Shown: piece by piece, positions 1 to 64,000 of the stretch | Layout: the number at the start of each line of letters is the position of its first letter | Position numbering within the stretch: position 1 is the stretch's first letter | Source of the DNA: Neisseria sp. | Lineage (GTDB): Bacteria > Pseudomonadota > Gammaproteobacteria > Burkholderiales > Neisseriaceae | NCBI RefSeq assembly: GCF_030527965.1 | Contig: NZ_JAUMZU010000001.1 | Span: 86,141 to 150,140, forward strand | Direction of reading: 5' to 3' | Length of the DNA stretch: 64,000 nucleotides | Translations under genes and position numbers: made by a program | Notes under the pieces: model-generated | What the model saw: only the letters and a program-made list of their open reading frames with translations | Told to the model about the DNA's origin: nothing | The model's database searches: none

Positions 1-99
1 GCCCGGCAGGCGGGTACGATTGCTTATGAACTGCTGTGTAATGTGAAGCGCGCTCATTTTGTTTATATAGAATGATGTTTTTTGATTTGAAAGCAAAAA

Positions 100-125
100 G
101 CCTGTCTGAAAATTTTCAGACAGGC
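100..125. terminator. DUS inverted pair (gcctgtctgaa / ttcagacaggc) forming hairpin; putative terminator
   Basis: Perfect inverted DUS copies separated by 4 nt, followed by T-run; downstream of GT2 gene on minus strand. Confidence 0.6.
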
Positions 126-167
126 TTTTTTTCATGATTTGGTAAAAAATAGTGGCAGGTTTATTCA

Positions 168-953
168 TTATTTATTTTTCGACATCAACCACAATGCAGC
201 ATACTTGTTGAATGCGGATTGGGCGGATAACACGGATAACAAAAATCCGTGTTTACCATCCAGAAAGCCGGCTTTCAGAAAATACATTTTGACAAAACTG
301 CTTAATCCATGAGAGATGGCTTGGGCTAACGTGGCGCTTTGGTTTTGAGATAATCGCTGCTCGGCCCAAATTTTACTGTAAAGGTTTTGTTTGGCGAGAA
401 ATTGCTCTAATGTGGCGTAGGTGTAGTGCAGGGCATCGCCGTTGAGTTTGGTGATGCGGGCACCTGATGGTATCAGCACTTTTTCATGGATTAAGTCGTC
501 GCTGTAACGGGCGTGCCGAGTGGGATAGAGGCGTACTACCCAATCAGGATACCAACCGCAATGGCGGATGAATGCCCCGAAGGTATTGCTTAATCGGTTA
601 AATTCAAACAATGTTTTTCCATCTGCAGGCGTGTTTTTCAATGCAGCTTGAATGCTTTCGCATAATTCGGGGGTAAGGCGCTCGTCGGCATCAAGCCAGA
701 GTGTCCATTCGGTATCGATATACTGATGGGCGCGATTGCGTTGCGGGCCGAATCCGGGCCAGTCGGCATGAGTATAGAAGCGTGCGTTGAAACGGGCGGC
801 AATGCTTGCCGTTTCGTCGCTGCTGCCTGAATCGATAATGATAATTTGATCGGTCAGGCTTTTTATGCTGTTCAGACAGGCTTCGAGGTTATTCGCTTCG
901 TTTTTGGTAATCAGGGCAACGGTTAGGCCGGGTTGTAAAACGCATTCGGTCAT
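168..953 (-). CDS. Family 2 glycosyltransferase (LPS/LOS core-type, WaaE/LgtF-like)
   Basis: 261 aa; N-terminal GT-A fold motifs (VALITKNEANNLEACL..., DSGSSDET, LDADE) typical of GT2 LPS core glycosyltransferases. Confidence 0.8.
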   Translation of the reverse strand: MTECVLQPGLTVALITKNEANNLEACLNSIKSLTDQIIIIDSGSSDETASIAARFNARFYTHADWPGFGPQRNRAHQYIDTEWTLWLDADERLTPELCESIQAALKNTPADGKTLFEFNRLSNTFGAFIRHCGWYPDWVVRLYPTRHARYSDDLIHEKVLIPSGARITKLNGDALHYTYATLEQFLAKQNLYSKIWAEQRLSQNQSATLAQAISHGLSSFVKMYFLKAGFLDGKHGFLLSVLSAQSAFNKYAALWLMSKNK

Positions 954-975
954 AATGAATTTCTATATGGAAAAC

Positions 976-1929
976 TTAAGGAAGTTGGCTGATGGATTCT
1001 GCTAATTCTCGAAACATGGTTTCCGCATCGACTTCTGTTATCCAATAGGCGTTTTTCGCTTTCCCCGTCGTACCCCACCAGTCGACAACGCATGCACCCA
1101 TGGTGAGCTCGCTGCCGGTTTCTACCTCAACATGGCATTCTCGGCCGCTGAATAATTCGGGAAAAACAGCACAGGCAATGGCGCAAGGATCGTGCAGAGG
1201 GCCGCCTTCAGTGCCGAATTTTTGAATGTCGTAGCGCTCGTAACTTTGCAATATGCCTGCCAGACGGGGGCCGTTTTGGTTATTTTGACGCCTTAAAACA
1301 TCCATTCTCGGTGTGGTGATGCAGGCTTTATGTGTTACATCAAGCGGCAGAATGGTAATCGGCGCACCGCTCTGCAACACGATTTGAGCGGCATGAGGGT
1401 CGCAGTAAAAATTGAATTCGGCCGCAGGCGTGATGTTGCCGGCTTCGAAGTAATTTCCGCCCATCAGCACAATACGCTTAATGGCTCGTATGCATTCGGG
1501 AGCTGCGGTCAAAACTTGTGCGATGTTGGTTAACGGGCCGATGGGGCAGATAACAATGCTTGCGTCTTCCGCGGTGCGCAAAGTATGGATGAGGTAATCT
1601 ATCGCAGATTGTTTTTGCAGAGGGCACTCGGGCGAATGTCGTTCCACTCCGTTCAGGCCCGTGTTACCGTGCACTTCTTCTGCGGTAACTAGTTTTCTCA
1701 ATAAAGGCTTGGCTGCACCCGCATAAACCGGAAAATCGTTTTGCCCCGCCCAATCGCAGATAATGCGGGCGTTTTCGGAGGTGTAGTCGATATTGACATT
1801 GCCGGCTACGGCGGTAATAGACATAAAGTCAACCAATCCTCGTTTGGCCAGACCGTGAGCCATCAAAATGGCTGCGGCATCGTCTTGGCCGGGGTCTGTA
1901 TCAATAATCAGGCGGATTTTTTCTGTCAT
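976..1929 (-). CDS. Inosine-uridine preferring nucleoside hydrolase (RihA/IunH family)
   Basis: IIDTDPGQDDAAAIL signature (DXDXXXDD) of nucleoside hydrolases; track ORF starts at TTG 1983, ATG at 1929 (MTEKIRL) more likely. Confidence 0.85.
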   Translation of the reverse strand: MTEKIRLIIDTDPGQDDAAAILMAHGLAKRGLVDFMSITAVAGNVNIDYTSENARIICDWAGQNDFPVYAGAAKPLLRKLVTAEEVHGNTGLNGVERHSPECPLQKQSAIDYLIHTLRTAEDASIVICPIGPLTNIAQVLTAAPECIRAIKRIVLMGGNYFEAGNITPAAEFNFYCDPHAAQIVLQSGAPITILPLDVTHKACITTPRMDVLRRQNNQNGPRLAGILQSYERYDIQKFGTEGGPLHDPCAIACAVFPELFSGRECHVEVETGSELTMGACVVDWWGTTGKAKNAYWITEVDAETMFRELAESISQLP

Positions 1930-2025
1930 AACCGTAGCTTTCGATAGCAAATTCTGCGAGGTTTCAGAGTGTAACCCAGTCAAGATAACGATACAATACG
2001 CATTTCTTTTTTCAGACAGGCATTC

Positions 2026-3003
2026 TTGTTTATGCGCTTGGTTTTAGCTCCCATGCAGGGTTTGACAGATGATGTGATGCGCGATTTATTAACGCGAATC
2101 GGTGGATTTGACGAATGTGTAAGCGAATTCGTGCGCATCACGCATACGGTGCATTCCCGTGCGACTTGGTTTCGTTATGCACCGGAAATGGCTAACGGCA
2201 ACAAAACTTTCGCGGGAACGCCCTGTACGGTTCAGCTTCTGGGCAGCGATGCCGAAAATATGGCGGTAAACGCATTGGGAGCGGTTCGTTTCGGAGCCGA
2301 TAAAATCGATTTGAATTTCGGCTGCCCTGCGCCGACGGTCAACAAGCATCAAGGCGGTGCGGTTTTGTTGAAAGAGCCGGAGCGGGTTTTGCATATCGTA
2401 AAAACGTTGCGCGATGCCTTGCCCGAGCATATTCCGCTAACGGCCAAAATGCGTTTGGGTTTTGAAGACAAAACATTGGCCTTGGAAAACGCCTGCGCCA
2501 TTGCAGAGGGCGGCGCATGCGCATTAACCGTGCATGCGCGCACTAAAGTAGAAGGCTATGAACCGCCGGCACACTGGGCCTGGGTTAGGAAAATTGCCGA
2601 AGCCATCGAAATTCCCGTTACAGCAAACGGCGATGTATTTACGCTGGAAGATTATATCGGCATCAAAAAAGAAAGCGGTTGCGATAGTGTGATGCTGGGT
2701 AGGGGCGCAGTGATGGTACCTGATTTGGCGCGGCAGATTAAGCGGTATGAAAACGGTGAACCAACCGAAGCCATGACATTTGCGGAAGTGATAGATTGGA
2801 TTTTATTGTTTGTAGATTTATGCGTGAAAAAAGAAGGCGAAAATAAATATCCCGTTGCAAGATTGAAACAATGGCTGGGTATGATGAAGAAAGCATATTT
2901 TGATGCAAATGAGTTATTTGATGCTGTTCGGTCTGAAAAAGAGATAAACGGTATTAAAGCAATTTTATATCATTTTCAATTGAAGCTAAAAAACACTTTA
3001 TAA
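2026..3003 (+). CDS. dusC: tRNA-dihydrouridine(16) synthase DusC
   Basis: 325 aa; strong similarity pattern to E. coli DusC (LAPMEG.TD..R, NCGCP, HGRTK, IANGDI) across full length. Confidence 0.85.
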   Translation: MFMRLVLAPMQGLTDDVMRDLLTRIGGFDECVSEFVRITHTVHSRATWFRYAPEMANGNKTFAGTPCTVQLLGSDAENMAVNALGAVRFGADKIDLNFGCPAPTVNKHQGGAVLLKEPERVLHIVKTLRDALPEHIPLTAKMRLGFEDKTLALENACAIAEGGACALTVHARTKVEGYEPPAHWAWVRKIAEAIEIPVTANGDVFTLEDYIGIKKESGCDSVMLGRGAVMVPDLARQIKRYENGEPTEAMTFAEVIDWILLFVDLCVKKEGENKYPVARLKQWLGMMKKAYFDANELFDAVRSEKEINGIKAILYHFQLKLKNTL

Positions 3004-3056
3004 TCATAATAAATTTTAAAAGTTCATTTTAATATCACATCACAAGGGGAACAAAA

Positions 3057-5450
3057 ATGAAAACTCAGCATCTTACCCTAGGTCTAGAAATCGGATTACA
3101 AGATCTCATACATATGCAAGAAATCATTAAACAATCACAAGAAATTTTCGTAGCAGACAAAGAAAATAACAGCCTGGTTGCTGAAGAATTGAATACGGAA
3201 GAGCCGTTGGCTTTAGAAGAACAAAATGCGTTTCAGATTTTTCCTGAAAATTGGGTGGCCTTAGACGATAAGGAGCAGCCGGCTCAGAATAGCATGGGTT
3301 ATACCCATTTGGCCGAGAATACTTTTGTTGATGTAACCGACGTAAAAACCGCTTCGGATGCAACGGCTGCCGAAGAAGTAGAACCGGTTGCGGCTGAGGG
3401 TTCGAGCAAAATGCCTTGGATTCTAGGCGGCGCAGGGCTATTGCTGGCCGGTGTGGCCGCAGCGGCGGCAGGCGGCGGTTCCGGTGGTGGAGATTCGAAT
3501 TCTTCCGCTCAATCATCAGCAGGGCAAACTAAAAATAATACGGCCGGCGCTAACTCGAATAGTCAAACTGGAGACAGCCAAAGTAGAGAAGAGGAAAACA
3601 AAGGCTCTTCAACGGCCAATCAAACCGCAAACAACAATACTTCCGCTTCTTCCAGCCAGACTGATGCCAACCAGAGCGCATCAACAACGGATAATCAAAC
3701 AACCACCAATAACACAGAGCAGACCACCGATTCGCAAAACCAAGCGGCAAAGAATACCGATGCTGCTCAAACAACGGATACAGCCGCTTCAACTGATACG
3801 GCAAAGCAAAACACAAATACTAATAGCGCTTCTTCCCAATCTACCGAAACATCGGGTCAAAGCACCAGTTCGAATACAGCGTCGCAAAATTCTACGGAGA
3901 CGAAGAATACGGATTCAAGCCAGAATAGCAAGGCATCTGATTCTGCCGCCAGCAACACCACAACCACCGATAATACGGCCGCCAAAGATACTGGGTCATC
4001 AAGCACGGGTTCGACGGCCACCAAGCAATCTAATGCCGATTCAAGCGCTTCCACGTCTGATAATACGTCTAATACGTCGGCAAACCAGAATACTTCATCC
4101 GACGCCACCAGCAAGCAAAGCGGCTTGACGCTGGATATTGCCAAGCATTTTTATTCTGCCGATGTGATTAAAAAATACATCGATACCATCAGCAAGGCGG
4201 GCGGTAATTTTCTGCAACTGCATTTGTCTGATGATGATAACTATGCTTTTGAGAGCACGGTGCTCAATCAGCGCGTGGAAAATGCCACGCTGAATGCCGA
4301 CGGCACCTATACCAATCCGGTATCCGGCAAACAATTCTTGAGCTACACACAAATTGCCGATGTGGTTTCCTATGCCAAGGCCAAAGGGGTGGAACTGATT
4401 CCCGAAGTGGATACGCCCAACCATATGGATGCCATATTCACCTTGTTGGAGCAATATAAGGGGGCGGATTATGTGAAAAGCATTAAATCCGAAGTGGTGA
4501 ATGATGAAGTTAAGATTACCGACAGCACGGCCATCAGCTTTGTGAAAAGCCTGTATAGCGAAGTGATCGGCTTGATGGATGGTAACAGCAAGCATTTCCA
4601 TATCGGCGGTGATGAATTCGGCTACAGCGCTTCGAATAATCACGAATTCATCACTTATGCCAATACAATGTCGGAATTTCTGGCCAATCAGGGTTTGACT
4701 ACCCGTATGTGGAACGACGGATTGCTGAAAACCAGTTTGTCGTCGTTAAACACCAATATTGAAATCACTTATTGGAGCTACGACGGCAATCCTACCGATG
4801 CGGCCACCGCAAGCGAACGGCGTGCCGAACGCGCCAGTATGCAAGATTTGCTTGACGACGGATTCGATGTTTTGAATTACAACTGGTATTACCTCTATTT
4901 CGTTCCTAAAGACGGGGTAACCAACGCCGAAAGCGGTGCACATATGGCCAGCGATATTCAAACCAAATGGGATTTAAGCGTTTGGGACGGCACCACCACC
5001 ACCAATAAAGTTTCGGATACCGGCCATGTTATCGGCTCTTCCTTAACCATCTGGGGGGAAAATGCCGGCAACCTGACCGACGACAAGATTTACGAATGGA
5101 GTGCCAACGGTTTGTCTGCTTTAATCAGCAAAACGCATGCCGAGTCGGTGGATAAAAGCACCTTGACTAAAGTAACGGTGGAAATAAATGAATCGACACC
5201 GGCCAACAAGGTTGTGGATTTGGATGATTCGGCTTCTGAGCTGGTTTCCCTTTCTGCTACCGATGATTTTCTATCCAGCGGCAATGCGTTCGTATGGTTG
5301 AACGGCGGCACCGATGATATGGTGACTTTGTCGTCGGGCTGGACGGCAAGCGGAGCCAGCGAATTGAAAGGCGATGTCAGCTATTCGCTTTATAAAAACG
5401 GTCAAAACCATTTGTATGTTGATACGGATATTGCGGTGCAGATTGTTTGA
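3057..5450 (+). CDS. GH20 beta-N-acetylhexosaminidase, dispersin-B-like, with acidic N-domain, TM segment and ~270-aa S/T/N/Q-rich low-complexity linker
   Basis: HFHIGGDEFGY catalytic motif (H-x-G-G-D-E of GH20, as in DspB); TM-like MPWILGGAGLLLAGVAAAAAGG at aa 119-140; good RBS aagggga before ATG 3057. Confidence 0.75.
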   Translation: MKTQHLTLGLEIGLQDLIHMQEIIKQSQEIFVADKENNSLVAEELNTEEPLALEEQNAFQIFPENWVALDDKEQPAQNSMGYTHLAENTFVDVTDVKTASDATAAEEVEPVAAEGSSKMPWILGGAGLLLAGVAAAAAGGGSGGGDSNSSAQSSAGQTKNNTAGANSNSQTGDSQSREEENKGSSTANQTANNNTSASSSQTDANQSASTTDNQTTTNNTEQTTDSQNQAAKNTDAAQTTDTAASTDTAKQNTNTNSASSQSTETSGQSTSSNTASQNSTETKNTDSSQNSKASDSAASNTTTTDNTAAKDTGSSSTGSTATKQSNADSSASTSDNTSNTSANQNTSSDATSKQSGLTLDIAKHFYSADVIKKYIDTISKAGGNFLQLHLSDDDNYAFESTVLNQRVENATLNADGTYTNPVSGKQFLSYTQIADVVSYAKAKGVELIPEVDTPNHMDAIFTLLEQYKGADYVKSIKSEVVNDEVKITDSTAISFVKSLYSEVIGLMDGNSKHFHIGGDEFGYSASNNHEFITYANTMSEFLANQGLTTRMWNDGLLKTSLSSLNTNIEITYWSYDGNPTDAATASERRAERASMQDLLDDGFDVLNYNWYYLYFVPKDGVTNAESGAHMASDIQTKWDLSVWDGTTTTNKVSDTGHVIGSSLTIWGENAGNLTDDKIYEWSANGLSALISKTHAESVDKSTLTKVTVEINESTPANKVVDLDDSASELVSLSATDDFLSSGNAFVWLNGGTDDMVTLSSGWTASGASELKGDVSYSLYKNGQNHLYVDTDIAVQIV

Positions 5451-5471
5451 CCTGCTACACGCATAAACAAA

Positions 5472-5499
5472 GCCTGTCTGAAAAATCGTTCAGACAGGC
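5472..5499. terminator. DUS inverted pair hairpin downstream of GH20 gene
   Basis: gcctgtctgaa ... ttcagacaggc inverted repeat; two further single DUS copies at ~5531 and ~5600. Confidence 0.6.
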
Positions 5500-5671
5500 A
5501 TTTGTTTATGCTTCAAAGCCATGATTATCAAGCCTGTCTGAAAGCCCGAGCGTCATCAGTGTTCCGTTGGTCGGCTTTAACTTGCCGTTATTTGTGTTCA
5601 GACAGGCATTGGTTTCGGGTGTGTTAAACTCAAAATTCAGATATGTTCCAAGCCATTTCAAAAGGATCAAT

Positions 5672-7153
5672 ATGGTGATTTCTTGGACTCAGATATTGGT
5701 TTTCCTACACAGTATCGCCGCACTGGCCTGCATGGTGCGCGTGCTCTACAAGCAACGCAATACAGGCACGGCATTTGCCTGGCTGATTATCTTGTTTTTA
5801 TTTCCGCTTTTTGGCGTGATTGCTTATATGCTGGTGGGCGAGCCGCGGCTGGGCATGGCACGGGCTAAACGCTCTGAAGAAATGAACCGTTTTTACAGCC
5901 GATTTGTAGAAAACCATATGGCGGATGCCGATATGGAAGTTACTGATTCGATAAGCCGCCGTTATCAAGGCATTGCACAGGTAGCAGCCGACACCACCGG
6001 TTTGGGCGTAACCAAAAACAACGCCATCAAGCTGCTTTCCACTACCGATGAAATCGTGGATGCAATGTTGGCCGACATTCGCGCGGCACAACAATCCTGC
6101 CTGTTGGCATTTTATATTATCGAGCCGCAGGGCAAAATCGAGGCCTTACTCAACGCGGTGATTGACGCTTCCCAACGCGGTTTGAATTGTGTCATTCTCG
6201 CCGATGCGGTGGGCAGCGCATCGTTTTTCCATAGCACATGGCCGGACAAATTGAAAATTGCCGGCGTGGAAGTGCGGATGGCGTTACCGGTCGGCCCTTT
6301 GCGCACTTTATTTACCCGCAGCGATCTGCGCAACCATCGAAAAATTCTGCTGGTCGATAAAAAAATCGGCTATACCGGCAGCTTCAATCTGGTTGATCCG
6401 CGTTTTTTCAAACAAGGTTCGGGCGTGGGCGAATGGGTGGACGTGATGATGCGCTGCACAGGGCCGATGGTGTTGGAAATGTTGGCCGTGTTTTATGCGG
6501 ATGTGGCGGTGGAAGACGACGAAAGCCTGTCTGAAGTACAAAAATACCTGACCGACAGTTCCGGCATTATTACCGGTTTGTTGCCGCAGAAAAGGCAGGC
6601 GGGCAAAATTATGGCTCAGGTTATCCCTTCTGCGCCGGATCAGGCGCAACGGGTAATTTACGATACCATCGTCAGCATTATCTATGCGGCGACCCGGAAA
6701 ATTGTGATTACGACGCCTTATTTTGTTCCCGACGATCCCTTGCTGACAGCGCTAACCGTGGCGGCTAAACGCGGCGTAGACGTTACGCTGGTGCTTCCGG
6801 CCAAAGTCGATTCGCTGATGGTTCGTTATGCTTCGCAGGCGTATTACCCCATGTTGATGAAAGCGGGTGTTAAAATCGCTCTGTTTGAAGGCGGATTGCT
6901 GCATGCCAAAACACTTACCGTAGACAGCCGTTATACTTTGTTTGGCACGGTCAACATGGATATGCGCAGTTTCTTTCTGAATTTGGAAATCAGCCTGGCT
7001 ATTTATGATGAGAGTGTTACTGAAGAAGTTGCCGCTTTGCAGCAACGTTATTTGGATAATAGCCGCTATGTTACCGTCAGTGCTTGGCAGCAACGCAGCA
7101 AATGGTGGAGTTTGGTTGAAAACGGCGTCAGATTGCTTGCGCCTTTGTTGTAG
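5672..7153 (+). CDS. cls: Cardiolipin synthase (ClsA-type, two HKD motifs)
   Basis: N-terminal TM helices, HRKILLVD and HAKTLTVD HKD motifs; ATG 5672 with RBS aaagga preferred over track start 5567. Confidence 0.85.
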   Translation: MVISWTQILVFLHSIAALACMVRVLYKQRNTGTAFAWLIILFLFPLFGVIAYMLVGEPRLGMARAKRSEEMNRFYSRFVENHMADADMEVTDSISRRYQGIAQVAADTTGLGVTKNNAIKLLSTTDEIVDAMLADIRAAQQSCLLAFYIIEPQGKIEALLNAVIDASQRGLNCVILADAVGSASFFHSTWPDKLKIAGVEVRMALPVGPLRTLFTRSDLRNHRKILLVDKKIGYTGSFNLVDPRFFKQGSGVGEWVDVMMRCTGPMVLEMLAVFYADVAVEDDESLSEVQKYLTDSSGIITGLLPQKRQAGKIMAQVIPSAPDQAQRVIYDTIVSIIYAATRKIVITTPYFVPDDPLLTALTVAAKRGVDVTLVLPAKVDSLMVRYASQAYYPMLMKAGVKIALFEGGLLHAKTLTVDSRYTLFGTVNMDMRSFFLNLEISLAIYDESVTEEVAALQQRYLDNSRYVTVSAWQQRSKWWSLVENGVRLLAPLL

Positions 7154-7162
7154 CTTGGCGTG

Positions 7163-7345
7163 CTATATAAAAAAATCAGGTTTTTTGTATTCACACAAAA
7201 AACCTGATTTTTTTCCTTTCCGGCTGTAAGCGCCTTTGCCTTTTTTCGGCTTATGCGTTTTAGGTTGGAATAAATTGGATTTGACCAATGCTTTTAAGGC
7301 ATTATCTTGGATTTTGCCTTTATTGATTTCTACTTTTCGAGCCAT
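7163..7345 (-). CDS. arfA: Alternative ribosome-rescue factor ArfA
   Basis: 60 aa; GKIQDNALKALVKSNLFQPK..KKGKGAYSRKGK matches E. coli ArfA ([36 protein letters not shown]); RBS aaaggaaaa. Confidence 0.75.
   Translation of the reverse strand: MARKVEINKGKIQDNALKALVKSNLFQPKTHKPKKGKGAYSRKGKKSGFLCEYKKPDFFI
7169..7214. terminator. Bidirectional intrinsic terminator (20-bp perfect stem, A-run/T-run flanks) lying inside arfA 3' coding region and just after cls stop
   Basis: aaaaaaatcaggttttttgt / attcac / acaaaaaacctgattttttt. Confidence 0.75.
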
Positions 7346-7505
7346 GATTTTCCTTTAAGTTTTTCCAGCAATGCCTGTTTGAAAAAGGTTCAGACAGGCA
7401 TTGCCGTTGGAATCGGCATTATATGTAAAAAACGTTTGCTCGGCAAAAAGGCGGGGCTAAAAAAGAAAACGGATAAGTAAGAAGCGGCAAAAACGATACG
7501 TTTTA

Positions 7506-8276
7506 TTACCGGTCGGCCTGATAAAGCAATTCCGCCATAGCCGATAGGCGGCGCGTGTCGTTGCCCAGCCATTGTGCTTTTAGTTTGCGCAACCATAAAG
7601 CGGAGCGGTAGTTGCGGCGCAACCCGCTTTGCAGCGGGGCAGGCAGGCTTCGAAAATGGGCTTGCCAAATTGCAACTGCAGGTGCCAGATTTCCAGAGCG
7701 TTCGAGCCAGGTGGCGGCCGATTGCAGATAACACAGGTAATCGCGGCATTGGCATTGTATGAGCGGCATATATTGGGCAGGATCATCTTCAAAATCGATG
7801 AAAGCAATGCCGCCGCCGTTTTCCTGTCGGATCATATTGCGTATAAAAGCCTGACTAAGATATTGCCCCGCATGATGTACCGCGGCGATGGCACGCAAAC
7901 CTTCTGCAAATGCGTTAAGCTGGGACGATACTTTTTCTATTTCGTGCATGAAACCGTGTTCGCCGACGCTGCTGAACATAATGGCGTCATCCGTTTGCGC
8001 CAGAAGAATGGGTACGGGTACGCCGGCGGCACTCAATTCGCGCAGTCGCCTTGCTTCGGTAACCAGCGCCTCTTTCCCGCCAAGATTCGGTACGGGTTGC
8101 AAGGCGCCGAGACGGAAGATTTTGCTGAGCATGCCCAACAGAGCATAGCGCCATTGTGGCACGGTTTTGCCGGTTTTGCGCACCCAAACGGTTTCGCCGT
8201 TTTCTAAAATGTAGCGGGCAATGGTTTCGGTTTGTTCAGACAGGCATTGAGCCAATTGGTTTTGGTAGTCGGGCAT
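7506..8276 (-). CDS. Hypothetical protein, possible protein-kinase-like fold (Kdo/WaaP-like?) lacking canonical HxD; translationally coupled to upstream oxidase
   Basis: ATG 8276 overlaps TGA of upstream gene (TGATG); IDFEDD and H..G....N-like motifs only weakly kinase-like. Confidence 0.45.
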   Translation of the reverse strand: MPDYQNQLAQCLSEQTETIARYILENGETVWVRKTGKTVPQWRYALLGMLSKIFRLGALQPVPNLGGKEALVTEARRLRELSAAGVPVPILLAQTDDAIMFSSVGEHGFMHEIEKVSSQLNAFAEGLRAIAAVHHAGQYLSQAFIRNMIRQENGGGIAFIDFEDDPAQYMPLIQCQCRDYLCYLQSAATWLERSGNLAPAVAIWQAHFRSLPAPLQSGLRRNYRSALWLRKLKAQWLGNDTRRLSAMAELLYQADR

Positions 8277-9577
8277 CAGAACAGGTCTTTGATTTGGTGG
8301 AAAGCCGAAGCGGCTGCAAGGGCCGGTTTGCGCAACCACGGGCCGCCGGGGATATCCCGATGGAGGAGTTTTTCAAATTGTTGCAGGCGGGCGGGGTTGC
8401 CTAAAATCGCTTCGGCAACAGCCAAGCCCGCAATGCCGCTGAGCGCAACGCCGTGGCCGGAAAAGCCCTGCATAAAATAAATATTGCTGGGCAGTTGGCC
8501 GAAATTGGGAGCGAGGTTGGCGGAAACGTCGCATTCGCCGCCCCAAGCATAATCGATACGGGCATTTTCCAATTGGGGGAAAACCTTTAACATGTTTTTT
8601 CGTAGCGTGCGGATAATGTGCTTTTGGCTGCGAGGGAAACTGCTGTCTTTTCCGCCGAAAAGCAACCTGCCGTCGGCGCTGAGGCGGAAGTAATCAAGGA
8701 TGTAGCAGTTGTCGCAGACGGCCATGTTGTTGCGTATCAATTCTTTTGCCTGCTGACCTAAAGGTTCCGTAGCGATGATGAAGCTGCCGACCGGGATGAT
8801 TTTTCGGTCGACTTTGTGTAGGGCGGTGGCGCTGATTTCGCCGATGCGGCTGTTTACCGCCACAATAAGATGTTTACAATGAATATCGGCGGCAGGCGTG
8901 CTGACGATAAACCCTTTTTGCAGTCGTTGTATGCCGTTGCACGGAGTGTCTTCGTAGATTTTCAATCCGGCGGAAACAGCGGCATCGGCTAAGCCGAGCG
9001 TATACTTGAGCGGATTCAGATGGCCTGATTTCGGGTCGAACAGGGCGCCGATGTAGTGCTCGCTGGCAAGGGCTTGTTGTAGACGGGTTTTATTCCACAA
9101 TTCATAATGCGTATAGCCGTAGCGCTTGGCGGCACGGTCGTGCCAGCTAACCAGCTCTTTGAAATGATGAGGGCGGATGGCAGCGGTGGCATAGCCGTAT
9201 TGCCAATCGCAATCGATTTGAAATTGGTTGATTCTCTGCTCAACCAATGCCACCGCGTCCAAGGATTGCTGCCAAAACCATTGCGCTTGCGGCAGACCAA
9301 CTTGTTTTTCGATTTCAATCATGCCACAGGCATAGTCGCTGATCACTTGTCCGCCGTTGCGGCCGGATGCGCCCGAGCCGATGCGACCTGCTTCAATCAT
9401 TACTACTTCACGTCCGTGCTCAACCAAAGGCAGTGCCGCGCCCAAGCCAGCCAAGCCGCCGCCGATAATGCAGATTTCTACATTCATAGATGCTTGCAAA
9501 GAAGGGCGCGCGGGTGGAAGGGCGATGCTGGAAGTGTAATAAGAATCAGGGTGATGGAAAGGCTCGGTTTGCGGCAT
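8276..9577 (-). CDS. FAD-dependent oxidoreductase, gamma-glutamylputrescine oxidase (PuuB)/DadA-like family
   Basis: 433 aa; Rossmann IIGGGLAGLGAAL; N-terminal SYYTSS aligns with PuuB SSYYAAS; similarity along the length (ILDYFRLSADGRLLFGG, IYFMQGFSGHGV). Confidence 0.8.
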   Translation of the reverse strand: MPQTEPFHHPDSYYTSSIALPPARPSLQASMNVEICIIGGGLAGLGAALPLVEHGREVVMIEAGRIGSGASGRNGGQVISDYACGMIEIEKQVGLPQAQWFWQQSLDAVALVEQRINQFQIDCDWQYGYATAAIRPHHFKELVSWHDRAAKRYGYTHYELWNKTRLQQALASEHYIGALFDPKSGHLNPLKYTLGLADAAVSAGLKIYEDTPCNGIQRLQKGFIVSTPAADIHCKHLIVAVNSRIGEISATALHKVDRKIIPVGSFIIATEPLGQQAKELIRNNMAVCDNCYILDYFRLSADGRLLFGGKDSSFPRSQKHIIRTLRKNMLKVFPQLENARIDYAWGGECDVSANLAPNFGQLPSNIYFMQGFSGHGVALSGIAGLAVAEAILGNPARLQQFEKLLHRDIPGGPWLRKPALAAASAFHQIKDLF

Positions 9578-9646
9578 AGTGAGAAAATGGGGGTTGGTAG
9601 TGGGCTTTATTGTATCGCGTAATGAGAAAGAGGCAAAATTCTGTAT

Positions 9647-9826
9647 TTAGGCAATGCCCAGCCAGAGATGCATAACGAATGCCAGAGTAAAAACGATGAG
9701 CACAACCCAGGCAATGATGCGTACTTTTTCATTCAGGGCACGTTTCTGCCGTTTGCCGAGCAGCCGTTTGGCGAGCAATGTGGCGAAACCAACCAGTAAA
9801 ATAATCCGCAGAATCCGCCCGACCAT
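9647..9826 (-). CDS. Small hypothetical membrane protein (59 aa, two hydrophobic helices flanking basic loop)
   Basis: Own translation MVGRILRIILLVGFATLLAKRLLGKRQKRALNEKVRIIAWVVLIVFTLAFVMHLWLGIA; not in ORF track (<60 aa); same strand, 70 bp upstream of oxidase gene. Confidence 0.35.
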   Translation of the reverse strand: MVGRILRIILLVGFATLLAKRLLGKRQKRALNEKVRIIAWVVLIVFTLAFVMHLWLGIA

Positions 9827-9933
9827 GATGATGCCTGTCTGAAAAATGAAACCATGCCTGTCTTGAATCCCTCAATGCACAAAACCGGCGCAAGCCGTTA
9901 TAATAACGGTTTTCCGAAAAATATGCCCACCTT

Positions 9934-11073
9934 ATGAATAAAGCCGACAGCGTCGGGTTGGTCAGCCCGCAGAAAATTCCGTTCGAATCGCCTTTGCTTT
10001 TGCAAAACGGCCAGACCTTGCCCCGCTTTGATTTGATGGTGGAAACTTACGGCAAGCTCAACGAAGATAAAAGCAATGCCGTGCTGGTATGTCATGCCTT
10101 ATCAGGCAACCATCATGTGGCGGGCTACCATAGTGAACATGATAAAGCGCCCGGCTGGTGGGATAATATGGTCGGCCCCGGCAAGCCGATAGATACTGAA
10201 AAATTTTTCGTTGTCGGGCTAAACAATCTGGGCGGCTGCCACGGCAGCACCGGCCCTTTGAGCATAAACCCGGAAACACAAGATGCTTACGGCGCCGATT
10301 TTCCGGTGGTTACGGTCAAAGATTGGGTGCAAAGCCAAGCCGCTTTGGCCGATCATTTCGGCATAAAGCAATGGGCGGCGATTGTGGGCGGCAGCTTGGG
10401 CGGCATGCAGGCTCTGCAATGGTCGATTGATTTTCCCGACCGGGTAAGACATGCTTTGGTGATTGCATCGGCCACCCGCCTATCGGCGCAAAATATTGCG
10501 TTTAACGATGTCGCCCGACAAGCCATCATTACCGATCCTGATTTCCACGACGGGCATTACATGCGCCACAACACCATTCCACGCCGCGGCTTACGCATCG
10601 CCCGCATGATGGGGCACATCACTTATCTGGCGGAAAAAGGCTTGGGGAAAAAATTCGGGCGTACTATGCGCACCGATGGCTATCAGTATGGGTATGGGGT
10701 TGAGTTTGAAATCGAATCTTATCTGCGCTATCAAGGCGATAAATTCGCCGAGCGCTTCGACGGCAATACATACCTGCGCATGACCAAAGCGCTTGATTAT
10801 TTCGCTCCGGCCGCAGAGCATGGCAATGATTTGTTGGCCGCTTTGAAAAACGTTCAAGCCAAGTTTTTCGTGGCAAGTTTCAGCACCGACTGGCGTTTCG
10901 CCCCTACGCGCTCACGGGCGTTGGTTAAATATCTGGTTAGGGCGGGTAAAGATGTTCAATATATCGAAGTGGAATCTCACCATGGGCATGATGCTTTTCT
11001 GATGACCGACGAGCCTTATATTCGTGCCATGCGCGCCTATATGGCTAATATTTATAAGGAGTTGCAGGCATGA
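9934..11073 (+). CDS. metX: Homoserine O-acyltransferase MetX
   Basis: 379 aa alpha/beta hydrolase with [10 protein letters not shown] nucleophile elbow, conserved MetX pattern. Confidence 0.9.
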
Positions 11074-11651
11074 ATCTGCGCGACGACTTACAATTGATTT
11101 ACGATTGGGTGCCCGAGCGCAGCCATGTGCTGGATTTGGGCTGCGGAAAAGGCGAATTGCTGTCGGCTCTGGTGAGTAACAAACAATGCAGCGGCTACGG
11201 AGTGGAAATCGATACCGAAGGCGTGCTTGCTTCAATGGAGCGAGGCATTAATGTTATCCAAGCCGATTTGGAGCAAGGCCTGCAGGATTTTGACGATGAT
11301 AGTTTCGACGTGCTGGTATTGAGCCAAACCATCCAAGCCATGCAAAATACAGAAAACATTCTGCGCGATTTAACCCGTGTAGCAAAGCAAGCGATTGTTT
11401 CTTTTCCTAATTTCGGCTATTGGCGCAACCGCGTACAACTCGGCTTGACCGGCCATATGCCGGTATCCGAGCGCATGCCTTACCAGTGGTATAACACTCC
11501 GAATATTCATTTCTGCACACTAATTGATTTTGAGCTGCTGTGCACGAAAAACGGCATCCGCATTCTTGAACGAGCCGTGATGACCGGAGGGAAAAGAGTC
11601 AATACCTTGCCCAACCTACTAGGCAGCCTTGCATTCTATCGCGTCGGCTGA
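11070..11651 (+). CDS. metW: Methionine biosynthesis protein MetW
   Basis: 193 aa; ATGA overlap with metX; [13 protein letters not shown]-MTase-like MetW signature. Confidence 0.9.
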
Positions 11652-11671
11652 TTGAGATGAAATAAGGGAAG

Positions 11672-11701
11672 CCTGTCTGAAACACAGTTTTCAGACAGGC
11701 T
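11672..11701. terminator. DUS inverted pair hairpin after metW
   Basis: gcctgtctgaa acacagt ttcagacaggc. Confidence 0.6.
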
Positions 11702-11875
11702 TTATTTGGTTTTAATGTCCTTTTCGGATAATTGTTTAAAGCATGGTAAAAAGAAAGTAATTTTTTAATGATGGGATTTTCGCAAAGCTTTGCAGGCTGC
11801 GGGATTTATTGGCATAATGCTTCGGGTCTGGATAGGCGGATTTTACCCTTGTCTAAATTAATCGGAGACATATAA

Positions 11876-12118
11876 ATGATGAAAAATCTATTGATTGCCG
11901 CAACCTTGTTAACTCTTGCTGCATGCTCTAACACTTGGCACGGAGCTAAAGAAGACAGCCAAAGTCTGAAAGATCGTGGAGAACAAAGCTTGGAACGCGG
12001 AGGCGAAGCAGTTGAAAAAGGTTGGGACAAAACCAAAGATTTAGGGCGTACCGCCGTGGATAAAACCGGCCGTGCCTTAGAAAAAAGCGGCCAATATCTG
12101 CAAGAAAAGGCAGAATAA
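11876..12118 (+). CDS. Small lipoprotein (lipobox LAAC), CsbD/stress-protein-like KG-rich repeats
   Basis: MMKNLLIAATLLTLAACS signal peptidase II site; RBS cggaga; 80 aa. Confidence 0.55.
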   Translation: MMKNLLIAATLLTLAACSNTWHGAKEDSQSLKDRGEQSLERGGEAVEKGWDKTKDLGRTAVDKTGRALEKSGQYLQEKAE

Positions 12119-12350
12119 ACGCTTTATCCAATTAATCGGTTTCAATCAAAAGCCTGTCTGAAAATATTTAAGACAGGTTTTTTATAATCATTTGATTTTT
12201 AAATAAGAGCAATGTCTGCACAACCAGTCTGTTTGAAGGGCTAGCCTAGTTTTCCACGAAGTTGATTGAAGAATACGGAACAGAGTGTAAAGTAACTGCA
12301 TAAGATGAATATTAGCTTAGGCTATATAAATAATAAATAGAGGTAATATT

Positions 12351-12635
12351 ATGATAACTGTTGAGATAGTTAATACCATTTTTGGTCTTGTGGCTCTTGC
12401 CAACTCTGTTTTGGCCGGTATTATTCTTATTTTAAAAATGATGATTGGTAAATATTTAACAGAATATGAAAAGTTGACAGGATATCATGAGGGCTTTGAC
12501 AGATTAGTAAGAGAGAAAAATCGAACAGCTCTAATAATGAATATGTTCATTAAGTTATGGATGGTAACGATGTTGATTATGGGAGCATATGCATTGTTTT
12601 ACAAACCAGTGGTTGAATCAATTCAAGCGGGATGA
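12351..12635 (+). CDS. Hypothetical small membrane protein (2 predicted TM) in AT-rich islet
   Basis: 94 aa; region 12150-12900 markedly AT-rich relative to flanks; RBS agaggtaa. Confidence 0.4.
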   Translation: MITVEIVNTIFGLVALANSVLAGIILILKMMIGKYLTEYEKLTGYHEGFDRLVREKNRTALIMNMFIKLWMVTMLIMGAYALFYKPVVESIQAG

Positions 12636-12828
12636 ATGTAAATAGGATTTATAAATAAAATTATATAAAGTAGCAAATTATATTGATGGTGCGGATTTTT
12701 AAAATAGGAAAACTCAGACTTTTAATAAAGCACAATTATTTTAATGATATTATCAACCATATCTTTGTTCATTTTTCTGCGCCTACCTAAAAGAGGAATA
12801 ATCAAAAACCGCGAAAAATCCGAGATAA

Positions 12829-12860
12829 AAAAGGTGCTGCCAAATGGGAAGCACCTTTTT
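12829..12860. terminator. Bidirectional intrinsic terminator hairpin (aaaggtgct...agcaccttt) with A/T runs
   Basis: Stem aaaggtgct/agcaccttt, T-run downstream on both strands; 20 bp past lipoprotein gene stop (minus). Confidence 0.5.
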
Positions 12861-12878
12861 CTATTGATTTTTAAAATT

Positions 12879-13520
12879 TTAATGCAGCTCACGAATATCG
12901 TGCCAACCATTGTTGGTTTTGACCATGGTGGCGGTGTATTCTTGCGGTTCGGTCAGCTGTTTCTCAAAGTTTTCATTCGATTTCAGCAGTTTTTTCATCC
13001 ATTTTTCCGGTACCAATTCTGCTTGGTAGGATACTTTTGATACGGTCATGCCGTTTGACGGGGTCGGCTCGGTAAACCAGTTGATTTTTTTCACTTTCAG
13101 GCTGCCTGTGCATACCACCGGGCCTTGAGAATTGAAACGCAACATAGCGGCGCCTTTTTCGGTAAGCTGATAGCTTACGGTTTTTATTTCGGTGTCGCCT
13201 TGCTCTACGGATTTTTTATCTGCTTTGCGATAAATGCCTGCGTCGGTCAGAATTTCCATTTGTTCCATGGCTTCTTTATTAATGCGTTTACCTTCTGAAT
13301 TGCGGTCGGCAATAGACAGTTTAGGCTCGCCGACGAGGTTGTTACGCACCGGCTGGCCGGCAACATCTAAAATGGCGAGCGGCAGAGGCGTACATACGCC
13401 TTGCTCGGCGGCAAAGCTTTCGATGCCGTCTTTCAGGGCGGATTCGCTCGCTTGGTTTTCGTTGCCCGAGCAGGCAGCGAGCAAAAACACGGGTAGGGCG
13501 GCTAAAAGGGTTTTTTTCAT
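12879..13520 (-). CDS. Hypothetical lipoprotein
   Basis: MKKTLLAALPVFLLAACSG lipobox at ATG 13520 with RBS ggaga; track TTG-extended start 13583 rejected. Confidence 0.7.
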   Translation of the reverse strand: MKKTLLAALPVFLLAACSGNENQASESALKDGIESFAAEQGVCTPLPLAILDVAGQPVRNNLVGEPKLSIADRNSEGKRINKEAMEQMEILTDAGIYRKADKKSVEQGDTEIKTVSYQLTEKGAAMLRFNSQGPVVCTGSLKVKKINWFTEPTPSNGMTVSKVSYQAELVPEKWMKKLLKSNENFEKQLTEPQEYTATMVKTNNGWHDIRELH

Positions 13521-13633
13521 GCATTTCTCCGGAAAATTTTTCAATTCAGGCGTAAGAATAGTTTTTTTGGCCGCTTTCGACAAGGTTTTTTGCTACAATC
13601 GATTTTTTGTAAACACATATTTAAAGATATTTT

Positions 13634-13984
13634 ATGACCATATTATACGGTATTCCAAACTGCGATACAGTCAAAAAAGCCCGTGTTTGGCTGGCTGACA
13701 AGGGTATTGCTTTTGAATTTGTCGATTTCAAAAAACAGCCGCCGCAAGAAGCATTAATCCGGCAATGGTTGACACAGATTCCATTGGAAACCTTGTTGAA
13801 CAAGCGGGGAACGACTTGGCGCAAGCTAAACCCTGAAGAGCAGGCTGCAGCGGCCAATCCGGATGATGCCGTTCGCTTGATGGCTGAGCAACCGAGTGTT
13901 ATCAAACGGCCGGTTTTGTCGCATGAGGGTCGGTTTTACTGCGGATTTTCTGCTGATTCGTATCAGGCGGTTTTTAAGGATTAA
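13634..13984 (+). CDS. yffB: ArsC-family protein (YffB-like, Spx/ArsC fold)
   Basis: 116 aa; MTILYGIPNCDTVKKARVWL conserved N-terminal Cys motif of ArsC/YffB family. Confidence 0.8.
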   Translation: MTILYGIPNCDTVKKARVWLADKGIAFEFVDFKKQPPQEALIRQWLTQIPLETLLNKRGTTWRKLNPEEQAAAANPDDAVRLMAEQPSVIKRPVLSHEGRFYCGFSADSYQAVFKD

Positions 13985-14088
13985 GCATCTGGCATGCTGA
14001 ATAATGCCTGTCTGAAAACCATCAAACCGGATGTTAAGCCGGGGAAGGGTTTTCAGACAAGCATTGATTATGCGGGCCTAATTCTGAA

Positions 14089-14991
14089 TTATTCCTGCTC
14101 GCCTAAAAGTTGCTCGCGGGTCAGCAGTAAGACGAAGCCGTCGCCGCCGCTGGTTTCCAGCCAGGTGAACGGCAATTCAGGGTAGGCGCGCTCCAATTCT
14201 TCACGGTTGTGGCCGATTTCAACCAGTAAAACGCCTTTGGGATTAAGATAACGGGCGGCTTGCTGCAAGATTTGCCGAGTGGCGTCGAGCCCGTCGATGC
14301 CGCTGCCGAGCGCGAGCTCAGGCTCGTGCAAATACTCTTCGGGCAGGCTCTCAACCGATTCGGCATCGACATAGGGCGGGTTGGAAACGATTAAATCGTA
14401 GGTAGTATCGAGCCCTTCGAATAAATCGGTATGAATCAGGTTGATGCGCTCTTCCAGCCCGTAGCTTTCTACGTTTATGGCGGCTACCTCAAGGGCATCC
14501 AAGCTCAGGTCAACCGCATCAATGGCGGCATCGGGATAATAATGAGCCATTTGTATGGCGAGGCAGCCGCTGCCCGTGCATAAATCGAGTGCGCTGTGTA
14601 CCAGCTCGTCATATTCGATCCATGGGCGCAGCCGGTCGCCTAAAAGTTCGTAAATAAAAGAGCGCGGCACGATAACTCGTTCGTCAACATAAAAATCAAA
14701 TTCTCCCTGCCATGCTTGGTTGGTTAAATAAGCCACGGGCAAACGCTCTTTAACGCGCCGTTCGATAAGTTGCAAGACTTGTTCTTTTTCAGTTGGCAGC
14801 AATGCGGCGTCAAGATAGGGTTTCAACGTGTCTAGCGGCAGGTTGAGCGTATGCAAAATCAAATAAGCAGCCTCATCGTGCGCATTGTCGCTGCCGTGGC
14901 CGAAATAAAGACCGGCTTCGTTGAAACGGCTAACGGCAAAACGCAATAGGTCGCGCAAAGTGTTTAGATGGCGGGCGGCTTCTTTAAACAT
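14089..14991 (-). CDS. prmB: Ribosomal protein L3 glutamine N5-methyltransferase PrmB
   Basis: 300 aa; DLCTGSGCLAI SAM motif and NPPY catalytic motif. Confidence 0.9.
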   Translation of the reverse strand: MFKEAARHLNTLRDLLRFAVSRFNEAGLYFGHGSDNAHDEAAYLILHTLNLPLDTLKPYLDAALLPTEKEQVLQLIERRVKERLPVAYLTNQAWQGEFDFYVDERVIVPRSFIYELLGDRLRPWIEYDELVHSALDLCTGSGCLAIQMAHYYPDAAIDAVDLSLDALEVAAINVESYGLEERINLIHTDLFEGLDTTYDLIVSNPPYVDAESVESLPEEYLHEPELALGSGIDGLDATRQILQQAARYLNPKGVLLVEIGHNREELERAYPELPFTWLETSGGDGFVLLLTREQLLGEQE

Positions 14992-15056
14992 GGGTTGGTT
15001 CTCTGATATTAAGAAAAAGATTCGAGCGGATTATACAACAGCTCGGGTGTGCCGAT

Positions 15057-15082
15057 GCCTGTCTGAAAATATTCAGACAGGC
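15057..15082. repeat. DUS inverted pair in prmB/ABC divergent intergenic region
   Basis: gcctgtctgaa aata ttcagacaggc. Confidence 0.6.
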
Positions 15083-15160
15083 ATTTTCGATGATAAACAG
15101 GGTTTTCGGCTATACTTCAGTGTCTTAATCTATTTGCTTATCAGGCGTTTTATATTCATT

Positions 15161-16057
15161 ATGATTCAAATCCAATCGTTATCCCATCGCTATTCAGGTG
15201 CGGATTCTGCTGCGCTGGAAGACGTTTCGCTGAGTATTCGCCCCGGAGAATGCTGGGGGCTGCTCGGGCATAACGGCGCTGGTAAAACAACCTTGATGTC
15301 GTTGTTGGCCGGTTTGCAGGAAGTGCAACAAGGGCAGATTTTGTTTGACGGAACCGCCATCGGCAAATTGCCGCGCGCCAAGCGTCAGAAAATCGGTTTG
15401 GTTCCGCAGGATTTTGCGTTTTACCCTCAGCTGAGCGTATGGGATAACCTGTTGTTTTTTGCTTCTCTTTATCACGAGCGTGATAAAGACTATTTGCAAT
15501 CTTTGCTAGAACAGGCCGGATTAACCGAATACCGCAACCGTATGGCGCGCCAGCTTTCAGGCGGCCTGAAACGCCGCCTGAATTTCGCTATCGGTTTGGT
15601 CAACCGGCCGGAATTGGTTTTTTTAGATGAAATCACCGTCGGCATCGACCCTCAATCGCGCCGCTTCATTCTGGAAAACGTTGCCGCGTTAACCCGTTCG
15701 GGTATTACAGTGGTCTATACTTCGCATTATCTGCCGGAAATCGAGCAACTTTGCAGCCATCTTGCTTTATTGAATCAAGGGAAATTGGTTTATCAGGGCG
15801 GCTTGGCCGATTTGCTGCAAACGCAGGCGCCGAGCGTACGCTTCGTTACCGAGCCGCCGTTGCCGGATTGCGATTTACAAAGCTTGCAAGCCAAGCATAT
15901 CGGTAATGGGATGTGGGAGGTACCGGCCACGGCGCAAAGCGCGGCCGAGTTATATCAACGCTTGCAAAAAAGCGGTGTGGAAATCCGCTATTTCCAACAA
16001 GGCTGCGCTTCGTTGGAAAGCTTTTATCTCGATTTTTTAAGGCGGACAGCAACATGA
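15161..16057 (+). CDS. ABC transporter ATP-binding protein (ABC-2 type)
   Basis: Walker A GHNGAGKTT, signature LSGGLKRRL, Walker B VFLDE; ATG 15161 (track start 14921 is upstream extension). Confidence 0.85.
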   Translation: MIQIQSLSHRYSGADSAALEDVSLSIRPGECWGLLGHNGAGKTTLMSLLAGLQEVQQGQILFDGTAIGKLPRAKRQKIGLVPQDFAFYPQLSVWDNLLFFASLYHERDKDYLQSLLEQAGLTEYRNRMARQLSGGLKRRLNFAIGLVNRPELVFLDEITVGIDPQSRRFILENVAALTRSGITVVYTSHYLPEIEQLCSHLALLNQGKLVYQGGLADLLQTQAPSVRFVTEPPLPDCDLQSLQAKHIGNGMWEVPATAQSAAELYQRLQKSGVEIRYFQQGCASLESFYLDFLRRTAT

Positions 16058-17304
16058 TAGGCGCATCATTAATCAAAGAATTGAAACTGTTACGGCGCGA
16101 TTTGCATGGTTTGGCCGTATTGTTCATCATGCCGATAGCTTTTATGCTGATCATGTCTATGGCGCTGAGCCGAGGCGACGATCCGCATATCAACAGCCGC
16201 GTCGCTTTGGTGGGCGCTACCGAAAATCCGGTTAATCCGAGTTTCGCCAAAGCCTTGCGGGCAGAGAAAATCGATTTGACAAGCCTGTCTGAAAAGCAAT
16301 TGGCCGAAGCGAAAAACAACTTGCACCAAGGGCGTTATCAATTAGTGGTTTTCAACCCCAATCCGGCCGAGCAAAATCTGGCAGACGAGCAGCCGTTGCA
16401 GTTGATTGTTCCTCCCGATACCGATCCGGCTTGGCTTTCTGCCGTTAAAGGCGTTTTGCAAAAGCATTACACCGAAATCCGGCTAAACCATTATTTTGAC
16501 GGGCTGGGTAACGTAGAAATCCAAGAGGGCAAACTGCCCAATTCCATCAAAAAGAAAATCCAGAAAACAGTAAATAAAGAAAACGGCAAGCGATTCGACG
16601 CTGTAACGGATTATTTGAAAAAAAACCTGTTTAGCGAGCATTACCTTGCTCAAAACGGTGCAGTGGCCAAACCGAATGCCGTGCAGCATAGTGTTCCCGC
16701 TTGGCTGATTTTCGGTATGTTTTTCATCATGATACCGCTTTCCAACGTGATGGCGCTGGAGCGACAAACCAATACGATTACTCGCCTTCGGCTCGCGCGT
16801 GCGCCGGCCAGCGTATTGATAGCAGCCAAACTGCTGCCTTATTTTCTGATTAACCAATTACAGTTTGTCGGCATGCTGTTGCTGGGGCGTTATCTGCTGC
16901 CTCATCTGGGCGTGCCCGCACTGGAATTAACGGGCGCATGGTGGCCTTATGCCGCGCTTGCCGTTGCCGTTAGCGCGGCAGCGTTGGGCTATGCCTTATT
17001 AATCAGCGTATCGGCAAAAAGCACCGAGCATGCGGTGGTGCTTGGTGGCGGCGGAATTATCCTGATGGCTGCTCTCGGCGGAATTATGGTGCCCGATTAC
17101 GTGATGCCCGAAACGATGCAGCAGCTAACCTGGATCTCCCCGATGGCTTGGGGGCTGAAAGCCTTTCAAGCCTTATTGCTGCGGCAGAGCGGAATAGCCA
17201 GCATCACATTTTATCTGCAATTATTGGCCGCTTTCTCCACCATCTGCATCGTCTTGGCTTTAGTGATTTACCGCAGGCAATTAAAAACGCAGGTGCGGTT
17301 TTGA
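16054..17304 (+). CDS. ABC-2 family transporter permease (large periplasmic loop after TM1)
   Basis: ATGA overlap with ATPase gene stop; RBS aaggcgga; 6 predicted TM; internal DUS at ~16282 within coding sequence. Confidence 0.8.
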   Translation: MIGASLIKELKLLRRDLHGLAVLFIMPIAFMLIMSMALSRGDDPHINSRVALVGATENPVNPSFAKALRAEKIDLTSLSEKQLAEAKNNLHQGRYQLVVFNPNPAEQNLADEQPLQLIVPPDTDPAWLSAVKGVLQKHYTEIRLNHYFDGLGNVEIQEGKLPNSIKKKIQKTVNKENGKRFDAVTDYLKKNLFSEHYLAQNGAVAKPNAVQHSVPAWLIFGMFFIMIPLSNVMALERQTNTITRLRLARAPASVLIAAKLLPYFLINQLQFVGMLLLGRYLLPHLGVPALELTGAWWPYAALAVAVSAAALGYALLISVSAKSTEHAVVLGGGGIILMAALGGIMVPDYVMPETMQQLTWISPMAWGLKAFQALLLRQSGIASITFYLQLLAAFSTICIVLALVIYRRQLKTQVRF

Positions 17305-17310
17305 TTGGTC

Positions 17311-17565
17311 AGTTTATAATCAGGCTGTCTGAAAGCCTCGAACAGCGTGATTATCCATTCGTAAAGAAAGAACCTTTATGAAACCCTTTACTTCCCTTCT
17401 AACCGCCGCCTTATTATCCGCCGCCAGCCTGAGCGCCTGCGGCGGGTCGGAGAAACATATGAGCATTCAAGAGCAGACTGAAAAACGTTTCCAACTCAAT
17501 CCTCACCCTACAAAAGCCTACCGCATTAAAATCAAAATAAATGATGCGCCCGGGCCTTTGAAACT
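17311..17565 (+). repeat. Direct repeat copy 1 (~255 bp, ~94% identical to 18139-18393): promoter/5'UTR + first ~62 codons of lipoprotein gene
   Basis: By-eye alignment of the two segments; includes variant DUS caggctgtctgaaa. Confidence 0.8.
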
Positions 17566-18079
17566 TGTCAGTTCAAGGATTCAATATATAGCAGACAATT
17601 GTTCATACATTATTAACAATGTGGAAGGTGCAAGCGCTAATCCTGAAAAATTCATAAATGTTGAATTTCAACAAACTACTTTAAATGAATATAAAGCCAT
17701 AATTTATTTAGATAGAATGCAAAATGAAGATTATTTCGGAACAGGAATTTGTCAATGGAAAGCAGGTGGATTCAATCTAGGTTTCCAAGCCACAGGCAAA
17801 CCAGAAGAAACTACTTTTTCAATAGGGGGAATTCTAGATAGTTCTCTACTTGTAGATGAAAGAAGTAAAAAAAACTCTCTTTTATTCAAACTAACTGAAA
17901 CTAGATTCTACTGGAAAAAAGGATATCCATATTATAGAAATGAAGATGGTTCAATATACGAAAGCAACACTATGGCCGACTCTGGCATACAATCTGAATC
18001 ACTAAATAAATATTATACTGACCAACAACGTAAAAATTTATTCAATATAACTGTTACTCTTGAGGAAATGAAGTCATGA
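17378..18079 (+). CDS. Lipoprotein paralog 1; candidate immunity protein
   Basis: MKPFTSLLTAALLSAASLSACGG lipobox; C-terminal domain homologous but diverged from paralog 2 (shared DEDYFG.G.C.W, GYPYYRN-DGS-Y motifs); C-terminal 500 nt very AT-rich. Confidence 0.7.
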   Translation: MKPFTSLLTAALLSAASLSACGGSEKHMSIQEQTEKRFQLNPHPTKAYRIKIKINDAPGPLKLVSSRIQYIADNCSYIINNVEGASANPEKFINVEFQQTTLNEYKAIIYLDRMQNEDYFGTGICQWKAGGFNLGFQATGKPEETTFSIGGILDSSLLVDERSKKNSLLFKLTETRFYWKKGYPYYRNEDGSIYESNTMADSGIQSESLNKYYTDQQRKNLFNITVTLEEMKS

Positions 18080-18138
18080 CTACAAGACAACAAAATGCTC
18101 GCTTCCTATCAAAAGCCTTATTTATCGAACGGATTGAT

Positions 18139-18393
18139 AATCAGGCTGTCTGAAAATCTCGAATAGCGTGATTATCCATTCGTAAAGAAAGAGCCTTTAT
18201 GAAACCCTTTACTTCCCTTCTAACCGCAGCCTTATTATCCGCCGCTAGCCTAAGCGCCTGCGGCGGGTCGGAGAACCGTATGAGCATTCAAGAGCAGACT
18301 GAAAAGCGTTTCCAACTCAATCCACACCCCACAAAAGCCTACCGCATTAAAATCAAAATCAACGATGCACCCGGGCCTTTGAAGCCAGTAGGA
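18139..18393 (+). repeat. Direct repeat copy 2 (see 17311-17565)
   Basis: Near-identical 5' module of lipoprotein paralog 2. Confidence 0.8.
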
Positions 18394-18855
18394 AAGATGT
18401 CTGTAGGTTATATCGCTGAAAATTGCTCATATACTATTGCTAAGTTTGCCGGAGCAAAGGCTAAACCTGAAAAAGATGTTTATACCGAAGTCAAACAGAT
18501 AGGGGCAGATGAATATGAAAGTACCATTTATCTTGATGCCATGCGAGATGAAGATTATTTTGGGCAAGGAGTATGCCACTGGCAGGCATATAGTTTTGCT
18601 GTAGGATTTAAAGCGACGGGAAAGCCAAATGAAACAAACTTTGGGATAGGAGAAATTTTAGAAGAGATTTTATCTAAGAAGACTCGAACAATATATTTTT
18701 GGAAAAGAGGTTACCCTTACTATAGAAATGATGATGGTTCCGTCTATAACAAGGATGATATGTATGACTCTGGATATGATTCTTTAAACGATTACATTGC
18801 TCAAAGACGTAATGAATTATTTACGATGACTGTTCAAATTGAGGAGATTGAATAA
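18199..18855 (+). CDS. Lipoprotein paralog 2; candidate immunity protein, translationally coupled to lipase gene
   Basis: Same signal peptide/lipobox; stop TAA overlaps ATG of next gene (TAATG) with GAGGAG RBS inside its 3' end. Confidence 0.75.
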   Translation: MKPFTSLLTAALLSAASLSACGGSENRMSIQEQTEKRFQLNPHPTKAYRIKIKINDAPGPLKPVGKMSVGYIAENCSYTIAKFAGAKAKPEKDVYTEVKQIGADEYESTIYLDAMRDEDYFGQGVCHWQAYSFAVGFKATGKPNETNFGIGEILEEILSKKTRTIYFWKRGYPYYRNDDGSVYNKDDMYDSGYDSLNDYIAQRRNELFTMTVQIEEIE

Positions 18856-20204
18856 TGTCCCAGCTAAATAGACAACAATACGCAGATCTTTCAGAAGATT
18901 CTTATGAAAAAAGAAATGCTGATGAACATAAAAAAATTCTTATTGGCAAGCATTATTATAAAGTTCTTGCTACTTGGGGTAATCCTAAGACAGATTATCA
19001 GGGTGCTGTTTATCAAGATGTCGAAACCAATACTATTGTCGCAGCACATAGAGGAACGGAATCGCTTAAAGATGGAATAATTGACCTGAAAATGGTGTTT
19101 CAACAGGTTAACAGTCAGTTGGAAGATGCAACCACACTAACACTGATGGCTTTAAGAAAAGCAGAGGAGTTTCATAAAAAGCGTCCTGATATGCCCAAAC
19201 CCAAAGTAGAGCAAACCGGTCATTCACTAGGCGGTTCTCATACCGAAATACAGGTTCATCTTTTTGAAGAAAAAGGGATTTTGATGGAAGGGGTAACCTT
19301 TAACGGTTACGGAGCGGCAGGCCTTCACGGCGTTCCCGAAAAAGACAATGGTCGATTAACGGCTTATGTGAAGGCTTCCGATGTAGTATCCGCTGCAAAC
19401 CCCCATTACGGCAGAGTGGTGGTGTTGGCTACAGAGAAAGACCTCGCTCCGTTGAAAGCATACGGCTATAACAATGAGCGCGATACTCCGACACCTACGG
19501 CAATCAGCGCCAGCTTGACCAATACATTGCCAGCCCACGGGATAAAAAATTTTACCGGCTCCGATTCAATCCTATCCCGACTCAACTACCGTCATGCCCG
19601 CTCACTGGCGGACGATAATGAAAAGATGATTCAAGATTTTCGCAGTGATATAAAAGCCCTCAAAAACGGCCTCTCTCATGGCGTTAATGAAGCCAATAAA
19701 GCTTACGACATCATGCGCTCTATCCCCACTTCTTCTGAAATATTTATGCGGGAAATCCAGAAAAGCGTTATTCCGCCATTGATGGAAAATAACACCCAAA
19801 CCGCCCCTGCATTGGGCCTCGCCGATATGCCTGAAAAGGCACGGCAACTTTGCGAAGAGTGTAAGACGCATCTAGTTGATTTTCATAAAGGAAAAAACAT
19901 TGCTGTCAGTGAAGACAAGCTGGATAGAATGGCGGCTGCGGCCGGTGTGCAGGCTTATCGGGAAGGCTTTCCGGGTATTCAGGCGCTTGCCATTCATGAT
20001 GGCGAAGTCAGATTCGGATACCGCTATCCTCACGAGCAGGCACTTTACGGTTTGGTAAACGCCACCCAAGCAGCCGCGACACCGGTTGAAGAAAGCGTGG
20101 TTCAATCAAGGCAGGCAGAGCAGGAATTGGCACAGAAGGCGCAACAACGTGAAATGGCAATGGCCGAATACCATTCGCAATCGCGCGGGAGAAGTATTTC
20201 TTAG
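18855..20204 (+). CDS. Class-3 lipase (alpha/beta hydrolase, GHSLGG nucleophile elbow) without signal peptide; candidate secreted phospholipase effector (Tle/X-Tfe-like)
   Basis: AAHRGTE ... (58 aa) ... GHSLGGS matches lipase_3 RGT/GHSLGG spacing; no Sec/Tat signal; Q/A-rich C-terminal tail. Confidence 0.7.
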   Translation: MSQLNRQQYADLSEDSYEKRNADEHKKILIGKHYYKVLATWGNPKTDYQGAVYQDVETNTIVAAHRGTESLKDGIIDLKMVFQQVNSQLEDATTLTLMALRKAEEFHKKRPDMPKPKVEQTGHSLGGSHTEIQVHLFEEKGILMEGVTFNGYGAAGLHGVPEKDNGRLTAYVKASDVVSAANPHYGRVVVLATEKDLAPLKAYGYNNERDTPTPTAISASLTNTLPAHGIKNFTGSDSILSRLNYRHARSLADDNEKMIQDFRSDIKALKNGLSHGVNEANKAYDIMRSIPTSSEIFMREIQKSVIPPLMENNTQTAPALGLADMPEKARQLCEECKTHLVDFHKGKNIAVSEDKLDRMAAAAGVQAYREGFPGIQALAIHDGEVRFGYRYPHEQALYGLVNATQAAATPVEESVVQSRQAEQELAQKAQQREMAMAEYHSQSRGRSIS

Positions 20205-20235
20205 ATCGGTTATCGGTTGGAAACATTATTAATGA

Positions 20236-20261
20236 TGCCTGTCTGAAAATATTCAGGCAGG
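20236..20261. terminator. DUS (variant) inverted pair hairpin after lipase gene
   Basis: gcctgtctgaa aata ttcaggcaggc (second half is gcctgcctgaa variant). Confidence 0.55.
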
Positions 20262-20299
20262 CTATTATCTAGTCTTAATTTATCAAACAATAAAATATT

Positions 20300-22003
20300 A
20301 TGAGCACCCGTAATCAATTTATTATGACCATAATCATGCTGCTGGCAGCTGTTGTTGCCGGCTGCTATCTTTCGGGCTTTATTTTGCTGCAATGGCTGGG
20401 ATTGAACAACACACCGTTAGGGTTAACCACTTATTTCCAATATTTCAGCAAGCTGCATCTCCCGCGGGTTGCCGCTTATGCTTTACAAATTAAAACGTCA
20501 GGTGCCGTCGGCTTTGGTTTGCCTTTGCTGCTCTGGCTGATTCTGCTGATTCCGTTGTGGAAAAACCGGGCACCCAGCTTGCACGGCGAGGCGCGTTTTT
20601 CCAATCTTGTCGATTTGACTAAGGCAGGCTTTTTGAAACAAAGCGACACCAGCCTTGTGGTAGGCAAGCAAAACGGCAAATTGCTGTATTACAACGGCCA
20701 GCAGTTTGCTCTTCTGGCAGCACCGACCCGTTCGGGGAAGGGCGTGGGGATTGTGGTGCCTAATTTATTGCATTATCAAGGTTCGGTTGTTGTGTTGGAT
20801 ATTAAACAGGAAAACTTCAATCTGACCAGCGGCTACCGCAAAGAAGTGTTGAGGCAGGAAGTTTACCTGTTTAATCCGTTTGCCGAAGACGGGCGCACCC
20901 ATCGCTGGAACCCGTTTACCTATGTTTCAAAGGATAAAAACCAGCGCATATCGGATTTGATGTCGATTGCGGCGATGCTGTATCCGGACGGAGACAGTAA
21001 AGACAAGTTTTGGGTGGCTCAGGCAAGAAATGCGTTTTTGGCTTTTTCGCTTTATTTGTTTGAAGAGTATGAGCACAGGAAAGGCTTCATTCCTGAGCTA
21101 AATCAATCGACTAATGGTACGGCTCCTTGCACCTTAGGCAAGCTTTACCGGCTTTCATCCGGCAATGGCGAAGAATTGAAAAATTACTTCCAAGAGCTGG
21201 CTCAAGCAGAATTTCTAAGCGAAGCCTGTAAAACTGCTTTTTCGGGGCTGGTTTCTCAAGAGAAAGAAACTTTCGGCTCTATCATGGGTACATTCAAAGA
21301 GCCGTTGAATCCTTGGCTTAACCCTCTGGTTGATGCAGCCACTTCGGCAGACGATTTTTTCTTGACCGATGTCCGCAAAAAGAAAATGACCGTCTACATC
21401 GGTATTTTGCCGAACAAACTGGCTGAATCAAGGGTAATCGTTAACTTGTTTTTCTCCCAGCTGATTAACCAAAACACCAAACAACTTCCGCAAGACAATC
21501 CTGCTCTGAAGCACCAATGTCTGTTGCTGATGGACGAATTTACCAGCATCGGTAGGGTGGACATCATTGCCCATGCCGTGAGCTATATGGCAGGCTATAA
21601 CATCCGATTATTTCCGATTATTCAATCGGTTGCGCAACTGGATGCGGTTTACGGCAAAGAATATGCCCGCACCATCATTACCAACCACGCCTTGCAGATA
21701 CTGTATACCCCGCGAGAGCAGCAGGATGCGAACGAATACTCAGAAATGCTGGGCTATACGACGGTTCGGAAACAGAACGTGAGCAAAGGGCGGGAGCGCA
21801 GCGTATCGGAGAGTGAAGAGAGAAGAGCGCTGATGCTGCCGCAGGAATTGAAGGCAATGAGCCAAGATAACGAGATTATGATTTACGAGGGGATGGCATA
21901 CCCTGCTAAGGTTGGTAAGATTCGTTATTACAATGATAAAACGTTTACTTCGAGGTTGAGGAAAGCGGTGATGGTAAAATCGTTGGCGGTGAGTAAAGAA
22001 TAA
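20300..22003 (+). CDS. virD4: Type IV secretion coupling protein, VirD4/TraG family
   Basis: 567 aa; two N-terminal TM helices; P-loop LLAAPTRSGKGVGIVVPNLL; Walker B CLLLMDEFTSIG; IIQSVAQLDAVYG motif; all characteristic of T4CPs. Confidence 0.85.
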   Translation: MSTRNQFIMTIIMLLAAVVAGCYLSGFILLQWLGLNNTPLGLTTYFQYFSKLHLPRVAAYALQIKTSGAVGFGLPLLLWLILLIPLWKNRAPSLHGEARFSNLVDLTKAGFLKQSDTSLVVGKQNGKLLYYNGQQFALLAAPTRSGKGVGIVVPNLLHYQGSVVVLDIKQENFNLTSGYRKEVLRQEVYLFNPFAEDGRTHRWNPFTYVSKDKNQRISDLMSIAAMLYPDGDSKDKFWVAQARNAFLAFSLYLFEEYEHRKGFIPELNQSTNGTAPCTLGKLYRLSSGNGEELKNYFQELAQAEFLSEACKTAFSGLVSQEKETFGSIMGTFKEPLNPWLNPLVDAATSADDFFLTDVRKKKMTVYIGILPNKLAESRVIVNLFFSQLINQNTKQLPQDNPALKHQCLLLMDEFTSIGRVDIIAHAVSYMAGYNIRLFPIIQSVAQLDAVYGKEYARTIITNHALQILYTPREQQDANEYSEMLGYTTVRKQNVSKGRERSVSESEERRALMLPQELKAMSQDNEIMIYEGMAYPAKVGKIRYYNDKTFTSRLRKAVMVKSLAVSKE

Positions 22004-22077
22004 TTGAGCACAATAATAGAAAATTGCCACATGATCCGTCAAACCGATTTTTGTTAATTGAATAACGCTGTAAAAAA

Positions 22078-22103
22078 GCCTGCCTGAAAATATTCAGGCA
22101 GGC
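22078..22103. terminator. Variant-DUS (gcctgcctgaa) perfect inverted pair hairpin between virD4-like gene and purM (convergent)
   Basis: gcctgcctgaa aata ttcaggcaggc + T-run. Confidence 0.6.
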
Positions 22104-22123
22104 TTTCTTATTATTAAAAATGA

Positions 22124-23161
22124 TTACGCTATTTGCGTTTGATGCTCGTCGCCGATGCGCTCGCGGATTGTGCCCAAGCGGTAAACCGTTTCGCCTTGTC
22201 CTGCTAAAAATGCTTGCAAGGCGTCGGCTTCTTCTGCTGATGCAATCAGCACCATGCCGATGCCGCAGTTGAAGGTGCGGTACATTTCTTGCGGCGCTAC
22301 GTTGCCGGCTTCTTGCAGCCAACGGAACAATTTGGGCAATGCCCATGCGCCGGCGTCGATTTGTGCAACGGTGTTTTGCGGTAAAACACGCGGTACGTTT
22401 TCGGTGATGCCGCCGCCGGTGATGTGTGCCATGCCTTTGATGGTAAATTGTTTCAACGCGGCCAGAATGGGTTTCACATAAAGGCGTGTGGGGGCGATGA
22501 CGGCTTGGCGCAGAGTTTTGTTGCCGTCAAACGGGGCGTCTAAATCGGGGTTGTCACGCTCGAGAATTTTGCGTATCAGAGAATAGCCGTTGGAGTGGGC
22601 GCCGTTGGAAGCCAAGCCGAGCACGATATCGCCGGCGGCGATGCTGCGGCCGTTGATGACTTTGTCTTTTTCCACCACGCCTACGGCGAAGCCTGCCAAA
22701 TCATATTCGCCTTCGGGATACATGCCGGGCATTTCGGCGGTTTCACCGCCGATTAGGGCGCAAGCGGAAGCTTCGCAACCTTGCGCGATGCCTTTGATTA
22801 CATCGGTGGCACGCGCTACATCGAGCTTGCCGCAGGCAAAATAATCCAAGAAAAATAACGGCTCTGCGCCTTGTACCAGGATGTCGTTCACACTCATGGC
22901 AACGAGGTCGATGCCGACGGTGTCGTGCAAGTCCCAATCAAAGGCCAGTTTTAATTTGGTGCCAACGCCGTCGGTGCCGCTGACCAGCACGGGATTTTGG
23001 TATTTTTTGCTGATTTCCACCAAGGCGCCGAAGCCGCCTAAGTCGCCCAGCACTTCGGGGCGCATGGTGCGTTTGGCAAACGGTTTGATGTTTTCGACCA
23101 ATTGGTCGCCGGCATCGATATCGACTCCGGCATCGCGGTAGCTCAGGGATGGGTTGCTCAT
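22124..23161 (-). CDS. purM: Phosphoribosylformylglycinamidine cyclo-ligase PurM
   Basis: 345 aa; canonical AIR synthase sequence ([19 protein letters not shown]-like) throughout. Confidence 0.95.
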
Positions 23162-23228
23162 GGTAGCTTTCTCGGATAGACAAAAAACGCAGCTATTTTA
23201 CCTGATTTTAGATAGGGCTTGGTTATTA

Positions 23229-24110
23229 TCATCGCGCGGCAGTCAAACGGTTGCGCAACCAGCGTGCGGCAGGGGCGATTTCGCCGGCAAGCATGCCGCT
23301 TTCGCCGATTTGCGAATTGCGTAAAACATCGGCCGCGGCGCCGTGCAGCCAAACACCGCCGCACACGGCTTGATAAGGCGGTATGCCTTGCGCAAGCAGC
23401 GAGCCGATGATGCCGCTTAATACATCGCCGCTGCCTGCGGTGGCAAGCCCGGCATTGCCGCTGGTATTGGTGTGCAAGGGGGCGCCGGGTTGGGCAATCA
23501 GGCTGCGATGGCCTTTTAAAACCACAATGGCGTTGAAGTTTTCAGACAGGCTTTGGGCGGCCGAACGGCGATCGGCCTGCACGGAAGCGGTGTCGGTGTG
23601 CAGTAGGCGGGCGGCTTCGGCGGGGTGAGGCGTGAGCACCAGCCGGCCGTGTCGGCGACAGGCGTCGGCAAGGGTTTGATCGCGTGCAACCAGATTCAGT
23701 GCGTCGGCATCCAGCAGTAGCGGTTTATCGGCGGGCTGGTTAAGCTGCCGGTGCAGCAGCTCGGCTGCGGTGTTGTCAGTGCCCATGCCGCAGCCGAGTA
23801 CCCATGCGCTGATGTCGCTGCGCTGTTGCAATACGTTAGCGGTGGCGAGCATGATTTCAGGGCGTTCGGGAATCAGCGGCAGGGGTAGGTTCGGCTGGTT
23901 GAAGCCTGCCCATACTTTGCCGCAACCGTTGTAAATCGCGGCGGTGGCGGCCAATACCAGTGCGCCGCTCATGCCTGCCGCACCACCGATAATGCCCAGC
24001 GTGCCGTAGCTACCTTTGTGGCTGTCGGCCTTGCGCGGTTGGAACAGTAAAGGGAAGTGCTGTATGGCATCGGCAAAACGGGATAGGTCGGTTTGATACA
24101 ATGCGAACAT
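23229..24110 (-). CDS. nnrD: ADP-dependent (S)-NAD(P)H-hydrate dehydratase (Nnr, YjeF C-terminal domain family)
   Basis: HKGSYGTLGIIGGAAGMSGA signature; ATG 24110 with RBS aggag (track start 24137 is TTG). Confidence 0.8.
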   Translation of the reverse strand: MFALYQTDLSRFADAIQHFPLLFQPRKADSHKGSYGTLGIIGGAAGMSGALVLAATAAIYNGCGKVWAGFNQPNLPLPLIPERPEIMLATANVLQQRSDISAWVLGCGMGTDNTAAELLHRQLNQPADKPLLLDADALNLVARDQTLADACRRHGRLVLTPHPAEAARLLHTDTASVQADRRSAAQSLSENFNAIVVLKGHRSLIAQPGAPLHTNTSGNAGLATAGSGDVLSGIIGSLLAQGIPPYQAVCGGVWLHGAAADVLRNSQIGESGMLAGEIAPAARWLRNRLTAAR

Positions 24111-24213
24111 GGCGGCTCCTATGGAAAATCGGTACAATAAATAAACGTATCGCTATACTTTATTCAGACAGGCATCAATGCCTGCGGACACAAACCAAAA
24201 CGGATATTTTATT

Positions 24214-24867
24214 ATGAAACAGAGATTAAAAGTATGGGATTTGCCAACGCGCCTGTTTCACTGGACGCTAGTGGCAGGCGTGGCGTTTATGTGGTACAGC
24301 GCGAATCAGGGCGGCGATTGGATGGCTTGGCATTTGCGTTGCGGATTGCTGATGCTCGGAATGATGGTGTTCCGCTTGTGTTGGGGAGCGTGGGGCAGCG
24401 ATACCGCTCGGTTTGCCCGTTTTTTCAAACCTTCGCAAATCGGCCGTTATCTGAAAGGAGAGCTTACCGAGAATGAGCAGCCCGGCCACAATCCATTGGG
24501 CGCGCTGATGGTGGTGGCGCTGATTGGTGCCGTATTGTTTCAGGTGGTAACGGGGCTGCTGGCCAGCGATGAAAATACGTTTATGTATAACGGCTATTTG
24601 AACGGATTGGCGGAAGGTGCGGGCGGAAAATTTCGTGAAATCCATGTGGTCTTTTTTAACTTGCTGGCCGGCTTGGCTGCTTTGCATGTGGTAACGGTGC
24701 TGTTGTATCGGTTTGTTAAAAAACACGATTTAATCAGGCCGATGATTACCGGATATAAAGAATTGGAAGGTAAATTGCCGGATTTGTGGTTTGCGGGCGC
24801 CGGCCGGCTGGTTGCCGCTTTGGCGGTTGCGATTGCGGCGATTGCAGCGGTATTGGGTGTTAAATAA
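24214..24867 (+). CDS. Cytochrome b561 family protein (CybB/YceJ-like)
   Basis: MKQRLKVWDLPTRLFHWTLV... four TM helices with conserved His; start at ATG 24214 by homolog N-terminus. Confidence 0.8.
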   Translation: MKQRLKVWDLPTRLFHWTLVAGVAFMWYSANQGGDWMAWHLRCGLLMLGMMVFRLCWGAWGSDTARFARFFKPSQIGRYLKGELTENEQPGHNPLGALMVVALIGAVLFQVVTGLLASDENTFMYNGYLNGLAEGAGGKFREIHVVFFNLLAGLAALHVVTVLLYRFVKKHDLIRPMITGYKELEGKLPDLWFAGAGRLVAALAVAIAAIAAVLGVK

Positions 24868-24945
24868 TAATCCGATAATATGGATTTGATAAAAGCCTGT
24901 CTGAAAAAATTCAGGCAGGCTTTTATCATTGTGCTGCGTTCCGCA

Positions 24946-26031
24946 TCATGCTTGTGTTTCAAAGCCGGTTACTTCCAAACCGAAACCGGTCAGGCCGTTC
25001 ATTGATGATGGTTTTCCCATCACGCGCATTTTTTTAACATTCAGCCCGGCCAGAATTTGCGCGCCGATACCGTAGGTTTTCCTATCCCATTTTTTCACTT
25101 GGAAGGTGTTTTTCGGCATGGTGCGGTCTAACAGTGCATCGCCGTCTTCGGTTCGGTGCAGCAAGATGATAACGCCGTTACCGGCTTTCTGGATGTGCTC
25201 CAGCGCGGCAGGAAGCGACCATGAATGGTTGGGGTCTGCTTGCAGAAAGTCGATGGCGCTGAAAGGTTCGTGTACCCGAACAAGGGTTTCGCTATCGGGC
25301 GACAGCTTGCCTTTAACCAAGGCCAGATGGGTTTCTCCCGAGAGCTTGTCAACATAAACGTGCTGTTGAAACTCGCCCCAAGGTGTTTGCACCGTAGTGT
25401 CGCCCATTTCTTCGAGCAGGCTTTCGGTGCGGCTGCGGTATTCGATGAGATCGGCGATGGTGCCGATTTTGAGCTGGTGCGTTTCGGCAAATTTCATTAA
25501 TTCGGGCATGCGCGCCATGGTGCCGTCGTCGTTGAGGATTTCGCAAATTACGCCGGCAGGCGAAAGGCCGCTCATTTCAGCCAAGTCTACGGCGGCTTCG
25601 GTATGGCCCGCACGTACCAATACGCCGCCTTTTTGCGAGCGGAGCGGGAAGATATGGCCGGGTTGCACGATATCTTCGGGTTTTACGTTGGGCGAAACGG
25701 CGGTTTGGATGGTCAGCGCACGGTCGGCGGCAGATATGCCGGTGGAAATGCCGTGTGCGGCTTCGATGGAAACGGTAAAGTTGGTGCCGTATTGGGCGCC
25801 GTTTTTCTGCGTCATCTGCGGCAGGTTCAGGCGGTCGACCATGTTGTCGTTCATGGGCAGGCAAACCAGACCGCGTGCGTGCTTAATCATGAAATTAATG
25901 GCTTGCGGGGTGATGAATTGAGCGGCCATTACGAGGTCGCCTTCGTTTTCGCGGTCTTCGGCATCGGTGATGATGACCATTTTGCCGGCTTTGATGTCGG
26001 CGAGAATTTCGGGAATGGGTGTAATGTTCAT
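24946..26031 (-). CDS. ribBA: Bifunctional 3,4-dihydroxy-2-butanone-4-phosphate synthase / GTP cyclohydrolase II RibBA
   Basis: 361 aa; DAEDRENEGDL (DHBP synthase) and GTP cyclohydrolase II C-terminal half. Confidence 0.9.
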   Translation of the reverse strand: MNITPIPEILADIKAGKMVIITDAEDRENEGDLVMAAQFITPQAINFMIKHARGLVCLPMNDNMVDRLNLPQMTQKNGAQYGTNFTVSIEAAHGISTGISAADRALTIQTAVSPNVKPEDIVQPGHIFPLRSQKGGVLVRAGHTEAAVDLAEMSGLSPAGVICEILNDDGTMARMPELMKFAETHQLKIGTIADLIEYRSRTESLLEEMGDTTVQTPWGEFQQHVYVDKLSGETHLALVKGKLSPDSETLVRVHEPFSAIDFLQADPNHSWSLPAALEHIQKAGNGVIILLHRTEDGDALLDRTMPKNTFQVKKWDRKTYGIGAQILAGLNVKKMRVMGKPSSMNGLTGFGLEVTGFETQA

Positions 26032-26251
26032 GATAAACCTTAAGTCAGTTCAGATTTTTGTAGTTTGGTCCAATTGTAATAGCCGTATAAGGAATTGAAT
26101 AGATAAGCCGTATACATCAGATATATGCAGGAATGCAAAAAGCCAGATTAGTTCGACCGGTTTCCAACCGTCAAACAATTCGGCTTTGATTTGTCGGGTT
26201 ATGTTTTGTAGTCCATCAATCTATTTCTCTCATTGTTTTGCGTTTTTTATT

Positions 26252-26866
26252 TTAATGTTTATTGGCCTGCATGATGCGCTCGACCGTATCGACGATGGCT
26301 TGTGTTTGCGGGTCGATTTCGATATTGACGCTGTCGCCCGCTTGTTTGACGCCGAAAAGGGTGAGTCGCAAGGTTTCGGGAATTAGATGCACATTGAATT
26401 CTTGTGCGTTGACTTCGCCTATGGTCAGGCTGCAACCGTCTAGCCCGGCAAAGCCTTTGGGCAATATATAGGGGCGCAGTTCGGCGGGCAGGGCAAACCA
26501 GACGGTTTTATTTAGGCCGCTCGATTCGATGCGCGTGATGCGGGTAACGGCACTGATATGGCCGCTCATCAGATGGCCGCCGATTTCATCGCCGATGCGG
26601 GCTGCTCGCTCCAAATTAACGCGGCTGCCGGTTTTTAGCTGGCCAAGATTGGTTTTTTTCAGAGTTTCGGCCATTAAATCGAATTGAACTTGGCGGCCGT
26701 TGATACGGGTAATGGTTAGGCAGCAGCCGTTGTTGGCAATCGAGGCACCGGTTTGCAGATTGTCTGCCATATGCTCGGGCAACTCGACCGTTAGGGTGCA
26801 AAAATCGGCAGAGGGATTTTCAATGGCGACAATGGTGCCGGTGCCTTGTACGATGCCTGTAAACAT
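26252..26866 (-). CDS. ribE: Riboflavin synthase (alpha subunit)
   Basis: MFTGIVQGTG... two lumazine-binding repeats; ATG 26866. Confidence 0.9.
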   Translation of the reverse strand: MFTGIVQGTGTIVAIENPSADFCTLTVELPEHMADNLQTGASIANNGCCLTITRINGRQVQFDLMAETLKKTNLGQLKTGSRVNLERAARIGDEIGGHLMSGHISAVTRITRIESSGLNKTVWFALPAELRPYILPKGFAGLDGCSLTIGEVNAQEFNVHLIPETLRLTLFGVKQAGDSVNIEIDPQTQAIVDTVERIMQANKH

Positions 26867-27041
26867 GGATGTGCTTTCGGTTGGAAACGGTGTGTATTGT
26901 AGCACTATTGTTTATACGGAGAATGCCTGTCTGAAAACGACGGCGGTTTTCAGACAGGCATTCGCAAGGCTGGTAATTTTCAACGGATGCTGCCGGGTTG
27001 GTTCTACTGTTTATCTGGCAACCGGCCGGATTGCTTTGGGA

Positions 27042-27536
27042 TTAGGCGCATGTATCGCAACCGTGTTGTTTGCTTTCCTGTAAACGTTGTTTTTTACGCT
27101 CTTCGGCTGCCATAAAGCGGCATCGCTGGATGTCGGTGCTGATACACAGAGGCGGCACGGGTACGGGCTTGCCGTTTTCAACGGCAACCATAGTGAAATA
27201 GCAGCTGTTGGTATGGCGGACGGTTTGTTCGCGGATGTTTTGCGCTTCCACCCGTATGCCCACTTCCATTGAGGTGCGGCCGACATGGTTGACGCAAGCG
27301 AGAAAGGTAACGAGCTCGCCGACGTAAATCGGTTCTTTAAAAGTAACTTTATCGACCGAAAGGGTTACGCAATAGTGGCCGCTATAACGGCTGGCGCAGG
27401 CGTAGGCAACTTGATCAAGCAGTTTGAGCAGGTCGCCACCGTGAACGTTGCCGCTGAAATTAGCCATATCGGGCGTCATCAGTACGGTCATTTGCAATTC
27501 GGGTTGCGGGGCTTGGGTTCGGGTTTCGGATGTCAT
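27042..27536 (-). CDS. yciA: Acyl-CoA thioesterase YciA (hotdog fold)
   Basis: N-terminal alignment with E. coli YciA (LRTLAMPADTNANGDIFGG vs MTVLMTPDMANFSGNVHGG). Confidence 0.8.
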   Translation of the reverse strand: MTSETRTQAPQPELQMTVLMTPDMANFSGNVHGGDLLKLLDQVAYACASRYSGHYCVTLSVDKVTFKEPIYVGELVTFLACVNHVGRTSMEVGIRVEAQNIREQTVRHTNSCYFTMVAVENGKPVPVPPLCISTDIQRCRFMAAEERKKQRLQESKQHGCDTCA

Positions 27537-27623
27537 GTGTGTGCTTCCTTTTCGGATATTAAGTTTTCAGACAGGCTTTAAGGGCGTGAAGAGCCGCTGC
27601 GGCAAAACTGAGGGTTTACGGTG

Positions 27624-28673
27624 TTAAATCCATTTGCGGCGGCGGAAAAAAATCAGCAGAGAAATCGTGATCAGGATAATCAGACCCCAAACCATGAAAT
27701 AGCCGTAGCGCCAATGCAATTCGGGCATATTGTCGAAATTCATGCCGTAGATGCCTGTAATCAGGGTAAGAGGCATAAACAGGATGGTGATAACGGTTAA
27801 AACGCGCATTTGGATATTGAGGCGGTTTGATTGGAATGATAAATGGATGTCCATCATGCTCTGTATGGAATCGCGGGTGGCGTCGAGCGATTCGGATAGT
27901 TGGAGCAGATGATCGTAGGTGTCGAGCAAATAGTAATGGGCTTCGTTTTTAAACAAAGGAAAATCACCGCGTAAAAGCTGGCTCAATACGTCGCGCATCG
28001 GCGACAGGGTGCGTCGCAGGCGTACGGTATCGCGCTTAAGACGGTGAATTTTCGGTAATAAATCGTTGGTGTTGCCGCCGTTGTCGGCAAACAGGGTTTT
28101 GTCTAGGGATTCGACGCGGTGGTTGAATTGATCGAAAGTAATAAAATAATCGTCAACCAAACGATCGATAAAGGTATAGGCGAGAAAAGCGGGCGATTGG
28201 TCGCGCAGGCCGGTATGGTTGCCTATCAATTGTTTACGGATGCTGTCCATCAGGCCGAGCGGCCGGCGTTGGAAGGTCAGCACGAAATTTTTGCCCAAAA
28301 TCAGGTAAACGGGATCGGAAACCAGTTTGTTGCTGTTGTATTGGAACACGCGCGATACGATAAACAGATAGGTGCCGTAATCTTCGGCTTTCGGGCGTTG
28401 GTTGCGGTTGAGCAGGTCTTCGATAACCAGATCATGAATGCCGTAAGGTGCAAGCAGGGTTTTAAGCGAGGCATCGTCGTTGATGCCTACGAAATGCAGC
28501 CAGTTGGTATCGTTTGAATCAAGATTATGGGGCGCGAGTTCTTCTGAATGTATGACGCCATCAACCGGTATCAGAGTGTGGCAGATACATTCGTCATGAT
28601 TGTAGCGCATCTGATAAACGGCCTGTTTAGGGACGTTTTCAGTATTGTTGCGCTGCGGGGCGTCTTGGTTCAT
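27624..28673 (-). CDS. corA: Magnesium/cobalt transporter CorA
   Basis: C-terminal YGMNF (GMN) motif and two TM helices; ATG 28673 chosen over TTG-extended track start 28907. Confidence 0.8.
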   Translation of the reverse strand: MNQDAPQRNNTENVPKQAVYQMRYNHDECICHTLIPVDGVIHSEELAPHNLDSNDTNWLHFVGINDDASLKTLLAPYGIHDLVIEDLLNRNQRPKAEDYGTYLFIVSRVFQYNSNKLVSDPVYLILGKNFVLTFQRRPLGLMDSIRKQLIGNHTGLRDQSPAFLAYTFIDRLVDDYFITFDQFNHRVESLDKTLFADNGGNTNDLLPKIHRLKRDTVRLRRTLSPMRDVLSQLLRGDFPLFKNEAHYYLLDTYDHLLQLSESLDATRDSIQSMMDIHLSFQSNRLNIQMRVLTVITILFMPLTLITGIYGMNFDNMPELHWRYGYFMVWGLIILITISLLIFFRRRKWI

Positions 28674-28748
28674 GGCAGATGCGCGTGATGAAAGGGAAAG
28701 TAAGGAAGTATAATGGAAATGCTTGCCTGAAACCAATTGATTGCCATT

Positions 28749-29360
28749 ATGATGAGGATTACGCATTTCACTTGCCTGATTGCCGACGAACACAGCGCCG
28801 GCCGATACCAGCCGGATGGCTTGGACGAGCACGACCGCCGGCGTTTGCTCGATCACCCCGATTTGGCTCGTCGTGCGGATTGGCAAGTCAGCCGTTATTT
28901 GAAACAACAGGCACCGGCGCAGGTTAAATCATTGTCGCACAGCAAGGGCGCGGCCGCCGTGTTGTGCGGCGCAACGCCCATGCCGGCGGGAGTGGATATA
29001 GAAACCATTCGGGAGCGGGATTTTCAGGCTCTGGCAGAGTGGGTAGCAACGGAAGAAGAGCGGCAGGCATTGGCGCAGCGCGGCTGGCAAGCCGAAGATT
29101 TTTACGAACTGTGGACGTTGAAAGAAGCTTTGCTTAAAGCGGCTAATCTCAGTTTTCCCGATGATATGCAGCAGGTGGGCTGGCAAAAAAGTTTGGGCAA
29201 CATGCGACAGCTGCATGTTAAAGGGCAGGTCGGTTGGAATGGTTTAACGGTAAAAATCGGCGAAAAACTGATGCTGGCTTGTGTGTGGCAGGGCGAGGCG
29301 TCGGTTGAGCTGTTGGGGGCGGACGCGCTAGGCGGACTGAGCGAGATGAAAAAATGGTAA
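28749..29360 (+). CDS. 4'-phosphopantetheinyl transferase (EntD/Sfp/AcpT-type)
   Basis: VDIETIRE...WTLKEALLKA motifs of PPTase superfamily; start ambiguous (28737/28749/28752). Confidence 0.65.
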   Translation: MMRITHFTCLIADEHSAGRYQPDGLDEHDRRRLLDHPDLARRADWQVSRYLKQQAPAQVKSLSHSKGAAAVLCGATPMPAGVDIETIRERDFQALAEWVATEEERQALAQRGWQAEDFYELWTLKEALLKAANLSFPDDMQQVGWQKSLGNMRQLHVKGQVGWNGLTVKIGEKLMLACVWQGEASVELLGADALGGLSEMKKW

Positions 29361-29414
29361 GGTGGCTCTCGGAGCTTGCATCTTTTATTGTATTGCTATG
29401 GCAACAGAGAAAAA

Positions 29415-29439
29415 GCCTGTCTGAAAACTTCAGACAGGC
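29415..29439. terminator. DUS inverted pair hairpin shared by convergent PPTase and cysJ genes
   Basis: gcctgtctgaa aac ttcagacaggc. Confidence 0.6.
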
Positions 29440-29474
29440 TTTATAACAATCATTGGGGAAATCGACTTCTCAAA

Positions 29475-31250
29475 TCAATAAACGTCTCGTTGATAACGTT
29501 TTTCTTCTCGCATTTCGTTCAGAAAATCTTCGGCGTCGTCGCGGCTCATTTTGCCTTCGGCGGCAATGATATCCAGCAGGGTGTTTTCCACATCGCGCGC
29601 CATGCGCAAGGCGTCGCCGCATACATAAATATGGGCGCCTTGTTGCAGCCATGCCCAAACTTCAGCCGAGGCGGCAGCGAGTTTGTGCTGTACGTAAACC
29701 TTTTCCTGCCCTTGTCTGCTCCAAGCCAGATCGGCGCGTGCCAGCAAGCCCGACTTGCGGTATTGCAGCCATTCGGCTTGATAGAGGAAATCATCGGTGA
29801 ATTTCTGATTGCCGAAGACCAGCCAGTTTTTACCCGTATCGCCGTTGGCTTCCCGCTGCTGCATAAAGGCGCGGAAGGGGGCGATGCCTGTGCCGGCGCC
29901 GATCATGATGATGGGAGTTTCGCTGTTTTCAGGCAAACGGAAAAGCTTGTTCGGTTCGATGAATATGCGCAAACGCTCGCCTTCTTCCAAGCGGTTGCCC
30001 AGCCAGCCGGAAGCGGCTCCGGTGTAATGATTGCCGTGATGCTCGAAGCGCACCACACCTACGGTCAGATGCACTTCTTCGCCCACTTCTTCTTGAGACG
30101 ACGCAATGGAATAGAGGCGCGGGGTTTGTGCACGGAACAGCCCGAATAGGGTTTGCGCATCGAATTTGTGCGGATGCGCTGCCAATACGCCGACCGGCGG
30201 CGTCAGTGCCAGATAGGCATTTAAGGCTTCGGCGTCTTCCACCGTGCGTTGAAGCTCTTCCGCTTTGCTCAGCGCGGCATATTGTTGTACGAATTGGGGG
30301 GTGTTTTGGGTGATGTCGAGATCTTGCGTGAGTGCGGTGCGGATGTCTGTTTCGCTGCCGTCGGCTTTTTGCACCGTTTCGCTGCCGTTCAAACCGGCAT
30401 GTTGCAAAATTTCGGCCACGAGGTTGTCGTCGTTAATCGGCCAAACGCCCAGAGCGTCGCCCGCTTGATAATGGATGCCGGAGCCGGCAAGGTCGATTTC
30501 GATATGCTCAACATCTTTTTCAGCTTCACGGGCGGTAATTTTCTGCCGAACGGATAAAACGGCGGTAAACGGTTGCTCTTTAGAGTAGTGTTTGCCGCCT
30601 TCAGCCGGCAAATTGCTTGAAGCAGCCGTAGGCGGAGCGGCAGGACCTGCGGCCAGCCCGGCAACAACGGTCACTGCGGCTTCCACCCACGCATCGGCAG
30701 CGGCTTGATAATCAAGATCGCAAATGCCCAAATCGGCGATGCGCTTGCCGCCGAGTTTTTCCAAGGCGGCATCGAAGTCTTTGCCCGCTTGGCAGAAATC
30801 GGGATAGCTGCTGTCGCCCAAACCTAAAACGGCAAAACTGAGTTTGCCTAAATCCGGTGCTTTTTTGCCGGTCAGAAGTTTATAAAGCGGAACGGCTTCT
30901 TCCGGCGGCTCGCCTTCGCCTTGGGTTGAGGCGACAATCAGCAGGATATCTTCGCCGGAAATTTGCTTGGTTTTGTAATCTGCCGCGGCAACGAGTTTGG
31001 CTTGCACGCCCGCTCCGGCCAGTTTGGCCGACAGTCTTTCGGCCACTTTGCGGGCGTTGCCGGTTTGTGAGGCGGAAATGACGGTTACGCTGCGTGCAAC
31101 GACAGGCTCTGCAGCGGGCAAACCTGTTGCCGCCGCAGCGCCGCTTTCCGCGCCTCCGCTTTTCGCCCATGCGTAGCCTGCCAGAAAAGCCAATTGCTGG
31201 GGAGTGAGCTGAGCCAGTTGGGCAAGCAGTTCGGGTGGTATTGGGTTCAT
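29475..31250 (-). CDS. cysJ: Sulfite reductase [NADPH] flavoprotein alpha-component CysJ
   Basis: 591 aa; flavodoxin-like N-domain, FAD/NADPH C-domain; classic CysJ. Confidence 0.9.
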   Translation of the reverse strand: MNPIPPELLAQLAQLTPQQLAFLAGYAWAKSGGAESGAAAATGLPAAEPVVARSVTVISASQTGNARKVAERLSAKLAGAGVQAKLVAAADYKTKQISGEDILLIVASTQGEGEPPEEAVPLYKLLTGKKAPDLGKLSFAVLGLGDSSYPDFCQAGKDFDAALEKLGGKRIADLGICDLDYQAAADAWVEAAVTVVAGLAAGPAAPPTAASSNLPAEGGKHYSKEQPFTAVLSVRQKITAREAEKDVEHIEIDLAGSGIHYQAGDALGVWPINDDNLVAEILQHAGLNGSETVQKADGSETDIRTALTQDLDITQNTPQFVQQYAALSKAEELQRTVEDAEALNAYLALTPPVGVLAAHPHKFDAQTLFGLFRAQTPRLYSIASSQEEVGEEVHLTVGVVRFEHHGNHYTGAASGWLGNRLEEGERLRIFIEPNKLFRLPENSETPIIMIGAGTGIAPFRAFMQQREANGDTGKNWLVFGNQKFTDDFLYQAEWLQYRKSGLLARADLAWSRQGQEKVYVQHKLAAASAEVWAWLQQGAHIYVCGDALRMARDVENTLLDIIAAEGKMSRDDAEDFLNEMREEKRYQRDVY

Positions 31251-31326
31251 GGTTGGTCCTTATTAATAGTATTTTTTGGCTTTTCCGCCCGTCTGATTTT
31301 TTCAGACAGGCATGGTGTGTCGGCTT

Positions 31327-32646
31327 TTAAATATCAAAGGCATCTTTCGTATCTTTTCCGCGTATCATGCCGGCGGCCACGGTATGGTTGGTGGCTTCGT
31401 CAATCAAAATGAATGCGCCGAGTGCGGCATTGTCGGCATAGTTGGCGGCGGCGAGGGCTTGCTGGCTTTTCAGGCTGACGCTGCCGATGTCGTTTAATTT
31501 CAACGCGTCGGCCGATTGAACGCGGCTGAGTGTGTGCACATCCCATATATAGGCGATTTCGCTGATTTTGACTGCGGTGGTGCGGGTACTGTGCTTGAGC
31601 AGATATTTCCGACGCAGGTTGAGCGGGGTTTCGTCAAACCAACACAGGGCGGCTTGGAATTCCTGCTGCGGCTCTATGGGGTTGTTGATGGCGACGATGC
31701 TGTCGCCGCGGGAAATGTCGATGTCGGTATCCAGCGTCACGGTCAGCACTTCGCCCGCCTCGGCTTGGTTGACTTTGCCTTTGGGGCTGTAGATTTCGGC
31801 GATTTTGGCAGTTTTGCCGCCGGGTAATACTTTGACTTCATCGCCGATTTTCAACCTCCCGGCTTCCAATCGGCCTTGATAGCCGCGGAAGTCGTCGCTG
31901 CTACTGCCGTCTTGACGTGCAACGCGTTGAACGGGAAAGTGGGCGGGCGAATCGGCGGCGTTTTTGCGGTCGACGGGCAGTTGCTCCAGTAAGCGAAGCA
32001 GTGGTAAATCTTGATACCACGGGGTGTTTTCGCTCGGGTTGACGATGTTGTCGCCGTTCAGGGCGCTAATCGGCAGGAAATAAATTTGCGCGTTAAGGCC
32101 GATTTGTTCGGCCAGTCGGCGATAGGCTTGGGTAATCGCTTGGTATCGGGTTTCGTCGAAACCGAGCAGGTCGAGCTTGTTAACCGCCACAATGACGTTG
32201 GGACAACCTAATAATTTGAGAATGGCACTGTGGCGCTTGGTTTGCGGCAATAATACGGGCTCGCTGCCGGAAAAATCGACACGCGTCGCGTCTATCAATA
32301 CGATGGCCGCATCCGCGGTGGAGGCGCCGGTTACCATGTTGCGGGTGTATTGCTCGTGGCCGGGCGTGTCGGCAATGATGAATTTGCGCGCGGGCGTGGC
32401 AAAATAGCGGTAGGCCACGTCAATCGTGATGCCTTGCTCGCGCTCGGCGGCCAGGCCGTCGGTAAGGCTGGCGAAATCAGGTGTTTGGCCGTTTTGCGCG
32501 GCTTGGTCGAGCTTGGATAATTGGTCGGTAAGCAGGGTTTTGCTGTCGTACAGCAGGCGGCCGATGAGGGTGGATTTACCATCGTCAACGCTGCCGGCGG
32601 TAATGAATCTTAAAACGGGAGCAGAGGTTTGGGTCATACTGGGCAT
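31327..32646 (-). CDS. cysN: Sulfate adenylyltransferase subunit 1 CysN
   Basis: GTPase motifs GSVDDGKSTLIGRLL, DTPGH, NKLD. Confidence 0.9.
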   Translation of the reverse strand: MPSMTQTSAPVLRFITAGSVDDGKSTLIGRLLYDSKTLLTDQLSKLDQAAQNGQTPDFASLTDGLAAEREQGITIDVAYRYFATPARKFIIADTPGHEQYTRNMVTGASTADAAIVLIDATRVDFSGSEPVLLPQTKRHSAILKLLGCPNVIVAVNKLDLLGFDETRYQAITQAYRRLAEQIGLNAQIYFLPISALNGDNIVNPSENTPWYQDLPLLRLLEQLPVDRKNAADSPAHFPVQRVARQDGSSSDDFRGYQGRLEAGRLKIGDEVKVLPGGKTAKIAEIYSPKGKVNQAEAGEVLTVTLDTDIDISRGDSIVAINNPIEPQQEFQAALCWFDETPLNLRRKYLLKHSTRTTAVKISEIAYIWDVHTLSRVQSADALKLNDIGSVSLKSQQALAAANYADNAALGAFILIDEATNHTVAAGMIRGKDTKDAFDI

Positions 32647-32823
32647 CCTTAGTTTGCTGGGCCGAAGGGCCGTTTTTATGGCGCATACTGTAAACAGGGC
32701 GCTTGAAAAAGGGAAAGAATGGTTTGTTTTAATTTAAGATGATTTCGTTATATCGGTTTGCTTGATAAGCAATGCCTGTCTGAAAGGTTTTTCAGACAGG
32801 CATTGTGTTTTGTAAAAAGCTCA

Positions 32824-33744
32824 CTAGAAATAACCGGCTTTTTTACGCTCTTCCATAGCGGCTTCGGAAACGCGGTCGTCCATGCGGGTAGCGCTGCGTT
32901 CCGAAATGGTGGCGGCGGCGGTTTCCGCAATGATGTCTTCGGCGGTTGCGGCGGTGCTGGCTACGGGGCAGGTGCAGGAAATATCGCCTACCGTACGGAA
33001 GCGGACGCTGCGGATTTCGGAAACGTCGCCTTCGCGTTTGGGCGTGAGCGGGGTAACGGGTACGAGCAGGCCGCTGCGTTCCACTACTTCGCGTTGGTGG
33101 GCATAATAAATCGGCGGCAGGGCGAGGTTTTCGCGGGCAATGTATTGCCAGATGTCGAGCTCGGTCCAATTGGAAATGGGGAATACGCGCATATTCTCGC
33201 CCTGAAACAGGCGGGTGTTATACAGGCTCCATAGCTCCGGTCGCTGATTTTTCGGATCCCACTGGCCGAATTCGTCGCGGAAAGAAAAGATGCGCTCTTT
33301 GGCGCGGGCTTTTTCTTCGTCACGCCGCGCACCGCCCATTAGAGCGTCAAAGCCTTGTTCTTCGATGGTTTCCACCAAGGTAACGGCTTGTGCGGCATTG
33401 CGTGAATCGGTTTCTCTGCGCAAAACAACGCTGCCGCGCTTGATGGAATCTTCAACATGGCCGACAACCAATTGCACGCCTGTGCGCGCCACTGTTTGGT
33501 CGCGAAACTCAATCACTTCGGGATAATTGTGGCCGGTGTCGACGTGCAGCAGTTTGAACGGCAGTTTCAGCGGTCGGCCTTCAATTTGGAAGGCTTTAAC
33601 GGCCAGCGCCAGCAAAACGACGGAATCTTTGCCGCCGGAAAACAGCAGCGCGGGATTTTTAGCTTCGGCGATAACCTCGCGGATGATGTAGATCGATTCG
33701 GCTTCAAGCCAATCGAGATGGTGGTTTTGGATAGAAGTTTGCAT
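32824..33744 (-). CDS. cysD: Sulfate adenylyltransferase subunit 2 CysD
   Basis: PAPS-reductase-like fold; ATG 33744 (MQTSIQNHHLDWLEAESI); track start 34035 is an out-of-context extension overlapping cysH. Confidence 0.9.
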   Translation of the reverse strand: MQTSIQNHHLDWLEAESIYIIREVIAEAKNPALLFSGGKDSVVLLALAVKAFQIEGRPLKLPFKLLHVDTGHNYPEVIEFRDQTVARTGVQLVVGHVEDSIKRGSVVLRRETDSRNAAQAVTLVETIEEQGFDALMGGARRDEEKARAKERIFSFRDEFGQWDPKNQRPELWSLYNTRLFQGENMRVFPISNWTELDIWQYIARENLALPPIYYAHQREVVERSGLLVPVTPLTPKREGDVSEIRSVRFRTVGDISCTCPVASTAATAEDIIAETAAATISERSATRMDDRVSEAAMEERKKAGYF

Positions 33745-33793
33745 GATGGTGCCTTTTATTGATAATGCCTGTCTGAAAACGGTTGATATCGGG

Positions 33794-34540
33794 TTATTTG
33801 TGCAAACCGCATTCTTTGCTGTCTTTGCTTTCCCACCACCAGCGGCCGGCGCGGATTTCTTCGCCTGCGCGGATGGGACGGGTGCAGGGTTCGCAGCCGA
33901 TGCTGGGATAGCCTTGCTCGTATAATGAATTGTAAGGAACGCTATGGCATCGGATATAAGCCCAAACGTCTTCTTCGCTCCAATCGTAAATCGGATTGTA
34001 TTTGGCGATACCGCGCGCCGTATCTTGCTCGGCAAAGGCCAATTCGGTGCGGGTTACCGATTGCTCGCGCCGCTGGCCGGTAAGCCATGCGCCGGCATCG
34101 GCCAATGCGCGGTTCAACGGTTCGACTTTGCGGATGCGGCAGCATTCTTTGCGTAAATCAACGCTTTCGTAGAATGCGTTTAAACCTTTGTTAGATGTAT
34201 ATGCTTCTACGGCCTTTGCATCTGGTTTGTAGAGTTTGAATTTGAGCATCGGATAATGTTCGGCCAATATGTCGATTAACGACAAGGTCTCGGGATTGAG
34301 CCTGCCGGTTTCCAGCGTAAACACTTCGGCATCGGCCGCAATGTTTACCAACATATCAGTGATGACCATGTCTTCTACGGCCAAGCTGCTGGCCAGCTTA
34401 ACTTTTTGATGCTGCGACAGAATAAAGCGTAAGCGTTTTTCTAATGCGGCGCTTTTTTCAGACAGGCTCCGGTTGGTCGCATCGGATATATTCGGAATCT
34501 GCCACAATTTCGGCTTGCTGAAAGAAACAACGGTTTCCAT
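33794..34540 (-). CDS. cysH: Phosphoadenosine phosphosulfate reductase CysH
   Basis: ECGLH C-terminal motif; ATG 34540 with RBS aaggaaaa. Confidence 0.85.
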   Translation of the reverse strand: METVVSFSKPKLWQIPNISDATNRSLSEKSAALEKRLRFILSQHQKVKLASSLAVEDMVITDMLVNIAADAEVFTLETGRLNPETLSLIDILAEHYPMLKFKLYKPDAKAVEAYTSNKGLNAFYESVDLRKECCRIRKVEPLNRALADAGAWLTGQRREQSVTRTELAFAEQDTARGIAKYNPIYDWSEEDVWAYIRCHSVPYNSLYEQGYPSIGCEPCTRPIRAGEEIRAGRWWWESKDSKECGLHK

Positions 34541-34548
34541 GCTTTTCC

Positions 34549-35994
34549 TTAACTTACCCGTTCCAACACTGGCGCCTCCGGCGTGCGCCACAAAGCATTG
34601 CGCGTATCGACGAATTGTTGCGGTGTTTTGCCGAACCAAGCCAAATCTTCGCGTAGCGCGGCGGTTTCACCGATAACCAGCAAAGCGGGAGAAGGCGCTT
34701 GCGCCGCCAGCCCGGCCAATTCTTTTAAGCTGCCTGAAAAAACTTGTTGCTCGGGCAAAGTGCCTTTGCTGATTACGGCCACCGGCGTATCAGGGTTTCT
34801 GCCGTGGCTGATCAGATTGTGCTGTAACTCGGCCGCTTTGATGGCACCCATATAAACCACTAGCGTCTGATTGCCTTGAGCCAACGTTTGCCACGACAGC
34901 TCGTTGCCTTCGCGACAATGGCCGGTAATAAACATGGCGCTTTGGGCATGGTTGCGATGGGTAAGCGGAATGCCGGCATAAGCGGTAGCGCCCAATGCAG
35001 CGGTGATTCCGGGCACCACTTCAAATGCGATTCCGGCCTCTTTCAAAGTTTCCAGCTCTTCGCCGCCGCGCCCGAACACAAAAGGATCGCCGCCTTTAAG
35101 CCGTACGACACGTTTGCCTTGGCCGGCATATTTCACCAAAAGCTGGTTGATTTCTTCCTGAATCAGATTATGTTTGCCCGCACGTTTGCCGACAAACACT
35201 TTCTCGGCATCACGCCTGACCAGTTCCAGCACTTGTTCTGAAACCAAAGCGTCATACAACACCACATCCGCCTGTTGGATGCGTTGCAAGCCTTTTAAAG
35301 TCAAAAGCCCCGCATCGCCCGGCCCCGCGCCGACCAAAGCCACTTCGCCTTTGCCTGTCTGCATGTTTTCGAGCTGTTGGCCGACCAAAATTTCAGCTTG
35401 CTCGGTTTGGCGGCTTTCGGTTAAACGTTGGAAAGAGGGATGGGTAAACAAGGTTTCCCAAAAATGGCGGCGTTGTGCGATGAAAGGAATTTTGGCTTTG
35501 ACGCGATTACGCCAACGCGCGGCAATCGATGCCATGGCACCGAGGTTTTGCGGCAGCATCGCTTCCAGTTTTTCGCGCAACAAGCGTGCCAGCACAGGCG
35601 CGGTGCCGCCGCTGGAAATGGCAATCTGAATCGGACTTCGGTCGATGATGGAAGGAAAAATGAAAGAGCAGGCATCACGTTCGTCCACCACGTTGGCCCA
35701 ACGTTGACGCTCTTCGGCTGCTTTGAATATGCGACTGTTGAGCTCGTGATCGTCGGTAGCGGCGATAACCAGCCAAACAGTGTCGAGTTGGTGCTCTGCG
35801 AAGACTTTGCCTAACCATTCGATGCGTTTTTGTTCGACCAAGTTTTGCAAAGCCGCATTGAGTTTGTCGGCAACCAGATTGACTTTGGCGCCCGTTTTCA
35901 ACAGCGTTTCGACTTTTCGAGCTGCAACAGCTCCGCCGCCGACAATCAAAACGGCGCGGTTTTTCAAATCTGCAAATAGGGGGAGATAATCCAT
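34549..35994 (-). CDS. cysG: Siroheme synthase CysG (multifunctional)
   Basis: N-terminal NAD-binding dehydrogenase/ferrochelatase domain + C-terminal uroporphyrinogen-III methyltransferase (GAGPGD); ATG 35994. Confidence 0.9.
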
Positions 35995-36169
35995 TTTTCT
36001 TTCCACTCTGAAACCGAGGCTTATCATAAGCGAGAGCTCGGGCGCAAAGGAAAGATTTATTTCTGCCTTAGATAGAATGAAAAATTATATGGAGGAAAAA
36101 GCGAAATGCCTGTCTGAAAACTTCGGTTTGGTTTTCAGACAGGCATTTGGGTTTAATGATGAAGACGGT

Positions 36170-36973
36170 TTATTTCCAATAACGCCACCAAGGGATATTA
36201 TCGGCTTTCCAGTCTTGCTTCAAATAAGGACTTTGCGGGAAATTGGCTTGCAGCACGCGGGTGGCGTCTTCAGCCGATTGTTGTTGGTTCAGCCTCTTAT
36301 AAGAAGTAATCATAATGGCCAGCGCTTCTTCTACGAAACGGGTGTTTTGATATTGAGAGATGACTTTTTGCGAGCGATTGATAGCGGCCAGATAGGCGCC
36401 GCGATTGATGTAATAGCGCGCAATGGCCATTTCGTTGCCCGCCAATGCGTCTACCAGTTTGGTCATGCGCTCGGTTGCATCCGCCGTATATTGGCTGTCG
36501 GGATAGCGCTTAACCAAGTCTGCGAATGCCTGATAGGCTTCGCGGTTGGCTTTGGGATCGCGGTCAGACCAGTCTTGCGAGGCCAGTTTGTTCAAAAACG
36601 ATTGGTCTTCATGAAAAAGCACCAAGCCTTTTAGGTAAAGCGCGTAATCCATGTTGGGATGGTTGGGATAGAGACGCTGGAAACGCTGAATGGCAGCCAG
36701 TGCTTTTTCCGGCTCTTCGTCTTTATAGTAAGCATAAGCGGTATCCAGTTGCGCCTGTTGGGCGTAAGTGCCGTTTGGAAAACGCGATTGCAGCAGTTCA
36801 TATAACTTGATGGCTCGCGTATAATTATGGCTGTTCAACTCGTCGTGCGCTTCGGCATAAAGCTTGTTGACAGTCCAATCTTGGGTAATCTGGGCATCTT
36901 TGTCTGCGGCGCCTGTTGCGGCGCAACCGGATAACGCCAAGCCTAACGAAACAATTAAAAGAATTTTTTTCAT
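36170..36973 (-). CDS. bamD: Outer membrane protein assembly factor BamD (ComL)
   Basis: Lipobox LALSGCA; TPR-like repeats; typical BamD sequence. Confidence 0.9.
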   Translation of the reverse strand: MKKILLIVSLGLALSGCAATGAADKDAQITQDWTVNKLYAEAHDELNSHNYTRAIKLYELLQSRFPNGTYAQQAQLDTAYAYYKDEEPEKALAAIQRFQRLYPNHPNMDYALYLKGLVLFHEDQSFLNKLASQDWSDRDPKANREAYQAFADLVKRYPDSQYTADATERMTKLVDALAGNEMAIARYYINRGAYLAAINRSQKVISQYQNTRFVEEALAIMITSYKRLNQQQSAEDATRVLQANFPQSPYLKQDWKADNIPWWRYWK

Positions 36974-38093
36974 GCAAAATATTTCCGTGGATAACGACGC
37001 CGATTATAACGATGATTTGACGTTTTCGGCAGCCCCCAATGTAGAAAGTTTCATAAATTTAATGATTCCGGTTGATTTGGCGGGGATGCGCCTTGATGCC
37101 GCACTGGCAAAATTGCTGCCTGATTATTCCCGCAGCCGCTTGAGCGGGTGGATTAAAGAAGGCGGCGTTTTGGTTGACGGAAAGCCCGCCCAGCCTAAAG
37201 ATAAGCTGATTGGCGGCGAGGCTTTAAGGGTTTGCGTGCGGCAAAGCGATGAGAATGTGGCGTTTACACCGGAAGAGATGCCGTTGGAGATTATTTACGA
37301 AGACGATGCGGTAATCGTGTTGAATAAACCGGCGGGATTAGTGGTGCATCCGGCGGCAGGCAATTGGTCTGGTACGCTGCTGAACGGCCTGTTGGCGCAC
37401 TGCCCCGCATTGGCGCAAGTGCCGCGGGCGGGCATTGTTCATCGGTTGGATAAGGATACCAGCGGCCTGATGGTGGTGGCGAAAACCTTGCCGGCGCAAA
37501 ACCATCTGGTCAAACAGCTTCAGGAGCGCAGCGTAAAGCGGATTTATCGTGCGGTGGCTAATGGCGTGGTGCCGTTTGACGGTAAGATTGAAACTTTAAT
37601 CGGGCGCGATCCGCATAATCGTTTGAAAATGGCGGTGGTGAAGTTCGGCGGCAAGGAGGCGGTAACGCATGTTAAAGTTTTAGAGCGCTACGGGGCGCAC
37701 AGCTATGTGGAGTGCTCGCTTGAAACGGGGCGTACCCATCAAATCCGCGTGCACATGCGCGAGGCCAACCATCCGCTCGCAGGTGATCCGGTGTACGGCA
37801 ACCCCCGCCACGCATGTTCGCCCTCGGTGAAAGACGCTGTTAAGGCTTTGGGCAGACAAGCATTGCACGCGTACAGCCTGAGTTTCATTCACCCTGAAAC
37901 AAATGAAACTGTATCGTTTCAAGCACCTTTGCCGGAGGATATTTATCATTTGTTATCCGTTTTACGTTTGGAGAGCGGTTTGGATTCATCTTTAGGGCAC
38001 GAACCCGGTTGGCAGAATGATGCCAATGCGTCGGATGACGACGATTGGGATGAAGACGATTATGATGTGGAAGTGATTTATGTGAAAGAATGA
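36972..38093 (+). CDS. rluD: 23S rRNA pseudouridine(1911/1915/1917) synthase RluD
   Basis: S4 domain + HRLDKDTSGL catalytic motif; acidic C-terminal tail; ATG 36972 overlaps bamD start on opposite strand (cATGc). Confidence 0.85.
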   Translation: MQNISVDNDADYNDDLTFSAAPNVESFINLMIPVDLAGMRLDAALAKLLPDYSRSRLSGWIKEGGVLVDGKPAQPKDKLIGGEALRVCVRQSDENVAFTPEEMPLEIIYEDDAVIVLNKPAGLVVHPAAGNWSGTLLNGLLAHCPALAQVPRAGIVHRLDKDTSGLMVVAKTLPAQNHLVKQLQERSVKRIYRAVANGVVPFDGKIETLIGRDPHNRLKMAVVKFGGKEAVTHVKVLERYGAHSYVECSLETGRTHQIRVHMREANHPLAGDPVYGNPRHACSPSVKDAVKALGRQALHAYSLSFIHPETNETVSFQAPLPEDIYHLLSVLRLESGLDSSLGHEPGWQNDANASDDDDWDEDDYDVEVIYVKE

Positions 38094-38098
38094 AAAAA

Positions 38099-38123
38099 GC
38101 CTGTCTGAAATTTTCAGACAGGC
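38099..38123. terminator. DUS inverted pair hairpin after rluD
   Basis: gcctgtctgaa att ttcagacaggc + T-run. Confidence 0.6.
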
Positions 38124-38146
38124 TTTTTAATAAAGTTCTAAAGAAA

Positions 38147-38614
38147 TCAGCGGTAAAATTCATCGCGCTTGATAGTGCGCAAAACTTTTGCCGGCACGCC
38201 TACCGCCAAAGAAGACGGCGGTATGTCTTTTACCACAACGGCATTGGCGCCGATAACGGAATCTGAGCCTACCTTCACGTCGCCTATCAATTTCACGCCG
38301 GTAGCCAGCATCACATTATCGCCGACGGTAGGATAAGTGTGATTGAAGGTACCGTCATCTCCTAAGGTAACCCCATTGAAAATCTTACAATTTTCACCCA
38401 CTACCGCGTTATAGCCGATGGTAATATTATAATGGTGGGCAAAATGAGATCCTTTACCGATTTTAGCTGCCGGATGAATATCGCTCGAAAATATCATGCG
38501 GCCAAGCATATAAACCAAATAGCCCAAAGGTCGGGTCAATTTATTGCTATAAAGCTTGTGTGAAATACGGTAGGTCAACATCAAATGTGTTGCGGGCAGG
38601 AGTAAGCTTTTCAT
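38147..38614 (-). CDS. Hexapeptide-repeat O-acetyltransferase (short CysE/WcaB/NodL-like)
   Basis: 155 aa; IHPAAKIGKG..., left-handed beta-helix hexapeptide repeats; too short for true serine acetyltransferase; lies between rluD and pgeF. Confidence 0.7.
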   Translation of the reverse strand: MKSLLLPATHLMLTYRISHKLYSNKLTRPLGYLVYMLGRMIFSSDIHPAAKIGKGSHFAHHYNITIGYNAVVGENCKIFNGVTLGDDGTFNHTYPTVGDNVMLATGVKLIGDVKVGSDSVIGANAVVVKDIPPSSLAVGVPAKVLRTIKRDEFYR

Positions 38615-38733
38615 ATGGGGGTCTCTAAAGTTGTATTTGAAAATTATGTAAATTCAAGCGGATAAAATTAACACTACTTTATTTTTATAAGCATTTGTTG
38701 AAACCTGGCAAAAAATTTACTCGGAAACACAAA

Positions 38734-39513
38734 ATGGAAAATTTTAATTTTAAACAAGTAGCTAATATGAATTATATACCAAAAGCATTTTTTACCGCTA
38801 CATGGCCTGCACCTAAAAATGTAAAGGTTTTTATGACTACGCGAAAGGGCGGTAAAAGCAACGGTTGTTTTAGTAGCCTGAACGTAGGTATGCATGTCGG
38901 AGATGACCCCGAAGCAGTAAAGCAAAATCGCGCTTTGGTACAAGAAAAGGTCGGGCTGCCCTTGGCCTTTCTTAATCAGACTCATAGTGCCACAGTAATA
39001 CGGGCCGAAGATGCTGTTGAAAAATTGTGGGATGCAGATGCGAGTGTTGACGATACTGGGCGTGCGGCGTGCGTTGTCATGACTGCGGATTGTTTGCCCG
39101 TTTTATTCTGCGATAACGCCGGCACGGTTGTGGCGGCCGCTCATGCAGGTTGGCGCGGTTTGGCAAATGGTGTTTTGGAAAACACTGTGGCCGCGATGAA
39201 GGTAAACCCGATAGAAATTATGGCTTATTTCGGCCCGGCCATCGGCCCGGATGCGTTTGAAGTGGGTAATGAGGTGCGCGAAGCGTTTTGCCGTAAAATG
39301 CCAAAGGCTGAAAGCGCATTCCAAAGCATTTCCGATGATAAATATTTAGCGGATATCTATCAGCTTGCCCGTCTGGTTTTACAACAACAAGGCGTTACTC
39401 AGATTTATGGCGGAGAACATTGTACGGTATTGGAGCGAGACAATTTCTTTTCTTATCGTCGCGATGGGCAAACCGGCAGAATGGCCAGTATTATTTGGTT
39501 GGATAATGAGTAA
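38734..39513 (+). CDS. pgeF: Peptidoglycan editing factor PgeF (YfiH, DUF152)
   Basis: VMTADCLPVLFCD...AHAGWRGL conserved YfiH motifs; start ambiguous (38695/38734/38767). Confidence 0.8.
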   Translation: MENFNFKQVANMNYIPKAFFTATWPAPKNVKVFMTTRKGGKSNGCFSSLNVGMHVGDDPEAVKQNRALVQEKVGLPLAFLNQTHSATVIRAEDAVEKLWDADASVDDTGRAACVVMTADCLPVLFCDNAGTVVAAAHAGWRGLANGVLENTVAAMKVNPIEIMAYFGPAIGPDAFEVGNEVREAFCRKMPKAESAFQSISDDKYLADIYQLARLVLQQQGVTQIYGGEHCTVLERDNFFSYRRDGQTGRMASIIWLDNE

Positions 39514-39660
39514 TTTTTTAGAATAAGTAACGTTTATTTGTTCAAGAATACGGTTTTTCAGACAGGCATATGCCTGTCTGAAAAGCTAATCTGTAAACCG
39601 AGAGAAAACGAATTTCAGCTATAATACGGCTTTCCGTTTTGCGTTCGATAAAGAAACAAT

Positions 39661-41067
39661 ATGAATGATTACAGCTATATAACTGCTTCTGACGATGAAG
39701 TAAGCGCCTTATCGTTACCTCCGCATTCGGTTGAGGCCGAGCAATCGGTATTGGGCGGCCTGATGCTGGAGAACCAAGCTTGGGATCGGATTGCCGATGT
39801 GGTAACGGGCGAAGACTTTTACCGTCACGAACACCGTCTGATTTTCCGTGCCATCGCATCTTTGGTCAACGAAAATAGGCCTGCCGATGTCATTACCGTG
39901 CAAGAAGTATTGGAACGCAGCGAAGAATTGGAACATGCGGGCGGGTTCAACTATCTGGTTACTTTGGCGCAGAATACACCTTCCGCAGCCAACATTCGCC
40001 GCTATGCCGAAATTGTGCGCGAGCGCTCGGTTATGCGCCAGCTTGCCGAAGTGGGCACCGAAATCGCCCGCAGCGCATACAATCCTCAGGGTAGAGATGC
40101 GGATAAATTGCTGGACGAAGCGGAAAACAAAGTCTTCCAGATTGCCGAAAGCACTGCCAAAGCTAAGCAAGGCTTTTTAAATATGCCGGACTTGCTCAAA
40201 GAAGTAGTAGAGCGGATTGATATGCTTTATTCACGGGATAACCCAGACGAAGTAACCGGAGTTGCAACCGGCTTTATCGATTTGGATAAGAAAACATCAG
40301 GCTTGCAGGGCGGCGACTTGATTATTGTAGCGGGCAGGCCTTCTATGGGAAAAACCGCATTTTCCATCAATATTGCAGAACATGTTGCCGTTGAAAACAA
40401 GCTGCCGGTTGCCGTTTTTTCCATGGAGATGGGCGGCGCTCAACTGGTAATGCGGATGTTGGGTTCCATCGGCCGGCTTGACCAAAGCGTGCTTAAAACC
40501 GGTGCCTTGAAAGACGAACATTGGGGGCGTTTAAATGACGCGGTGGTTAAACTTTCCGATGCACCTATGTTTATCGATGAAACACCGGGTTTAACCGCTT
40601 TGGAATTACGCGCGAGAGCAAGGCGGCTGGCCCGGCAGTTCGGCGGTAAACTAGGCTTGATTGTGATTGATTACCTGCAATTAATGTCCGGCTCGGGGCG
40701 CGGCGACAACCGTGCATCCGAATTGGGCGAAATTTCCCGTTCGCTCAAATCACTGGCTAAAGAATTGCAAGTTCCAGTCATTGCACTTTCCCAATTAAGC
40801 CGTACAGTCGAACAGCGTACGGACAAACGCCCTATGATGTCAGATTTGCGAGAGTCAGGTGCGATTGAGCAAGATGCTGATTTGATTATGTTTATGTATC
40901 GTGACGAATATTATAACGCCGAATCGCAGTTCAAAGGCCTGGCCGAATGTATTATCGGTAAAAATCGTAACGGGCCGGTCGGCAAAGTAGTATTGACTTG
41001 GACCGGCCAATTTACCAAATTCGACAATGCAGCATTTGTGCCGGAATTAGCCGCAATGGAAGATTAA
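39661..41067 (+). CDS. dnaB: Replicative DNA helicase DnaB
   Basis: 468 aa; Walker A GRPSMGKTAF, canonical DnaB; no intein. Confidence 0.95.
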   Translation: MNDYSYITASDDEVSALSLPPHSVEAEQSVLGGLMLENQAWDRIADVVTGEDFYRHEHRLIFRAIASLVNENRPADVITVQEVLERSEELEHAGGFNYLVTLAQNTPSAANIRRYAEIVRERSVMRQLAEVGTEIARSAYNPQGRDADKLLDEAENKVFQIAESTAKAKQGFLNMPDLLKEVVERIDMLYSRDNPDEVTGVATGFIDLDKKTSGLQGGDLIIVAGRPSMGKTAFSINIAEHVAVENKLPVAVFSMEMGGAQLVMRMLGSIGRLDQSVLKTGALKDEHWGRLNDAVVKLSDAPMFIDETPGLTALELRARARRLARQFGGKLGLIVIDYLQLMSGSGRGDNRASELGEISRSLKSLAKELQVPVIALSQLSRTVEQRTDKRPMMSDLRESGAIEQDADLIMFMYRDEYYNAESQFKGLAECIIGKNRNGPVGKVVLTWTGQFTKFDNAAFVPELAAMED

Positions 41068-41222
41068 AAAGCCTGATTTGTTGCAAAATTTCGGGCAGGC
41101 CGGATGAAAAAGGCCGATTTCAACATAAATCATTAGGCGGGTAGGCGGACTATCGTTTAAAATGGGGTAAATTTTTAACAACGATTACGCACATTACCAA
41201 TAATAAACGTTAGGTGTTACTC

Positions 41223-41891
41223 ATGCGTTCACAACAAAAAGGTTTTACCTTAGTCGAATTGATGGTGGTGGTTGCCATATTCGCCATCATATCCCTTATT
41301 GCCTATCCCAATATGACCGAATGGATTGCCGAGCGACGCATTGCCAATAAAGCGGAGCAAATGGCGAATATGTTCCGCCTCGCAAGAGGAGAAGCGGTAC
41401 GGATTGGCGTGCCAGTTTATATCTGTCCCGTAAATCTTTCTGATGCCGGCAGCCCTAATTTTTATTGCCAAACTTCATCTCCTGAAGGTTATGCAGCGTT
41501 TGCAGATGTCAACAAGGATAATAAATTTACCAAAGATGTTGATCTTCCTTTAAGAACAGTAGTATTGAATACGCCTTCACGAGCAACTATGCGTTATCTA
41601 TTTGATAATTTAAGCGCCAATTACAGTATTATCAGAAGCGGTAGTGAACAAGCACGTGCAGCAGGATATTTGCCTAACGGATCATTTCTAAGAGCTAACT
41701 ATGCTACTGACGGTACGATTACTACAAATCCCGCAAACAGTATCATCAAAATTGTTTTGACAGATATAGAACCAAAGGACAAGGAAAAGAGCAGAGCACA
41801 AGTGATGTTGTTGGATAGTAGTGGCAGGGTTCAGTTTTGCAAAAAATCAGAAATTGCGGATGCTGCTAATAAAAAATGCACTTTCCAATAA
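41223..41891 (+). CDS. pilH: Type IV pilus minor pilin FimT/PilH (GspH-like)
   Basis: Prepilin leader MRSQQKG|FTLVELMVV; track start 41214 is GTG. Confidence 0.75.
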   Translation: MRSQQKGFTLVELMVVVAIFAIISLIAYPNMTEWIAERRIANKAEQMANMFRLARGEAVRIGVPVYICPVNLSDAGSPNFYCQTSSPEGYAAFADVNKDNKFTKDVDLPLRTVVLNTPSRATMRYLFDNLSANYSIIRSGSEQARAAGYLPNGSFLRANYATDGTITTNPANSIIKIVLTDIEPKDKEKSRAQVMLLDSSGRVQFCKKSEIADAANKKCTFQ

Positions 41892-41947
41892 ATATAGAAT
41901 TGAAAATTTAATCTATTATTCATAATTTGAATGAGAGAGTTTAAACA

Positions 41948-42616
41948 ATGAAAAGAAAAATCAATCAATTAAAAACATATACGGGCAGATTCACCTTGAT
42001 TCGCAAACAGCAAGGCTCAACTTTAATTGAGGTTCTGGTTTCCATGCTGATGTTGGGTCTCGGCGTGTTGGTTTTACTAGCAACTCAATTGAAAACTGTG
42101 GCAGGCGTAAGAGAAGCGGAAAATCAGACAATTGTTGCTCAGGCCACGCAAAATCTGATTGAAGGTATGTTGGCCAACCCTAAACTCAAGTTAACCAAAT
42201 TGAACACAGCTAATATTAGTGGTGGAATTGAATGGAATAGTAAGAATTATGATATTTATAGCGGAAATATCAATAGCGTAAATCCTGATTCCTGCACTGG
42301 ATTGACAAGTAAAAACGATCTTAATAAAACCAATTTGGCACTGGAGCAAATGTGTGACTTCAGAAAAGCTCTAAAGACAAATTTACCGGATGCAACCTTC
42401 CATATTAATATCTGCCGGGATAGTAGTAATCAAAAACCAACGGTCTCCTCAGGAGGAAATGTTGATTGGCATTGTGTGGCAACGACAAAAGATACACCCT
42501 ATACTGTGGTAAAAATTTTATGGCAAATGGACACTGAAAACGAAGAAAATGCTAAAGGGGTTACGGTTGTCGATGGTAAAGCGGTTTACACTTATCAGGC
42601 GCGAGTTACGGATTAA
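41948..42616 (+). CDS. pilV: Type IV pilus minor pilin PilV (PilI)
   Basis: Class III signal ...KQQG|STLIEVLV with unusually long leader; operon position. Confidence 0.65.
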   Translation: MKRKINQLKTYTGRFTLIRKQQGSTLIEVLVSMLMLGLGVLVLLATQLKTVAGVREAENQTIVAQATQNLIEGMLANPKLKLTKLNTANISGGIEWNSKNYDIYSGNINSVNPDSCTGLTSKNDLNKTNLALEQMCDFRKALKTNLPDATFHINICRDSSNQKPTVSSGGNVDWHCVATTKDTPYTVVKILWQMDTENEENAKGVTVVDGKAVYTYQARVTD

Positions 42617-42620
42617 TGAG

Positions 42621-43709
42621 ATGAAAAATAAAAAAATATATTTTAACCAATATACGGGAAAACCGAAGGGCTTCTCTATCATAGAATTTATGATTGCAAG
42701 CTTGCTTAGTGTCATCGTATTGATTGCCGTAGGTTCAGGTTATTTCGCAGCCAGAAAAGTTAACGATGTTGCGATTGCTCGTTTAAATGCACAACAAGAC
42801 ATCCGTAATCTATCCAATATGATTGTCCATGATGCCCGTATGGCCGGTGATTTTGGTTGTTTCAATTTAAGTAACTTAGGCGGGGCAAATATCGCTGTTG
42901 AAAACGAATTGGGGCAGGGGAATAGTATTCTTAATTTAAAAGATTTTTTATTTTCCGGTACCGCTGGCAATACCAATGCGATCAAGCTTTCCGAAGGTGT
43001 GAAAAGTATCGCCCAAAGTAAATTTTCACAAATAGTTACGGTAAATAATTTTACAGCACAATCCGATGCATTGGTGTTTCAATATGGAGATGGCTCGCCT
43101 GCTATTACGGGTCTGACCTCAAATAAAATTGAAATTGAGCCGGCGCAGGATTCTATCGCTCCAACATTAACGGCAAATGCTCCGATTGCAGTTAGTACCT
43201 GTAATACATTGAGTTTGCATAAAGTATCAGGTAGAAGTGGCAATTCCATCACATTAAACGGAGCCTTGCCTACTTCCATTTCAGCAAAAACAGCATTACC
43301 TGAAGTTTCTTTAACCAGATATATTGTAAATGTTTATGTAGTAGGAACATTAAACGGGCAACAAGGGCTTTATCGTATCCAATATGGCAATGGTTCTTGG
43401 GAAACGCCTCAATTATTGCTGCCTAACATTACAGGTATGACGATTTTATACGGTTATGTTAAGGGTTGTCCAAGCATAGATCCCGCAGCGGCGAGCTCAG
43501 CGGATGAGAACTTCAATTTTACTAACCAGCAACTGACCACCGATGCTATTCGCCCTCTGGCAAGCGTTCGTTTGGTATTGAATGGGAATAATTTGGCAGC
43601 AAGGGGAGAGCTTATGGCCAATTCGGCTTCGAAAGAAAGCGCGGGCGATGTCTATATCTATAATATTGATGCAAATATCCGCGGAGGCAACCGATGCGCA
43701 AACCGTTGA
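42621..43709 (+). CDS. pilW: Type IV pilus assembly minor pilin PilW (PilJ)
   Basis: KPKG|FSIIEFMIA prepilin-like N-terminus; ATG 42621 immediately after pilV stop. Confidence 0.65.
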   Translation: MKNKKIYFNQYTGKPKGFSIIEFMIASLLSVIVLIAVGSGYFAARKVNDVAIARLNAQQDIRNLSNMIVHDARMAGDFGCFNLSNLGGANIAVENELGQGNSILNLKDFLFSGTAGNTNAIKLSEGVKSIAQSKFSQIVTVNNFTAQSDALVFQYGDGSPAITGLTSNKIEIEPAQDSIAPTLTANAPIAVSTCNTLSLHKVSGRSGNSITLNGALPTSISAKTALPEVSLTRYIVNVYVVGTLNGQQGLYRIQYGNGSWETPQLLLPNITGMTILYGYVKGCPSIDPAAASSADENFNFTNQQLTTDAIRPLASVRLVLNGNNLAARGELMANSASKESAGDVYIYNIDANIRGGNRCANR

Positions 43710-44278
43710 TTATGGCTCTACCGAAAAAGCAGCAAGGATTCTCCCTTTTCATGGTGCTGGTAATGATGCTGGTTATTGCATTTTTAGTTATAGCAGCCAC
43801 TCAATCCTATAATACCGAAATGCGGATTAGTAGTAATGACGCCGATAGAAAAAGTGCTTTTTCACTTGCCGAAGCAGCATTAAGGCAAGGGGAGTCTGAA
43901 ATTGGTAAATTTTCAAATGAAACATTTAGCGCCAATTGCACCGACGGATTATGCGTTCAATCTGAACAGGAAACTAAAAGTGAAATCACTGCTGCAGGTA
44001 ATTCTTTGAATCTTCAATTAGAAGCTTGCGGTGCAGGATGCAAGGGAATTAATGCATGGGAACGCTCCGGTGTTTTCCAAACTGTCGGTAAAGAATATAA
44101 AGTTCCAGATAATCTGTCTGCTAAACCTGCGCGTTATATTATCGAAGCTCTTGGCTCCAATACTGAATCAGATGGAACGATAAGGGTAATCTACCGTGTT
44201 ACGGCTCGTGCATGGGGTGAAAATCCGAATACTACGGTAACCCTACAATCGTATGTTGAAGGCGTATATAACCAGTAA
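43694..44278 (+). CDS. pilK: Type IV pilus minor pilin PilX/PilK-like
   Basis: KQQG|FSLFMVLVMMLV hydrophobic N-terminus; 16-nt overlap with pilW. Confidence 0.6.
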   Translation: MRKPLIMALPKKQQGFSLFMVLVMMLVIAFLVIAATQSYNTEMRISSNDADRKSAFSLAEAALRQGESEIGKFSNETFSANCTDGLCVQSEQETKSEITAAGNSLNLQLEACGAGCKGINAWERSGVFQTVGKEYKVPDNLSAKPARYIIEALGSNTESDGTIRVIYRVTARAWGENPNTTVTLQSYVEGVYNQ

Positions 44279-44300
44279 GCAGCTATAGGATTAAAAGAAT

Positions 44301-44747
44301 ATGAATATGAAAACAAAATCCCGTGGCTTTACCTTGATAGAGGTGCTTATTGCCGTTGCGATCTTGGGAATATTAGTTACTATTGCGTTACCTTCGTATA
44401 CACGCTATGTCGAACGAGGGAACGTTACGAACGCAAAAGCTGCTTTAATTCAAATTCAGCATTATGTTAAGCAACAAACTATTACTCAGCCTACATTAAG
44501 TAAGGATTCTACTAAAATTGCAGAATGGGTAACGACTGCTCAAAAAAGTGTGGATAAAACTGTAAGCGATAAGTACGACATATCATATGATAATGTGAAT
44601 AACTATATTATTGCAGTTCCCAAAGCTACCACTGGATATACTTTTGCCGCTCGAGTTGATAACTATGCCAACGCTGTTTTCTGTAAAAATGCAGAAGCTG
44701 CAAAAAGTAAAGATGGGAACTGCAAGCCAAATTTAAGCGATTTATAG
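44301..44747 (+). CDS. Type IV minor pilin (PilE/PilX-like)
   Basis: MNMKTKSRG|FTLIEVLIAVAILGIL canonical prepilin leader and N-terminal helix. Confidence 0.7.
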   Translation: MNMKTKSRGFTLIEVLIAVAILGILVTIALPSYTRYVERGNVTNAKAALIQIQHYVKQQTITQPTLSKDSTKIAEWVTTAQKSVDKTVSDKYDISYDNVNNYIIAVPKATTGYTFAARVDNYANAVFCKNAEAAKSKDGNCKPNLSDL

Positions 44748-44786
44748 TAGTTCGGATTCTTGAGAGGAAGTTGGCAAAACTTTAAA

Positions 44787-44810
44787 GCCTGTCTGAATTT
44801 TCAGACAGGC
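44787..44810. terminator. DUS inverted pair hairpin between pilin operon and rmlD (convergent)
   Basis: gcctgtctgaa tt ttcagacaggc. Confidence 0.6.
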
Positions 44811-44876
44811 TTTCTGTATTTAATTTGTTTTGAATTCAATGGAAAAGCAAGCTATTTTCATAGCTTTTATATTGAA

Positions 44877-45749
44877 TTACATGCTTTCTGATAATAAAGC
44901 CAGTACGATTTTATTCAAAGCGGCTTGCCAATCCGATACTTTCAAACCGTAAGATTTGATTTTATCGCAGCTCATCACGCTGTAAGGCGGGCGGGCGGCG
45001 GGAGTGGGGTATTCGCTGGTAGCGATGCCGTTGGTCGTGGGGGAACGAAAATCGTGTCCGCTTTGTGCAGCGGTTTGAAAGATAGCACGGGCGAAATCGC
45101 ACCAGCTAACGGATTTGTCGCCACAATAATGGTAAAGACCGATCGGAAAGTTAGGCAGCTTTAAGGCATCGATGATGGCTTGTGCCAAATCGCCGGCATA
45201 AGTAGGGTTGCCGATTTGATCGTCGACAACGTTGAGTGTGTCGCGGTCTTTGGCCAGACGAAGCATAGTTTTGACGAAATTGTTACCGTATTCCGAGAAT
45301 ACCCATGCGGTTCGGATAACCATGCTGTTGGGATTGGCGGCCAGGGCCAGTAATTCGCCGGCGAGTTTTGATTTACCGTAAACGCCGGTGGGTTCGGGGG
45401 CATCGGTTTCCATGTATGGAGTTTTGGCATGGCCTGCAAAAACATAGTCGGTTGACACATGTACGAATTTAGCGCCTACAGCTTGGGCGGCCGCAGCCAG
45501 ATTGTGGGTGCCGATTGCGTTGATTTGAAAGGCTTTGTCATGTTCGCTTTCGGCTTTGTCTACTGCGGTATAGGCGGCGGCGTTCACAACGGCATCAGGT
45601 TGAAAGTTTTTTACCATATTCATGACGCCTGCTGCATCGGTGATGTTTAAGGTTTGCGAATCGGTAGCGATTAATTCCCAGTTTTCCGGCAGCCTGTCTT
45701 TAAAACAGCGGCCCAGTTGTCCTTGTGCGCCGGTTAATAGAATTCTCAT
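44877..45749 (-). CDS. rfbD: dTDP-4-dehydrorhamnose reductase RmlD
   Basis: MRILLTGAQGQLG Rossmann N-terminus; full-length RmlD pattern. Confidence 0.9.
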   Translation of the reverse strand: MRILLTGAQGQLGRCFKDRLPENWELIATDSQTLNITDAAGVMNMVKNFQPDAVVNAAAYTAVDKAESEHDKAFQINAIGTHNLAAAAQAVGAKFVHVSTDYVFAGHAKTPYMETDAPEPTGVYGKSKLAGELLALAANPNSMVIRTAWVFSEYGNNFVKTMLRLAKDRDTLNVVDDQIGNPTYAGDLAQAIIDALKLPNFPIGLYHYCGDKSVSWCDFARAIFQTAAQSGHDFRSPTTNGIATSEYPTPAARPPYSVMSCDKIKSYGLKVSDWQAALNKIVLALLSESM

Positions 45750-45926
45750 TGTGGTATCCTTTATGTATTGATTTATGTTTGGGCGATGATGCAGGCTTGG
45801 TAAGCAAGCCTAAATGGGTCAATCATACCTTAACTGTTTGGTTTTGTGTTCAATAAGCGGATAAAATCATACTTTTTATTGACAATGTGAAAAAGCGGTT
45901 CGGGCTGATAATGCCTGTCTGAAAGG

Positions 45927-46274
45927 ATGATGATGGCGGTTGTGAAGATGCTGGCACTTTTCTGCATAACGGCGTTAATGGAAATTTTAGGCTGCTGGCT
46001 GCCTTATTATTGGTTGAGAAAGCAAGGCTCTGTTTGGCTGTTGCTGCCGGCTGTTTTGTGTTTGGCCGCGTTTTCTTGGCTGTTAACGCTTCATCCTGAA
46101 GCAAGCGGGCGAGTTTATGCGGCTTACGGCGGGGTATATGTGAGCGTGGCGCTGATCTGGCTTTGGCTTGTTGATGGCATTCGGCCGCAGTGGAGCGATT
46201 GGCTGGGCGTATTGCTTTGCTTATGTGGCATGTTGGTAATTATGCTTGGCTCAATCAAACAGAATTTGAATTAA
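45927..46274 (+). CDS. ynfA: YnfA family (UPF0060) membrane protein
   Basis: Alignment with E. coli YnfA ([18 protein letters not shown]...); start may be 45930/45933. Confidence 0.8.
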
Positions 46275-46456
46275 TGGCTGCTTATTTTTTAATCATTGTT
46301 TGAATTGCGATTCGTTTCAAATGGTAAGACAACTTATCCACATGCTTTGCACATGGCTGCCAACATTTATTGTGTGCTGAATAATGCTTGTCTGAACACT
46401 TATATCTGCTGTATTTATCATAACAAAATGGCTGTAAATTACACCAAGGAACCATT

Positions 46457-47773
46457 ATGCAAACTTTATCTGCCCAAGTGCGCGCTGAAAGCGCCCGGGA
46501 GCGTTTGCGCCGAAGCAGGATACTGGCTACCGGATTGCTGTTGGCAGCCTGTATATTATTCGTTGCTTCGGTTTTATACATGGAGCGTTTTCCCGTTTTA
46601 GCTTATCTGAAGGCTTTTTCTGAAGCGGCTATGGTGGGGGCGTTGGCCGATTGGTTTGCCGTTACGGCGTTGTTTCGACAGCCTCTCGGATTGCCGATTC
46701 CGCACACGGCGATTCTGCCGCGCAATCAGCATCGTATAGCGGAGGAGCTGGGGCGCTTTATCGAACATAATTTCCTACAGGGCAAACCGATTGCGCTGCG
46801 GGTTTATCAGGCTGAGCCGAGTGAAAAGCTGTTGAATTGGCTGAATCTGAACCGCAGCCAATGGTTGCCACAGCTGGCTGCTCAACTCCCAGCTTTGCTG
46901 AAAACCGCCAAACCGGAACAAGTGGCGCGTTTCGGCAGCCAAATGTTGGCGCAGCAATACAATGGAGACAAAATCGGCAAAACGCTGGCGGATATTCTGG
47001 CTGTGTTCAAACGGCAAGGCTTGGATGATCTGTTGTTGTGTGCTTTGATAAAACAAATACGCCGCTGGCTGAAGCACCCTGAAACGCGCGCTTTGCTTGA
47101 GCAAAGCCTGAACGAATGGGCCGTAAAAATCGAGCACGAAGCACCGAGCGCGTGGGAGAAAATCAAAGCTTCGTTAAAAGGCAGTTTGTTGGAACGGGTT
47201 GACGGATGGGTATCGGAAAAGGCGCTTGATTGGGCCGACGGATATTTGGCCGCGGCGCTTGCCGACCCGCAGCACAGGTTGCGCCGTTCGGCTGCCGCAC
47301 AGATCGACCGAATCGGCCGCGCTTTGGCTTATTCGCGCTTATGGCATAAGCGTCTGGAAGCGGGCAAACAAGAATTGGCTGCTTCTCCTGCGTTGCAGGA
47401 AGCCTTGGCCAGTTTGTGGCTGGGCTTGCAGCAATGGGCGCAAGAAGATGTGGAGCAGGCAGATTCTGTGGTGCGATTACAGCTGGAAAAATTGCTCGAC
47501 CATATGCTGCGGCAGGCGGAAGAGTATCCTCAGTTTATGCGGCGGGCCAATGTGCGCATTTCTCTGATGGTGCGCGATTTTGTGCAACGCTACAAAGATC
47601 GTGCGGCGGCTTTTGTGGCCGATAAGGTAAAAAGCTGGAATAGCGACCAAATGGTGGAAAAACTGGAGCTGAGCGTGGGTAGGGATTTGCAATTTATCCG
47701 TATTAACGGCACGTTGGTCGGCGGTTTGGTGGGTTTGCTGATTTATTGCATATCGGAATGGCTGCTGAAATGA
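46457..47773 (+). CDS. DUF445 family membrane-associated protein (YjiN-like)
   Basis: 438 aa; N-terminal TM, conserved DUF445 pattern (PHTAILPRNQ). Confidence 0.7.
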   Translation: MQTLSAQVRAESARERLRRSRILATGLLLAACILFVASVLYMERFPVLAYLKAFSEAAMVGALADWFAVTALFRQPLGLPIPHTAILPRNQHRIAEELGRFIEHNFLQGKPIALRVYQAEPSEKLLNWLNLNRSQWLPQLAAQLPALLKTAKPEQVARFGSQMLAQQYNGDKIGKTLADILAVFKRQGLDDLLLCALIKQIRRWLKHPETRALLEQSLNEWAVKIEHEAPSAWEKIKASLKGSLLERVDGWVSEKALDWADGYLAAALADPQHRLRRSAAAQIDRIGRALAYSRLWHKRLEAGKQELAASPALQEALASLWLGLQQWAQEDVEQADSVVRLQLEKLLDHMLRQAEEYPQFMRRANVRISLMVRDFVQRYKDRAAAFVADKVKSWNSDQMVEKLELSVGRDLQFIRINGTLVGGLVGLLIYCISEWLLK

Positions 47774-47987
47774 GGCAGCGGATTAACAAGCGAATGCCTG
47801 TCTGAAACTTTCAGACAGGCTTTTGTTTTGCCGGCACGGCTAATATAACCAATCCGTATTTAGATACAATTTAATATTCTTTCTCAAGCGACAGGCTTCT
47901 ATTTAAGATGCGCCTCATCAGATTGGAATGGTGCCTGTTTGTCTTCGGTTTTCAGACAGGCATTCGAATTTTTAAGGTGAATAACTT

Positions 47988-48824
47988 ATGCTGTTGCTGA
48001 AAACGCAAACCGTGCTGCCCGGTTTCAAGCTGACGCTGGGGCTGAGCGTGCTGACGCTCTCGCTTCTCGTGCTGCTGCCGTTTGCCATGCTGGCGCAAAC
48101 CGTATCCGACATGGGGTGGGGCGGTTTTGCGCAAACCATCTCCGAACCGCGGACTTTGGCGGCGGTATGGTTGACCTTGAAAACGTCTTTTTTCGCCATG
48201 CTGGCCAATGTGATTTTCGGCACCTTGGTGGCTTGGGTTTTGGTGCGATATTCGTTTTGGGGCAAGGGATTGGTTAATGCTCTGGTTGATTTGCCTTTTG
48301 CTCTGCCTACAGCGGTAACCGGCGTCGCCTTAGCCACGCTTTACGCGCCTAACGGCTGGCTTGGCCGTTGGTTTGCACCTTTAGGTATTAAAATCGCTTT
48401 TACGCCATTGGGTATTTGGGTGGCTTTGGTGGTGGTCAGTTTGCCTTTTATCGTGCGGGCGGTGCAGCCGGTTTTGGAAGAATTATCCCCTGAATATGAA
48501 GAAGCGGCGGCTACATTGGGCGCCAACCGTTTGACCGTATTGTGCCGCGTATTATTGCCGGAAATTATGCCTGCTTTGGTTACTGGCGCGGGCATGGCAT
48601 TTGCTCGTGCCACGGGGGAGTACGGCTCGGTTATTTTTATTGCCGGCAACATTCCGCTGGAATCGGAAATTTTGCCGCTGATTATCGCGGGCAAATTCGA
48701 AATGTTCGATATTCAGGGTGCTTCGGCCGTAGCGCTGTTTATGCTGATGATTTCATTTGCCATTTTGTTTATGCTGAACTTGTGGCAGTGGCACCTTAAC
48801 CGCCGCATAAAAAGGAGAAGCTGA
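47988..48824 (+). CDS. cysT: Sulfate/thiosulfate ABC transporter permease CysT (CysU)
   Basis: 278 aa; ABC permease EAA-like loop, CysT pattern. Confidence 0.9.
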   Translation: MLLLKTQTVLPGFKLTLGLSVLTLSLLVLLPFAMLAQTVSDMGWGGFAQTISEPRTLAAVWLTLKTSFFAMLANVIFGTLVAWVLVRYSFWGKGLVNALVDLPFALPTAVTGVALATLYAPNGWLGRWFAPLGIKIAFTPLGIWVALVVVSLPFIVRAVQPVLEELSPEYEEAAATLGANRLTVLCRVLLPEIMPALVTGAGMAFARATGEYGSVIFIAGNIPLESEILPLIIAGKFEMFDIQGASAVALFMLMISFAILFMLNLWQWHLNRRIKRRS

Positions 48825-49681
48825 TGAGTTCCGCCAAAACGAATCCTTTGCTAACCGAATCTAGATGGGTGCGTTGCCTGTTGATTACGCTGGCATTGGG
48901 CTTTTTATTGCTGATGCTGGTTATTCCTTTGGTATCCGTGTTCTGGCATGCGCTGAACAAAGGTTTGGCATTGTATGCCGAAGCCTTGGTTAATCCGGAT
49001 GCGCTTTCCGCCATCAAGCTGACATTGTTGATCGCCGCTATTGTCGTGCCGTTGAATGCCGTGTTGGGTATCGCCATCGCTTGGCTGCTGACCCGTTTTG
49101 ATTTCCGCGGCAAACAGCTTTTTACCACGTTGCTCGACCTTCCTTTTTCCGTATCGCCGGTGGTGGCGGGGCTGATGTTTGTTTTGCTGTTCGGCACCAA
49201 CAGTCTGATGGGCGGCTGGCTCGAAGCACACGGCATTCAGATTATTTTTGCTTTGCCGGGTATGGTGCTCGCCACCTTATTTGTTACTTTTCCGTTTGTT
49301 GCCCGCGAATTGATTCCTCTGATGCAGGCGCAGGGCGACAGTGAAGAGCAGGCGGCGCTGATTCTAGGCGCCAGCGGTTGGCAGATGTTTCGCCGGATTA
49401 CGCTGCCCAATATCAAATGGGCGCTGCTATACGGCATTATTTTGACCAATGCCCGGTCAATGGGCGAGTTCGGCGCCGTGAGCATGGTATCCGGCCATAT
49501 ACGCGGCGAAACCAACACTTTGCCTTTGCAGGTGGAAATTCTATACAACGAATATAACTTTACCGCGGCTTTCGCGCTTTCAAGCCTGCTGGCGGTGCTG
49601 GCATTGATGACCTTATTGCTGCAAAACCTTCTGACATGGTGGCAGCGCAAACAATTGGCGGCAGCCAAACGCCCAGATTGA
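48824..49681 (+). CDS. cysW: Sulfate/thiosulfate ABC transporter permease CysW
   Basis: 285 aa; 1-nt overlap with cysT stop. Confidence 0.9.
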   Translation: MSSAKTNPLLTESRWVRCLLITLALGFLLLMLVIPLVSVFWHALNKGLALYAEALVNPDALSAIKLTLLIAAIVVPLNAVLGIAIAWLLTRFDFRGKQLFTTLLDLPFSVSPVVAGLMFVLLFGTNSLMGGWLEAHGIQIIFALPGMVLATLFVTFPFVARELIPLMQAQGDSEEQAALILGASGWQMFRRITLPNIKWALLYGIILTNARSMGEFGAVSMVSGHIRGETNTLPLQVEILYNEYNFTAAFALSSLLAVLALMTLLLQNLLTWWQRKQLAAAKRPD

Positions 49682-49727
49682 TATGGTTAAAATGCCTGTC
49701 TGAAAAAAGAAACTACCGGAAAAAACC

Positions 49728-50810
49728 ATGACCATCCGTATTGAAAATCTTAATAAGCATTTTGGCAATTTTCATGCCTTGCAAAACATCAATCTCACGG
49801 TGCCTACGGGCAGCCTGACCGCTTTGCTCGGCCCTTCCGGCTGTGGCAAAACCACGTTGCTGCGCATTATTGCCGGCTTGGAACATGCCGATAGCGGCGC
49901 GATTTTTTTTGATGATGAAAACGTTACCGCCAAACATGTGCGCGAGCGCAAAGTGGGCTTTATGTTTCAGCATTACGCCTTGTTTCGGCATATGAATGTG
50001 TTTGACAATATCGCTTTCGGCTTGCAGATTTTACCACGTCGCGAGCGCCCGTCTAAAGCCGAGATTGAAGAAAAAGTTTTAACACTGCTCAAACTGGTGC
50101 AGCTCGAACAGCTTGCCAAAGCCTACCCTGATCAGCTCTCGGGTGGACAGCGGCAGCGTATCGCTTTGGCACGCGCATTGGCAACCGAGCCGAAATTGTT
50201 GCTTTTAGACGAACCTTTCGGTGCGTTGGATGCGAAGGTGCGCAAGGAATTACGACATTGGCTGCGCCAGATTCATCACGAGCTGGGCATTACCAGCATT
50301 CTGGTTACCCACGATCAGGAAGAAGCGTTGGAAATGGCAGATGAAATCGTAGTTATGAATCATGGCGTGATAGAGCAGGTCGGCAGTGGCGATAATCTTT
50401 ACCATACGCCCGCTAATGTATTTGTTACCGAGTTTCTCGGCGAAGTAAACGCGTTTGACGATGCCCGCATCGAGCAAAATCATCTCTATATCGGCGGCTA
50501 TCAGGAGCCTTTGTCGGGGCCGAGCAACGAGCGACAAAACGTAACCGCTTATGTGCGCCCTCATGAATTGGCCGTTTTTACCCGCCCTAAGGAAAACAGC
50601 ATTGGCGAAGCAGAAATCGAAGCCATTCAAACCACCGGCCCGATGGTAAGGCTAACTTTACGGCAAGCCGACAGCCGCAAAACCTTACAAGCGCTGATGC
50701 CGCAATCACAATATCGCGCCGAACCGCTGGAGGTTTCTCAAACCGTATGGCTTTATCCGCAAGCGCGTACGGTATTCAAGCTGCCGCAAATGGTGGAATA
50801 TGTGATTTAG
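49728..50810 (+). CDS. cysA: Sulfate/thiosulfate import ATP-binding protein CysA
   Basis: Walker [18 protein letters not shown] signature; C-terminal TOBE domain. Confidence 0.9.
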
Positions 50811-50829
50811 CTGCTTGGTCTTGAAAAAA

Positions 50830-50857
50830 GCCTGTCTGAAAATGTTTTCAGACAGGC
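50830..50857. terminator. DUS inverted pair hairpin between cysA and fadD (convergent)
   Basis: gcctgtctgaa aatgtt ttcagacaggc. Confidence 0.6.
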
Positions 50858-50965
50858 TTTGTTTTTGCTGGAAAGAGTTGAATGGATGCTCGGGCTAATA
50901 TCGCCACGCGAAACGCAGAATAGTTTGAAAGCGGATTTTAAGGCCATACTTGAGTTCCCACTCCT

Positions 50966-52663
50966 TTAAACTTTATCGCCGTGTTGCTTTTCTTTGGCTT
51001 CCACTTCATCGCGTAACACGCGGCGCAAGATTTTTCCGACATTCGATTTTGGCAATTCTTCGCGGAATTCAATATCGCGCGGCACCTTATAGGCGGTAAG
51101 CTGAGTGCGGCAATAGGCGATTAAGTCTTCCTTCGTTAGCGAGTCGTCTTTCCTGACTACGAAAAGCTTGAGCGCTTCGCCGGTCTTTTCACTGTTCACG
51201 CCGATGCAGGCGGCTTCGCTGGCTTTCGGGTGACCAACCACCACGTCTTCCACTTCATTCGGGTAAACATTAAAGCCCGATACCACAATCAAATCTTTTT
51301 TGCGGTCAACCAATTTGAAGCGCCCTTCGTTATCCATCACGGCAATATCACCGGTTTCCAGAAAGCCACGCGCGTCGAGCACTTTGGCGGTTTCTTCCGG
51401 CCTATTCCAATAACCTTTCATCACTTGCGGCCCGCGTACCCACAATTCGCCCGCTTCGCCTTGTGCAACTTCGCTGCCATCGGCATTGCGCAATTCAATC
51501 TCTGTACTCGGTAAAGGAAAGCCGATGGTGCCGGTATATTCTTGGATGTTTAAAGGGTTGCAACACACGCCCGGGCTGGTTTCGGTCAGGCCGTAGGCAT
51601 CGACGATGGCTTGGCCGGTAAGCGCTTTCCAGCGTTCGGCCACTGCTTTTTGCGTTGCCATGCCGCCGCCTAAGCATAAGTGCCACGTACTGAAATCCAC
51701 CTCTTTCAATTCGGGTTTGTTTAAGAGGCCGTTATAAAGCGTATTGACGCCGATAAAAACGGAAACACGTTCTTTTTTAAGGGTTTTTATCATGCCTGTC
51801 AAATCGCGCGGATTGGCAATCAAAATGTTTTTCGAGCCGGCCTGGGTGAAAATCATCAGATTAACGGTAAAGGAAAAAATATGATAAAGCGGCAAAACGG
51901 TAACCACCGTTTCCTTACCGGCTTGCAGCTTGGGCTTAATCCACTCGGCTGCCTGCATCATGTTGGCACAAATATTGCCGTGCGTGAGCATTGCACCTTT
52001 GGCCACGCCGGTGGTGCCGCCGGTGTATTGCAATAAGGCTAAATCTTCGCGATTAAGCTCGACCGGTTGCAACGTATGCCGGCTGCCTTGTTGCAATGCC
52101 TGCTTGAAAGAAACGGTATTCGCAATATGGAAGGGCGGCACGATTTTTTTGATTTTGCGCGCGATGAAGTTGGCCACGGCGCCTTTGACTGTGCCCAGCA
52201 TATCGCCAATGCTGGTAAGCATTACATGCTTGATATCTGTATGCGGCAAAACTTCGGCTAGCGTGTGGGCGAAATTTTCCAGCACGACGATGGTATTCGC
52301 GCCACTGTCGTTTAGCTGATGCGCCAATTCGCGAGGCGTGTACAACGGGTTAACATTAACCACGACCATACCCGCTTTGAGCGCTCCAAAAATAGCAACG
52401 GGATATTGCAACACATTCGGCATCATTACGGCAATCCGTTCGCCGCGCGGCAATTTCAAAACATTTTGCAGATACGAAGCGAATTGTTTTACCCGTTCCG
52501 ACATTTCTCCGTAGCTGATGCCGCTGCCGAAACTAGTAAAAGCAATCTGGTCGCGAAATTTTTCAACGCTTTGTTCGAATACATCGAGAATGGATTGATA
52601 GCGCTGAACGTCGATTTCAGCGTCGATGCCGGGTTCGTAGTTTTTGAGCCAGATTTTTTCCAT
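50966..52663 (-). CDS. fadD: Long-chain-fatty-acid--CoA ligase FadD
   Basis: 565 aa; AMP-binding motif LQYTGGTTGVAKGAMLTH. Confidence 0.85.
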   Translation of the reverse strand: MEKIWLKNYEPGIDAEIDVQRYQSILDVFEQSVEKFRDQIAFTSFGSGISYGEMSERVKQFASYLQNVLKLPRGERIAVMMPNVLQYPVAIFGALKAGMVVVNVNPLYTPRELAHQLNDSGANTIVVLENFAHTLAEVLPHTDIKHVMLTSIGDMLGTVKGAVANFIARKIKKIVPPFHIANTVSFKQALQQGSRHTLQPVELNREDLALLQYTGGTTGVAKGAMLTHGNICANMMQAAEWIKPKLQAGKETVVTVLPLYHIFSFTVNLMIFTQAGSKNILIANPRDLTGMIKTLKKERVSVFIGVNTLYNGLLNKPELKEVDFSTWHLCLGGGMATQKAVAERWKALTGQAIVDAYGLTETSPGVCCNPLNIQEYTGTIGFPLPSTEIELRNADGSEVAQGEAGELWVRGPQVMKGYWNRPEETAKVLDARGFLETGDIAVMDNEGRFKLVDRKKDLIVVSGFNVYPNEVEDVVVGHPKASEAACIGVNSEKTGEALKLFVVRKDDSLTKEDLIAYCRTQLTAYKVPRDIEFREELPKSNVGKILRRVLRDEVEAKEKQHGDKV

Positions 52664-52794
52664 TTGTTATCCTTATTGGTGTCGTCTCATAATGCGGCTT
52701 CATCCATGAGGCTCGAGAAACCGGAAAGATTCGTTTTTTGTGGTTTAAATACAGAAAATGCCTGTCTGAACCTTTCAGACAGGCATTTTGATGC

Positions 52795-53898
52795 TTACGT
52801 TACGATAACCGGTTTATCCGTCGCAACAATAATCCCGCCGCCCAAACATATTTCGCCATCATACAATACGGCAGATTGTCCGGGGGTAACCGCCCATTGC
52901 GGTTCGTCAAACTGTAATTCGGCCGAGCCGTTGTCAAGATAATTCAACGTGCACGGTGCGTCGGTCATACGGTAACGGGTTTTGCAGGTATAACGGCCGG
53001 CTTGCGGGCGCTCGGGCAGGGTGAAGCTCAAATCGTTCATGATCAGGCTGCGGGTGTAGAGCAGGGGATGATCGTGGCCTTGCACAACCAATAGCTCATT
53101 TTTCGTTAGATCTTTGCCGACCACAAACCAAGGCTCGCCCGCGCCACCGATGCCCAAGCCTTTGCGCTGGCCTATGGTATAAAACATCAGCCCGAGATGT
53201 TCGCCCACGATTTTTCCTTCGGGCGTGACCATGTTGCCATTGTTGGTAGGCAGATATTTCTGCAAAAAATCACGAAACGGGCGTTCGCCGATAAAGCAAA
53301 TGCCGGTGCTGTCTTTTTTTGCCGCGGTCGGCAATTCTGCCGCTGTGGCCAAGCGGCGGACTTCCGGTTTTTCCAAATGACCGAGCGGAAAAATAGATCG
53401 CTCGAGTTGATGCGGTTGCAGTCGATAAAGGAAATAGCTTTGGTCTTTGTTGGCATCAAGGCCTTTGAGCAGATAATGAATGTTATCGCGTACTTCTTTA
53501 CGCGCGTAATGGCCGGTGGCGATAACATCGGCACCTTGTTCCATTGCATAATCCAGAAAGCATTTGAACTTGATTTCAGCGTTACAGAGCACATCGGGAT
53601 TCGGTGTGCGGCCTGCTTGGTATTCCGTTAAAAAATAAGCGAATACTTTGTCTTTATATTGCGAAGCAAAGTTCACAATGTCGATATCAATGCCGAGAAT
53701 ATCGGCTACGGCAATCGCGTCAAATGAATCTTGCTTGATGCTGCAATATTCGTCGTTATCATCATCTTCCCAGTTTTGCATAAATACCCCGCGCACCCGA
53801 TGGCCTTGCTGCTTGAGCAAGGCTGCAGTCACGGAAGAATCCACGCCGCCCGAAAGGCCGACGATAATATTTTGCGGGTGGTTGGAAAGGGTATTCAT
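52795..53898 (-). CDS. mnmA: tRNA-specific 2-thiouridylase MnmA
   Basis: [10 protein letters not shown]-loop; canonical MnmA. Confidence 0.9.
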
Positions 53899-53981
53899 TT
53901 GAGAAATCAGAATAATACGGATAGAAAGGGCGGCATTCTAACATATTTTAAAACGGGCATCCGCAGGGTTTTTTTGACAAT

Positions 53982-54009
53982 GCCTGTCTGAAAGTCTGTT
54001 TCAGACAGG
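53982..54009. terminator. DUS inverted pair hairpin between mnmA start region and rnr end
   Basis: gcctgtctgaa agtctgt ttcagacaggc. Confidence 0.55.
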
Positions 54010-54018
54010 CATTTCGCC

Positions 54019-56430
54019 CTATTTTTTGCCATTGCTTTTTTTTCGTTTGGCGCCCGACGGTTTGGCCGTTTTAGATTTGGTTTTGCTCGCTACCAGTGCG
54101 ATTTTTCCATTCACCATTTTTAGCGAATTGGTGGTTTTTGCGGAACGTGCGGACGTTTTCGCTTTCGAAGTCTGAGCTTGCTTTTCTGTATTAACGGTTT
54201 TGCCGGCCGCTCTTTTCGGTTTTTCCGATGTTTTCGGCGCTGTTTGTTTACGGCGTTTTTTACCTTGAACGCCGCCCGCAATCAAAGTCAGGTCGATTTT
54301 GCTGGTATCCAAATCGGCACGTGCCACTTTAACGACAACTTTATCGCCCATCGAAAAACGCAAACCGCTGCGTTCGCCTTCGATGGCCATGATTTCAGGA
54401 CGGTAATTGAAATAATCTTCGCCCAAATCGCTGATGTGTACCAAACCTTCAATATGGATATTATCCAGCGTAACAAATATGCCGAAATTGGTTATTCCGG
54501 AAATTTTGCCTTCAAACACTTCGCCGACTTTATCCTGCATATAATATGTTTTCAGCCAGTTTTCCACATCTCGGCTGGCCTCGTCTGCACGCCGTTCAGC
54601 AAAGGAAGTATGCACGCCGGCCGCTTCCCATGATTTGGGTTGATATCCCTCTTTTTGCAAAACCGCTTTAATGGCGCGGTGCACCATCAAATCGGGATAA
54701 CGGCGGATGGGTGAGGTAAAGTGGGCATAATGCTCGTAGGCAAGGCCGAAGTGGCCTTCATTATGCGATTCGTATACTGCCTGCTGCATAGAACGCAGCA
54801 GCATAACTTGCAATAATTCCCGGTCGGGCCTGTCTGAAAACTGTTCGGCCAATTTTGCATAGTCGATGGGAGAAGGTTTTTCGCCTCCGCCTAGGCTTAA
54901 CCCGAGCAAGCCGAGCTGCTCGCGCAGAGCGGTCAGTTTTTCCGGCGTAGGGCCCGAATGGTTGCGAAATAAAGCGGGATGTTTGTTTTCCAACAGAAAA
55001 TCGGCCGCACAAACATTGGCCGCCAGCATACATTCTTCAATCAGTTTATGCGCATCATTACGGATAACGGGAACAATACGCTTGATTTTACCGTTATCGT
55101 CAAACAGCATTTGCGTTTCGGTGCTTTCAAACTCCACCGCGCCGCGCTGGCGGCGTTTTTTTTGCAGAATGCCGAAAAGCTTATATAGCGTGTCCAACTC
55201 TTTCTTATGAGGGTTGTCTTCACCGCTTTCCAACCATTGCCAGACTTGGTTGTAAGTCAGGCGGGCGTGCGACCGCATGACCGCAGGGTAAAAGGTGTAG
55301 GATTTAACATTGCCCATATAAGAAATCTGCATATCGCACACCATACACAGACGTTCGACATCAGGATTCAACGAACAGATACCGTTGGATAAATTTTCCG
55401 GCAGCATTGGAATCACACGGCGCGGGAAATAAACGCTGGTGCTCCGTTCGTAGGCATCTTTATCCAGTGCATCATCGGGGCGAACATAATGGCTTACATC
55501 GGCAATCGCCACCACCAACCGATAATTGCGGCCTTGTTTCTCCGCATACACGGCATCATCGAAATCACGCGCCGTTTCACCGTCGATGGTAACTAGCGGC
55601 AAGTCGCGTAAATCCACACGGTTTTTCAAATCTTTCTTTAAAACAGCCGTCGGAATCTTAGCTGCTGCTTTCAGACAGGCATCACTGAATTGGTGCGGCA
55701 AATGGTGTTTGCGCACGGCAATTTCGATTTCCATGCCGCTATCGGCATAGTCGCCCAACACTTCGATTAATTTTGCAACCGCCGGATGATGCCCTTCGGG
55801 ATAGCTTTCGATTTTTGCCATCACCACCTGGCCGTCGGCCGGTTTAAGCGAAGCCACAGATTCCGGCTCCAGCAAAATAGGTTGGCTTAAACGTTTGTCT
55901 TCCGGCTCCAGCACGGCAACACCGCGTTCCAAATAAAAACGGCCGACCACGTCAATATTGGCTCGCTCCAAAATTTCCAGCACTTGGCCTTCGCGCCGCC
56001 CGCGCCTATCCACGCTACCCGGACGCACCATCACAATATCACCGTGCATCAAGCCGCGCATTTGGCGCTCATACAAAACAAAATCATTTTGCCCGCCGCT
56101 CAATGGCACGGCAAAGCCGAAACCGTCTTTATGCGCATCCACCCGGCATTTCACCAATGCCAGCTTATCCGCCGCACATACTGCACCGCGACGGTTGATC
56201 AATACTTGCCCGTCGCGCGCCATCGCTCTGATTCTGCGCTCGAAAAACTCATATTCTTCGGGCTGAATAGAAAGTTTTTCAGCCAAGTCATTAATTTTTA
56301 AGGGTACGCCTTCTTTATCAAGTAAATCGATAATCCATTCGCGGCTGGGTAAAGGGTGCTCGTAACGCTGTTTCTCGCGCTCCAGATAAGGGTCTTTTTC
56401 TCTTAGATTAAGTTTAACTTTTTTCTTCAT
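54019..56430 (-). CDS. rnr: Ribonuclease R with Lys-rich C-terminal tail
   Basis: 803 aa; RNB domain, S1 domain, basic K-rich C-terminus typical of RNase R. Confidence 0.9.
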   Translation of the reverse strand: MKKKVKLNLREKDPYLEREKQRYEHPLPSREWIIDLLDKEGVPLKINDLAEKLSIQPEEYEFFERRIRAMARDGQVLINRRGAVCAADKLALVKCRVDAHKDGFGFAVPLSGGQNDFVLYERQMRGLMHGDIVMVRPGSVDRRGRREGQVLEILERANIDVVGRFYLERGVAVLEPEDKRLSQPILLEPESVASLKPADGQVVMAKIESYPEGHHPAVAKLIEVLGDYADSGMEIEIAVRKHHLPHQFSDACLKAAAKIPTAVLKKDLKNRVDLRDLPLVTIDGETARDFDDAVYAEKQGRNYRLVVAIADVSHYVRPDDALDKDAYERSTSVYFPRRVIPMLPENLSNGICSLNPDVERLCMVCDMQISYMGNVKSYTFYPAVMRSHARLTYNQVWQWLESGEDNPHKKELDTLYKLFGILQKKRRQRGAVEFESTETQMLFDDNGKIKRIVPVIRNDAHKLIEECMLAANVCAADFLLENKHPALFRNHSGPTPEKLTALREQLGLLGLSLGGGEKPSPIDYAKLAEQFSDRPDRELLQVMLLRSMQQAVYESHNEGHFGLAYEHYAHFTSPIRRYPDLMVHRAIKAVLQKEGYQPKSWEAAGVHTSFAERRADEASRDVENWLKTYYMQDKVGEVFEGKISGITNFGIFVTLDNIHIEGLVHISDLGEDYFNYRPEIMAIEGERSGLRFSMGDKVVVKVARADLDTSKIDLTLIAGGVQGKKRRKQTAPKTSEKPKRAAGKTVNTEKQAQTSKAKTSARSAKTTNSLKMVNGKIALVASKTKSKTAKPSGAKRKKSNGKK

Positions 56431-56516
56431 TTTCTGATTGACATTTTTTTGTAAGGTTTTATAATGGCGAACTTCATTTTGGAAGCACTTTAACGTAAAT
56501 TACAGATTAAAGCAAA

Positions 56517-56603
56517 GCCCAGATGGCGGAATTGGTAGACGCGCTAGCTTCAGGTGCTAGTGTCCTCACGGGCGTGGAAGTTCGAGTCTTCTTCTGGGCA
56601 CCA
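56517..56603 (+). tRNA. tRNA-Leu (anticodon CAG), copy 1
   Basis: Cloverleaf by hand: acceptor GCCCAGA/TCTGGGC, anticodon loop TTCAGGT, long variable arm, TTCGAGT T-loop, CCA encoded. Confidence 0.85.
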
Positions 56604-56630
56604 TTCGATTTCTTTAATTTGTAGCGTTAT

Positions 56631-56717
56631 GCCCAGATGGCGGAATTGGTAGACGCGCTAGCTTCAGGTGCTAGTATCCTCACGGGTGTGGAAGTTCGAG
56701 TCTTCTTCTGGGCACCA
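56631..56717 (+). tRNA. tRNA-Leu (anticodon CAG), copy 2
   Basis: Identical to copy 1 except compensatory G-C to A-T change in variable-arm stem. Confidence 0.85.
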
Positions 56718-56819
56718 TAGATATAAACCCGGCTTATGAAACTGAAGTTGGGTTTTATCGCTTTCAGACAGGCATTCTTGCTAGGATGCTTTAAAGGCAG
56801 TATAATTTATTTCCCTCAC

Positions 56820-56910
56820 AGAGAGGTGGATGAGTGGTTGAAGTCGCACGCCTGGAAAGCGTGTATACGTTTATAGCGTATCGAGGGTTCGAATCCCTTC
56901 CTCTCTGCCA
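56820..56910 (+). tRNA. tRNA-Ser (anticodon GGA)
   Basis: TGGATGAGTGGTTGAAG D-arm region like E. coli tRNA-Ser; anticodon loop CTGGAAA; long variable arm; GGTTCGAATCC T-arm; CCA encoded. Confidence 0.8.
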
Positions 56911-57050
56911 GAATTCTTAAAGTAAGCAATTTAAAACGCTCCGCAATCATAATGATGCGGAGCGTTTTGTTTAATGACAACTCAACTAACTGGATTACGT
57001 ATCCTATCTCAATATCAATCAAATGGGTTTTCATCATGCCGGTCTGAAAC

Positions 57051-57722
57051 TTAAAGCATGGTTTTCAATGCCTGCCATGCTTGCGGCAACTCGGTAAAAC
57101 CATTTTCAGCCAGAAAATGCCCGCCTTTCGGTATCCTGATAATGGCACTGCCAAGCTGCTTGGCCAGCTTGAGGCTTTCAGATGGCTCTACGATTGGATC
57201 GTCGGTGCTGATGATGCTGTAGATTTTGGGGCTCATAACACGAATGGCTGCAAAATCAATATGAGCATGCTCTACATAAGCATCAATATCGTAGCCGTTT
57301 ATCATAGGAAGGGCTGGCAGTTTGGCGCCAAATCCCGCCACTAATATTAAGCCGCCGATGCGTGCAGGGTGAGTAGCTGAAAGATAATGTAACAGACTGA
57401 TGGTGCCGAGGCTGTGGGCAATAAAAATATCATTTTCCTGCGGTTGACCTATATGCTCGGTCAAAACTGCTTGCCAGTGGTTGAAGTCCGGATTATGGCT
57501 ATCGGGTAGTGCGATATTGTCTACCATTAAGCCTTCAGCTGCCAATCGAGCCGCTAGCCATGGAAACCAATGATCGTTCGGGGAGGCGCTGAAGCCATGA
57601 ATGATATATGCTTTTTTAACGCTTGGTTTGGTTTTGTTTGCCGCATAAGCGGATGAAACGGCATGGGTGCCAACGGCAAGCATAGCCGTGGTTAGTAAGC
57701 AAAATTGCCGGCGATTCATCAT
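57051..57722 (-). CDS. Alpha/beta hydrolase (RBBP9/YdeN-like serine hydrolase) with Tat-type signal peptide
   Basis: MMNRRQFCLLTTAMLAVGTHAVSSAYA (RRQF twin-arginine); AHSLG nucleophile elbow. Confidence 0.75.
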   Translation of the reverse strand: MMNRRQFCLLTTAMLAVGTHAVSSAYAANKTKPSVKKAYIIHGFSASPNDHWFPWLAARLAAEGLMVDNIALPDSHNPDFNHWQAVLTEHIGQPQENDIFIAHSLGTISLLHYLSATHPARIGGLILVAGFGAKLPALPMINGYDIDAYVEHAHIDFAAIRVMSPKIYSIISTDDPIVEPSESLKLAKQLGSAIIRIPKGGHFLAENGFTELPQAWQALKTML

Positions 57723-57786
57723 CTTATTCCTCGGTGTCGTTTATAATGCGATAAGCTTAAAATATGACATAGTGTGAGGGTCAACC

Positions 57787-58122
57787 ATGAAAATCAGTGA
57801 GGTTGCTAAAAAGTGTGAAACCAGCGTTCGGATGATTCGCTTTTATGAAACTTTAAATTTGATCCAACCTGTGCGCAACAACAGCGGCTACCGCGTTTAT
57901 ACCGAAAATGATGTCGAAATTATCAGAAAAATCATTCTGCTCAATCGAACAGGATTGCCATTGAAAGACATTGCGCTGATGCGCGATTGCATAAATGATG
58001 AACCGCAGGATTTTTGTAACGATTTACGGGCCAAATTAATGGCGAAGCAAAGCGATATAGACCGTCAGATTGCCTGTCTGAAAGCGTCGAAAGCCTTACT
58101 TGACGATTTATTGGCCCGTTGA
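57787..58122 (+). CDS. MerR family transcriptional regulator
   Basis: MKISEVAKKCETSVRMIRFYE HTH typical of MerR; divergent from hydrolase gene. Confidence 0.8.
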   Translation: MKISEVAKKCETSVRMIRFYETLNLIQPVRNNSGYRVYTENDVEIIRKIILLNRTGLPLKDIALMRDCINDEPQDFCNDLRAKLMAKQSDIDRQIACLKASKALLDDLLAR

Positions 58123-58125
58123 GGG

Positions 58126-60699
58126 TTAAACATTCAATTGTTCGAACAGCAAACGTTTCAGCTCCAATTGTTGCTTAGGATTGGCCAAAGATGGGCTGTA
58201 TAACGAAAAACTGTCTTCCACGCGCTCGTCCAGCGTATTGATTTTGGCGTAACGCAGGCTGATGTCGAGTGCAGCGAAGGCCTCCGTAATATTGGCCAAG
58301 AGGTAAGGACGGTTGGCCGTAACGATTTCCAATATAAACCAGCCGGGATAATCTTCTTCTTCGGTAAGCTGGATGGTCGGGGCGATGGGTTGATGACGGA
58401 CGCGGCGGCTGCTGATGCCGCAGGTTTCGTCTCCTTCATCAAATTTTCCTTGGAGAAAATCGTTGAGCTCTGCTCCAAGTGCGCTTTGAATGAGGGGATA
58501 GTCTTCCGCCGTATAAATGGCGGGAAACTGCACCACAAAAGTATCCAAAATGTAATTGGTTTCGGTAATGAAGGCTCGTGCGGCGACAATATCCAGCCCT
58601 TGGTGGCTGAAGATGCGACATAAGCGGGTAAACAAACGAGGCGCATTGGGCATGTAGATCATCACTTGCAACGTTCCGCCTTCGTTTAATTGGCGGACGG
58701 CAATTTTTGATTCTTCCAGATGGTCGATTAATAAAGGCAGATGCCATAGGATTTCTTGCTCTTCATGGCGAACAAAATAAGCCGCGCCTAATGCCTGCCA
58801 TAAACGACGCTGTTGTTTGGCATCAAATCCCTGTTGCGTAAGGGCTTCGGCCGCACTATTCTGACGATGACCGGTAATGGCGCTGCGGTTGTTTTCGCCT
58901 CCGGCAAGATGCCGGGAAGCGGCGTGAAACAGGCTTTCAAGAAGCCCGGCTTTCCAAGAGTTCCAGATTTTCGGATTGGTTCCCCTTATATCGGCTACGG
59001 TCAATAAATAAAGTGCGGTCAGCCGCTCCTGCGTTTGTACGCGTGCGCAAAAGCGCGAGATTACATCGGTATCGTAGATATCTTCTTTTTGAGCAACCAT
59101 TGACATCAGCAGATGGTCTTCCACCAGCCAAGCCAGAAAATCATTTTCTTCTTGATTAAGAAAATGATCGGCCGCGAATTTACGGGCATCGGCAATGCCT
59201 TCCGTAGCATGATCTCCGCCTCTCCCTTTCGCAATATCGTGAAACATAGCCGCCAGATACAGAATGTATTTTTTCTCAAAGGAATGCATCAGGCTCGAAG
59301 CGAAGGGCAGTTCGTGCACGTGCGTATCCATGGCAAGACGACGCATATTGCGCAATACCATCAAGATATGGTCGTCCACCGGATAAATATGAAATAAATC
59401 ATGCTGCAACAGGCCGGTAATTTTTTTCCAAGCGGGAAGGTATTGACCGAGTACGCCATATAGGTTGAGTAAGCGCATGGTATGGGTTAAGCCGTTGCCG
59501 GCCTTGAAAAAACCGACAAACCGTTCTCGGTTGACCGGATTTTTATAAAACTTTTTATTGATTCTCCGGGTAGCAGCCCACCAAGCACGCAGGGTTTGCG
59601 GAGCTATGGTTTTGATGTCGTTGCGCTTTTGTATGATTTCAATGATTTTGAAAATATGGGTAGGGCTTTTGTGGAAGATATTTTTATCTTTCACAGCAAT
59701 CTGGTTGCCGATTTGATAATAATCATGGTCTATTTGGTGTACATGCCGCGGTAATAGCGAATAAACCCGACCGCGCAGCATGGGGATGATAATGCCGTTG
59801 AGCTGCTTAACGGTTTTGGTGGCTCGGTACAGCATATGCATCAGTTTTTCGCTTTTAATCCGCTTCTCATCATCTTGCAAGCCCATATTGGCAGCAACTT
59901 TACTTTGCAAATCGAACACCAAACGGTCTTCTTCCCGGCCTGCAGCAAGATGCAAATCAATGCGGATTCGTGCGAGCTGCTTATGGCTGTTGGTTAGCAG
60001 GCCGGCCTCTACGCGGGTTAAAACGCGGTTGTGCACCAAGGAATAGGCGGAAGTGGAAAGCCCTTGCGCTTTGCCCAGCCACATCATGGTATGGATGTCG
60101 CGCAAGCCGCCCGGACAGGTTTTGATATTGGGTTCGAGCAAAGCGCCGGAACCTTGCTGCTTGTCATGCCGCTGTTTCATTTCGACGAGCTTCTCTTCTA
60201 TGAACAAAGCGGTTTTGCGCTCCAGACTTAATCTTTGCAGTATGGCGTTACCGATAATGTGGCTGCCGCAGATGAAGCGTGCTTCGAGAAAGGCGGTTTC
60301 GCCGGTTAAATCTTGGGCGATGCTGAGGCATAATTCTTCGATGCTACCGATTTTCACGGCGGGGGTAAGCTGCATGTCCCACAAGGTTTGCACGAACAGG
60401 GCGGCCGCTTCTTGTTGCGCCTCGGTAAGCGGCTCGGCGCAGACAAGAGCCAAGTCCAAATCGGAGTGGGGATACATTTCCCGCCGGCCAAAGCCGCCGA
60501 CGGCCAAAAGGCACATCGGCATGCCGATAAACATTTCCTGCCACAACGCAGCCAGCATGTTATCCAATGCCTGCGTGTATTGCTCGAAAAACAATTGAGG
60601 CTGCCGTTTAGCCAGATAAATATCAACAGCTTGTTGTTTTTTTAAGGAGAGTTCTCGTTCTGCGGCTTGTTTAAAATTCTGCATGACAGGTTCCTGCAA
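58126..60699 (-). CDS. glnD: [Protein-PII] uridylyltransferase/uridylyl-removing enzyme GlnD
   Basis: 857 aa; nucleotidyltransferase domain, HD domain, two C-terminal ACT domains. Confidence 0.9.
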
Positions 60700-60845
60700 T
60701 AGTTTTCAGACAGGCATTAATGCTTGCGGTTTGGTTTGATGCGGCGATTATGCTCTTGATAACATGGGTTTACAATAGACGGATTTTTGTAAATTCGTTA
60801 TAGTGCGCAACTGTTTCTTCCATATTTGTTAGGCAAAGAGTCAAA

Positions 60846-62165
60846 ATGAGCGATTCACAATTAAGAAATAACCCTTATAAGGTGGCGATAGCCTCGATGA
60901 TAGGCACCGCCATCGAATTTTATGATTATTATATTTATGCGGCAGCGGCGGTGCTGGTGTTTAACACGCAGTTTTTCGATAAAAGCGATCCTACCGTGGC
61001 GATTTTGCTTTCTCTTTCCACTTTGGCACTCGCTTTTTTTGCCCGTCCGATCGGCTCGGTTATCTTCGGCCATTTCGGCGATAAAATCGGCCGCAAGAAA
61101 ACGCTGGTGGCTTCCTTGTTAACTATGGGGCTTTCTACCGTTCTCATCGGCCTTTTGCCAACTTATGAAAGCATCGGTTTATGGGCACCTTTGCTTTTAT
61201 GCCTGTGCCGTATCGGGCAGGGTTTGGGCTTGGGCGGCGAATGGGGCGGAGCGGCTTTAGTGGCTACGGAAAATGCGCCGGAAGGCAAGCGCGCATGGTT
61301 CGGTACGTTTCCGCAATTGGGCGCCCCCATCGGTTTGTTTCTGGCTAACGGCGTGTTTTTCGTGATTAGCTCGCAAATCGGTCATGACGCATTGGTGGAA
61401 TGGGGCTGGCGCATACCGTTTATCCTTTCGTTGGCTCTGGTGGCAGTGGGCTTGTGGATGCGGCTATCGTTGCATGAAAGCCATGTATACCGTGAGGCGG
61501 AAGCGGAAGGTAAAACGGTGAAAGCGCCGGTGAAAGCCGTTATCCGTGATTATTGGCGGCCGATTGTGCAGGGTACGTTCATCATGGTGGCGACTTATGT
61601 GCTGTTTTATATCATGACAGCGTTTGTGCAGGTTTATTCGAAAGGTAGCACCAATCTTTCTCCTGCGGGCCATCCGATGGGCTTGGGCATTCCGGCGAAC
61701 ACCTTTACCGGTTTCTTGCTGGTCGGCGCCGTTATTTTCGGAATTTTTACCAGCATTTCCGGTGTACTGGCCGATAGAATCGGACGCCGCCGCTTTTTAA
61801 TCGGCACCACCTCCGCCATTATTTTGTTCGGCTTGAGCATGCATGCTTTTCTGTATCAGGGTTCGCCGGCCAACGTGATGGGCTTTCTTGCCGTCGGGTT
61901 TATCTTGATGGGCTTTACTTTCGGGCCGATGGCGGCTTTGTTGCCGGAATTGTTTCCCACGCATGTCCGTTATTCCGGTGCGTCGCTGGCTTACAATCTT
62001 TCCGCTATCGTTGGCGCTTCTCTGGCTACCATGCTCGCTATTGAATTGAATCTGCGATACGGTTTATACGGCGTAGGTATTTACTTGGCAATAAACGGTA
62101 TTTTGACTTTGATTGCGCTCTTCAGCACCAAAGAAACCAAAGATATCGATTTAACAGAAGAGTGA
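60846..62165 (+). CDS. MFS transporter (metabolite:H+ symporter family, ProP/ShiA-like)
   Basis: 439 aa; 12 TM; GHFGDKIGRKK MFS motif. Confidence 0.85.
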   Translation: MSDSQLRNNPYKVAIASMIGTAIEFYDYYIYAAAAVLVFNTQFFDKSDPTVAILLSLSTLALAFFARPIGSVIFGHFGDKIGRKKTLVASLLTMGLSTVLIGLLPTYESIGLWAPLLLCLCRIGQGLGLGGEWGGAALVATENAPEGKRAWFGTFPQLGAPIGLFLANGVFFVISSQIGHDALVEWGWRIPFILSLALVAVGLWMRLSLHESHVYREAEAEGKTVKAPVKAVIRDYWRPIVQGTFIMVATYVLFYIMTAFVQVYSKGSTNLSPAGHPMGLGIPANTFTGFLLVGAVIFGIFTSISGVLADRIGRRRFLIGTTSAIILFGLSMHAFLYQGSPANVMGFLAVGFILMGFTFGPMAALLPELFPTHVRYSGASLAYNLSAIVGASLATMLAIELNLRYGLYGVGIYLAINGILTLIALFSTKETKDIDLTEE

Positions 62166-62245
62166 TATTTCATTCATAAACACAATGTCTGTCTGAATAT
62201 GTTTTCAGACAGGCATTATTTTGTTTGAACTCAGAATGCAATAGC

Positions 62246-63079
62246 TTAATAACCTAAGCGCTGGCAAATCGTAGACACCAAACCGGCTTGGTTCAAAGTA
62301 TAAAAATGGAGGCCGGGAGCGCCTTCGCGCAATAAACGGCCGCACATTTCCGTTACTACGTCGAGCGCAAGGGCTTTGATGGAGGCGGTGTCATCGGCAT
62401 AAGACTGCAACCGCAAACGCAGCCAACGCGGGATTTCCGCTCCGCAAGTATCGGAAAAACGGGTCAGCTTGGAAAAGCTGGCAATCGGCATGATGCCGGG
62501 AATAATCGGAATATCTACGCCGCGGCCTTGTACGTCGTCGACAAAGCGAAAATAAGCGTCGGCATTATAAAAATATTGCGTGATGGCGGAATCGGCACCA
62601 GCATTGGCTTTGCGCACGAAATTGTTCAAGTCGTCTTCCGCGCTGCGCGCTTGCGGGTGGTATTCGGGATAAGCCGCTACTTCAACGTGGAAATGGTTGC
62701 TAAATTCGTTTTTAATCAATGAAACCAATTCGTTGGCATAAAACATGCCGTCCGTGCCGGCACCCATGCCGGAGGGAATATCGCCTCGAAGTGCCACAAT
62801 ATGGCGAACGCCGATGTTTTTGTATTCATTAAGCAAGGCTACTACTTCTTGCGGCTGCATGCCGATGCAGGGTAGGTGCGGTGCGGCCGCGGTGCCTTCG
62901 CTGATGATGTCTTTGATGGTTTGCATGGTGCCTTCGCGAGTGGAACCGCCGGCACCGGAGGTGCAGGAAAAAAAATCCGGCGAATATTGGCTGAGCTGCT
63001 TGCGGGTAAAGACTTGTTTGGCACGGCCTTCCGGCGTGCGGGTCGGGAAAAATTCAAAACTCAATTTGGGGAGGTTCAT
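62246..63079 (-). CDS. metF: 5,10-methylenetetrahydrofolate reductase MetF
   Basis: MNLPKLSFEFFPTRT... canonical MetF; ATG 63079 with RBS ggaag (track start is upstream extension). Confidence 0.9.
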   Translation of the reverse strand: MNLPKLSFEFFPTRTPEGRAKQVFTRKQLSQYSPDFFSCTSGAGGSTREGTMQTIKDIISEGTAAAPHLPCIGMQPQEVVALLNEYKNIGVRHIVALRGDIPSGMGAGTDGMFYANELVSLIKNEFSNHFHVEVAAYPEYHPQARSAEDDLNNFVRKANAGADSAITQYFYNADAYFRFVDDVQGRGVDIPIIPGIMPIASFSKLTRFSDTCGAEIPRWLRLRLQSYADDTASIKALALDVVTEMCGRLLREGAPGLHFYTLNQAGLVSTICQRLGY

Positions 63080-63212
63080 GGGGCAGCTTCCGTAAAATCT
63101 TTGTTGTTTTGTAACGAGTTGGGTTGCGAATGCCTGTCTGAAAGACAAACAGGCATCGGTTAAACTTTCAGACAGGCATTAAGTATAAAGATATAAAGAA
63201 TGGTTGAAACCT

Positions 63213-64000
63213 TCAATCATCGCGCTGTTGCAGATGATAAATCTGCGCCACTGCATCTAATAAATCGTTATTATGGCCGCCTGCTTTGGAGAGGGTTTGG
63301 GTAGGAGAGTGCAGCAGTTTGTTGGTTAGCTGCACCGACAATCTTTCCAATACTTCTTCCGGCGATGCGCCCTTGGCAAGCTGTTTCATCGCGTTTTCCA
63401 ATACATGACGCCGTGCCCGCTCACCTTCGTCGCGCAAGGCGCGAATAAGAGGCACATTCTGCCGGCTACGCTGCCAATCAATAAATTCGACTACTTTCTG
63501 CTCTACCATCGATTCCGCTTCTTCAGCGGCTTTCTGCCGCGATTCTTTGCCGCTTTCAATGATGCCGGTCATGTCGTCGACGGTGTAGAGGTAAATATCG
63601 TCCAGCTCGCTGACCTGAGCTTCAATATCGCGCGGCACGGCCAAATCCAGCATGAAGACGGGCATATGCTGCCGCTGCTTCAGCGCGGTTTCCACCATGC
63701 CTTTGCCGATTATGGGCAACTGACTGGCCGTGGAAGAAACCACCACATCATAATCTGACAGCACAGCAGGCAAATCGCTCAAGAGACAAGGATCGGCATT
63801 GACCCCGAGTTTATCGCACAATTCCTGCGCACGAGGCAATGTGCGGTTGGCAACCGTAATCAGATTCGGCTGTTTGGCGGCAAAATAAGTCGCCACCAAT
63901 TCAATCATCTCGCCTGCGCCGACAAACAATACGTTTAAATCGCTTACAGAGGGAAAAATCTGCTCTGCCATCTTGACCGAAGCGGCCGCCATCGAAACCG
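63213..64000 (-). CDS. hemA: Glutamyl-tRNA reductase HemA (C-terminal part; gene continues past window end)
   Basis: NADPH-binding VLVIGAGEM and dimerisation domain; N-terminus beyond 64000. Confidence 0.85.
   Translation of the reverse strand, partial: VSMAAASVKMAEQIFPSVSDLNVLFVGAGEMIELVATYFAAKQPNLITVANRTLPRAQELCDKLGVNADPCLLSDLPAVLSDYDVVVSSTASQLPIIGKGMVETALKQRQHMPVFMLDLAVPRDIEAQVSELDDIYLYTVDDMTGIIESGKESRQKAAEEAESMVEQKVVEFIDWQRSRQNVPLIRALRDEGERARRHVLENAMKQLAKGASPEEVLERLSVQLTNKLLHSPTQTLSKAGGHNNDLLDAVAQIYHLQQRDD

Follow-up and report, generated by a model that had tools for sequence, protein, structure and literature searches.

Dispersin B (DspB), the reference anti-biofilm enzyme, is known solely as a small Sec-dependent protein that is secreted freely. 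Kaplan et al. 2024 (PMC11357414) compiled dspB homologues of Neisseriaceae and Pasteurellaceae and mentioned, without analysing them, the N- or C-terminal extensions that some species have, e.g. N. shayeganii with 770 aa. The adhesins LapA, MpIBP, FrhA, and BapA are secreted by type I secretion systems (T1SS) and held at the cell surface by an N-terminal retention module. LapA-type retention modules are about 125 aa long, share little sequence identity, and finish with a dialanine motif (TAAG, AAAG, or degenerate AAAIG); their poly-Gly linker is threaded through the TolC-like pore (10.1101/198937). The number of extender domains in RTX adhesins varies (10.1101/2025.09.30.679566). A working T1SS is present in N. 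meningitidis (PMC5472700).

Here we describe a gene for a glycoside hydrolase family 20 (GH20) enzyme in a window of 64,000 nucleotides, i.e. the whole stretch of Neisseria sp. DNA that was analysed. T1SS export with surface tethering of a dispersin-B-type enzyme built on an adhesin plan is the explanation that we favour, and we put its probability at about even.

Gene, enzyme core and linker

The ORF at 3057-5450 encodes a product of 797 aa that is identical to WP_303086952.1 / MDO4640158.1 at NCBI, annotated as 'family 20 glycosylhydrolase' from a Neisseria sp. MAG. The unusual N-to-C architecture reported in the preliminary description is real and is kept in about 40 homologues, with two of its figures corrected below. 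The gene and its surroundings comprise the following features:

3044..3049, plus strand: Shine-Dalgarno-like AAGGGG, read from the sequence, 7 nt upstream of the ATG at 3057
3057..5450, plus strand: whole gene, with ATG start and 797 codons followed by TGA (ORF list)
3057..3410, plus strand: N-region, aa 1-118, acidic and mostly disordered by prediction
3411..3491, plus strand: hydrophobic Gly/Ala-rich stretch and poly-Gly, aa 119-145, MPWILGGAGLLLAGVAAAAAGGGSGGG (Kyte-Doolittle, conservation)
3492..4112, plus strand: low-complexity S/T/N/A/Q/D linker, aa 146-352 (composition, predicted disorder)
4113..5144, plus strand: GH20 catalytic domain of the dispersin-B type, aa 353-696 (Pfam, 1YHT match, fold)
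4143..4145, plus strand: Lys363, codon AAG, at the DspB Arg27 position (alignment)
4611..4616, plus strand: catalytic pair D519-E520 (DspB D183/E184) in HFHIGGDEFGY (alignment)
5145..5447, plus strand: all-beta C-module, aa 697-797, terminal residues HLYVDTDIAVQIV (AlphaFold, profile search)
5472..5499, plus strand: hairpin (stem of 11 bp) formed by two inverted copies of the GCCTGTCTGAA repeat, 22 nt past the stop codon; likely a terminator

The N-terminal segment had been flagged as a potential annotation artefact. It is coding: every homologue has 85-125 in-frame codons without a stop before the hydrophobic stretch, most homologues lack Met119, and the N-region has a dN/dS of 0.26 between the orthologues of N. 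wadsworthii and Neisseria sp. 83E34.

The assignment of the core to dispersin-B-like GH20 enzymes with a D-E pair was borne out by sequence and fold. Pfam Glyco_hydro_20 (PF00728) matches aa 356-670 (E 1.2e-33, 117.3 bits versus a cut-off of 22.3), DspB (1YHT) is the best solved relative over aa 349-696 (E 7.7e-127), and the top Foldseek match is likewise 1YHT, with a TM of 0.88 normalised to 1YHT and 54% identity over 345 aligned positions. The D519-E520 pair is invariant across the family, and the equivalents of DspB D183, E184, Y187, W216, W237, Y278, W330, and E332 (Glu668) are conserved. In place of the substrate-binding Arg that is universal in GH20 (DspB Arg27), the window protein has Lys363; among the retrieved proteins this position is occupied by Lys (n = 10), Asp (n = 17), or Arg (n = 20). 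The endo activity of DspB on poly-beta-1,6-GlcNAc depends on D242 and D147, of which the former corresponds to Asn578 in the window protein and the latter has a conserved equivalent. In DspB itself, the exchange R27K lowers activity 2400-fold (PMC11357414, PMC11883664) and D242N weakens the enzyme (PMC11357414). Since Lys363 occupies the substrate-binding Arg position, activity is possibly reduced or specificity altered relative to DspB, which bears directly on the assumed PNAG-hydrolase activity, and the catalytic strength is uncertain with both Lys363 and Asn578 at positions where substitution weakens DspB. Natural Arg-to-Lys and Arg-to-Asp changes in an otherwise intact active site could denote an attenuated enzyme, an altered specificity, or a lectin, and such variants may be of use in dispersin engineering.

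The linker is composed of 24% S, 21% T, 14% N, 14% A, and 9% Q and has no Pro. Its existence and S/T/N/Q-rich composition agree with the preliminary description; its length is 207 aa instead of the approximately 270 aa given there. The linker DNA has a strong AT skew (0.34-0.42) and does contain the spurious alternative-frame ORFs attributed to it, at 3451-4128 (plus strand), 3550-3816 (minus strand), and 3857-4144 (minus strand). Its supposed repetitiveness holds as a composition bias and not as a tandem repeat (TRF detected an 18-nt trace only), and slippage-type length variation is thus not expected for the allele in the window. Linker length nevertheless differs among strains as had been suggested, ranging from 50 to 289 aa in homologues, and two sister groups differ by steps of 5-aa (KPVEN) or 7-aa (AEPTPPA) repeats. 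The likeness to regions modified by the Neisseria O-glycosylation system, also put forward earlier, is weak; the linker lacks proline. The oligosaccharyltransferase acts in the periplasm, a compartment that the linker would bypass if exported by a T1SS. The linker is predicted to be disordered, and we propose that it may serve as a stalk.

Termini of the protein and their relatives

A Sec or Tat signal peptide was not found: the N-terminus MKTQHLTLGLEIGLQDL has no hydrophobic core, and the first hydrophobic window starts at aa 119. With 24 D/E versus 6 K/R (net -18), aa 1-118 form the acidic segment without a signal peptide that had been described. The N-region is predicted to be mostly disordered, with a weak helix at aa 8-44 and an AlphaFold pLDDT below 50 over aa 1-351, and its sequence is conserved in the closest clade only. 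The N-region has no relative in Pfam or NCBIfam (retention-module models included) or in the PDB, and in the window protein and its clade it has no homology to BapA-like and sister-subgroup N-domains (hhalign E 0.25, 0.79). Judged by pLDDT, Pfam/NCBIfam, and hhalign (E 0.25), the window protein has no recognisable folded N-terminal plug (retention) domain; a match of this kind exists in sister subgroups only (E 4.5e-12).

The hydrophobic/poly-Gly element is the most conserved part outside the enzyme. It consists of 37% Gly and 26% Ala, contains AAAG and then GGGSGGG, and includes the highest 19-residue Kyte-Doolittle window of the whole protein (1.79, aa 121-140). Its codons have a dN/dS of 0.00 at a dS of 0.30 (28 codons, N. 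wadsworthii versus Neisseria sp. 83E34). A dialanine-type motif with poly-Gly is present as VAAAAAGGGSGGG at aa 133-145, matched as a sequence pattern only. The window protein carries AAAAAGGGSGGG and its relative P0007 AAAAIGGSGGG, in parallel to the LapA-type motif. In each of the 14 proteins checked, the hydrophobic segment has flanks with a net acidic charge; the 20 residues before it comprise 1 K/R versus 5 D/E, a pattern repeated in 14 of 14 proteins, and the N-region of P0009 is devoid of K/R. DSSP on the AlphaFold model assigns aa 119-145 to coil with a pLDDT of about 25, which is weak evidence owing to the shallow alignment. We propose that the element acts as a tether or is threaded through the secretion pore. 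The preliminary description had read it as a single transmembrane segment and possibly a type II anchor; the hydrophobic segment itself stands (1.79), whereas acidic flanks, the lack of a modelled helix, and the adhesin-like ends speak against the anchor.

The C-terminal extension, previously estimated at approximately 110 aa, has about 101 aa and a confident all-beta fold (AlphaFold pLDDT about 85-92). It has no match in Pfam or NCBIfam, T1SS C-terminal models included. A profile of the last 79 aa retrieved 115 matches among 1.84 billion representative proteins. The C-module lies at most 12 residues from the C-terminus in 61 of the 99 matches without the GH20 catalytic motif, and 40 of these 61 proteins have at least three RTX-like motifs. 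C-module proteins that were scanned contain HemolysinCabind, FG-GAP, Cadherin, or Big_13 domains. A Pantoea adhesin of 2732 aa ends with the same C-module (36 bits, E 2.6e-13, single-sequence test), and the neighbours of its gene are one of the OmpA family and one for a 'type I secretion system permease/ATPase'. The long-form GH20 proteins end directly at the last hydrophobic strand (QIV, EIL, EVV, and others). These sequence contexts suggest that the C-module could be a T1SS targeting and folding module. It also occurs as internal repeats in some proteins and in paralogues with Sec signals; it is thus a folded domain usable after Sec export, and its presence is not proof of T1SS.

Further links to T1SS adhesins come from sister GH20 subgroups, whose N-domains (P0019, P0022, P0130, P0084) are homologous to those of Ig-like adhesins of Providencia and Pantoea and of the giant protein P0115 (hhalign probability 97.6%, E 4.5e-12, 92 columns from residue 1). 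TolC, T1SS ABC, and HlyD genes are located directly 3' of the Providencia adhesin gene. All these proteins have a similar hydrophobic stretch after the N-domain, followed by poly-Gly in Providencia. The long forms have no Cys and a pI of 4.05-5.27 (11 checked), which fits T1SS substrates but is non-discriminating. Genes for T1SS, LapG, or LapD were found neither among the window ORFs scanned nor in the 10-kb flanks of homologues, and tblastn against all fetched loci detected no T1SS parts. Pfam detected no RTX nonapeptide beta-roll (GGxGxDxUx) in the window protein, which has one RTX-like motif only, and no tandem Ig-like extender domains, the spacer being disordered low-complexity sequence.

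Proposed export and tethering, and alternative fates

Under the favoured explanation, an unlinked ABC/MFP/TolC system would export the protein with the C-terminus leading, and the GH20 domain and C-module would fold extracellularly. The 207-aa disordered S/T/N-rich linker would stand in for Ig-like extender domains as a flexible stalk, and the N-terminal region with its hydrophobic/poly-Gly element would be left behind and tether the enzyme to the envelope. The tethered enzyme could then cut, or at least bind, poly-beta-1,6-GlcNAc near the cell surface without diffusing away. A cell-surface location, as raised in the preliminary description, is plausible.

The strongest alternative, which we nonetheless consider rather unlikely, is a type II (N-in/C-out) inner-membrane protein in which aa 119-145 act as a Sec/YidC signal anchor, the acidic N-region is cytoplasmic, and the rest is periplasmic. 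The enzyme would then trim PNAG in the periplasm during synthesis or export; membrane-tethered periplasmic hydrolases, e.g. PslG, act in other exopolysaccharide systems. The hydrophobic window of 1.79 (Kyte-Doolittle, 19 residues) exceeds the usual threshold of 1.6 and one Lys precedes the segment in many members, but every member has an N-flank with a net acidic charge and the N-region as a whole carries -18, so that the positive-inside rule is unmet. The segment is also rich in Gly (37%) and Ala (26%) and is not modelled as a helix, and a rough translocon-scale estimate places most members at +1.3 to +2.9 kcal/mol, which is marginal for stable insertion. Functioning of the GH20 and C-module cassette after Sec export in paralogues, the lack of linked T1SS genes, and an N-region unlike any recognisable retention domain are compatible with an anchor. 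However, the element is shared with Ig/cadherin adhesins of 1900-3400 aa, two of them encoded beside T1SS genes, for which a periplasmic function is impossible. A disordered linker of 207 aa (up to 289 aa in relatives) would moreover far exceed what is needed to span the periplasm, and the gene is in no polysaccharide operon.

It is improbable that the protein is a released T1SS exoenzyme that is not retained and in which aa 1-145 would do something else, for instance act as a pro-region of chaperone-like or inhibitory type. The C-module evidence for T1SS applies equally to this fate, and the window N-region is disordered and not plug-like. Yet no other non-catalytic part is as constrained as the hydrophobic/poly-Gly element, which also occurs in adhesins that need attachment to function, and a long stalk would have no obvious use in a free enzyme.

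A mis-set start, with Met119 as the true start, MPWILGGAGLLLAGVAAAAA as a cleavable Sec signal peptide, and an ordinary secreted enzyme without the 118 upstream codons, is very improbable: an SD-like GAGGG about 10 nt 5' of ATG 3411, a segment hydrophobicity within the range of DspB and Sec-paralogue signal peptides (rough translocon scale), and AxA-like Ala-rich sites after the hydrophobic segment are outweighed by A, L, H, A, S, and T/V at this position in P0005, P0006, P0007, P0009, P0019, and P0022, the 85-125 open upstream codons in all homologues and their dN/dS of 0.26, an n-region that would have no positive charge, the good SD 5' of ATG 3057, and the long form being called by gene callers in several sources.

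If the family leaves the cell by T1SS and stays on its surface, as in the explanation that we favour, PNAG degradation would be limited to the producer's own surface, and the view of how oral and airway biofilms disperse and how species compete in them would change. An enzyme, not a ligand-binding domain, would sit on the RTX-adhesin chassis, and the family might provide a retention element that works without a folded plug. A bolder extension, which we hold only tentatively and think unlikely as a whole, is that the long forms are an unrecognised class of 'adhesin-mounted dispersins': stalked, PNAG-recognising GH20 proteins exported by T1SS with a non-canonical, plug-free anchor, whose Lys363/Asp heads would have little catalytic power left and serve mainly as PNAG-binding lectins. 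The stalk in this class would be disordered in Neisseria and made of giant Ig/beta-helix domains in Moraxella and others, and the anchor would be the hydrophobic Gly/Ala and poly-Gly element. With a lectin as head, the bacterium could adhere to the PNAG-rich biofilms of other species nearby or slowly remodel them, leaving its own biofilm undispersed.

Comparison with known systems

DspB of Aggregatibacter actinomycetemcomitans (1YHT) and the window protein share the GH20 (beta/alpha)8 core, the catalytic pair, Glu332, and the aromatic pocket, and both come from the same families of oral and upper-airway bacteria. DspB is a single-domain protein of 381 aa with a 20-aa Sec signal, whereas the window protein has 797 aa, no signal, and four extra segments, and DspB Arg27 and Asp242 are replaced by Lys363 and Asn578.

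The Sec-signal paralogues (about 505-519 aa) of N. wadsworthii, Neisseria sp. 83E34, Exercitatus varius, and Glaesserella/Mesocricetibacter/Actinobacillus MAGs resemble the window protein in the GH20 core, at about 45% identity, and in a recognisable C-module that scores 28-51 bits. They share genomes with the long form (N. wadsworthii, Neisseria sp. 83E34) and are also found in Pasteurellaceae. In contrast to the long form, they have canonical or lipoprotein signal peptides, no N-region, hydrophobic/poly-Gly element, or linker, keep Arg at the Arg27 position, and extend past the last strand with short polar tails.

RTX enzymes that leave the cell by T1SS, namely Serratia lipase LipA and serralysin-type proteases, are not kept on the surface. 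Their GGxGxD repeats are clear, and they differ from the window protein in having neither an N-terminal retention-like element nor a stalk.

Likeness to RTX/BapA-LapA adhesins extends over most of the protein. Both lack a signal peptide, begin with an N-module of about 120-145 aa that ends in an Ala-rich/hydrophobic stretch and poly-Gly, continue with a long spacer, carry the functional domain toward the C-terminus, and end with a terminal beta module; both are acidic and Cys-free, and spacer length varies between strains as extender number does in the adhesins. The window protein differs in that a disordered stretch replaces the Ig extenders, no beta-roll is present, the N-region is non-homologous to known retention domains, and the cargo is an enzyme instead of a ligand-binding domain, with neither an adjacent T1SS operon nor a LapG/LapD gene.

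Giant GH20 adhesin-like proteins, i.e. those of Moraxella MAGs L034 (more than 2132 aa) and L036 (more than 3349 aa), P0084 (2201 aa), P0080, and P0096, likewise have a DspB-like GH20 domain and C-module at the C-terminus, and P0084 starts with a BapA-like N-domain followed by a hydrophobic stretch. They differ by their much greater size, by Big_12, beta-helix, and cadherin-type domains, and by Arg at the Arg27 position. The window protein resembles a minimal version of these giants, with a disordered stalk instead.

Gene, segment plan and family

The 797-aa product of the ORF at 3057-5450 (+ strand, ORF call) is identical to WP_303086952.1/MDO4640158.1 from a Neisseria sp. MAG, whose sole annotation is "family 20 glycosylhydrolase". 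The ORF is preceded at 7 nt by an AAGGGG ribosome-binding site and followed, after its stop codon, by a strong hairpin (5472-5499). The protein comprises five segments, which agrees with the architecture first described after correction of two figures: the low-complexity linker is present but has 207 aa instead of ~270, and the C-terminal extension has about 101 aa instead of ~110.

Segments of the 797-aa protein. dN/dS is from the N. wadsworthii and Neisseria sp. 83E34 orthologues.
aa 1-118: N-region; acidic, 24 D/E and 6 K/R; predicted disordered, weak helix 8-44; dN/dS 0.26
aa 119-145: hydrophobic stretch and poly-Gly, MPWILGGAGLLLAGVAAAAAGGGSGGG; 37% Gly, 26% Ala; dN/dS 0.00 (dS 0.30)
aa 146-352: linker; S 24%, T 21%, N 14%, A 14%, Q 9%, no Pro; pLDDT <35; dN/dS 0.26
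aa 353-696: GH20 domain; confident structure model; dN/dS 0.05
aa 697-797: C-module, an all-beta domain; confident model, pLDDT ~89 when modelled alone; dN/dS 0.08

The whole plan is common to about 40 homologues of 650-860 aa, with matches in genomes including N. wadsworthii 9715, Neisseria sp. 83E34 and Neisseria sp. CCUG12390, and the upstream neighbours (GT2, nucleoside hydrolase, Dus) are conserved in three homologue groups. Translation from a downstream start at Met119, which would make the first 118 codons an annotation artefact, was rejected as highly improbable: this methionine is not conserved, the upstream frame is open in all homologues, and dN/dS of the N-region is 0.26. Judged by this comparison, the N-terminal 118 codons are translated sequence.

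The linker DNA had been described as repetitive, as generating alternative-frame ORFs and as prone to length variation. Such ORFs are indeed called, and composition is biased (AT skew up to 0.42), yet a repeat search found no tandem repeat in the window allele, for which a tandem-repeat explanation was thus rejected. Length variation is real among the relatives, whose linkers span 50-289 aa. Within the near-identical protein groups in P0022-P0038 and P0007-P0017 the length steps by whole repeats, either KPVEN (5 aa; linkers of 50-140 aa) or AEPTPPA/V (7 aa; linkers of 123-214 aa), a pattern that points to slippage-type variation in these lineages.

The 12-mer TGCCTGTCTGAA occurs in 36 copies in the window (0 expected), at 5472-5499 and 35 other sites (e.g. 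2011, 5597, 15056/15072, 26924/26949, 52759/52774). Copies often form close inverted pairs that constitute terminator-like hairpins, including one immediately downstream of the GH20 gene. The window contains no canonical Neisseria uptake sequence GCCGTCTGAA, and TGCCTGTCTGAA appears to be an N. wadsworthii-type dialect of the DNA uptake sequence. Further features of the window were:

14921-17304 (+): ABC-2-type exporter pair, ATPase and permease in overlapping ORFs; not a type I secretion system (T1SS) transporter
20300-22003 with 17378-20204 upstream of it: possible remnant of an integrative or conjugative element
18855-20204: 449-aa ORF without Pfam match, beside the following ORF
20300-22003 (+): type IV secretion coupling protein VirD4/TraG (PF02534, E 1e-110)
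29475-36027 (-): sulfate-assimilation cluster encoding a CysJ-like flavoprotein, a CysN-like GTPase, a PAPS-reductase-domain protein and sirohaem synthase CysG

Catalytic domain and active site

The GH20 domain is closely related to dispersin B (DspB), and the DspB-like catalytic D-E pair reported from the sequence is kept as D519/E520. The DspB structure 1YHT matched aa 349-696 in a sequence search (E 7.7e-127) and was also the best structural match, with 54% identity and a TM-score of 0.88 normalised to 1YHT. Columns defined by mutagenesis were read from an alignment of the window domain, DspB and 36 other relatives. Residues D183/E184 (D519/E520 in the window protein), Y187, W216, W237, Y278, W330 and E332 (DspB numbering) are kept, and two differ from DspB: Arg27 is replaced by Lys363 and Asp242 by Asn578. 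Arg27 corresponds to an arginine conserved in all beta-hexosaminidases, which binds the -1 sugar through hydrogen bonds to its C3 and C4 hydroxyls; in DspB, R27K lowers catalytic efficiency 2400-fold and D242N removes most endoglycosidase activity (PMC11357414; PMC11883664).

In the retrieved set of family members and GH20-bearing relatives, the Arg27 position holds Arg (n = 20), Asp (n = 17, P0022 group) or Lys (n = 10). In the Asp-bearing subgroup P0022-P0038 (DTADHYYS) both the D-E pair and the Trp pocket are intact. Because the remaining pocket is intact across diverged lineages, we still expect binding of a GlcNAc-type substrate, but a rate and specificity equal to those of DspB cannot be assumed.

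Eight loci (L009 from Neisseria sp. 83E34, L016 from N. wadsworthii, L011, L008, L010, L014, L015 and L018) carry GH20 paralogues of about 505-519 aa with a canonical Sec or lipoprotein signal peptide and a diverged C-module; the active-site Arg is kept in all Sec-type paralogues checked. The Sec-signal paralogues occur in the same genomes as the long form and in several Pasteurellaceae. Two differently routed dispersin-like enzymes per genome would merit study.

Terminal modules

A profile of the last 79 aa of the C-module matched 115 proteins in a database of 1.84 billion representative proteins. Matches other than the GH20 family are mostly 1000-5400 aa long. In 61 of the 99 matches without the GH20 catalytic motif the C-module lies at most 12 residues from the C-terminus, and 40 of these 61 contain at least three RTX-like motifs; the examples scanned carry HemolysinCabind, FG-GAP, Cadherin, Big_13 or VCBS domains. 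The C-module is also seen as internal repeats and is therefore a folded domain and not a signal alone. After one round of profile broadening it was recognised (36 bits) at the extreme C-terminus of a 2732-aa Ig-like adhesin of Pantoea, whose gene lies beside those for an OmpA-family protein and a T1SS permease/ATPase.

The N-regions of the family are of two kinds. The first, in P0019, P0022, P0130 and P0084, is a BapA-like beta-type domain with the motif VKRVGDDLYFF...YF; homologous N-domains head the Pantoea adhesin, an adhesin of Providencia and the giant protein P0115 (hhalign probability 97.6%, E 4.5e-12, 92 columns from residue 1). TolC, T1SS ABC and HlyD genes directly follow the Providencia adhesin gene. 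On the C-terminal side of the N-domain the adhesins carry a hydrophobic segment (...WWLAALVPLIGIPAIAIGGGGGGGHS, with poly-Gly, in Providencia), a pattern resembled by P0019 (...LLAAVAAAGGGGGGGGGHS) and by the window protein. The second kind, the acidic and apparently disordered N-region of the window clade, had no similarity to the BapA-like or sister N-domains that hhalign could detect; despite this, the hydrophobic/poly-Gly element is kept and strongly constrained. In a protein search the window-type N-terminal profile matched nothing beyond two truncated family fragments, so we know of no other cargo that would use this N-region.

Scanned in isolation against Pfam and NCBIfam, the N- and C-terminal pieces of the window protein and four relatives gave noise only, with no match to T1SS-signal, retention-module or BapA models, and neither the P0022 N-domain nor the C-module profile matched any PDB sequence. 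The two BapA-like adhesin loci compared were:

L087 19351-30445 (Providencia alcalifaciens plasmid 2): OmpA-family gene, Ig-like adhesin, TolC, T1SS ABC, HlyD
L088 12040-24378 (Pantoea sp. SOD02 pSOD02): adhesin, then OmpA-family gene and T1SS ABC gene; the annotated adhesin start (12040) apparently omits ~29 in-frame codons still alignable with related N-domains

Export route and relation to known systems

We put the chances of T1SS export of the window protein with tethering at the cell surface at about even. Such a route would fit the lack of a signal peptide, the acidic and Cys-free composition, and a C-terminus exactly at the last hydrophobic strand, where Sec paralogues add polar tails; both terminal modules are common to adhesins encoded beside T1SS genes. 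Counted against it are an N-region not recognisable as a plug, the lack of an RTX beta-roll (Pfam), the Sec-signal paralogues of about 510 aa that carry the C-module, and the failure to find linked T1SS genes. Neither T1SS nor pga genes were found among 20 larger window ORFs (Pfam scan), in gene tables around seven homologues or among ORFs downstream of a Moraxella giant, and tblastn of the Providencia TolC, ABC and HlyD proteins against all fetched loci gave generic ABC nucleotide-binding-domain matches only. N. meningitidis has T1SS genes (PMC5472700).

The type II membrane anchor proposed in the preliminary description, which would place the enzyme in the periplasm, is not the best-supported reading and appears rather unlikely: the hydrophobic segment has acidic flanks in every member, forms no helix in the structure model, and has a marginal insertion energy on a rough translocon scale. 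T1SS export followed by release is a still fainter prospect, and the long stalk counts for tethering, as it would be sensible only in a tethered protein. Should export bypass the periplasm, as T1SS export would, O-glycosylation of the linker looks unlikely.

According to work on LapA (10.1101/198937), retention modules are ~125 residues long and low in sequence identity; their final part is a dialanine motif, either TAAG, AAAG or a degenerate AAAIG, plus a poly-Gly linker running through the TolC-like pore. MpIBP is anchored in the same way (PMC5550230). The segment AAAAAGGGSGGG of the window protein matches this dialanine/poly-Gly arrangement at the level of sequence pattern only. LapG-type regulated release, an idea prompted by the AAAG motif, was not adopted: neither LapG nor LapD genes were seen, and AAAG lies inside a hydrophobic stretch.

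As a GH20 the gene is already known, since dspB homologues of up to 770 aa have been listed for 15 Neisseriaceae species and terminal extensions remarked on in some (PMC11357414). We found no literature on the adhesin-like chassis of the long form, on the shared C-module, for which neither Pfam nor NCBIfam has a model, or on natural Arg27 substitutions. GH20 domains with a C-module also occur on Ig/beta-helix scaffolds in giant proteins of Moraxella MAGs and elsewhere:

L034 321-6719: Moraxella MAG giant, >2100 aa; DspB-like GH20 and C-module
L036 276-10325: Moraxella MAG giant, >3300 aa; DspB-like GH20 and C-module
L090 5819-12424: P0084 giant, 2201 aa; DspB-like GH20 and C-module, with BapA-like N-domain and hydrophobic stretch at the start

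The scaffolds of these three consist of beta-helix, Big_12 and cadherin-type domains, and the shared arrangement suggests a wider putative class of adhesin-mounted dispersins.

Follow-up and report, generated by a model that had tools for sequence, protein, structure and literature searches.

A lipase effector/immunity islet with an extra virD4 copy, probably part of a bacteria-killing X-T4SS, in an uncultured Neisseria sp.

Four adjacent genes of an uncultured Neisseria sp. appear to make up an effector/immunity module of a bacteria-killing, Xanthomonadales-like type IV secretion system (X-T4SS), accompanied by an additional copy of its coupling protein. We put the probability of this reading at about 0.85. 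The genes lie in the window, the stretch of 64,000 nucleotides that we analysed, and form an islet on the + strand that encodes two paralogous lipoproteins, a lipase without a signal peptide and an intact VirD4 (Table 1). The ATPase and permease of an ABC-2 transporter are upstream of the islet and the convergent purM is downstream. The open reading frames are all as an earlier note on this DNA had described them, as are the overlap between the stop codon of lipoprotein gene 2 and the lipase start (TAATG), the GAGGAG that precedes the lipase ATG, and the gap of 95 nt between the lipase gene and virD4. The proteins correspond to MDO4640174-177 (Q4A84_00495 onward) of a metagenome bin (MAG) filed at NCBI as 'Neisseria sp.'. 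The origin of the sequence from an uncultured MAG is the main caveat on all genome-level statements below, and the source species is absent from the GTDB representative genomes that we scanned.

Table 1. Features of the islet and its downstream neighbour (positions within the window).
Feature	Positions	Strand	Description
5' module, copy 1	17313-17562	+	65 nt upstream (CAGGCTGTCTGAA included) and first 185 nt of lipoprotein gene 1
Lipoprotein 1	17378-18079	+	233 aa, Q4A84_00495; X-Tfi-family paralogue
Effector stub	18077-18100	+	8 codons, MTTRQQNA; ATG overlaps lipoprotein-1 stop; displaced lipase gene
5' module, copy 2	18134-18383	+	Upstream region and start of lipoprotein gene 2; repeat D1
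Lipoprotein 2	18199-18855	+	218 aa, Q4A84_00500; putative cognate X-Tfi of the lipase
Lipase gene, whole	18855-20204	+	449 aa
Lipase, toxin part	18855-19679	+	Class-3 lipase / alpha-beta hydrolase domain, aa 1-275; no signal peptide
Lipase, secretion part	19827-20204	+	XVIPCD, aa ~325-449; Gln-rich tail ending SRGRSIS
DUS hairpin 1	20237-20262	.	One canonical and one variant arm; lipase/virD4 gap; terminator-like
virD4	20300-22003	+	567 aa, intact type IV coupling protein, X-T4SS clade; second copy in the MAG
DUS hairpin 2	22075-22106	.	Both arms variant GCCTGCCTGAA; terminator-like; common to convergent virD4 and purM
purM	22124-23161	-	Downstream neighbour, convergent with virD4

Sequence, profile comparisons and a structural model divide the product of the third gene into three parts: at the N-terminus a class-3 lipase domain with Ser124-Asp176-His228, then a flexible linker and, at the C-terminus, an XVIPCD. 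The motifs from which it had been called a lipase_3 protein, AAHRGTE and GHSLGGS, are both in the translation, but its own match to Pfam Lipase_3 (13.5 bits) is below threshold. The assignment therefore rests on homologues that clear that threshold, on the residues GHS124LGG, D176 and H228, which are invariant across 47 homologues, and on the fold, for which a Foldseek search with the AlphaFold model retrieves fungal class-3 lipases (E about 1e-6). From these features and those described below we infer lipase activity, toxicity, immunity and secretion.

The comparison that the earlier note regarded as decisive, that of the lipase C-terminus with known XVIPCDs, is positive at the profile level. 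Aligned by hhalign, the Neisseria C-termini match Xanthomonadales/Variovorax XVIPCDs with a probability of 97.8% (E = 1e-12, 118 columns), and when a profile is made only from the latter sequences, the lipase is the one open reading frame of the window that it picks out as an XVIPCD protein (E = 7e-7). In the PDB, the profile matches TfcB in its C-terminal domain (7r6s, E = 5.6e-6); TfcB is a validated X-T4SS effector and is matched by the model as well. The AlphaFold model (pLDDT 86) has two helices and three strands (alpha-alpha-beta-beta-beta) followed by a tail helix, and Foldseek ranks TfcB fourth. The Pfam domain PF20410 aligns to aa 339-418 (E = 3.7e-4), with scores of 21.5 bits for the whole protein and 24.3 bits for the domain alone that are just below the gathering cut-off of 24.9 bits; five of ten Neisseria C-termini are matched by this domain. 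Relative to the Xanthomonadales XVIPCDs, the Neisseria domains are divergent: they share ~22% identity with the consensus of that group, score just below the Pfam cut-off, and do not evidently have its Asp-His-Val motif. The tail of the lipase ends in SRGRSIS and that of XAC2609 in SRSMSM, and translocation of XAC2609 requires its last six residues. Although it falls just under the Pfam cut-off, the C-terminus of the lipase is, by profile and fold, an XVIPCD.

This domain bears on the alternative that the islet encodes a Tle-type phospholipase and tandem Tli lipoproteins for a T6SS encoded elsewhere, with virD4 as an unrelated neighbour. T6SS Tle/Tli arrays also combine a periplasm-acting lipase with tandem lipoprotein immunity paralogues and follow the same logic as the islet, so that a signal-less lipase with lipoprotein paralogues upstream gives a general resemblance. 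However, the islet has the delivery signal of a T4SS and also its genomic associations (XVIPCD, VirD4, virB). The XVIPCD is a signal read by VirD4, an XVIPCD-type C-terminus is common to the lipase and RTX-type effector of Neisseria loci and to other effectors of T4SS loci, and homologues of the lipoproteins and lipase are found inside virB/virD4 loci. Housekeeping functions account for the genes that flank the islet and for the ten largest of the remaining open reading frames of the window, and none of these is a vgrG, hcp, PAAR or other T6SS gene. We regard T6SS delivery, which had been proposed alongside the T4SS, as extremely improbable.

The sequences of the two lipoproteins place them in a large family whose genes pair with those of this lipase family in organisms from Lysobacter to Neisseria. 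Both have the lipobox LSAC|GG that had been noticed before, and at least 90% of 65 family members retain Cys21; the family of lipoprotein 2 comprises 395 representative clusters. Lipoprotein 2 is confidently predicted to be a beta-sandwich (pLDDT 92.7). Lipoprotein 1 is 46% identical to the lipoprotein encoded upstream of the lipase in the Neisseria X-T4SS locus L001, and lipoprotein 2 is 53% identical to this same-position lipoprotein. Both also have a homologue in the Lysobacter lipoprotein whose gene precedes that of an XVIPCD lipase (E = 1e-13 and 5e-13, respectively). The paralogues share 65% identity overall and are nearly identical across the first 62 aa because of a 250-nt direct repeat, the two copies of which (the 5' modules in Table 1) have 94% identity. 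Of the two, lipoprotein 2 is the putative X-Tfi, or immunity protein, cognate to the lipase. Lipoprotein gene 1 is followed by an effector stub and not by an effector, and we therefore read it as probably an orphan immunity gene whose own lipase has been lost. The stub resembles MTTKQQNA, the N-terminus of another lipase from the same MAG (P0003), and similar units of a lipoprotein gene and a lipase 5' stub also occur in the locus L016. The same logic is seen in CDI, Rhs and T6SS loci, where arrays of orphan immunity genes and effector stubs include remnants of displaced effector genes.

By its sequence, the VirD4 of the window is intact and belongs to the VirD4 clade of X-T4SSs. It matches Pfam T4SS-DNA_transf with 370.8 bits over profile positions 4-461 of 468, is full-length, and has all of the motifs by which it had been recognized as a VirD4/TraG coupling protein (APTRSGKG and LLLMDEF, Walker A and B, and IIQSVAQL..YG). 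We considered whether this gene could be all that is left of a decayed conjugative or integrative element, with no functional link to the lipase. The window would fit such a history in that it contains no match to VirB1-4, VirB8-11 or VirB5/6-like proteins and no relaxase, virB, integrase or phage gene, as the earlier note had stated. The islet also has variant DUS and a GC content below that of its flanks (0.36 in lipoprotein gene 1, 0.40 in lipoprotein gene 2, 0.44 in the N-terminal part of the lipase and 0.47 in virD4, compared with 0.49 in the whole window and 0.56 in purM). However, the intact VirD4 has its nearest relatives in antibacterial X-T4SS loci of Neisseria (78-81% identity), then in Kingella, Formosimonas and Lysobacter (59% for Lysobacter), and not among conjugative TraG/TraD. 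In addition, virD4 has a dN/dS of at most 0.1, and stand-alone virD4 genes of other Neisseria, which recur beside effector/immunity pairs, are under purifying selection. The order effector-hairpin-virD4 is also found in the locus L037, and virD4-immunity-effector in L005. A decayed element is thus very unlikely.

The gene had also been called an orphan, and this description does not hold. It is an extra copy, since a second, partial VirD4 (P0122, MDO4640703) is encoded on a different contig of the MAG. The two copies are identical across aa 45-203 except for one residue, and the second copy stops at the contig edge.

A delivery machine encoded elsewhere, as had been proposed, probably exists in the source organism because the MAG has a VirB9 as well as the second VirD4 on that other contig. 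VirB9 (MDO4640701) and the partial VirD4 share a contig of 121,645 bp, and a contig from sequencing run SRR24915844 that matches it contains virB8'-virB9-virB10'. The VirB proteins seen for the source organism are VirB9 and, as fragments, VirB8 and VirB10. The MAG also encodes further XVIPCD proteins (P0002, P0077, P0003 and P0246). A VirB9 of more than 90% identity has been assigned to a 'Cardiobacteriaceae' MAG from the same submission, which means that binning is imperfect, and another strain in the sample could be the source of the virB9/virD4' contig. If so, the module might be real but a defensive or left-over islet, with the immunity lipoproteins kept for protection and the effector and VirD4 unusable without a channel. 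The near-identical second virD4, which breaks off at the edge of its contig, could be explained by strain variants just as well as by paralogy, and lipoprotein 1, with the effector stub behind it, is an orphan already. On the other hand, the two-locus arrangement exists in an isolate genome, N. flavescens CNF, which has a main virB/virD4 locus and a separate virD4 with an effector/immunity pair (L005 and L011). The lipase and virD4 of the islet are intact, selection maintains stand-alone virD4 genes elsewhere, and the length of the virB9 contig links it to much other sequence of the bin. We consider a left-over islet unlikely, at odds of about one in ten.

If the islet serves an X-T4SS, established X-T4SS biology (Sgro 2019; Oka 2022) suggests how it might function. 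In the producer cell, the beta-sheet of the XVIPCD would bind the all-alpha domain of VirD4, which would hand the lipase over to the VirB channel for contact-dependent injection into neighbouring Gram-negative cells. There, the lipase would hydrolyse membrane phospholipids. Lipoprotein 2 would be translationally coupled to the lipase, exported and lipidated at Cys21, and would neutralise periplasmic lipase that comes from leakage or from sister cells. It has an internal Met28 with GGAG just before it, and this start may also yield a cytosolic form. Lipoprotein 1, left after the loss of its own lipase, probably guards against another allele of the lipase. The extra virD4 would be a maintained gene, and the simplest reading is that it provides more coupling capacity for locally encoded effectors.

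The islet is a well-supported but fairly ordinary example of a system that is already catalogued in Neisseria. X-T4SSs with lipase X-Tfes and lipoprotein X-Tfis have been listed for about a dozen Neisseria/Morococcus genomes, including N. flavescens SK114, N. mucosa C102, N. subflava and others (Sgro et al. 2019, PMC6536674), and NCBI names one homologue of the lipase 'XVIPCD domain-containing protein'. The suggestion that such a module was new to this lineage is therefore weak. In the literature that we searched, we found no experimental test of any Neisseria X-T4SS. The gene order in oral Neisseria is virB4-3-2-1 / virB7-like-virB8-9-10-virD4-(RTX XVIPCD effector)-virB11-lipoprotein-lipase, such that homologues of the lipoprotein and lipase close the virB/virD4 loci. 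Between the window and these loci, identities are 79% for VirD4, 53% and 46% for the lipoproteins and 39% for the lipase. The islet and the Neisseria/Morococcus loci thus share a VirD4 clade, a lipoprotein-lipase pair, the C-terminal module of several effectors, and vir genes that are split into several segments. In contrast to those loci, the islet has its effector/immunity pair and virD4 away from any virB gene, in the order immunity-immunity-effector-virD4 between an ABC-2 transporter and purM, and its host uses the DUS dialect GCCTGTCTGAA.

Published features of X-Tfe/X-Tfi pairs from Xanthomonas citri and Stenotrophomonas maltophilia (XAC2609/XAC2610, the TfcA lipase, TfcB) are matched point by point in the islet, as far as sequence and models go. 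These include a variable N-terminal toxin with a C-terminal XVIPCD and Gln-rich tail, a co-transcribed immunity gene upstream, a signal peptide and lipobox, and, as in lipoprotein 2, a possible internal start for a cytosolic immunity form. Cassettes of Lysobacter (P0094 from L. hankyongensis and P0090 from a Lysobacter MAG) are also similar. Their lipases are 31-38% identical to that of the window in the aligned parts, and upstream, with the same 4-nt overlap, is a gene for a homologous lipoprotein of 214-218 aa (E about 1e-13) with the common motif EDYFG-G-C-W. They are dispersed among housekeeping genes. Unlike the islet, they pass the Pfam XVIPCD threshold (44.7 bits) and have a single immunity gene and no adjacent virD4.

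The islet is also marked by its DUS elements. The host dialect GCCTGTCTGAA has 60 copies in the window and the variant GCCTGCCTGAA has four, three of them inside the islet; both numbers are far above chance. The earlier note's variant-DUS hairpins are there, but a third variant, CAGGCTGTCTGAA, accounts for the two DUS-like elements that precede the lipoprotein genes. The gap between the lipase gene and virD4 holds one hairpin, and the 34-nt element that contains it is repeated after virD4.

We conclude that the lipase encoded in the Neisseria sp. islet is, at the level of sequence profile and modeled fold, an effector (X-Tfe) of the kind used by the Xanthomonadales-like bacteria-killing type IV secretion system (X-T4SS), one that is divergent and falls just under Pfam's curated threshold. 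The four open reading frames claimed in the earlier note are where it had placed them (see the table), and the motifs it quoted were all found in the translations. The proteins correspond to MDO4640174-177, encoded from locus tag Q4A84_00495 onward, and their contig is 201 kb long. Upstream are the ATPase and permease genes of an ABC-2 transporter and downstream is purM, which is convergent; these flanking genes and the ten largest open reading frames of the window outside the islet are housekeeping genes. GC content is 0.36-0.44 in the lipoprotein genes and the 5' part of the lipase gene, compared to 0.49 for the whole window. A promoter scan was uninformative, with fewer sigma-70-like sites than in shuffled controls.

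Coordinates and gene orders of the features discussed (window positions unless a protein or locus is named)
Feature	Position	Strand	Description
80-aa lipoprotein	11876-12118		in low-GC patch 11700-13600
94-aa membrane protein	12351-12635		in low-GC patch 11700-13600
234-aa lipoprotein	12879-13583	-	in low-GC patch 11700-13600; no Pfam match
Direct repeat, copy 1	17313-17562		65 nt upstream plus first 185 nt of lipoprotein 1 gene
Lipoprotein 1	17378-18079	+	233 aa
Met28 codon, lipoprotein 1	17459-17461		GGAG 6 nt before
Direct repeat, copy 2	18134-18383		65 nt upstream plus first 185 nt of lipoprotein 2 gene
Lipoprotein 2	18199-18855	+	218 aa
Met28 codon, lipoprotein 2	18280-18282		GGAG 6 nt before
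Lipase-like protein	18855-20204	+	449 aa; no signal peptide
Alpha/beta-hydrolase domain	lipase aa 1-275		AlphaFold model
Disordered linker	lipase, between hydrolase domain and C-terminal module		AlphaFold model
C-terminal module	lipase aa ~325-443		AlphaFold model; two helices, three strands, long tail helix
Hairpin element 1	20230-20263		34 nt, palindromic
VirD4	20300-22003	+	567 aa
Hairpin element 2	22071-22104		34 nt, palindromic
Stand-alone virD4 locus	L005		ftsEX-murA-virD4-two small ORFs-lipoprotein-XVIPCD effector-metG
Stand-alone virD4 locus	L037		argG-...-two tandem lipoprotein-like paralogues-XVIPCD effector-DUS hairpin-virD4
Array around main virD4, Neisseria sp. CCUG12390	L016:6075-16158		complete genome
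ORF upstream of virD4, Formosimonas sp. MAG	L012:92-1603		weak XVIPCD match
Frameshifted virB11	L009:14613-14763, L011:14167-14317		compared with L017, L001 and L002

The N-terminal toxin domain expected of an X-Tfe is predicted to be a class-3 lipase that uses a Ser-Asp-His triad. Pfam's Lipase_3 model matches the window lipase weakly (13.5 bits, below threshold); the threshold is passed by two homologues, P0094 and P0003. G122-H-S124-L-G-G127, D176 and H228 are invariant among 47 aligned homologues, which fits a Ser-Asp-His triad. The AlphaFold model, made from a 47-sequence alignment (pLDDT 86), has three parts and was matched by Foldseek to class-3 lipases (E about 1e-6). The homologue search returned an identical protein titled 'MAG: lipase [Neisseria sp.]' by NCBI, and some 80 oral Neisseria clusters that are 39-45% identical, one member of which NCBI has already named 'XVIPCD domain-containing protein'. 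PF20410, the Pfam model of the C-terminal secretion domain that VirD4 reads (XVIPCD), matches more remote homologues from Dyella, Lysobacter, Rhodanobacter and Variovorax.

In the window lipase, PF20410 aligns to residues 339-418. The score is 21.5 bits with the full-length sequence and 24.3 bits when the C-terminal 135 aa are scored by themselves, so that the gathering score of 24.9 bits is narrowly missed. Five of ten Neisseria homologue C-termini match it individually (E < 0.01). The earlier note had proposed a profile search of this C-terminus, and homology was found: hhalign scored ten Neisseria C-termini at 97.8% (E = 1e-12, 118 columns) against 12 XVIPCD C-termini from Xanthomonadales and Variovorax, and a profile built solely from the latter group, run over the open reading frames of the window, picked out the lipase as the sole XVIPCD match (E = 7e-7). 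Searched against the PDB, the Neisseria profile matched the C-terminal domain of TfcB (7r6s, E = 5.6e-6), an experimentally validated X-T4SS effector of S. maltophilia, and 9p3h (E = 1e-4); TfcB also ranked fourth in the Foldseek results for the lipase. The modeled domain (helices 327-347 and 353-369, strands 377-381, 384-390 and 396-402, tail helix 411-443; pLDDT mostly >90) has an alpha-alpha-beta-beta-beta fold and a Gln-rich tail, as expected of an XVIPCD, and its topology is the one published for these domains (Oka 2022). The tail, QSRQAEQELAQKAQQREMAMAEYHSQSRGRSIS, ends in SRGRSIS; the terminal SRSMSM of XAC2609 is needed for translocation (Oka 2022), and the residues of XAC2609 that contact VirD4 are Asp363, Phe375, Val377 and Asp383-Pro384. 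Identity between the Neisseria C-termini and Xanthomonadales XVIPCDs is low in the alignment (about 22%), and the Neisseria sequences show no evident 'IDHV' motif.

The XVIPCD is a shared, portable module, as shown by the C-terminus of the RTX-type effector of oral Neisseria loci, which matches that of the lipase. A 307-aa protein from the same MAG, P0002 (Q4A84_10410), is 100% identical to residues 144-323 and most of the tail of the window lipase, and differs from it throughout the XVIPCD core, in which it is a 90% match to P0077, another XVIPCD protein. This mosaic suggests recombination that swaps the part predicted to bind VirD4.

Homologues of the islet's genes lie in virB/virD4 loci. 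In human-oral Neisseria, the order is virB4-3-2-1 / 154-aa lipoprotein (VirB7-like)-virB8-9-10-virD4-(RTX-type effector)-virB11-222-aa lipoprotein-lipase. The locus ends in a lipase 39% identical to that of the window, and in one contig purM is 5 kb beyond it; identity to the window is 79% for VirD4, 53% and 46% for the lipoproteins and 89% for PurM. X-T4SSs are recognized by a VirB7 of 130-185 aa with an N0 domain and a VirB8 of 290-370 aa with a C-terminal extension; in L001, a locus of a related Neisseria and not of the source MAG, the 154-aa lipoprotein is upstream of a 300-aa VirB8. X-T4SSs have been listed for about a dozen Neisseria and Morococcus genomes (Sgro et al. 2019, PMC6536674). 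The XVIPCD, at both profile and fold level, together with these homologous loci, supports the type IV interpretation of the earlier note. That note had offered a T6SS as an alternative, with the lipase and lipoproteins as a Tle/Tli pair, and we reject it: the lipase bears an XVIPCD, all homologous loci examined are tied to virB/virD4, and neither the flanking genes nor the large open reading frames of the window include T6SS genes (vgrG, hcp, PAAR, adaptor).

The window itself has no match to virB genes in a tblastn search of its 64 kb with VirB1-4, VirB8-11 and VirB5/6-like proteins of related loci. A virB/virD4 locus nevertheless very probably exists in the organism, with the window virD4 as a second copy, because several of its components are found in the same MAG. 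A search with VirB9 returned P0149 (MDO4640701, 'MAG: Neisseria sp.'), whose contig is 121,645 bp long. The same contig encodes a partial VirD4 (MDO4640703, the N-terminal 203 aa) that is 93% identical to the window VirD4 overall, with one difference from residue 45 onward. A matching contig from sequencing run SRR24915844 contains virB8'-virB9-virB10', in which VirB8 and VirB10 are fragments, and the same accession series has more XVIPCD proteins (P0002, P0077 and the 432-aa lipases P0003 and P0246). The source is a genome bin and not a closed genome, and P0245 (MDO4643952), a VirB9 that shares over 90% identity with the one in this bin, is filed under 'Cardiobacteriaceae bacterium', so a mixture of strains is possible. 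Two other sequences have similarly discordant labels: 'Candidatus Nanosyncoccus nanoralicus' is the name given to L017 (CAUUHT010000006.1), a Neisseria X-T4SS locus whose proteins share 95-100% identity with those of the oral Neisseria locus L001, and 'uncultured Haemophilus sp.' that given to the lipase homologue P0034. All three are probably mis-binned contigs.

Both lipoproteins have the signal peptide and lipobox (LSAC|GG) expected of immunity proteins (X-Tfi's) against effectors that act in the periplasm, and lipoprotein 2 is directly upstream of the lipase gene and apparently co-transcribed with it. The lipase ATG overlaps the lipoprotein 2 stop codon (TAATG), with a GAGGAG box within lipoprotein 2, and the same junction is found in Neisseria L001 and in Lysobacter loci L040 and L042. 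XVIPCD lipases of Lysobacter have a 214-218-aa lipoprotein upstream with a 4-nt overlap; the proteins are homologous to those of the window (E about 1e-13) and share an EDYFG-G-C-W motif, indicating that the lipoprotein-lipase pair is an old and conserved effector/immunity cassette. The lipoprotein family comprises 395 representative clusters and is matched by no Pfam model. Among 65 members, conservation of the lipobox Cys21 is 90% or higher; the predicted structure, a beta-sandwich, is confident (pLDDT 92.7), and no close solved relative of it was found. Met28 of each lipoprotein is an in-frame ATG seven codons past the lipobox Cys. Known X-Tfe/X-Tfi pairs include Lipase3 and DUF2974 effectors with co-transcribed lipoprotein immunity genes upstream, and alternative internal starts have been proposed to yield a cytosolic form of X. 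citri immunity proteins (Sgro et al. 2019, PMC6536674).

Judging from the sequence that follows it, lipoprotein 1 is probably an orphaned immunity gene next to the stub of an effector gene. The two lipoproteins share 65% identity over their length and hardly differ at residues 1-62, and a 250-nt direct repeat (94% identity) covers the start of each gene. Overlapping the lipoprotein 1 stop codon is ATGACTACAAGACAACAAAATGC, which encodes MTTRQQNA; lipase P0003, also of this MAG, begins with the matching MTTKQQNA. After 24 nt, the duplicated 5' module of lipoprotein 2 follows. Displaced effector genes commonly leave their immunity genes behind, a pattern that lipoprotein plus effector-stub units match. 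In Neisseria sp. CCUG12390, arrays of such units flank virD4 on both sides. The main vir locus of this strain has three tandem lipoprotein paralogues and a lipase before virD4 and, past it, two lipoprotein plus lipase-5'-stub units, a lipoprotein, a lipase and then virB11, making a large effector/immunity array around virD4.

The window VirD4 has the features of a type IV coupling protein: PF02534 (T4SS-DNA_transf; 370.8 bits, cut-off 20.1), TraG-D_C and TrwB_AAD_bind domains, the Walker motifs APTRSGKG and LLLMDEF, and two hydrophobic N-terminal segments. The best match in a scan of a genome collection that left this MAG out was 81% identical. Stand-alone copies recur in other genomes; for example, L037 has the layout of the window with a different toxin. 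Main copies (within virB/virD4 loci) and separate copies are 88% identical, and their differences cluster in residues 1-120 and 241-270, the latter probably falling where the all-alpha domain is expected, judged from position relative to Walker A. Among close pairs, which alone are reliable since dS is saturated for most, two separate copies compare at a dN/dS of 0.041 and two main copies at 0.044, so the separate ones are being maintained as genes. The intact virD4 and its low dN/dS, along with the XVIPCD and the synteny, also lead us to reject the view of virD4 as a decayed conjugative remnant. XVIPCD sequences group by lineage and not by whether the neighboring virD4 is a main or a stand-alone copy, a clustering that speaks neither for nor against the idea of one coupling protein per XVIPCD class. 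In a Formosimonas sp. MAG, an open reading frame with a weak XVIPCD match (E = 8e-4, Neisseria profile) is directly upstream of a 66%-identical virD4, and the effector-then-virD4 adjacency may extend to Burkholderiales.

The two palindromic hairpin elements of the DNA uptake sequence (DUS) that bracket virD4 are 88% identical and bear an arm of the rare variant GCCTGCCTGAA, of which the window has four copies, three of them inside the islet. They could be a sign that virD4 is a cassette that arrived or was moved through transformation and recombination, or they could be mere duplicated terminators. A further variant, CAGGCTGTCTGAA, occurs in two elements upstream of the lipoprotein genes and at no other site in the window. 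The host uptake sequence, GCCTGTCTGAA, is present in 60 copies, all as the dialect A[T/A]GCCTGTCTGAA, and GCCGTCTGAA has zero copies across the whole window. In the terms of Frye et al. 2013, we take this dialect to resemble TG-wadDUS.

Extrapolating from work on X. citri and S. maltophilia, we infer that the XVIPCD of the lipase would bind the all-alpha domain of VirD4, that the VirB channel would inject the lipase into neighboring Gram-negative cells, and that the lipoproteins would shield kin in the periplasm. To our knowledge, X-T4SSs have been tested solely in Xanthomonas, Stenotrophomonas and Lysobacter, and are known in Neisseria from genome surveys alone. The islet adds an example whose annotation is clear, from a Neisseria lineage about which little is known: a candidate lipase effector with its putative immunity lipoprotein, a further immunity gene that is probably an orphan, and one more coupling protein. 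Its lipase-lipoprotein cassette is common to Xanthomonadales and Neisseriaceae, and it supplies concrete candidates for cloning in research on competition in oral and mucosal microbiota. Apart from the second virD4, the islet confirms existing knowledge; what is modestly new is that a second virD4, under selection, recurs next to effector/immunity cassettes, and that a probable orphan immunity gene is followed by the stub of an effector gene. Our literature search found no paper on an orphan or duplicated VirD4 of an X-T4SS, and the second copy could raise the question of how effectors are sorted with two coupling proteins.

Two minor observations concern other regions. The window has a second low-GC patch (0.29-0.35 around 12000-13000) that contains small open reading frames only. 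In two isolate genomes of N. flavescens, CD-NF3 and CNF, virB11 has a frameshift at a run of A residues immediately upstream of the codons for Walker A (A7, compared to A8 in intact genes). This could mean that the X-T4SS ATPase is phase-variable, or it could be a sequencing error in a homopolymer; in loci L006 and L016, this tract is interrupted.

Follow-up and report, generated by a model that had tools for sequence, protein, structure and literature searches.

We analysed a 64-kb stretch of DNA from a Neisseria genome, here called the window, which carries a gene for a VirD4-type type IV coupling protein (T4CP). This gene, virD4, is the last of a 4.8-kb accessory module located between an ABC-2 transporter operon and purM, with a GC content of 0.43 versus 0.49 for its surroundings. 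The module comprises, in this order, two paralogous lipoprotein genes, a gene for an effector with a lipase motif, and virD4 itself. Its features are the following:

17378..18079, + strand: X-Tfi-like putative immunity lipoprotein 1, 233 aa, with signal peptide and lipobox LSAC (MDO4640174.1 = Q4A84_00495; annotated as hypothetical)
18199..18855, + strand: X-Tfi-like putative immunity lipoprotein 2, 218 aa, with lipobox (MDO4640175.1 = Q4A84_00500)
18855..20204, + strand: putative X-Tfe-type effector, 449 aa, with an N-terminal lipase-motif domain (GHSLGG) and a C-terminal XVIPCD (MDO4640176.1; NCBI name 'lipase')
19770..20201, + strand: XVIPCD (VirD4-interacting secretion signal) of the effector, aa 306-449, with a Q-rich tail ending in ...QSRQAEQELAQKAQQREMAMAEYHSQSRGRSIS
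20230..20263, no strand: inverted-DUS hairpin (GCCTGTCTGAAAATATTCAGGCAGGC), terminator-like, between the effector gene and virD4
20300..22003, + strand: virD4, X-T4SS type IV coupling protein, 567 aa (MDO4640177.1 / WP_303086971.1), assigned from Pfam, homologues, tree and dN/dS
20306..20560, + strand: N-terminal membrane anchor of VirD4, two predicted TM helices, aa 3-33 and aa 61-87, joined by a short loop (AF2, pLDDT 77-88)
20723..20746, + strand: Walker A (P-loop), aa 142-149, PTRSGKGV, without variation among 25 aligned VirD4 proteins of the X-T4SS clade
20936..21346, + strand: all-alpha domain (AAD), about aa 213-349, the substrate-recognition insert (AF2 model; Pfam TrwB_AAD_bind)
21518..21541, + strand: Walker B, aa 407-414, CLLLMDEF, its columns in the same alignment (n=25) showing no or almost no variation
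22071..22104, no strand: second copy of the inverted-DUS hairpin, terminator-like, 68 nt past the virD4 stop and shared with convergent purM
22124..23161, strand opposite to virD4: purM, the convergent downstream flank

The virD4 reading frame begins with ATG and is intact over its 567 aa, with no longer ORF at 20300-22003. Its product matches the Pfam family T4SS-DNA_transf (PF02534) with E=1.4e-110 and 370.8 bits (cut-off 20.1) over profile positions 4-461 of 468, as well as TraG-D_C and TrwB_AAD_bind (82 bits). Both the ORF calls and the PF02534 match agree with the preliminary description of this DNA, which had reported a 567-aa T4CP flanked by a lipase-immunity module and purM; a lipase-like gene and two lipoprotein genes do lie upstream, and purM downstream. 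Pfam and NCBI list the protein under a generic name, 'conjugative DNA transfer'. Across the 25 aligned X-T4SS-clade proteins, 190 columns are invariant, and dN/dS between this virD4 and its Neisseria relatives is about 0.07-0.09, which argues against a pseudogene. Positive selection on a patch of the AAD was considered and rejected: dN/dS there is about 0.2, which is relaxed and still purifying, with dS saturated in many of the comparisons. A search for a virD4 promoter returned no good sigma-70 candidate.

The domain architecture was read from an AF2 model, in which the TM helices were called as helices in hydrophobic sequence. The AAD insertion that the preliminary description had proposed to look for is present at aa 213-349, with seven helices and no strand between NBD strands 187-191 and 363-367; its pLDDT is 79-86 at aa 241-260 and 281-330 and lower elsewhere in the domain. 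The AAD is also the region of the protein least like Cagbeta, and within it aa 241-300 form the most variable stretch across Neisseria VirD4 copies. The mean pLDDT of the model is only 62 and the NBD core (aa 386-463) is poorly predicted. Foldseek returned Cagbeta (E=3.5e-17) and TrwB (E about 1e-7) as top matches, and since the model is too weak for finer inference, we take from this search no more than these expected similarities.

In a neighbour-joining tree (distance-based rather than ML; 458 columns, 200 bootstraps), VirD4 of the window falls inside the X-T4SS VirD4 clade with 100% bootstrap, in a Neisseriaceae subclade with equal support, and this clade is separated from conjugative T4CPs by a split with 99-100% bootstrap. 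Identity reaches 81% with N. flavescens VirD4 (78-81% for the closest relatives), is 63-65% over the full length with the VirD4 proteins of Xanthomonas, Lysobacter and Variovorax, and spans 63-84% within the clade. It is 27-33% with IncP TraG, Ti VirD4, the gonococcal conjugative-plasmid T4CP and IncX TaxB. The best plasmid T4CP, from Iodobacter (48% identity, 766 aa), is the product of a gene in a virB operon, and its plasmid has a relaxase gene as well; it was rejected as a member of the clade, as the tree groups it with Paraburkholderia in a sister clade. None of the curated NCBIfam conjugative models was reached by the protein, which scored 207 bits against IncP TraG (cut-off 674), 242 against Ti VirD4 (681), 88 against Ti TraG (686) and 49 against F-type TraD (TIGR02759, TraD_Ftype; 521). 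The coupling protein of the gonococcal genetic island is one that we take to be F-type. The proposal that the length is near that of X-T4SS VirD4s and below that of conjugative proteins also holds: among the matches listed, homologues of the X-T4SS clade are mostly 551-583 aa long, with a few fragments and forms of 811-824 aa, versus 603-766 aa by annotated coordinates for the conjugative references.

The gene immediately upstream of virD4 encodes the putative effector. Evidence for a lipase consists of the GHSLGG nucleophile elbow, the NCBI name, a weak DUF6792 match, and a weak similarity to a class-3 lipase (6A0W, E=0.65) confined to the GHSLGG region. The protein is a full-length paralogue (53% identity) of Q4A84_09060, the neighbour of virB11 in the same MAG. 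Its C-terminal part is more informative. Against Pfam PF20410 the effector itself scores E=3.7e-4 and 21.5 bits, under the gathering cut-off of 24.9. In a search of 1.84 billion representatives, the tail matched at the C-terminus or close to it in all 30 homologues (30/30), which range from 88 to 559 aa, and 16 of the 28 aligned tail proteins (the effector and 27 homologues) match PF20410 at E <=0.01, the best at 9.1e-8. The N-terminal domains of these homologues are diverse, including Lipase_3, Mbeg1-like, DUF6782 metallopeptidase and DUF6973. A profile of the tail matches residues 221-334 of 337 of 7R6S (E=4.8e-5), which is the T4SS effector TfcB of S. maltophilia (PMC11253643), and it also matches 9P3H (E=1.3e-6); phmmer with the effector tail gave no match in the PDB, where only the profile search succeeded. 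The effector thus ends in a module of about 120 aa that is common to proteins with unrelated N-terminal toxin domains and is homologous to the tail of a studied X-T4SS effector. A glutamine-rich extreme C-terminus with a basic residue is a feature of XVIPCDs, which bind the AAD of VirD4 (Oka et al., PMC8740702), and the effector C-terminus is likewise glutamine-rich with a basic residue near its end (...QSRQAEQELAQKAQQREMAMAEYHSQSRGRSIS).

The two lipoproteins encoded further upstream are paralogues of each other. A 250-nt block occurs twice, at 17313-17562 and, with 94% identity, at 18134-18383, indicating a tandem duplication, and the stop codon of the second gene overlaps the start codon of the effector gene. 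Neither protein matches a family in Pfam or NCBIfam. Lipoprotein 2 shares 52-54% identity with ORFs immediately preceding the genes of homologous lipases at two other loci (L018 and L039), lipoprotein 1 has lipoprotein homologues encoded ahead of XVIPCD lipases in the virB loci of Neisseria, and arrays of related lipoprotein ORFs occur in a further locus (L001). Their position and lipoprotein signals suggest that both are immunity proteins of the adjacent effector, and the three genes upstream of virD4 would then constitute an effector/immunity unit with putative functions.

Taken together, the tree, the identities, the sub-cut-off conjugative scores, the AAD and the adjacent effector with its XVIPCD mark the protein, as judged from its sequence, as an X-T4SS-type VirD4 and not a conjugative TraG/TraD. 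These lines of evidence also make effector translocation, the role that the preliminary description had preferred over conjugation, the best reading.

The remainder of the window provides no machine for this coupling protein. The window has 56 non-overlapping ORFs with a length of 90 aa or more. A Pfam scan of 55 of them, all except a 101-aa ORF antisense to an ABC ATPase gene, found no VirB, relaxase, mobilisation, integrase or transposase family; outside the module, the matches are to housekeeping genes and to a cluster of type IV pilus minor pilins. In tblastn with VirB1, B2, B3, B4 (C-terminal part) and B7-B11 of a related Neisseria locus, the window matched only in the four module genes. 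Other tra genes and a flanking tRNA were likewise absent from the 64 kb, and the nearest vir gene is at least 20 kb away upstream and at least 42 kb downstream. The earlier claim that the window holds neither a relaxase nor a T4SS gene is therefore confirmed. PurM relatives with at least 90% identity show another synteny (AI-2E transporter / purM / secF), so that they offer no comparable empty site. The canonical DUS (GCCGTCTGAA) has no match in the window, where the DUS dialect is TG-wadDUS with 60 core copies, and the host is an uncultured, commensal-type Neisseria with this dialect. The idea that the 34-nt hairpins around virD4 are marks of a mobile cassette was rejected, since the window contains five occurrences of this inverted-DUS palindrome.

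The source of the window is a MAG with locus tags of the Q4A84_ series, and other contigs of this assembly contain parts of the missing machine. A VirB10 gene (MDO4640702.1) is directly followed by a second virD4 (MDO4640703.1) on a 121,645-bp contig, and a VirB11 gene (MDO4641825.1), whose product clusters with N. oralis VirB11 at no less than 90% identity, is followed by the gene of the XVIPCD lipase Q4A84_09060 (MDO4641826.1). Three more proteins of the MAG carry the C-terminal tail of the effector (Q4A84_10410, Q4A84_09800 and Q4A84_03715). VirB10 and VirB11 belong to the accession and locus-tag series of this MAG, and binning together with the consecutive numbering of accessions is the ground for placing virD4, virB10 and virB11 in one cell. 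The second virD4 is cut by the contig end and known for aa 1-203, over which the two copies differ at 15 positions, 14 of them in aa 3-42; over aa 43-203 they are identical at 160 of 161 positions, and the assembly break falls inside the stretch common to both. This genome thus encodes the machine at least in part, and the virD4 of the window is an additional copy that is not linked to it. It had been called an orphan, with a search for virB genes elsewhere suggested as a check. This description holds locally, within the 64 kb, and fails genome-wide: the gene appears orphaned because it is a second copy, while virB10, virB11 with its XVIPCD lipase, and another virD4 are located on other contigs.

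A virD4 gene apart from its virB locus is not restricted to this MAG. Additional copies in housekeeping regions beside effector-like genes were found in N. flavescens CNF, bin.14 and Z2-81, and across Neisseria unlinked virD4 occupies three chromosomal sites (that of the window and two further ones) alongside in-locus virD4. The isolate genome of N. flavescens CNF has both an in-locus (L012) and an unlinked (L006) copy. The tree shows that the virD4 of the window is not orthologous to the unlinked N. flavescens gene, and the insertion sites differ. Between the two N. flavescens copies synonymous sites are saturated and the proteins are 87-100% identical in most 30-residue bins, identity being lower in the TM region, in a single bin of the AAD and in about 55 residues at the C-terminus; this combination indicates that both copies have been kept for a long time. 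In Neisseria sp. CCUG12390, lipoproteins, lipase and virD4 stand in this same order inside a virB locus. The loci of relatives encode VirB1, B2, B3, B4, B7, B8, B9, B10 and B11; VirB7 is long there, at 149 aa, as is VirB8, at 328 aa. Some related contigs are clearly mis-binned, one of them (L018) in a Nanosyncoccus MAG. Neisseria X-T4SS loci have been described as fragmented, with virD4 in variable positions, in a review (Sgro et al. 2019, PMC6536674) where neither 'two virD4' nor 'paralog' occurs. Searches of the literature for two, second, orphan or additional virD4 genes in X-T4SSs returned nothing relevant, and no description of the recurring unlinked modules of Neisseria was found there.

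We therefore read the virD4 of the window as encoding a functional coupling ATPase of an X-T4SS, the Xanthomonadales-like type of T4SS that kills bacteria, present as an unlinked second copy in an accessory effector/immunity module, and give this explanation a probability of roughly 0.8. The mechanism that we infer is modelled on X. citri and S. maltophilia. VirD4 would be held in the inner membrane by its two TM helices, and its AAD would bind XVIPCDs by their folded N-terminal part, both that of the adjacent lipase and those of at least four other proteins of the genome with the same tail. ATP hydrolysis at Walker A/B could then hand the toxin to the distant VirB channel encoded on other contigs, through which it would be injected into neighbouring Gram-negative cells and kill them by its presumed lipase toxicity, while the periplasm-facing lipoproteins would shield the producer and its kin. 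Several points count against this explanation: the terminator-like DUS hairpin that separates the effector gene from virD4, the failure to find a good sigma-70 promoter for virD4, the sub-cut-off PF20410 score of the effector, the weak similarities behind the lipase assignment, the low confidence of the AF2 model, and the MAG source, with a second virD4 visible over aa 1-203.

Three other explanations were weighed. The gene could belong to a conjugative element, such as a decayed ICE, an integrated plasmid or a GGI-like DNA secretion system, and recruit relaxase-DNA instead of toxins. Its generic Pfam and NCBI name, the mostly conjugative superfamily (4,201 of the 5,000 best plasmid matches are on plasmids typed as conjugative) and the module GC of 0.43 in a 0.49 background are compatible with this origin. 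However, identity to IncP TraG, Ti VirD4 and the N. gonorrhoeae plasmid T4CP is 27-32% compared with 63-84% in the X-T4SS clade, the protein lies beyond the 99-100% bootstrap split and not within conjugative or ICE TraG proteins, and its model scores are far under the curated cut-offs (for IncP TraG, Ti TraG and F-type TraD alike). Moreover, no relaxase, integrase, other tra gene, flanking tRNA or decayed ICE was found in the surrounding 64 kb, and the immediate neighbour bears a protein-secretion signal. We consider a conjugative role largely refuted and scarcely credible.

More plausible, although still unlikely, is that a segment of a virB locus was copied and that only the toxin/immunity pair matters, so that virD4 here would be a redundant or decaying duplicate of a working in-locus gene. 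The other virD4 of the MAG does stand in the canonical place after virB10, and the identity of the copies at 160 of 161 positions makes them look functionally interchangeable; the hairpin after the effector gene and the lack of a detected promoter point the same way. Against this, the ORF is intact with all catalytic motifs, a dN/dS of 0.07-0.09 reflects long-term constraint on the virD4 of this lineage, N. flavescens has long retained both of its copies, and different Neisseria have unlinked copies at three distinct positions in the chromosome. A metagenome artefact, through strain mixing or a chimeric join, would mean that a single cell has one virD4, either in the virB locus or beside purM. 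The source is a MAG, the second virD4 is known as a 203-aa fragment at a contig end, and several related contigs, like the one in the Nanosyncoccus MAG, are mis-binned. Nevertheless, the 5' ends of the copies differ (14 of the first 42 residues), as do their upstream genes (lipase versus VirB10), and the contig of the window continues past virD4 into native housekeeping genes, with a DUS hairpin of the native dialect on either side. The repeats near virD4 measure only 34 nt, which we judge too short to mislead a typical assembler, and the CNF isolate carries an in-locus and an unlinked copy. An artefact is thus very improbable.

The unlinked X-T4SS coupling protein of the window can also be placed in a broader and far more tentative scheme. 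Some Neisseria X-T4SSs might run on two coupling proteins, one in-locus and one unlinked 'plug-in' VirD4 encoded with effector-like genes, which in the window are an effector/immunity cassette; that such a module has landed at three or more chromosomal sites is part of this scheme and just as speculative. The main differences between paralogues lie in the first TM helix in this MAG and in the AAD patch at aa 241-270 in N. flavescens, so that the paralogues could be alternative receptors, which could partition or widen the effector repertoire of one channel or dock differently on VirB10. In the searchable literature we found no antibacterial T4SS described as dividing such work between paralogous T4CPs.

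On this evidence, what appeared to be a coupling protein without a machine can be recognised as a component of an interbacterial weapon that is already known, here in a Neisseria lineage that has been sampled poorly. Names such as "conjugative DNA transfer family protein", "lipase" and "hypothetical" had hidden an X-T4SS toxin/immunity/receptor module, and the lesson is that T4CPs encoded beside XVIPCD genes should be read as antibacterial rather than conjugative. As a new member of a known system, with a two-copy architecture, the locus is mildly interesting; the unlinked second virD4 and the long purifying selection on both N. flavescens copies are the part worth pursuing. Neisseria with two copies represent a natural system for asking how VirD4 AADs choose among XVIPCD effectors, and whether receptors are interchangeable on one T4SS.

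One of the closest known systems is the bacteria-killing X-T4SS of Xanthomonas citri and Stenotrophomonas maltophilia (Sgro 2019, PMC6536674; Bayer-Santos 2019, PMC6759196; Oka 2021, PMC8740702; Souza 2015). Xanthomonas VirD4 shares a clade with that of the window (100% bootstrap) and is of similar size (557 versus 567 aa), with X. vesicatoria VirD4 64% identical over the full length and 68% over the tree columns. Two TM helices, NBD and AAD are common to the Xanthomonas, Stenotrophomonas and window proteins, the two-TM N-terminal anchor being that of canonical X-T4SS VirD4 (Sgro 2019, PMC6536674), and XVIPCD toxins and lipoprotein immunity genes are neighbours in these genomes, as their putative counterparts are in the window. 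By contrast, Xanthomonas and Stenotrophomonas have one virD4, directly upstream of virB7 in an operon-like locus, whereas that of the window is far from vir genes and is itself a second copy; in addition, X-T4SS function has been demonstrated in those genera, while VirD4 of the window is known from sequence. The closest relatives (78-81% identity) belong to the X-T4SSs of commensal Neisseria, among them N. flavescens SK114 and N. mucosa C102 (Sgro 2019, Table 1), with loci in several segments, virD4 between virB10 and virB11, and lipoprotein plus lipase-XVIPCD cassettes like that of the window. In these genomes virD4 was described within or beside virB segments, and the window differs in having an additional virD4 in a housekeeping region.

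Conjugative T4CPs (TrwB of R388, IncP TraG, pTi VirD4 and IncX TaxB) share superfamily and fold with the protein (PF02534/PF10412), and a similar logic, that of a membrane-anchored hexameric ATPase that chooses substrates through its AAD. They are 27-33% identical to it and form a separate clade, and the VirD4 of the window is 36-118 aa shorter than the conjugative references compared and has no relaxase context; the substrate signal is a relaxosome in conjugation and would be a protein domain, the XVIPCD, here. The best match with a solved structure is H. pylori Cagbeta (Cag5, PDB 8DOL; sequence E=1.2e-47, fold E=3.5e-17), which is an effector-translocating VirD4, as we propose for the protein of the window. 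Identity between the two is about 26-29%, with the AAD region unaligned, and Cagbeta serves other effectors through another recognition mode (CagA and partner proteins) and acts on eukaryotic target cells.

The coupling-protein gene lies beside a short run of effector and lipoprotein genes, and the features concerned are the following.

17313-17562 and 18134-18383: two copies of a 250-nt block, 94% identical
18855-20204: gene for a 449-aa protein named 'lipase' by NCBI, with a GHSLGG nucleophile-elbow motif
20300-22003, + strand: virD4, intact ORF with ATG start, VirD4 coupling protein of 567 aa (MDO4640177.1)
VirD4 aa 142-149: Walker A, PTRSGKGV
VirD4 aa 407-414: Walker B, CLLLMDEF
100-125, 15057-15082, 20237-20262, 22078-22103 and 24895-24920: five terminator-like palindromes of inverted DUS (the Neisseria uptake-sequence repeat), GCCTGYCTGAAAATATTCAGRCAGGC

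VirD4 matches nearly the entire T4SS-DNA_transf profile of Pfam (PF02534, E=1.4e-110), with further matches to TraG-D_C and TrwB_AAD_bind, and both Walker motifs fall in invariant or nearly invariant alignment columns. An AlphaFold2 model built from 25 homologues, of moderate confidence (mean pLDDT 62, with the core of the nucleotide-binding part, NBD, poor at aa 386-463), has two N-terminal helices of transmembrane length (aa 3-33 and 61-87) and seven helices without strands, at about aa 213-349, inserted between NBD strands (pLDDT 79-86 at aa 241-260 and 281-330, lower in the remainder). The modelled protein has the canonical VirD4 plan, including the all-alpha domain (AAD) for which a check had been proposed. 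Among solved structures, its best relatives are Cagbeta of H. pylori (8DOL) and TrwB; alignment to Cagbeta is lost in the AAD segment. dN/dS against Neisseria relatives is 0.07-0.09, indicating that the gene is under purifying selection.

Phylogenetically, this is a VirD4 of the Xanthomonadales-like, bacteria-killing T4SS (X-T4SS). Its nearest database proteins are VirD4s of N. flavescens (81% identity) and Neisseria sp. CCUG12390 (79%), followed by Formosimonas, then Lysobacter, Xanthomonas vesicatoria, Variovorax and Xylophilus (63-65% identity, covering 96-99% of the length). The best plasmid type IV coupling protein among 72,556 plasmids searched, from an Iodobacter plasmid, is only 48% identical, and IncP TraG, IncX TaxB, Ti VirD4 and an N. 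gonorrhoeae conjugative-plasmid protein reach 27-32%. In a neighbour-joining tree (458 NBD and AAD columns, 200 bootstraps), the window protein is placed within a Neisseriaceae clade (bootstrap 100%) that is nested with the Formosimonas, Xanthomonadales and Comamonadaceae VirD4s (bootstrap 100%). The sister of this clade comprises Paraburkholderia and Iodobacter-plasmid proteins, and the conjugative references lie far outside. The genera of the inner clade are X-T4SS carriers listed by Sgro et al. 2019, who explicitly include Neisseria (PMC6536674). The compact length remarked on in the preliminary description is typical of these proteins, as full-length homologues mostly measure 551-583 aa. 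None of the NCBIfam cut-offs for Ti VirD4, IncP TraG, Ti TraG or F-type TraD was reached.

Since this clade reaches the cut-off of none of the NCBIfam models, X-T4SS VirD4s receive the generic name 'conjugative DNA transfer family protein'. Sister-clade VirD4s on Paraburkholderia, Burkholderia and Caballeronia chromosomes (loci L019-L037) are 52-55% identical, and in many Paraburkholderia the gene forms the end of a compact virB1-virB11 operon.

virD4 and the three upstream genes belong together. Weak similarity links the 449-aa protein to DUF6792 and class-3 lipases, and its C-terminal tail of about 140 residues matches the Pfam family of XVIPCDs (PF20410), the VirD4-binding secretion signals of X-T4SS effectors, below threshold (21.5 bits, cut-off 24.9). 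Searched exhaustively with HMMER, 1.84 billion representatives yielded 30 homologues of the tail; each matches at or close to its C-terminal end, and the proteins measure 88-559 aa. PF20410 was matched in 16 of the 28 aligned proteins with this tail. Their N-terminal domains are mutually unrelated (Lipase_3, Mbeg1-like, metallopeptidase, DUF6973). A profile of the tails matches two PDB entries in their C-terminal domains, 9P3H (E=1.3e-6) and 7R6S (E=4.8e-5). The latter is TfcB, a bactericidal S. maltophilia T4SS effector that is recognised and translocated through its C-terminal domain (PMC11253643). The terminus is Q-rich with arginine, as described for XVIPCDs, which Oka et al. showed to bind the VirD4 AAD (PMC8740702). 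Ahead of the lipase gene, two ORFs of 233 and 218 aa encode paralogous proteins that each carry a signal peptide and LSAC lipobox; neither they nor the effector match any NCBIfam model. For both lipoprotein genes, the repeated 250-nt block takes in the 5' end together with upstream sequence, a pattern pointing to recent tandem duplication of a putative immunity gene whose 3' halves diverged afterwards. In other Neisseria vir loci, too, lipases homologous to this one are preceded by lipoprotein homologues. With an XVIPCD effector and two lipoprotein genes before virD4, the four genes therefore form a putative immunity-immunity-effector-virD4 unit of about 4.8 kb (GC 0.43 versus 0.49 for the window).

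The unit sits in a Neisseriaceae chromosome segment in which the GCCTGTCTGAA core (TG-wadDUS dialect) occurs 60 times and the canonical Neisseria DUS 0 times; the segment also encodes DnaB, for which N. wadsworthii DnaB is in the same 90% cluster, and a cluster of type IV pilus minor pilins that includes a ComP-like protein. The report of no cognate relaxase or T4SS within 64 kb was borne out: a Pfam scan covering 55 of 56 non-overlapping ORFs (90 aa or longer) found housekeeping functions and no VirB, relaxase, integrase or transposase, and tblastn with nine VirB proteins of a related Neisseria locus matched only the module itself. Two of the five palindromes bracket virD4, one of them between the effector gene and virD4; the hairpin is an ordinary Neisseria terminator-like element and occurs five times in the window. 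A search for a clear virD4 promoter found none.

Elsewhere in the window, a sharp low-GC patch at 12000-13600 (0.34 versus about 0.49), with ORFs 12351-12635 (+) and 12879-13583 (-) lacking a Pfam family, may be another small accessory insertion. The minor-pilin operon (41214-44747, GC about 0.39) directly follows dnaB and encodes GspH/FimT-like, PilV/W/X-like and ComP-type DUS-receptor pilins; ComP of a wadDUS-dialect species could inform on DUS specificity.

The gene had been called an orphan, a description that fails at the level of the assembly. Exact-sequence cluster look-ups retrieved the members below, assigned to the window's assembly by the shared locus-tag prefix Q4A84_ or by bracketing between Q4A84_ accessions in consecutive numbering.

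201,165-bp contig: window VirD4, MDO4640177.1
121,645-bp contig: VirB10, MDO4640702.1, the accession just before the second VirD4
121,645-bp contig: second VirD4, 203 aa, 'partial', MDO4640703.1
59,248-bp contig: VirB11, MDO4641825.1
59,248-bp contig: XVIPCD lipase, 442 aa, MDO4641826.1 (Q4A84_09060)
28,181-, 43,082- and 113,304-bp contigs: further proteins with the effector tail, Q4A84_10410, Q4A84_09800 and Q4A84_03715, respectively

The genome thus encodes at least VirB10 and VirB11 of the VirB set, and with a second virD4 directly after virB10, the window gene is an additional copy. The second VirD4 differs from it at 14 of the first 42 residues and then at 1 of 161 before the contig ends, the pattern that an assembly break within a repeated gene should produce. 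Across its full length, Q4A84_09060 shares 53% identity with the window effector, and only two of the last 34 residues differ between them.

Two-locus arrangements recur in Neisseria. The N. flavescens isolate CNF has an in-locus virD4 (L012) and an unlinked one between aroA and metG (L006), the same two loci being present in the MAG bin.14 (L007 and L011, respectively); in L006, as in L002-L005, an ORF with an XVIPCD-like C-terminus lies about 2.5 kb downstream of the unlinked gene. In Neisseria sp. Z2-81, a 198-aa ORF, an effector homologue and virD4 follow argG and a HAD hydrolase gene (L038), with another virD4 on a short contig (L008), and HMSC06F02 has two kinds of virD4 fragments. The unlinked and in-locus N. 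flavescens copies are sister groups in the tree and the window copy branches elsewhere, which, together with three different insertion sites, indicates that the relocations were independent. Between the N. flavescens paralogues, synonymous sites are saturated, yet protein identity is 87-100% in most bins of 30 residues; it is lower in the TM region (73-83%), near the C-terminus (80-84%) and at aa 241-270 (56%), within the AAD. Positive selection on the wider patch, aa 236-300, was rejected, its dN/dS of about 0.2 denoting relaxed constraint only.

Several further observations concern these loci. In N. flavescens CD-NF3 and CNF, tblastn recovers virB11 and virB3 each in two pieces that adjoin or overlap (L010 14179-15191; L012 13733-14745 and 4189-4487), which suggests frameshifts, either sequencing errors or machine inactivation in some strains. 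The CCUG12390 locus, L001, contains arrays of three paralogous immunity-like lipoprotein genes at 6075-8455, with an effector-like remnant of 35 residues, and at 12458-15035, where the genes are separated by 79-82-aa ORFs matching only the lipase-effector N-terminus; the arrays resemble what remains after repeated recombination of effector/immunity cassettes, or an accumulation of orphan immunity genes. Neisseria-type X-T4SS sequences filed under unrelated taxa ('Candidatus Nanosyncoccus nanoralicus' MAG, 'Hoylesella saccharolytica' MAG and 'Jeotgalibaca porci'; locus L018 on CAUUHT010000006.1, homologue records P0026 and P0521) probably owe these labels to misbinning or contamination in public records.

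An intact, constrained VirD4 of the X-T4SS clade, with TM anchor, ATPase motifs and AAD, thus adjoins an XVIPCD protein and two lipoprotein genes. The same assembly also encodes VirB10, VirB11, another virD4 and additional tail-bearing proteins. Phylogeny, family cut-offs and genomic context alike contradict a conjugative or ICE remnant, a reading that is for practical purposes excluded. That the gene is a functionless duplicate is possible but disfavoured by its sequence conservation. An artefactual two-copy state of the MAG is unlikely, since the two virD4 copies have distinct 5' ends and upstream genes, and the two-locus state is present in an isolate genome.

By analogy with work on X. citri and S. 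maltophilia (PMC6536674, PMC8740702, PMC6759196), the AAD of an X-T4SS-type VirD4 such as this would bind the effector XVIPCD and pass the toxin to the VirB channel; neighbouring Gram-negative cells would be killed, and the lipoproteins would protect the producer itself. The window copy may duplicate the function of the in-locus virD4, or it may have a specificity of its own.

The module looks like the central piece of a virB locus of the CCUG12390 type, in which the order is virB4-3-2-1, virB7-8-9-10, three lipoproteins and a lipase-XVIPCD, virD4, lipoproteins and a lipase-XVIPCD, virB11. CCUG12390 has a single virD4, within the locus. Published work already covers Neisseria X-T4SSs, with their fragmented loci and the variable position of virD4 (PMC6536674), and the recognition of XVIPCDs by the AAD (PMC8740702). 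Neither Sgro et al. 2019 nor a phrase search of the literature yielded a description of a second, unlinked virD4 beside effector-like genes at several sites, and these copies in Neisseria represent a modest but real lead.
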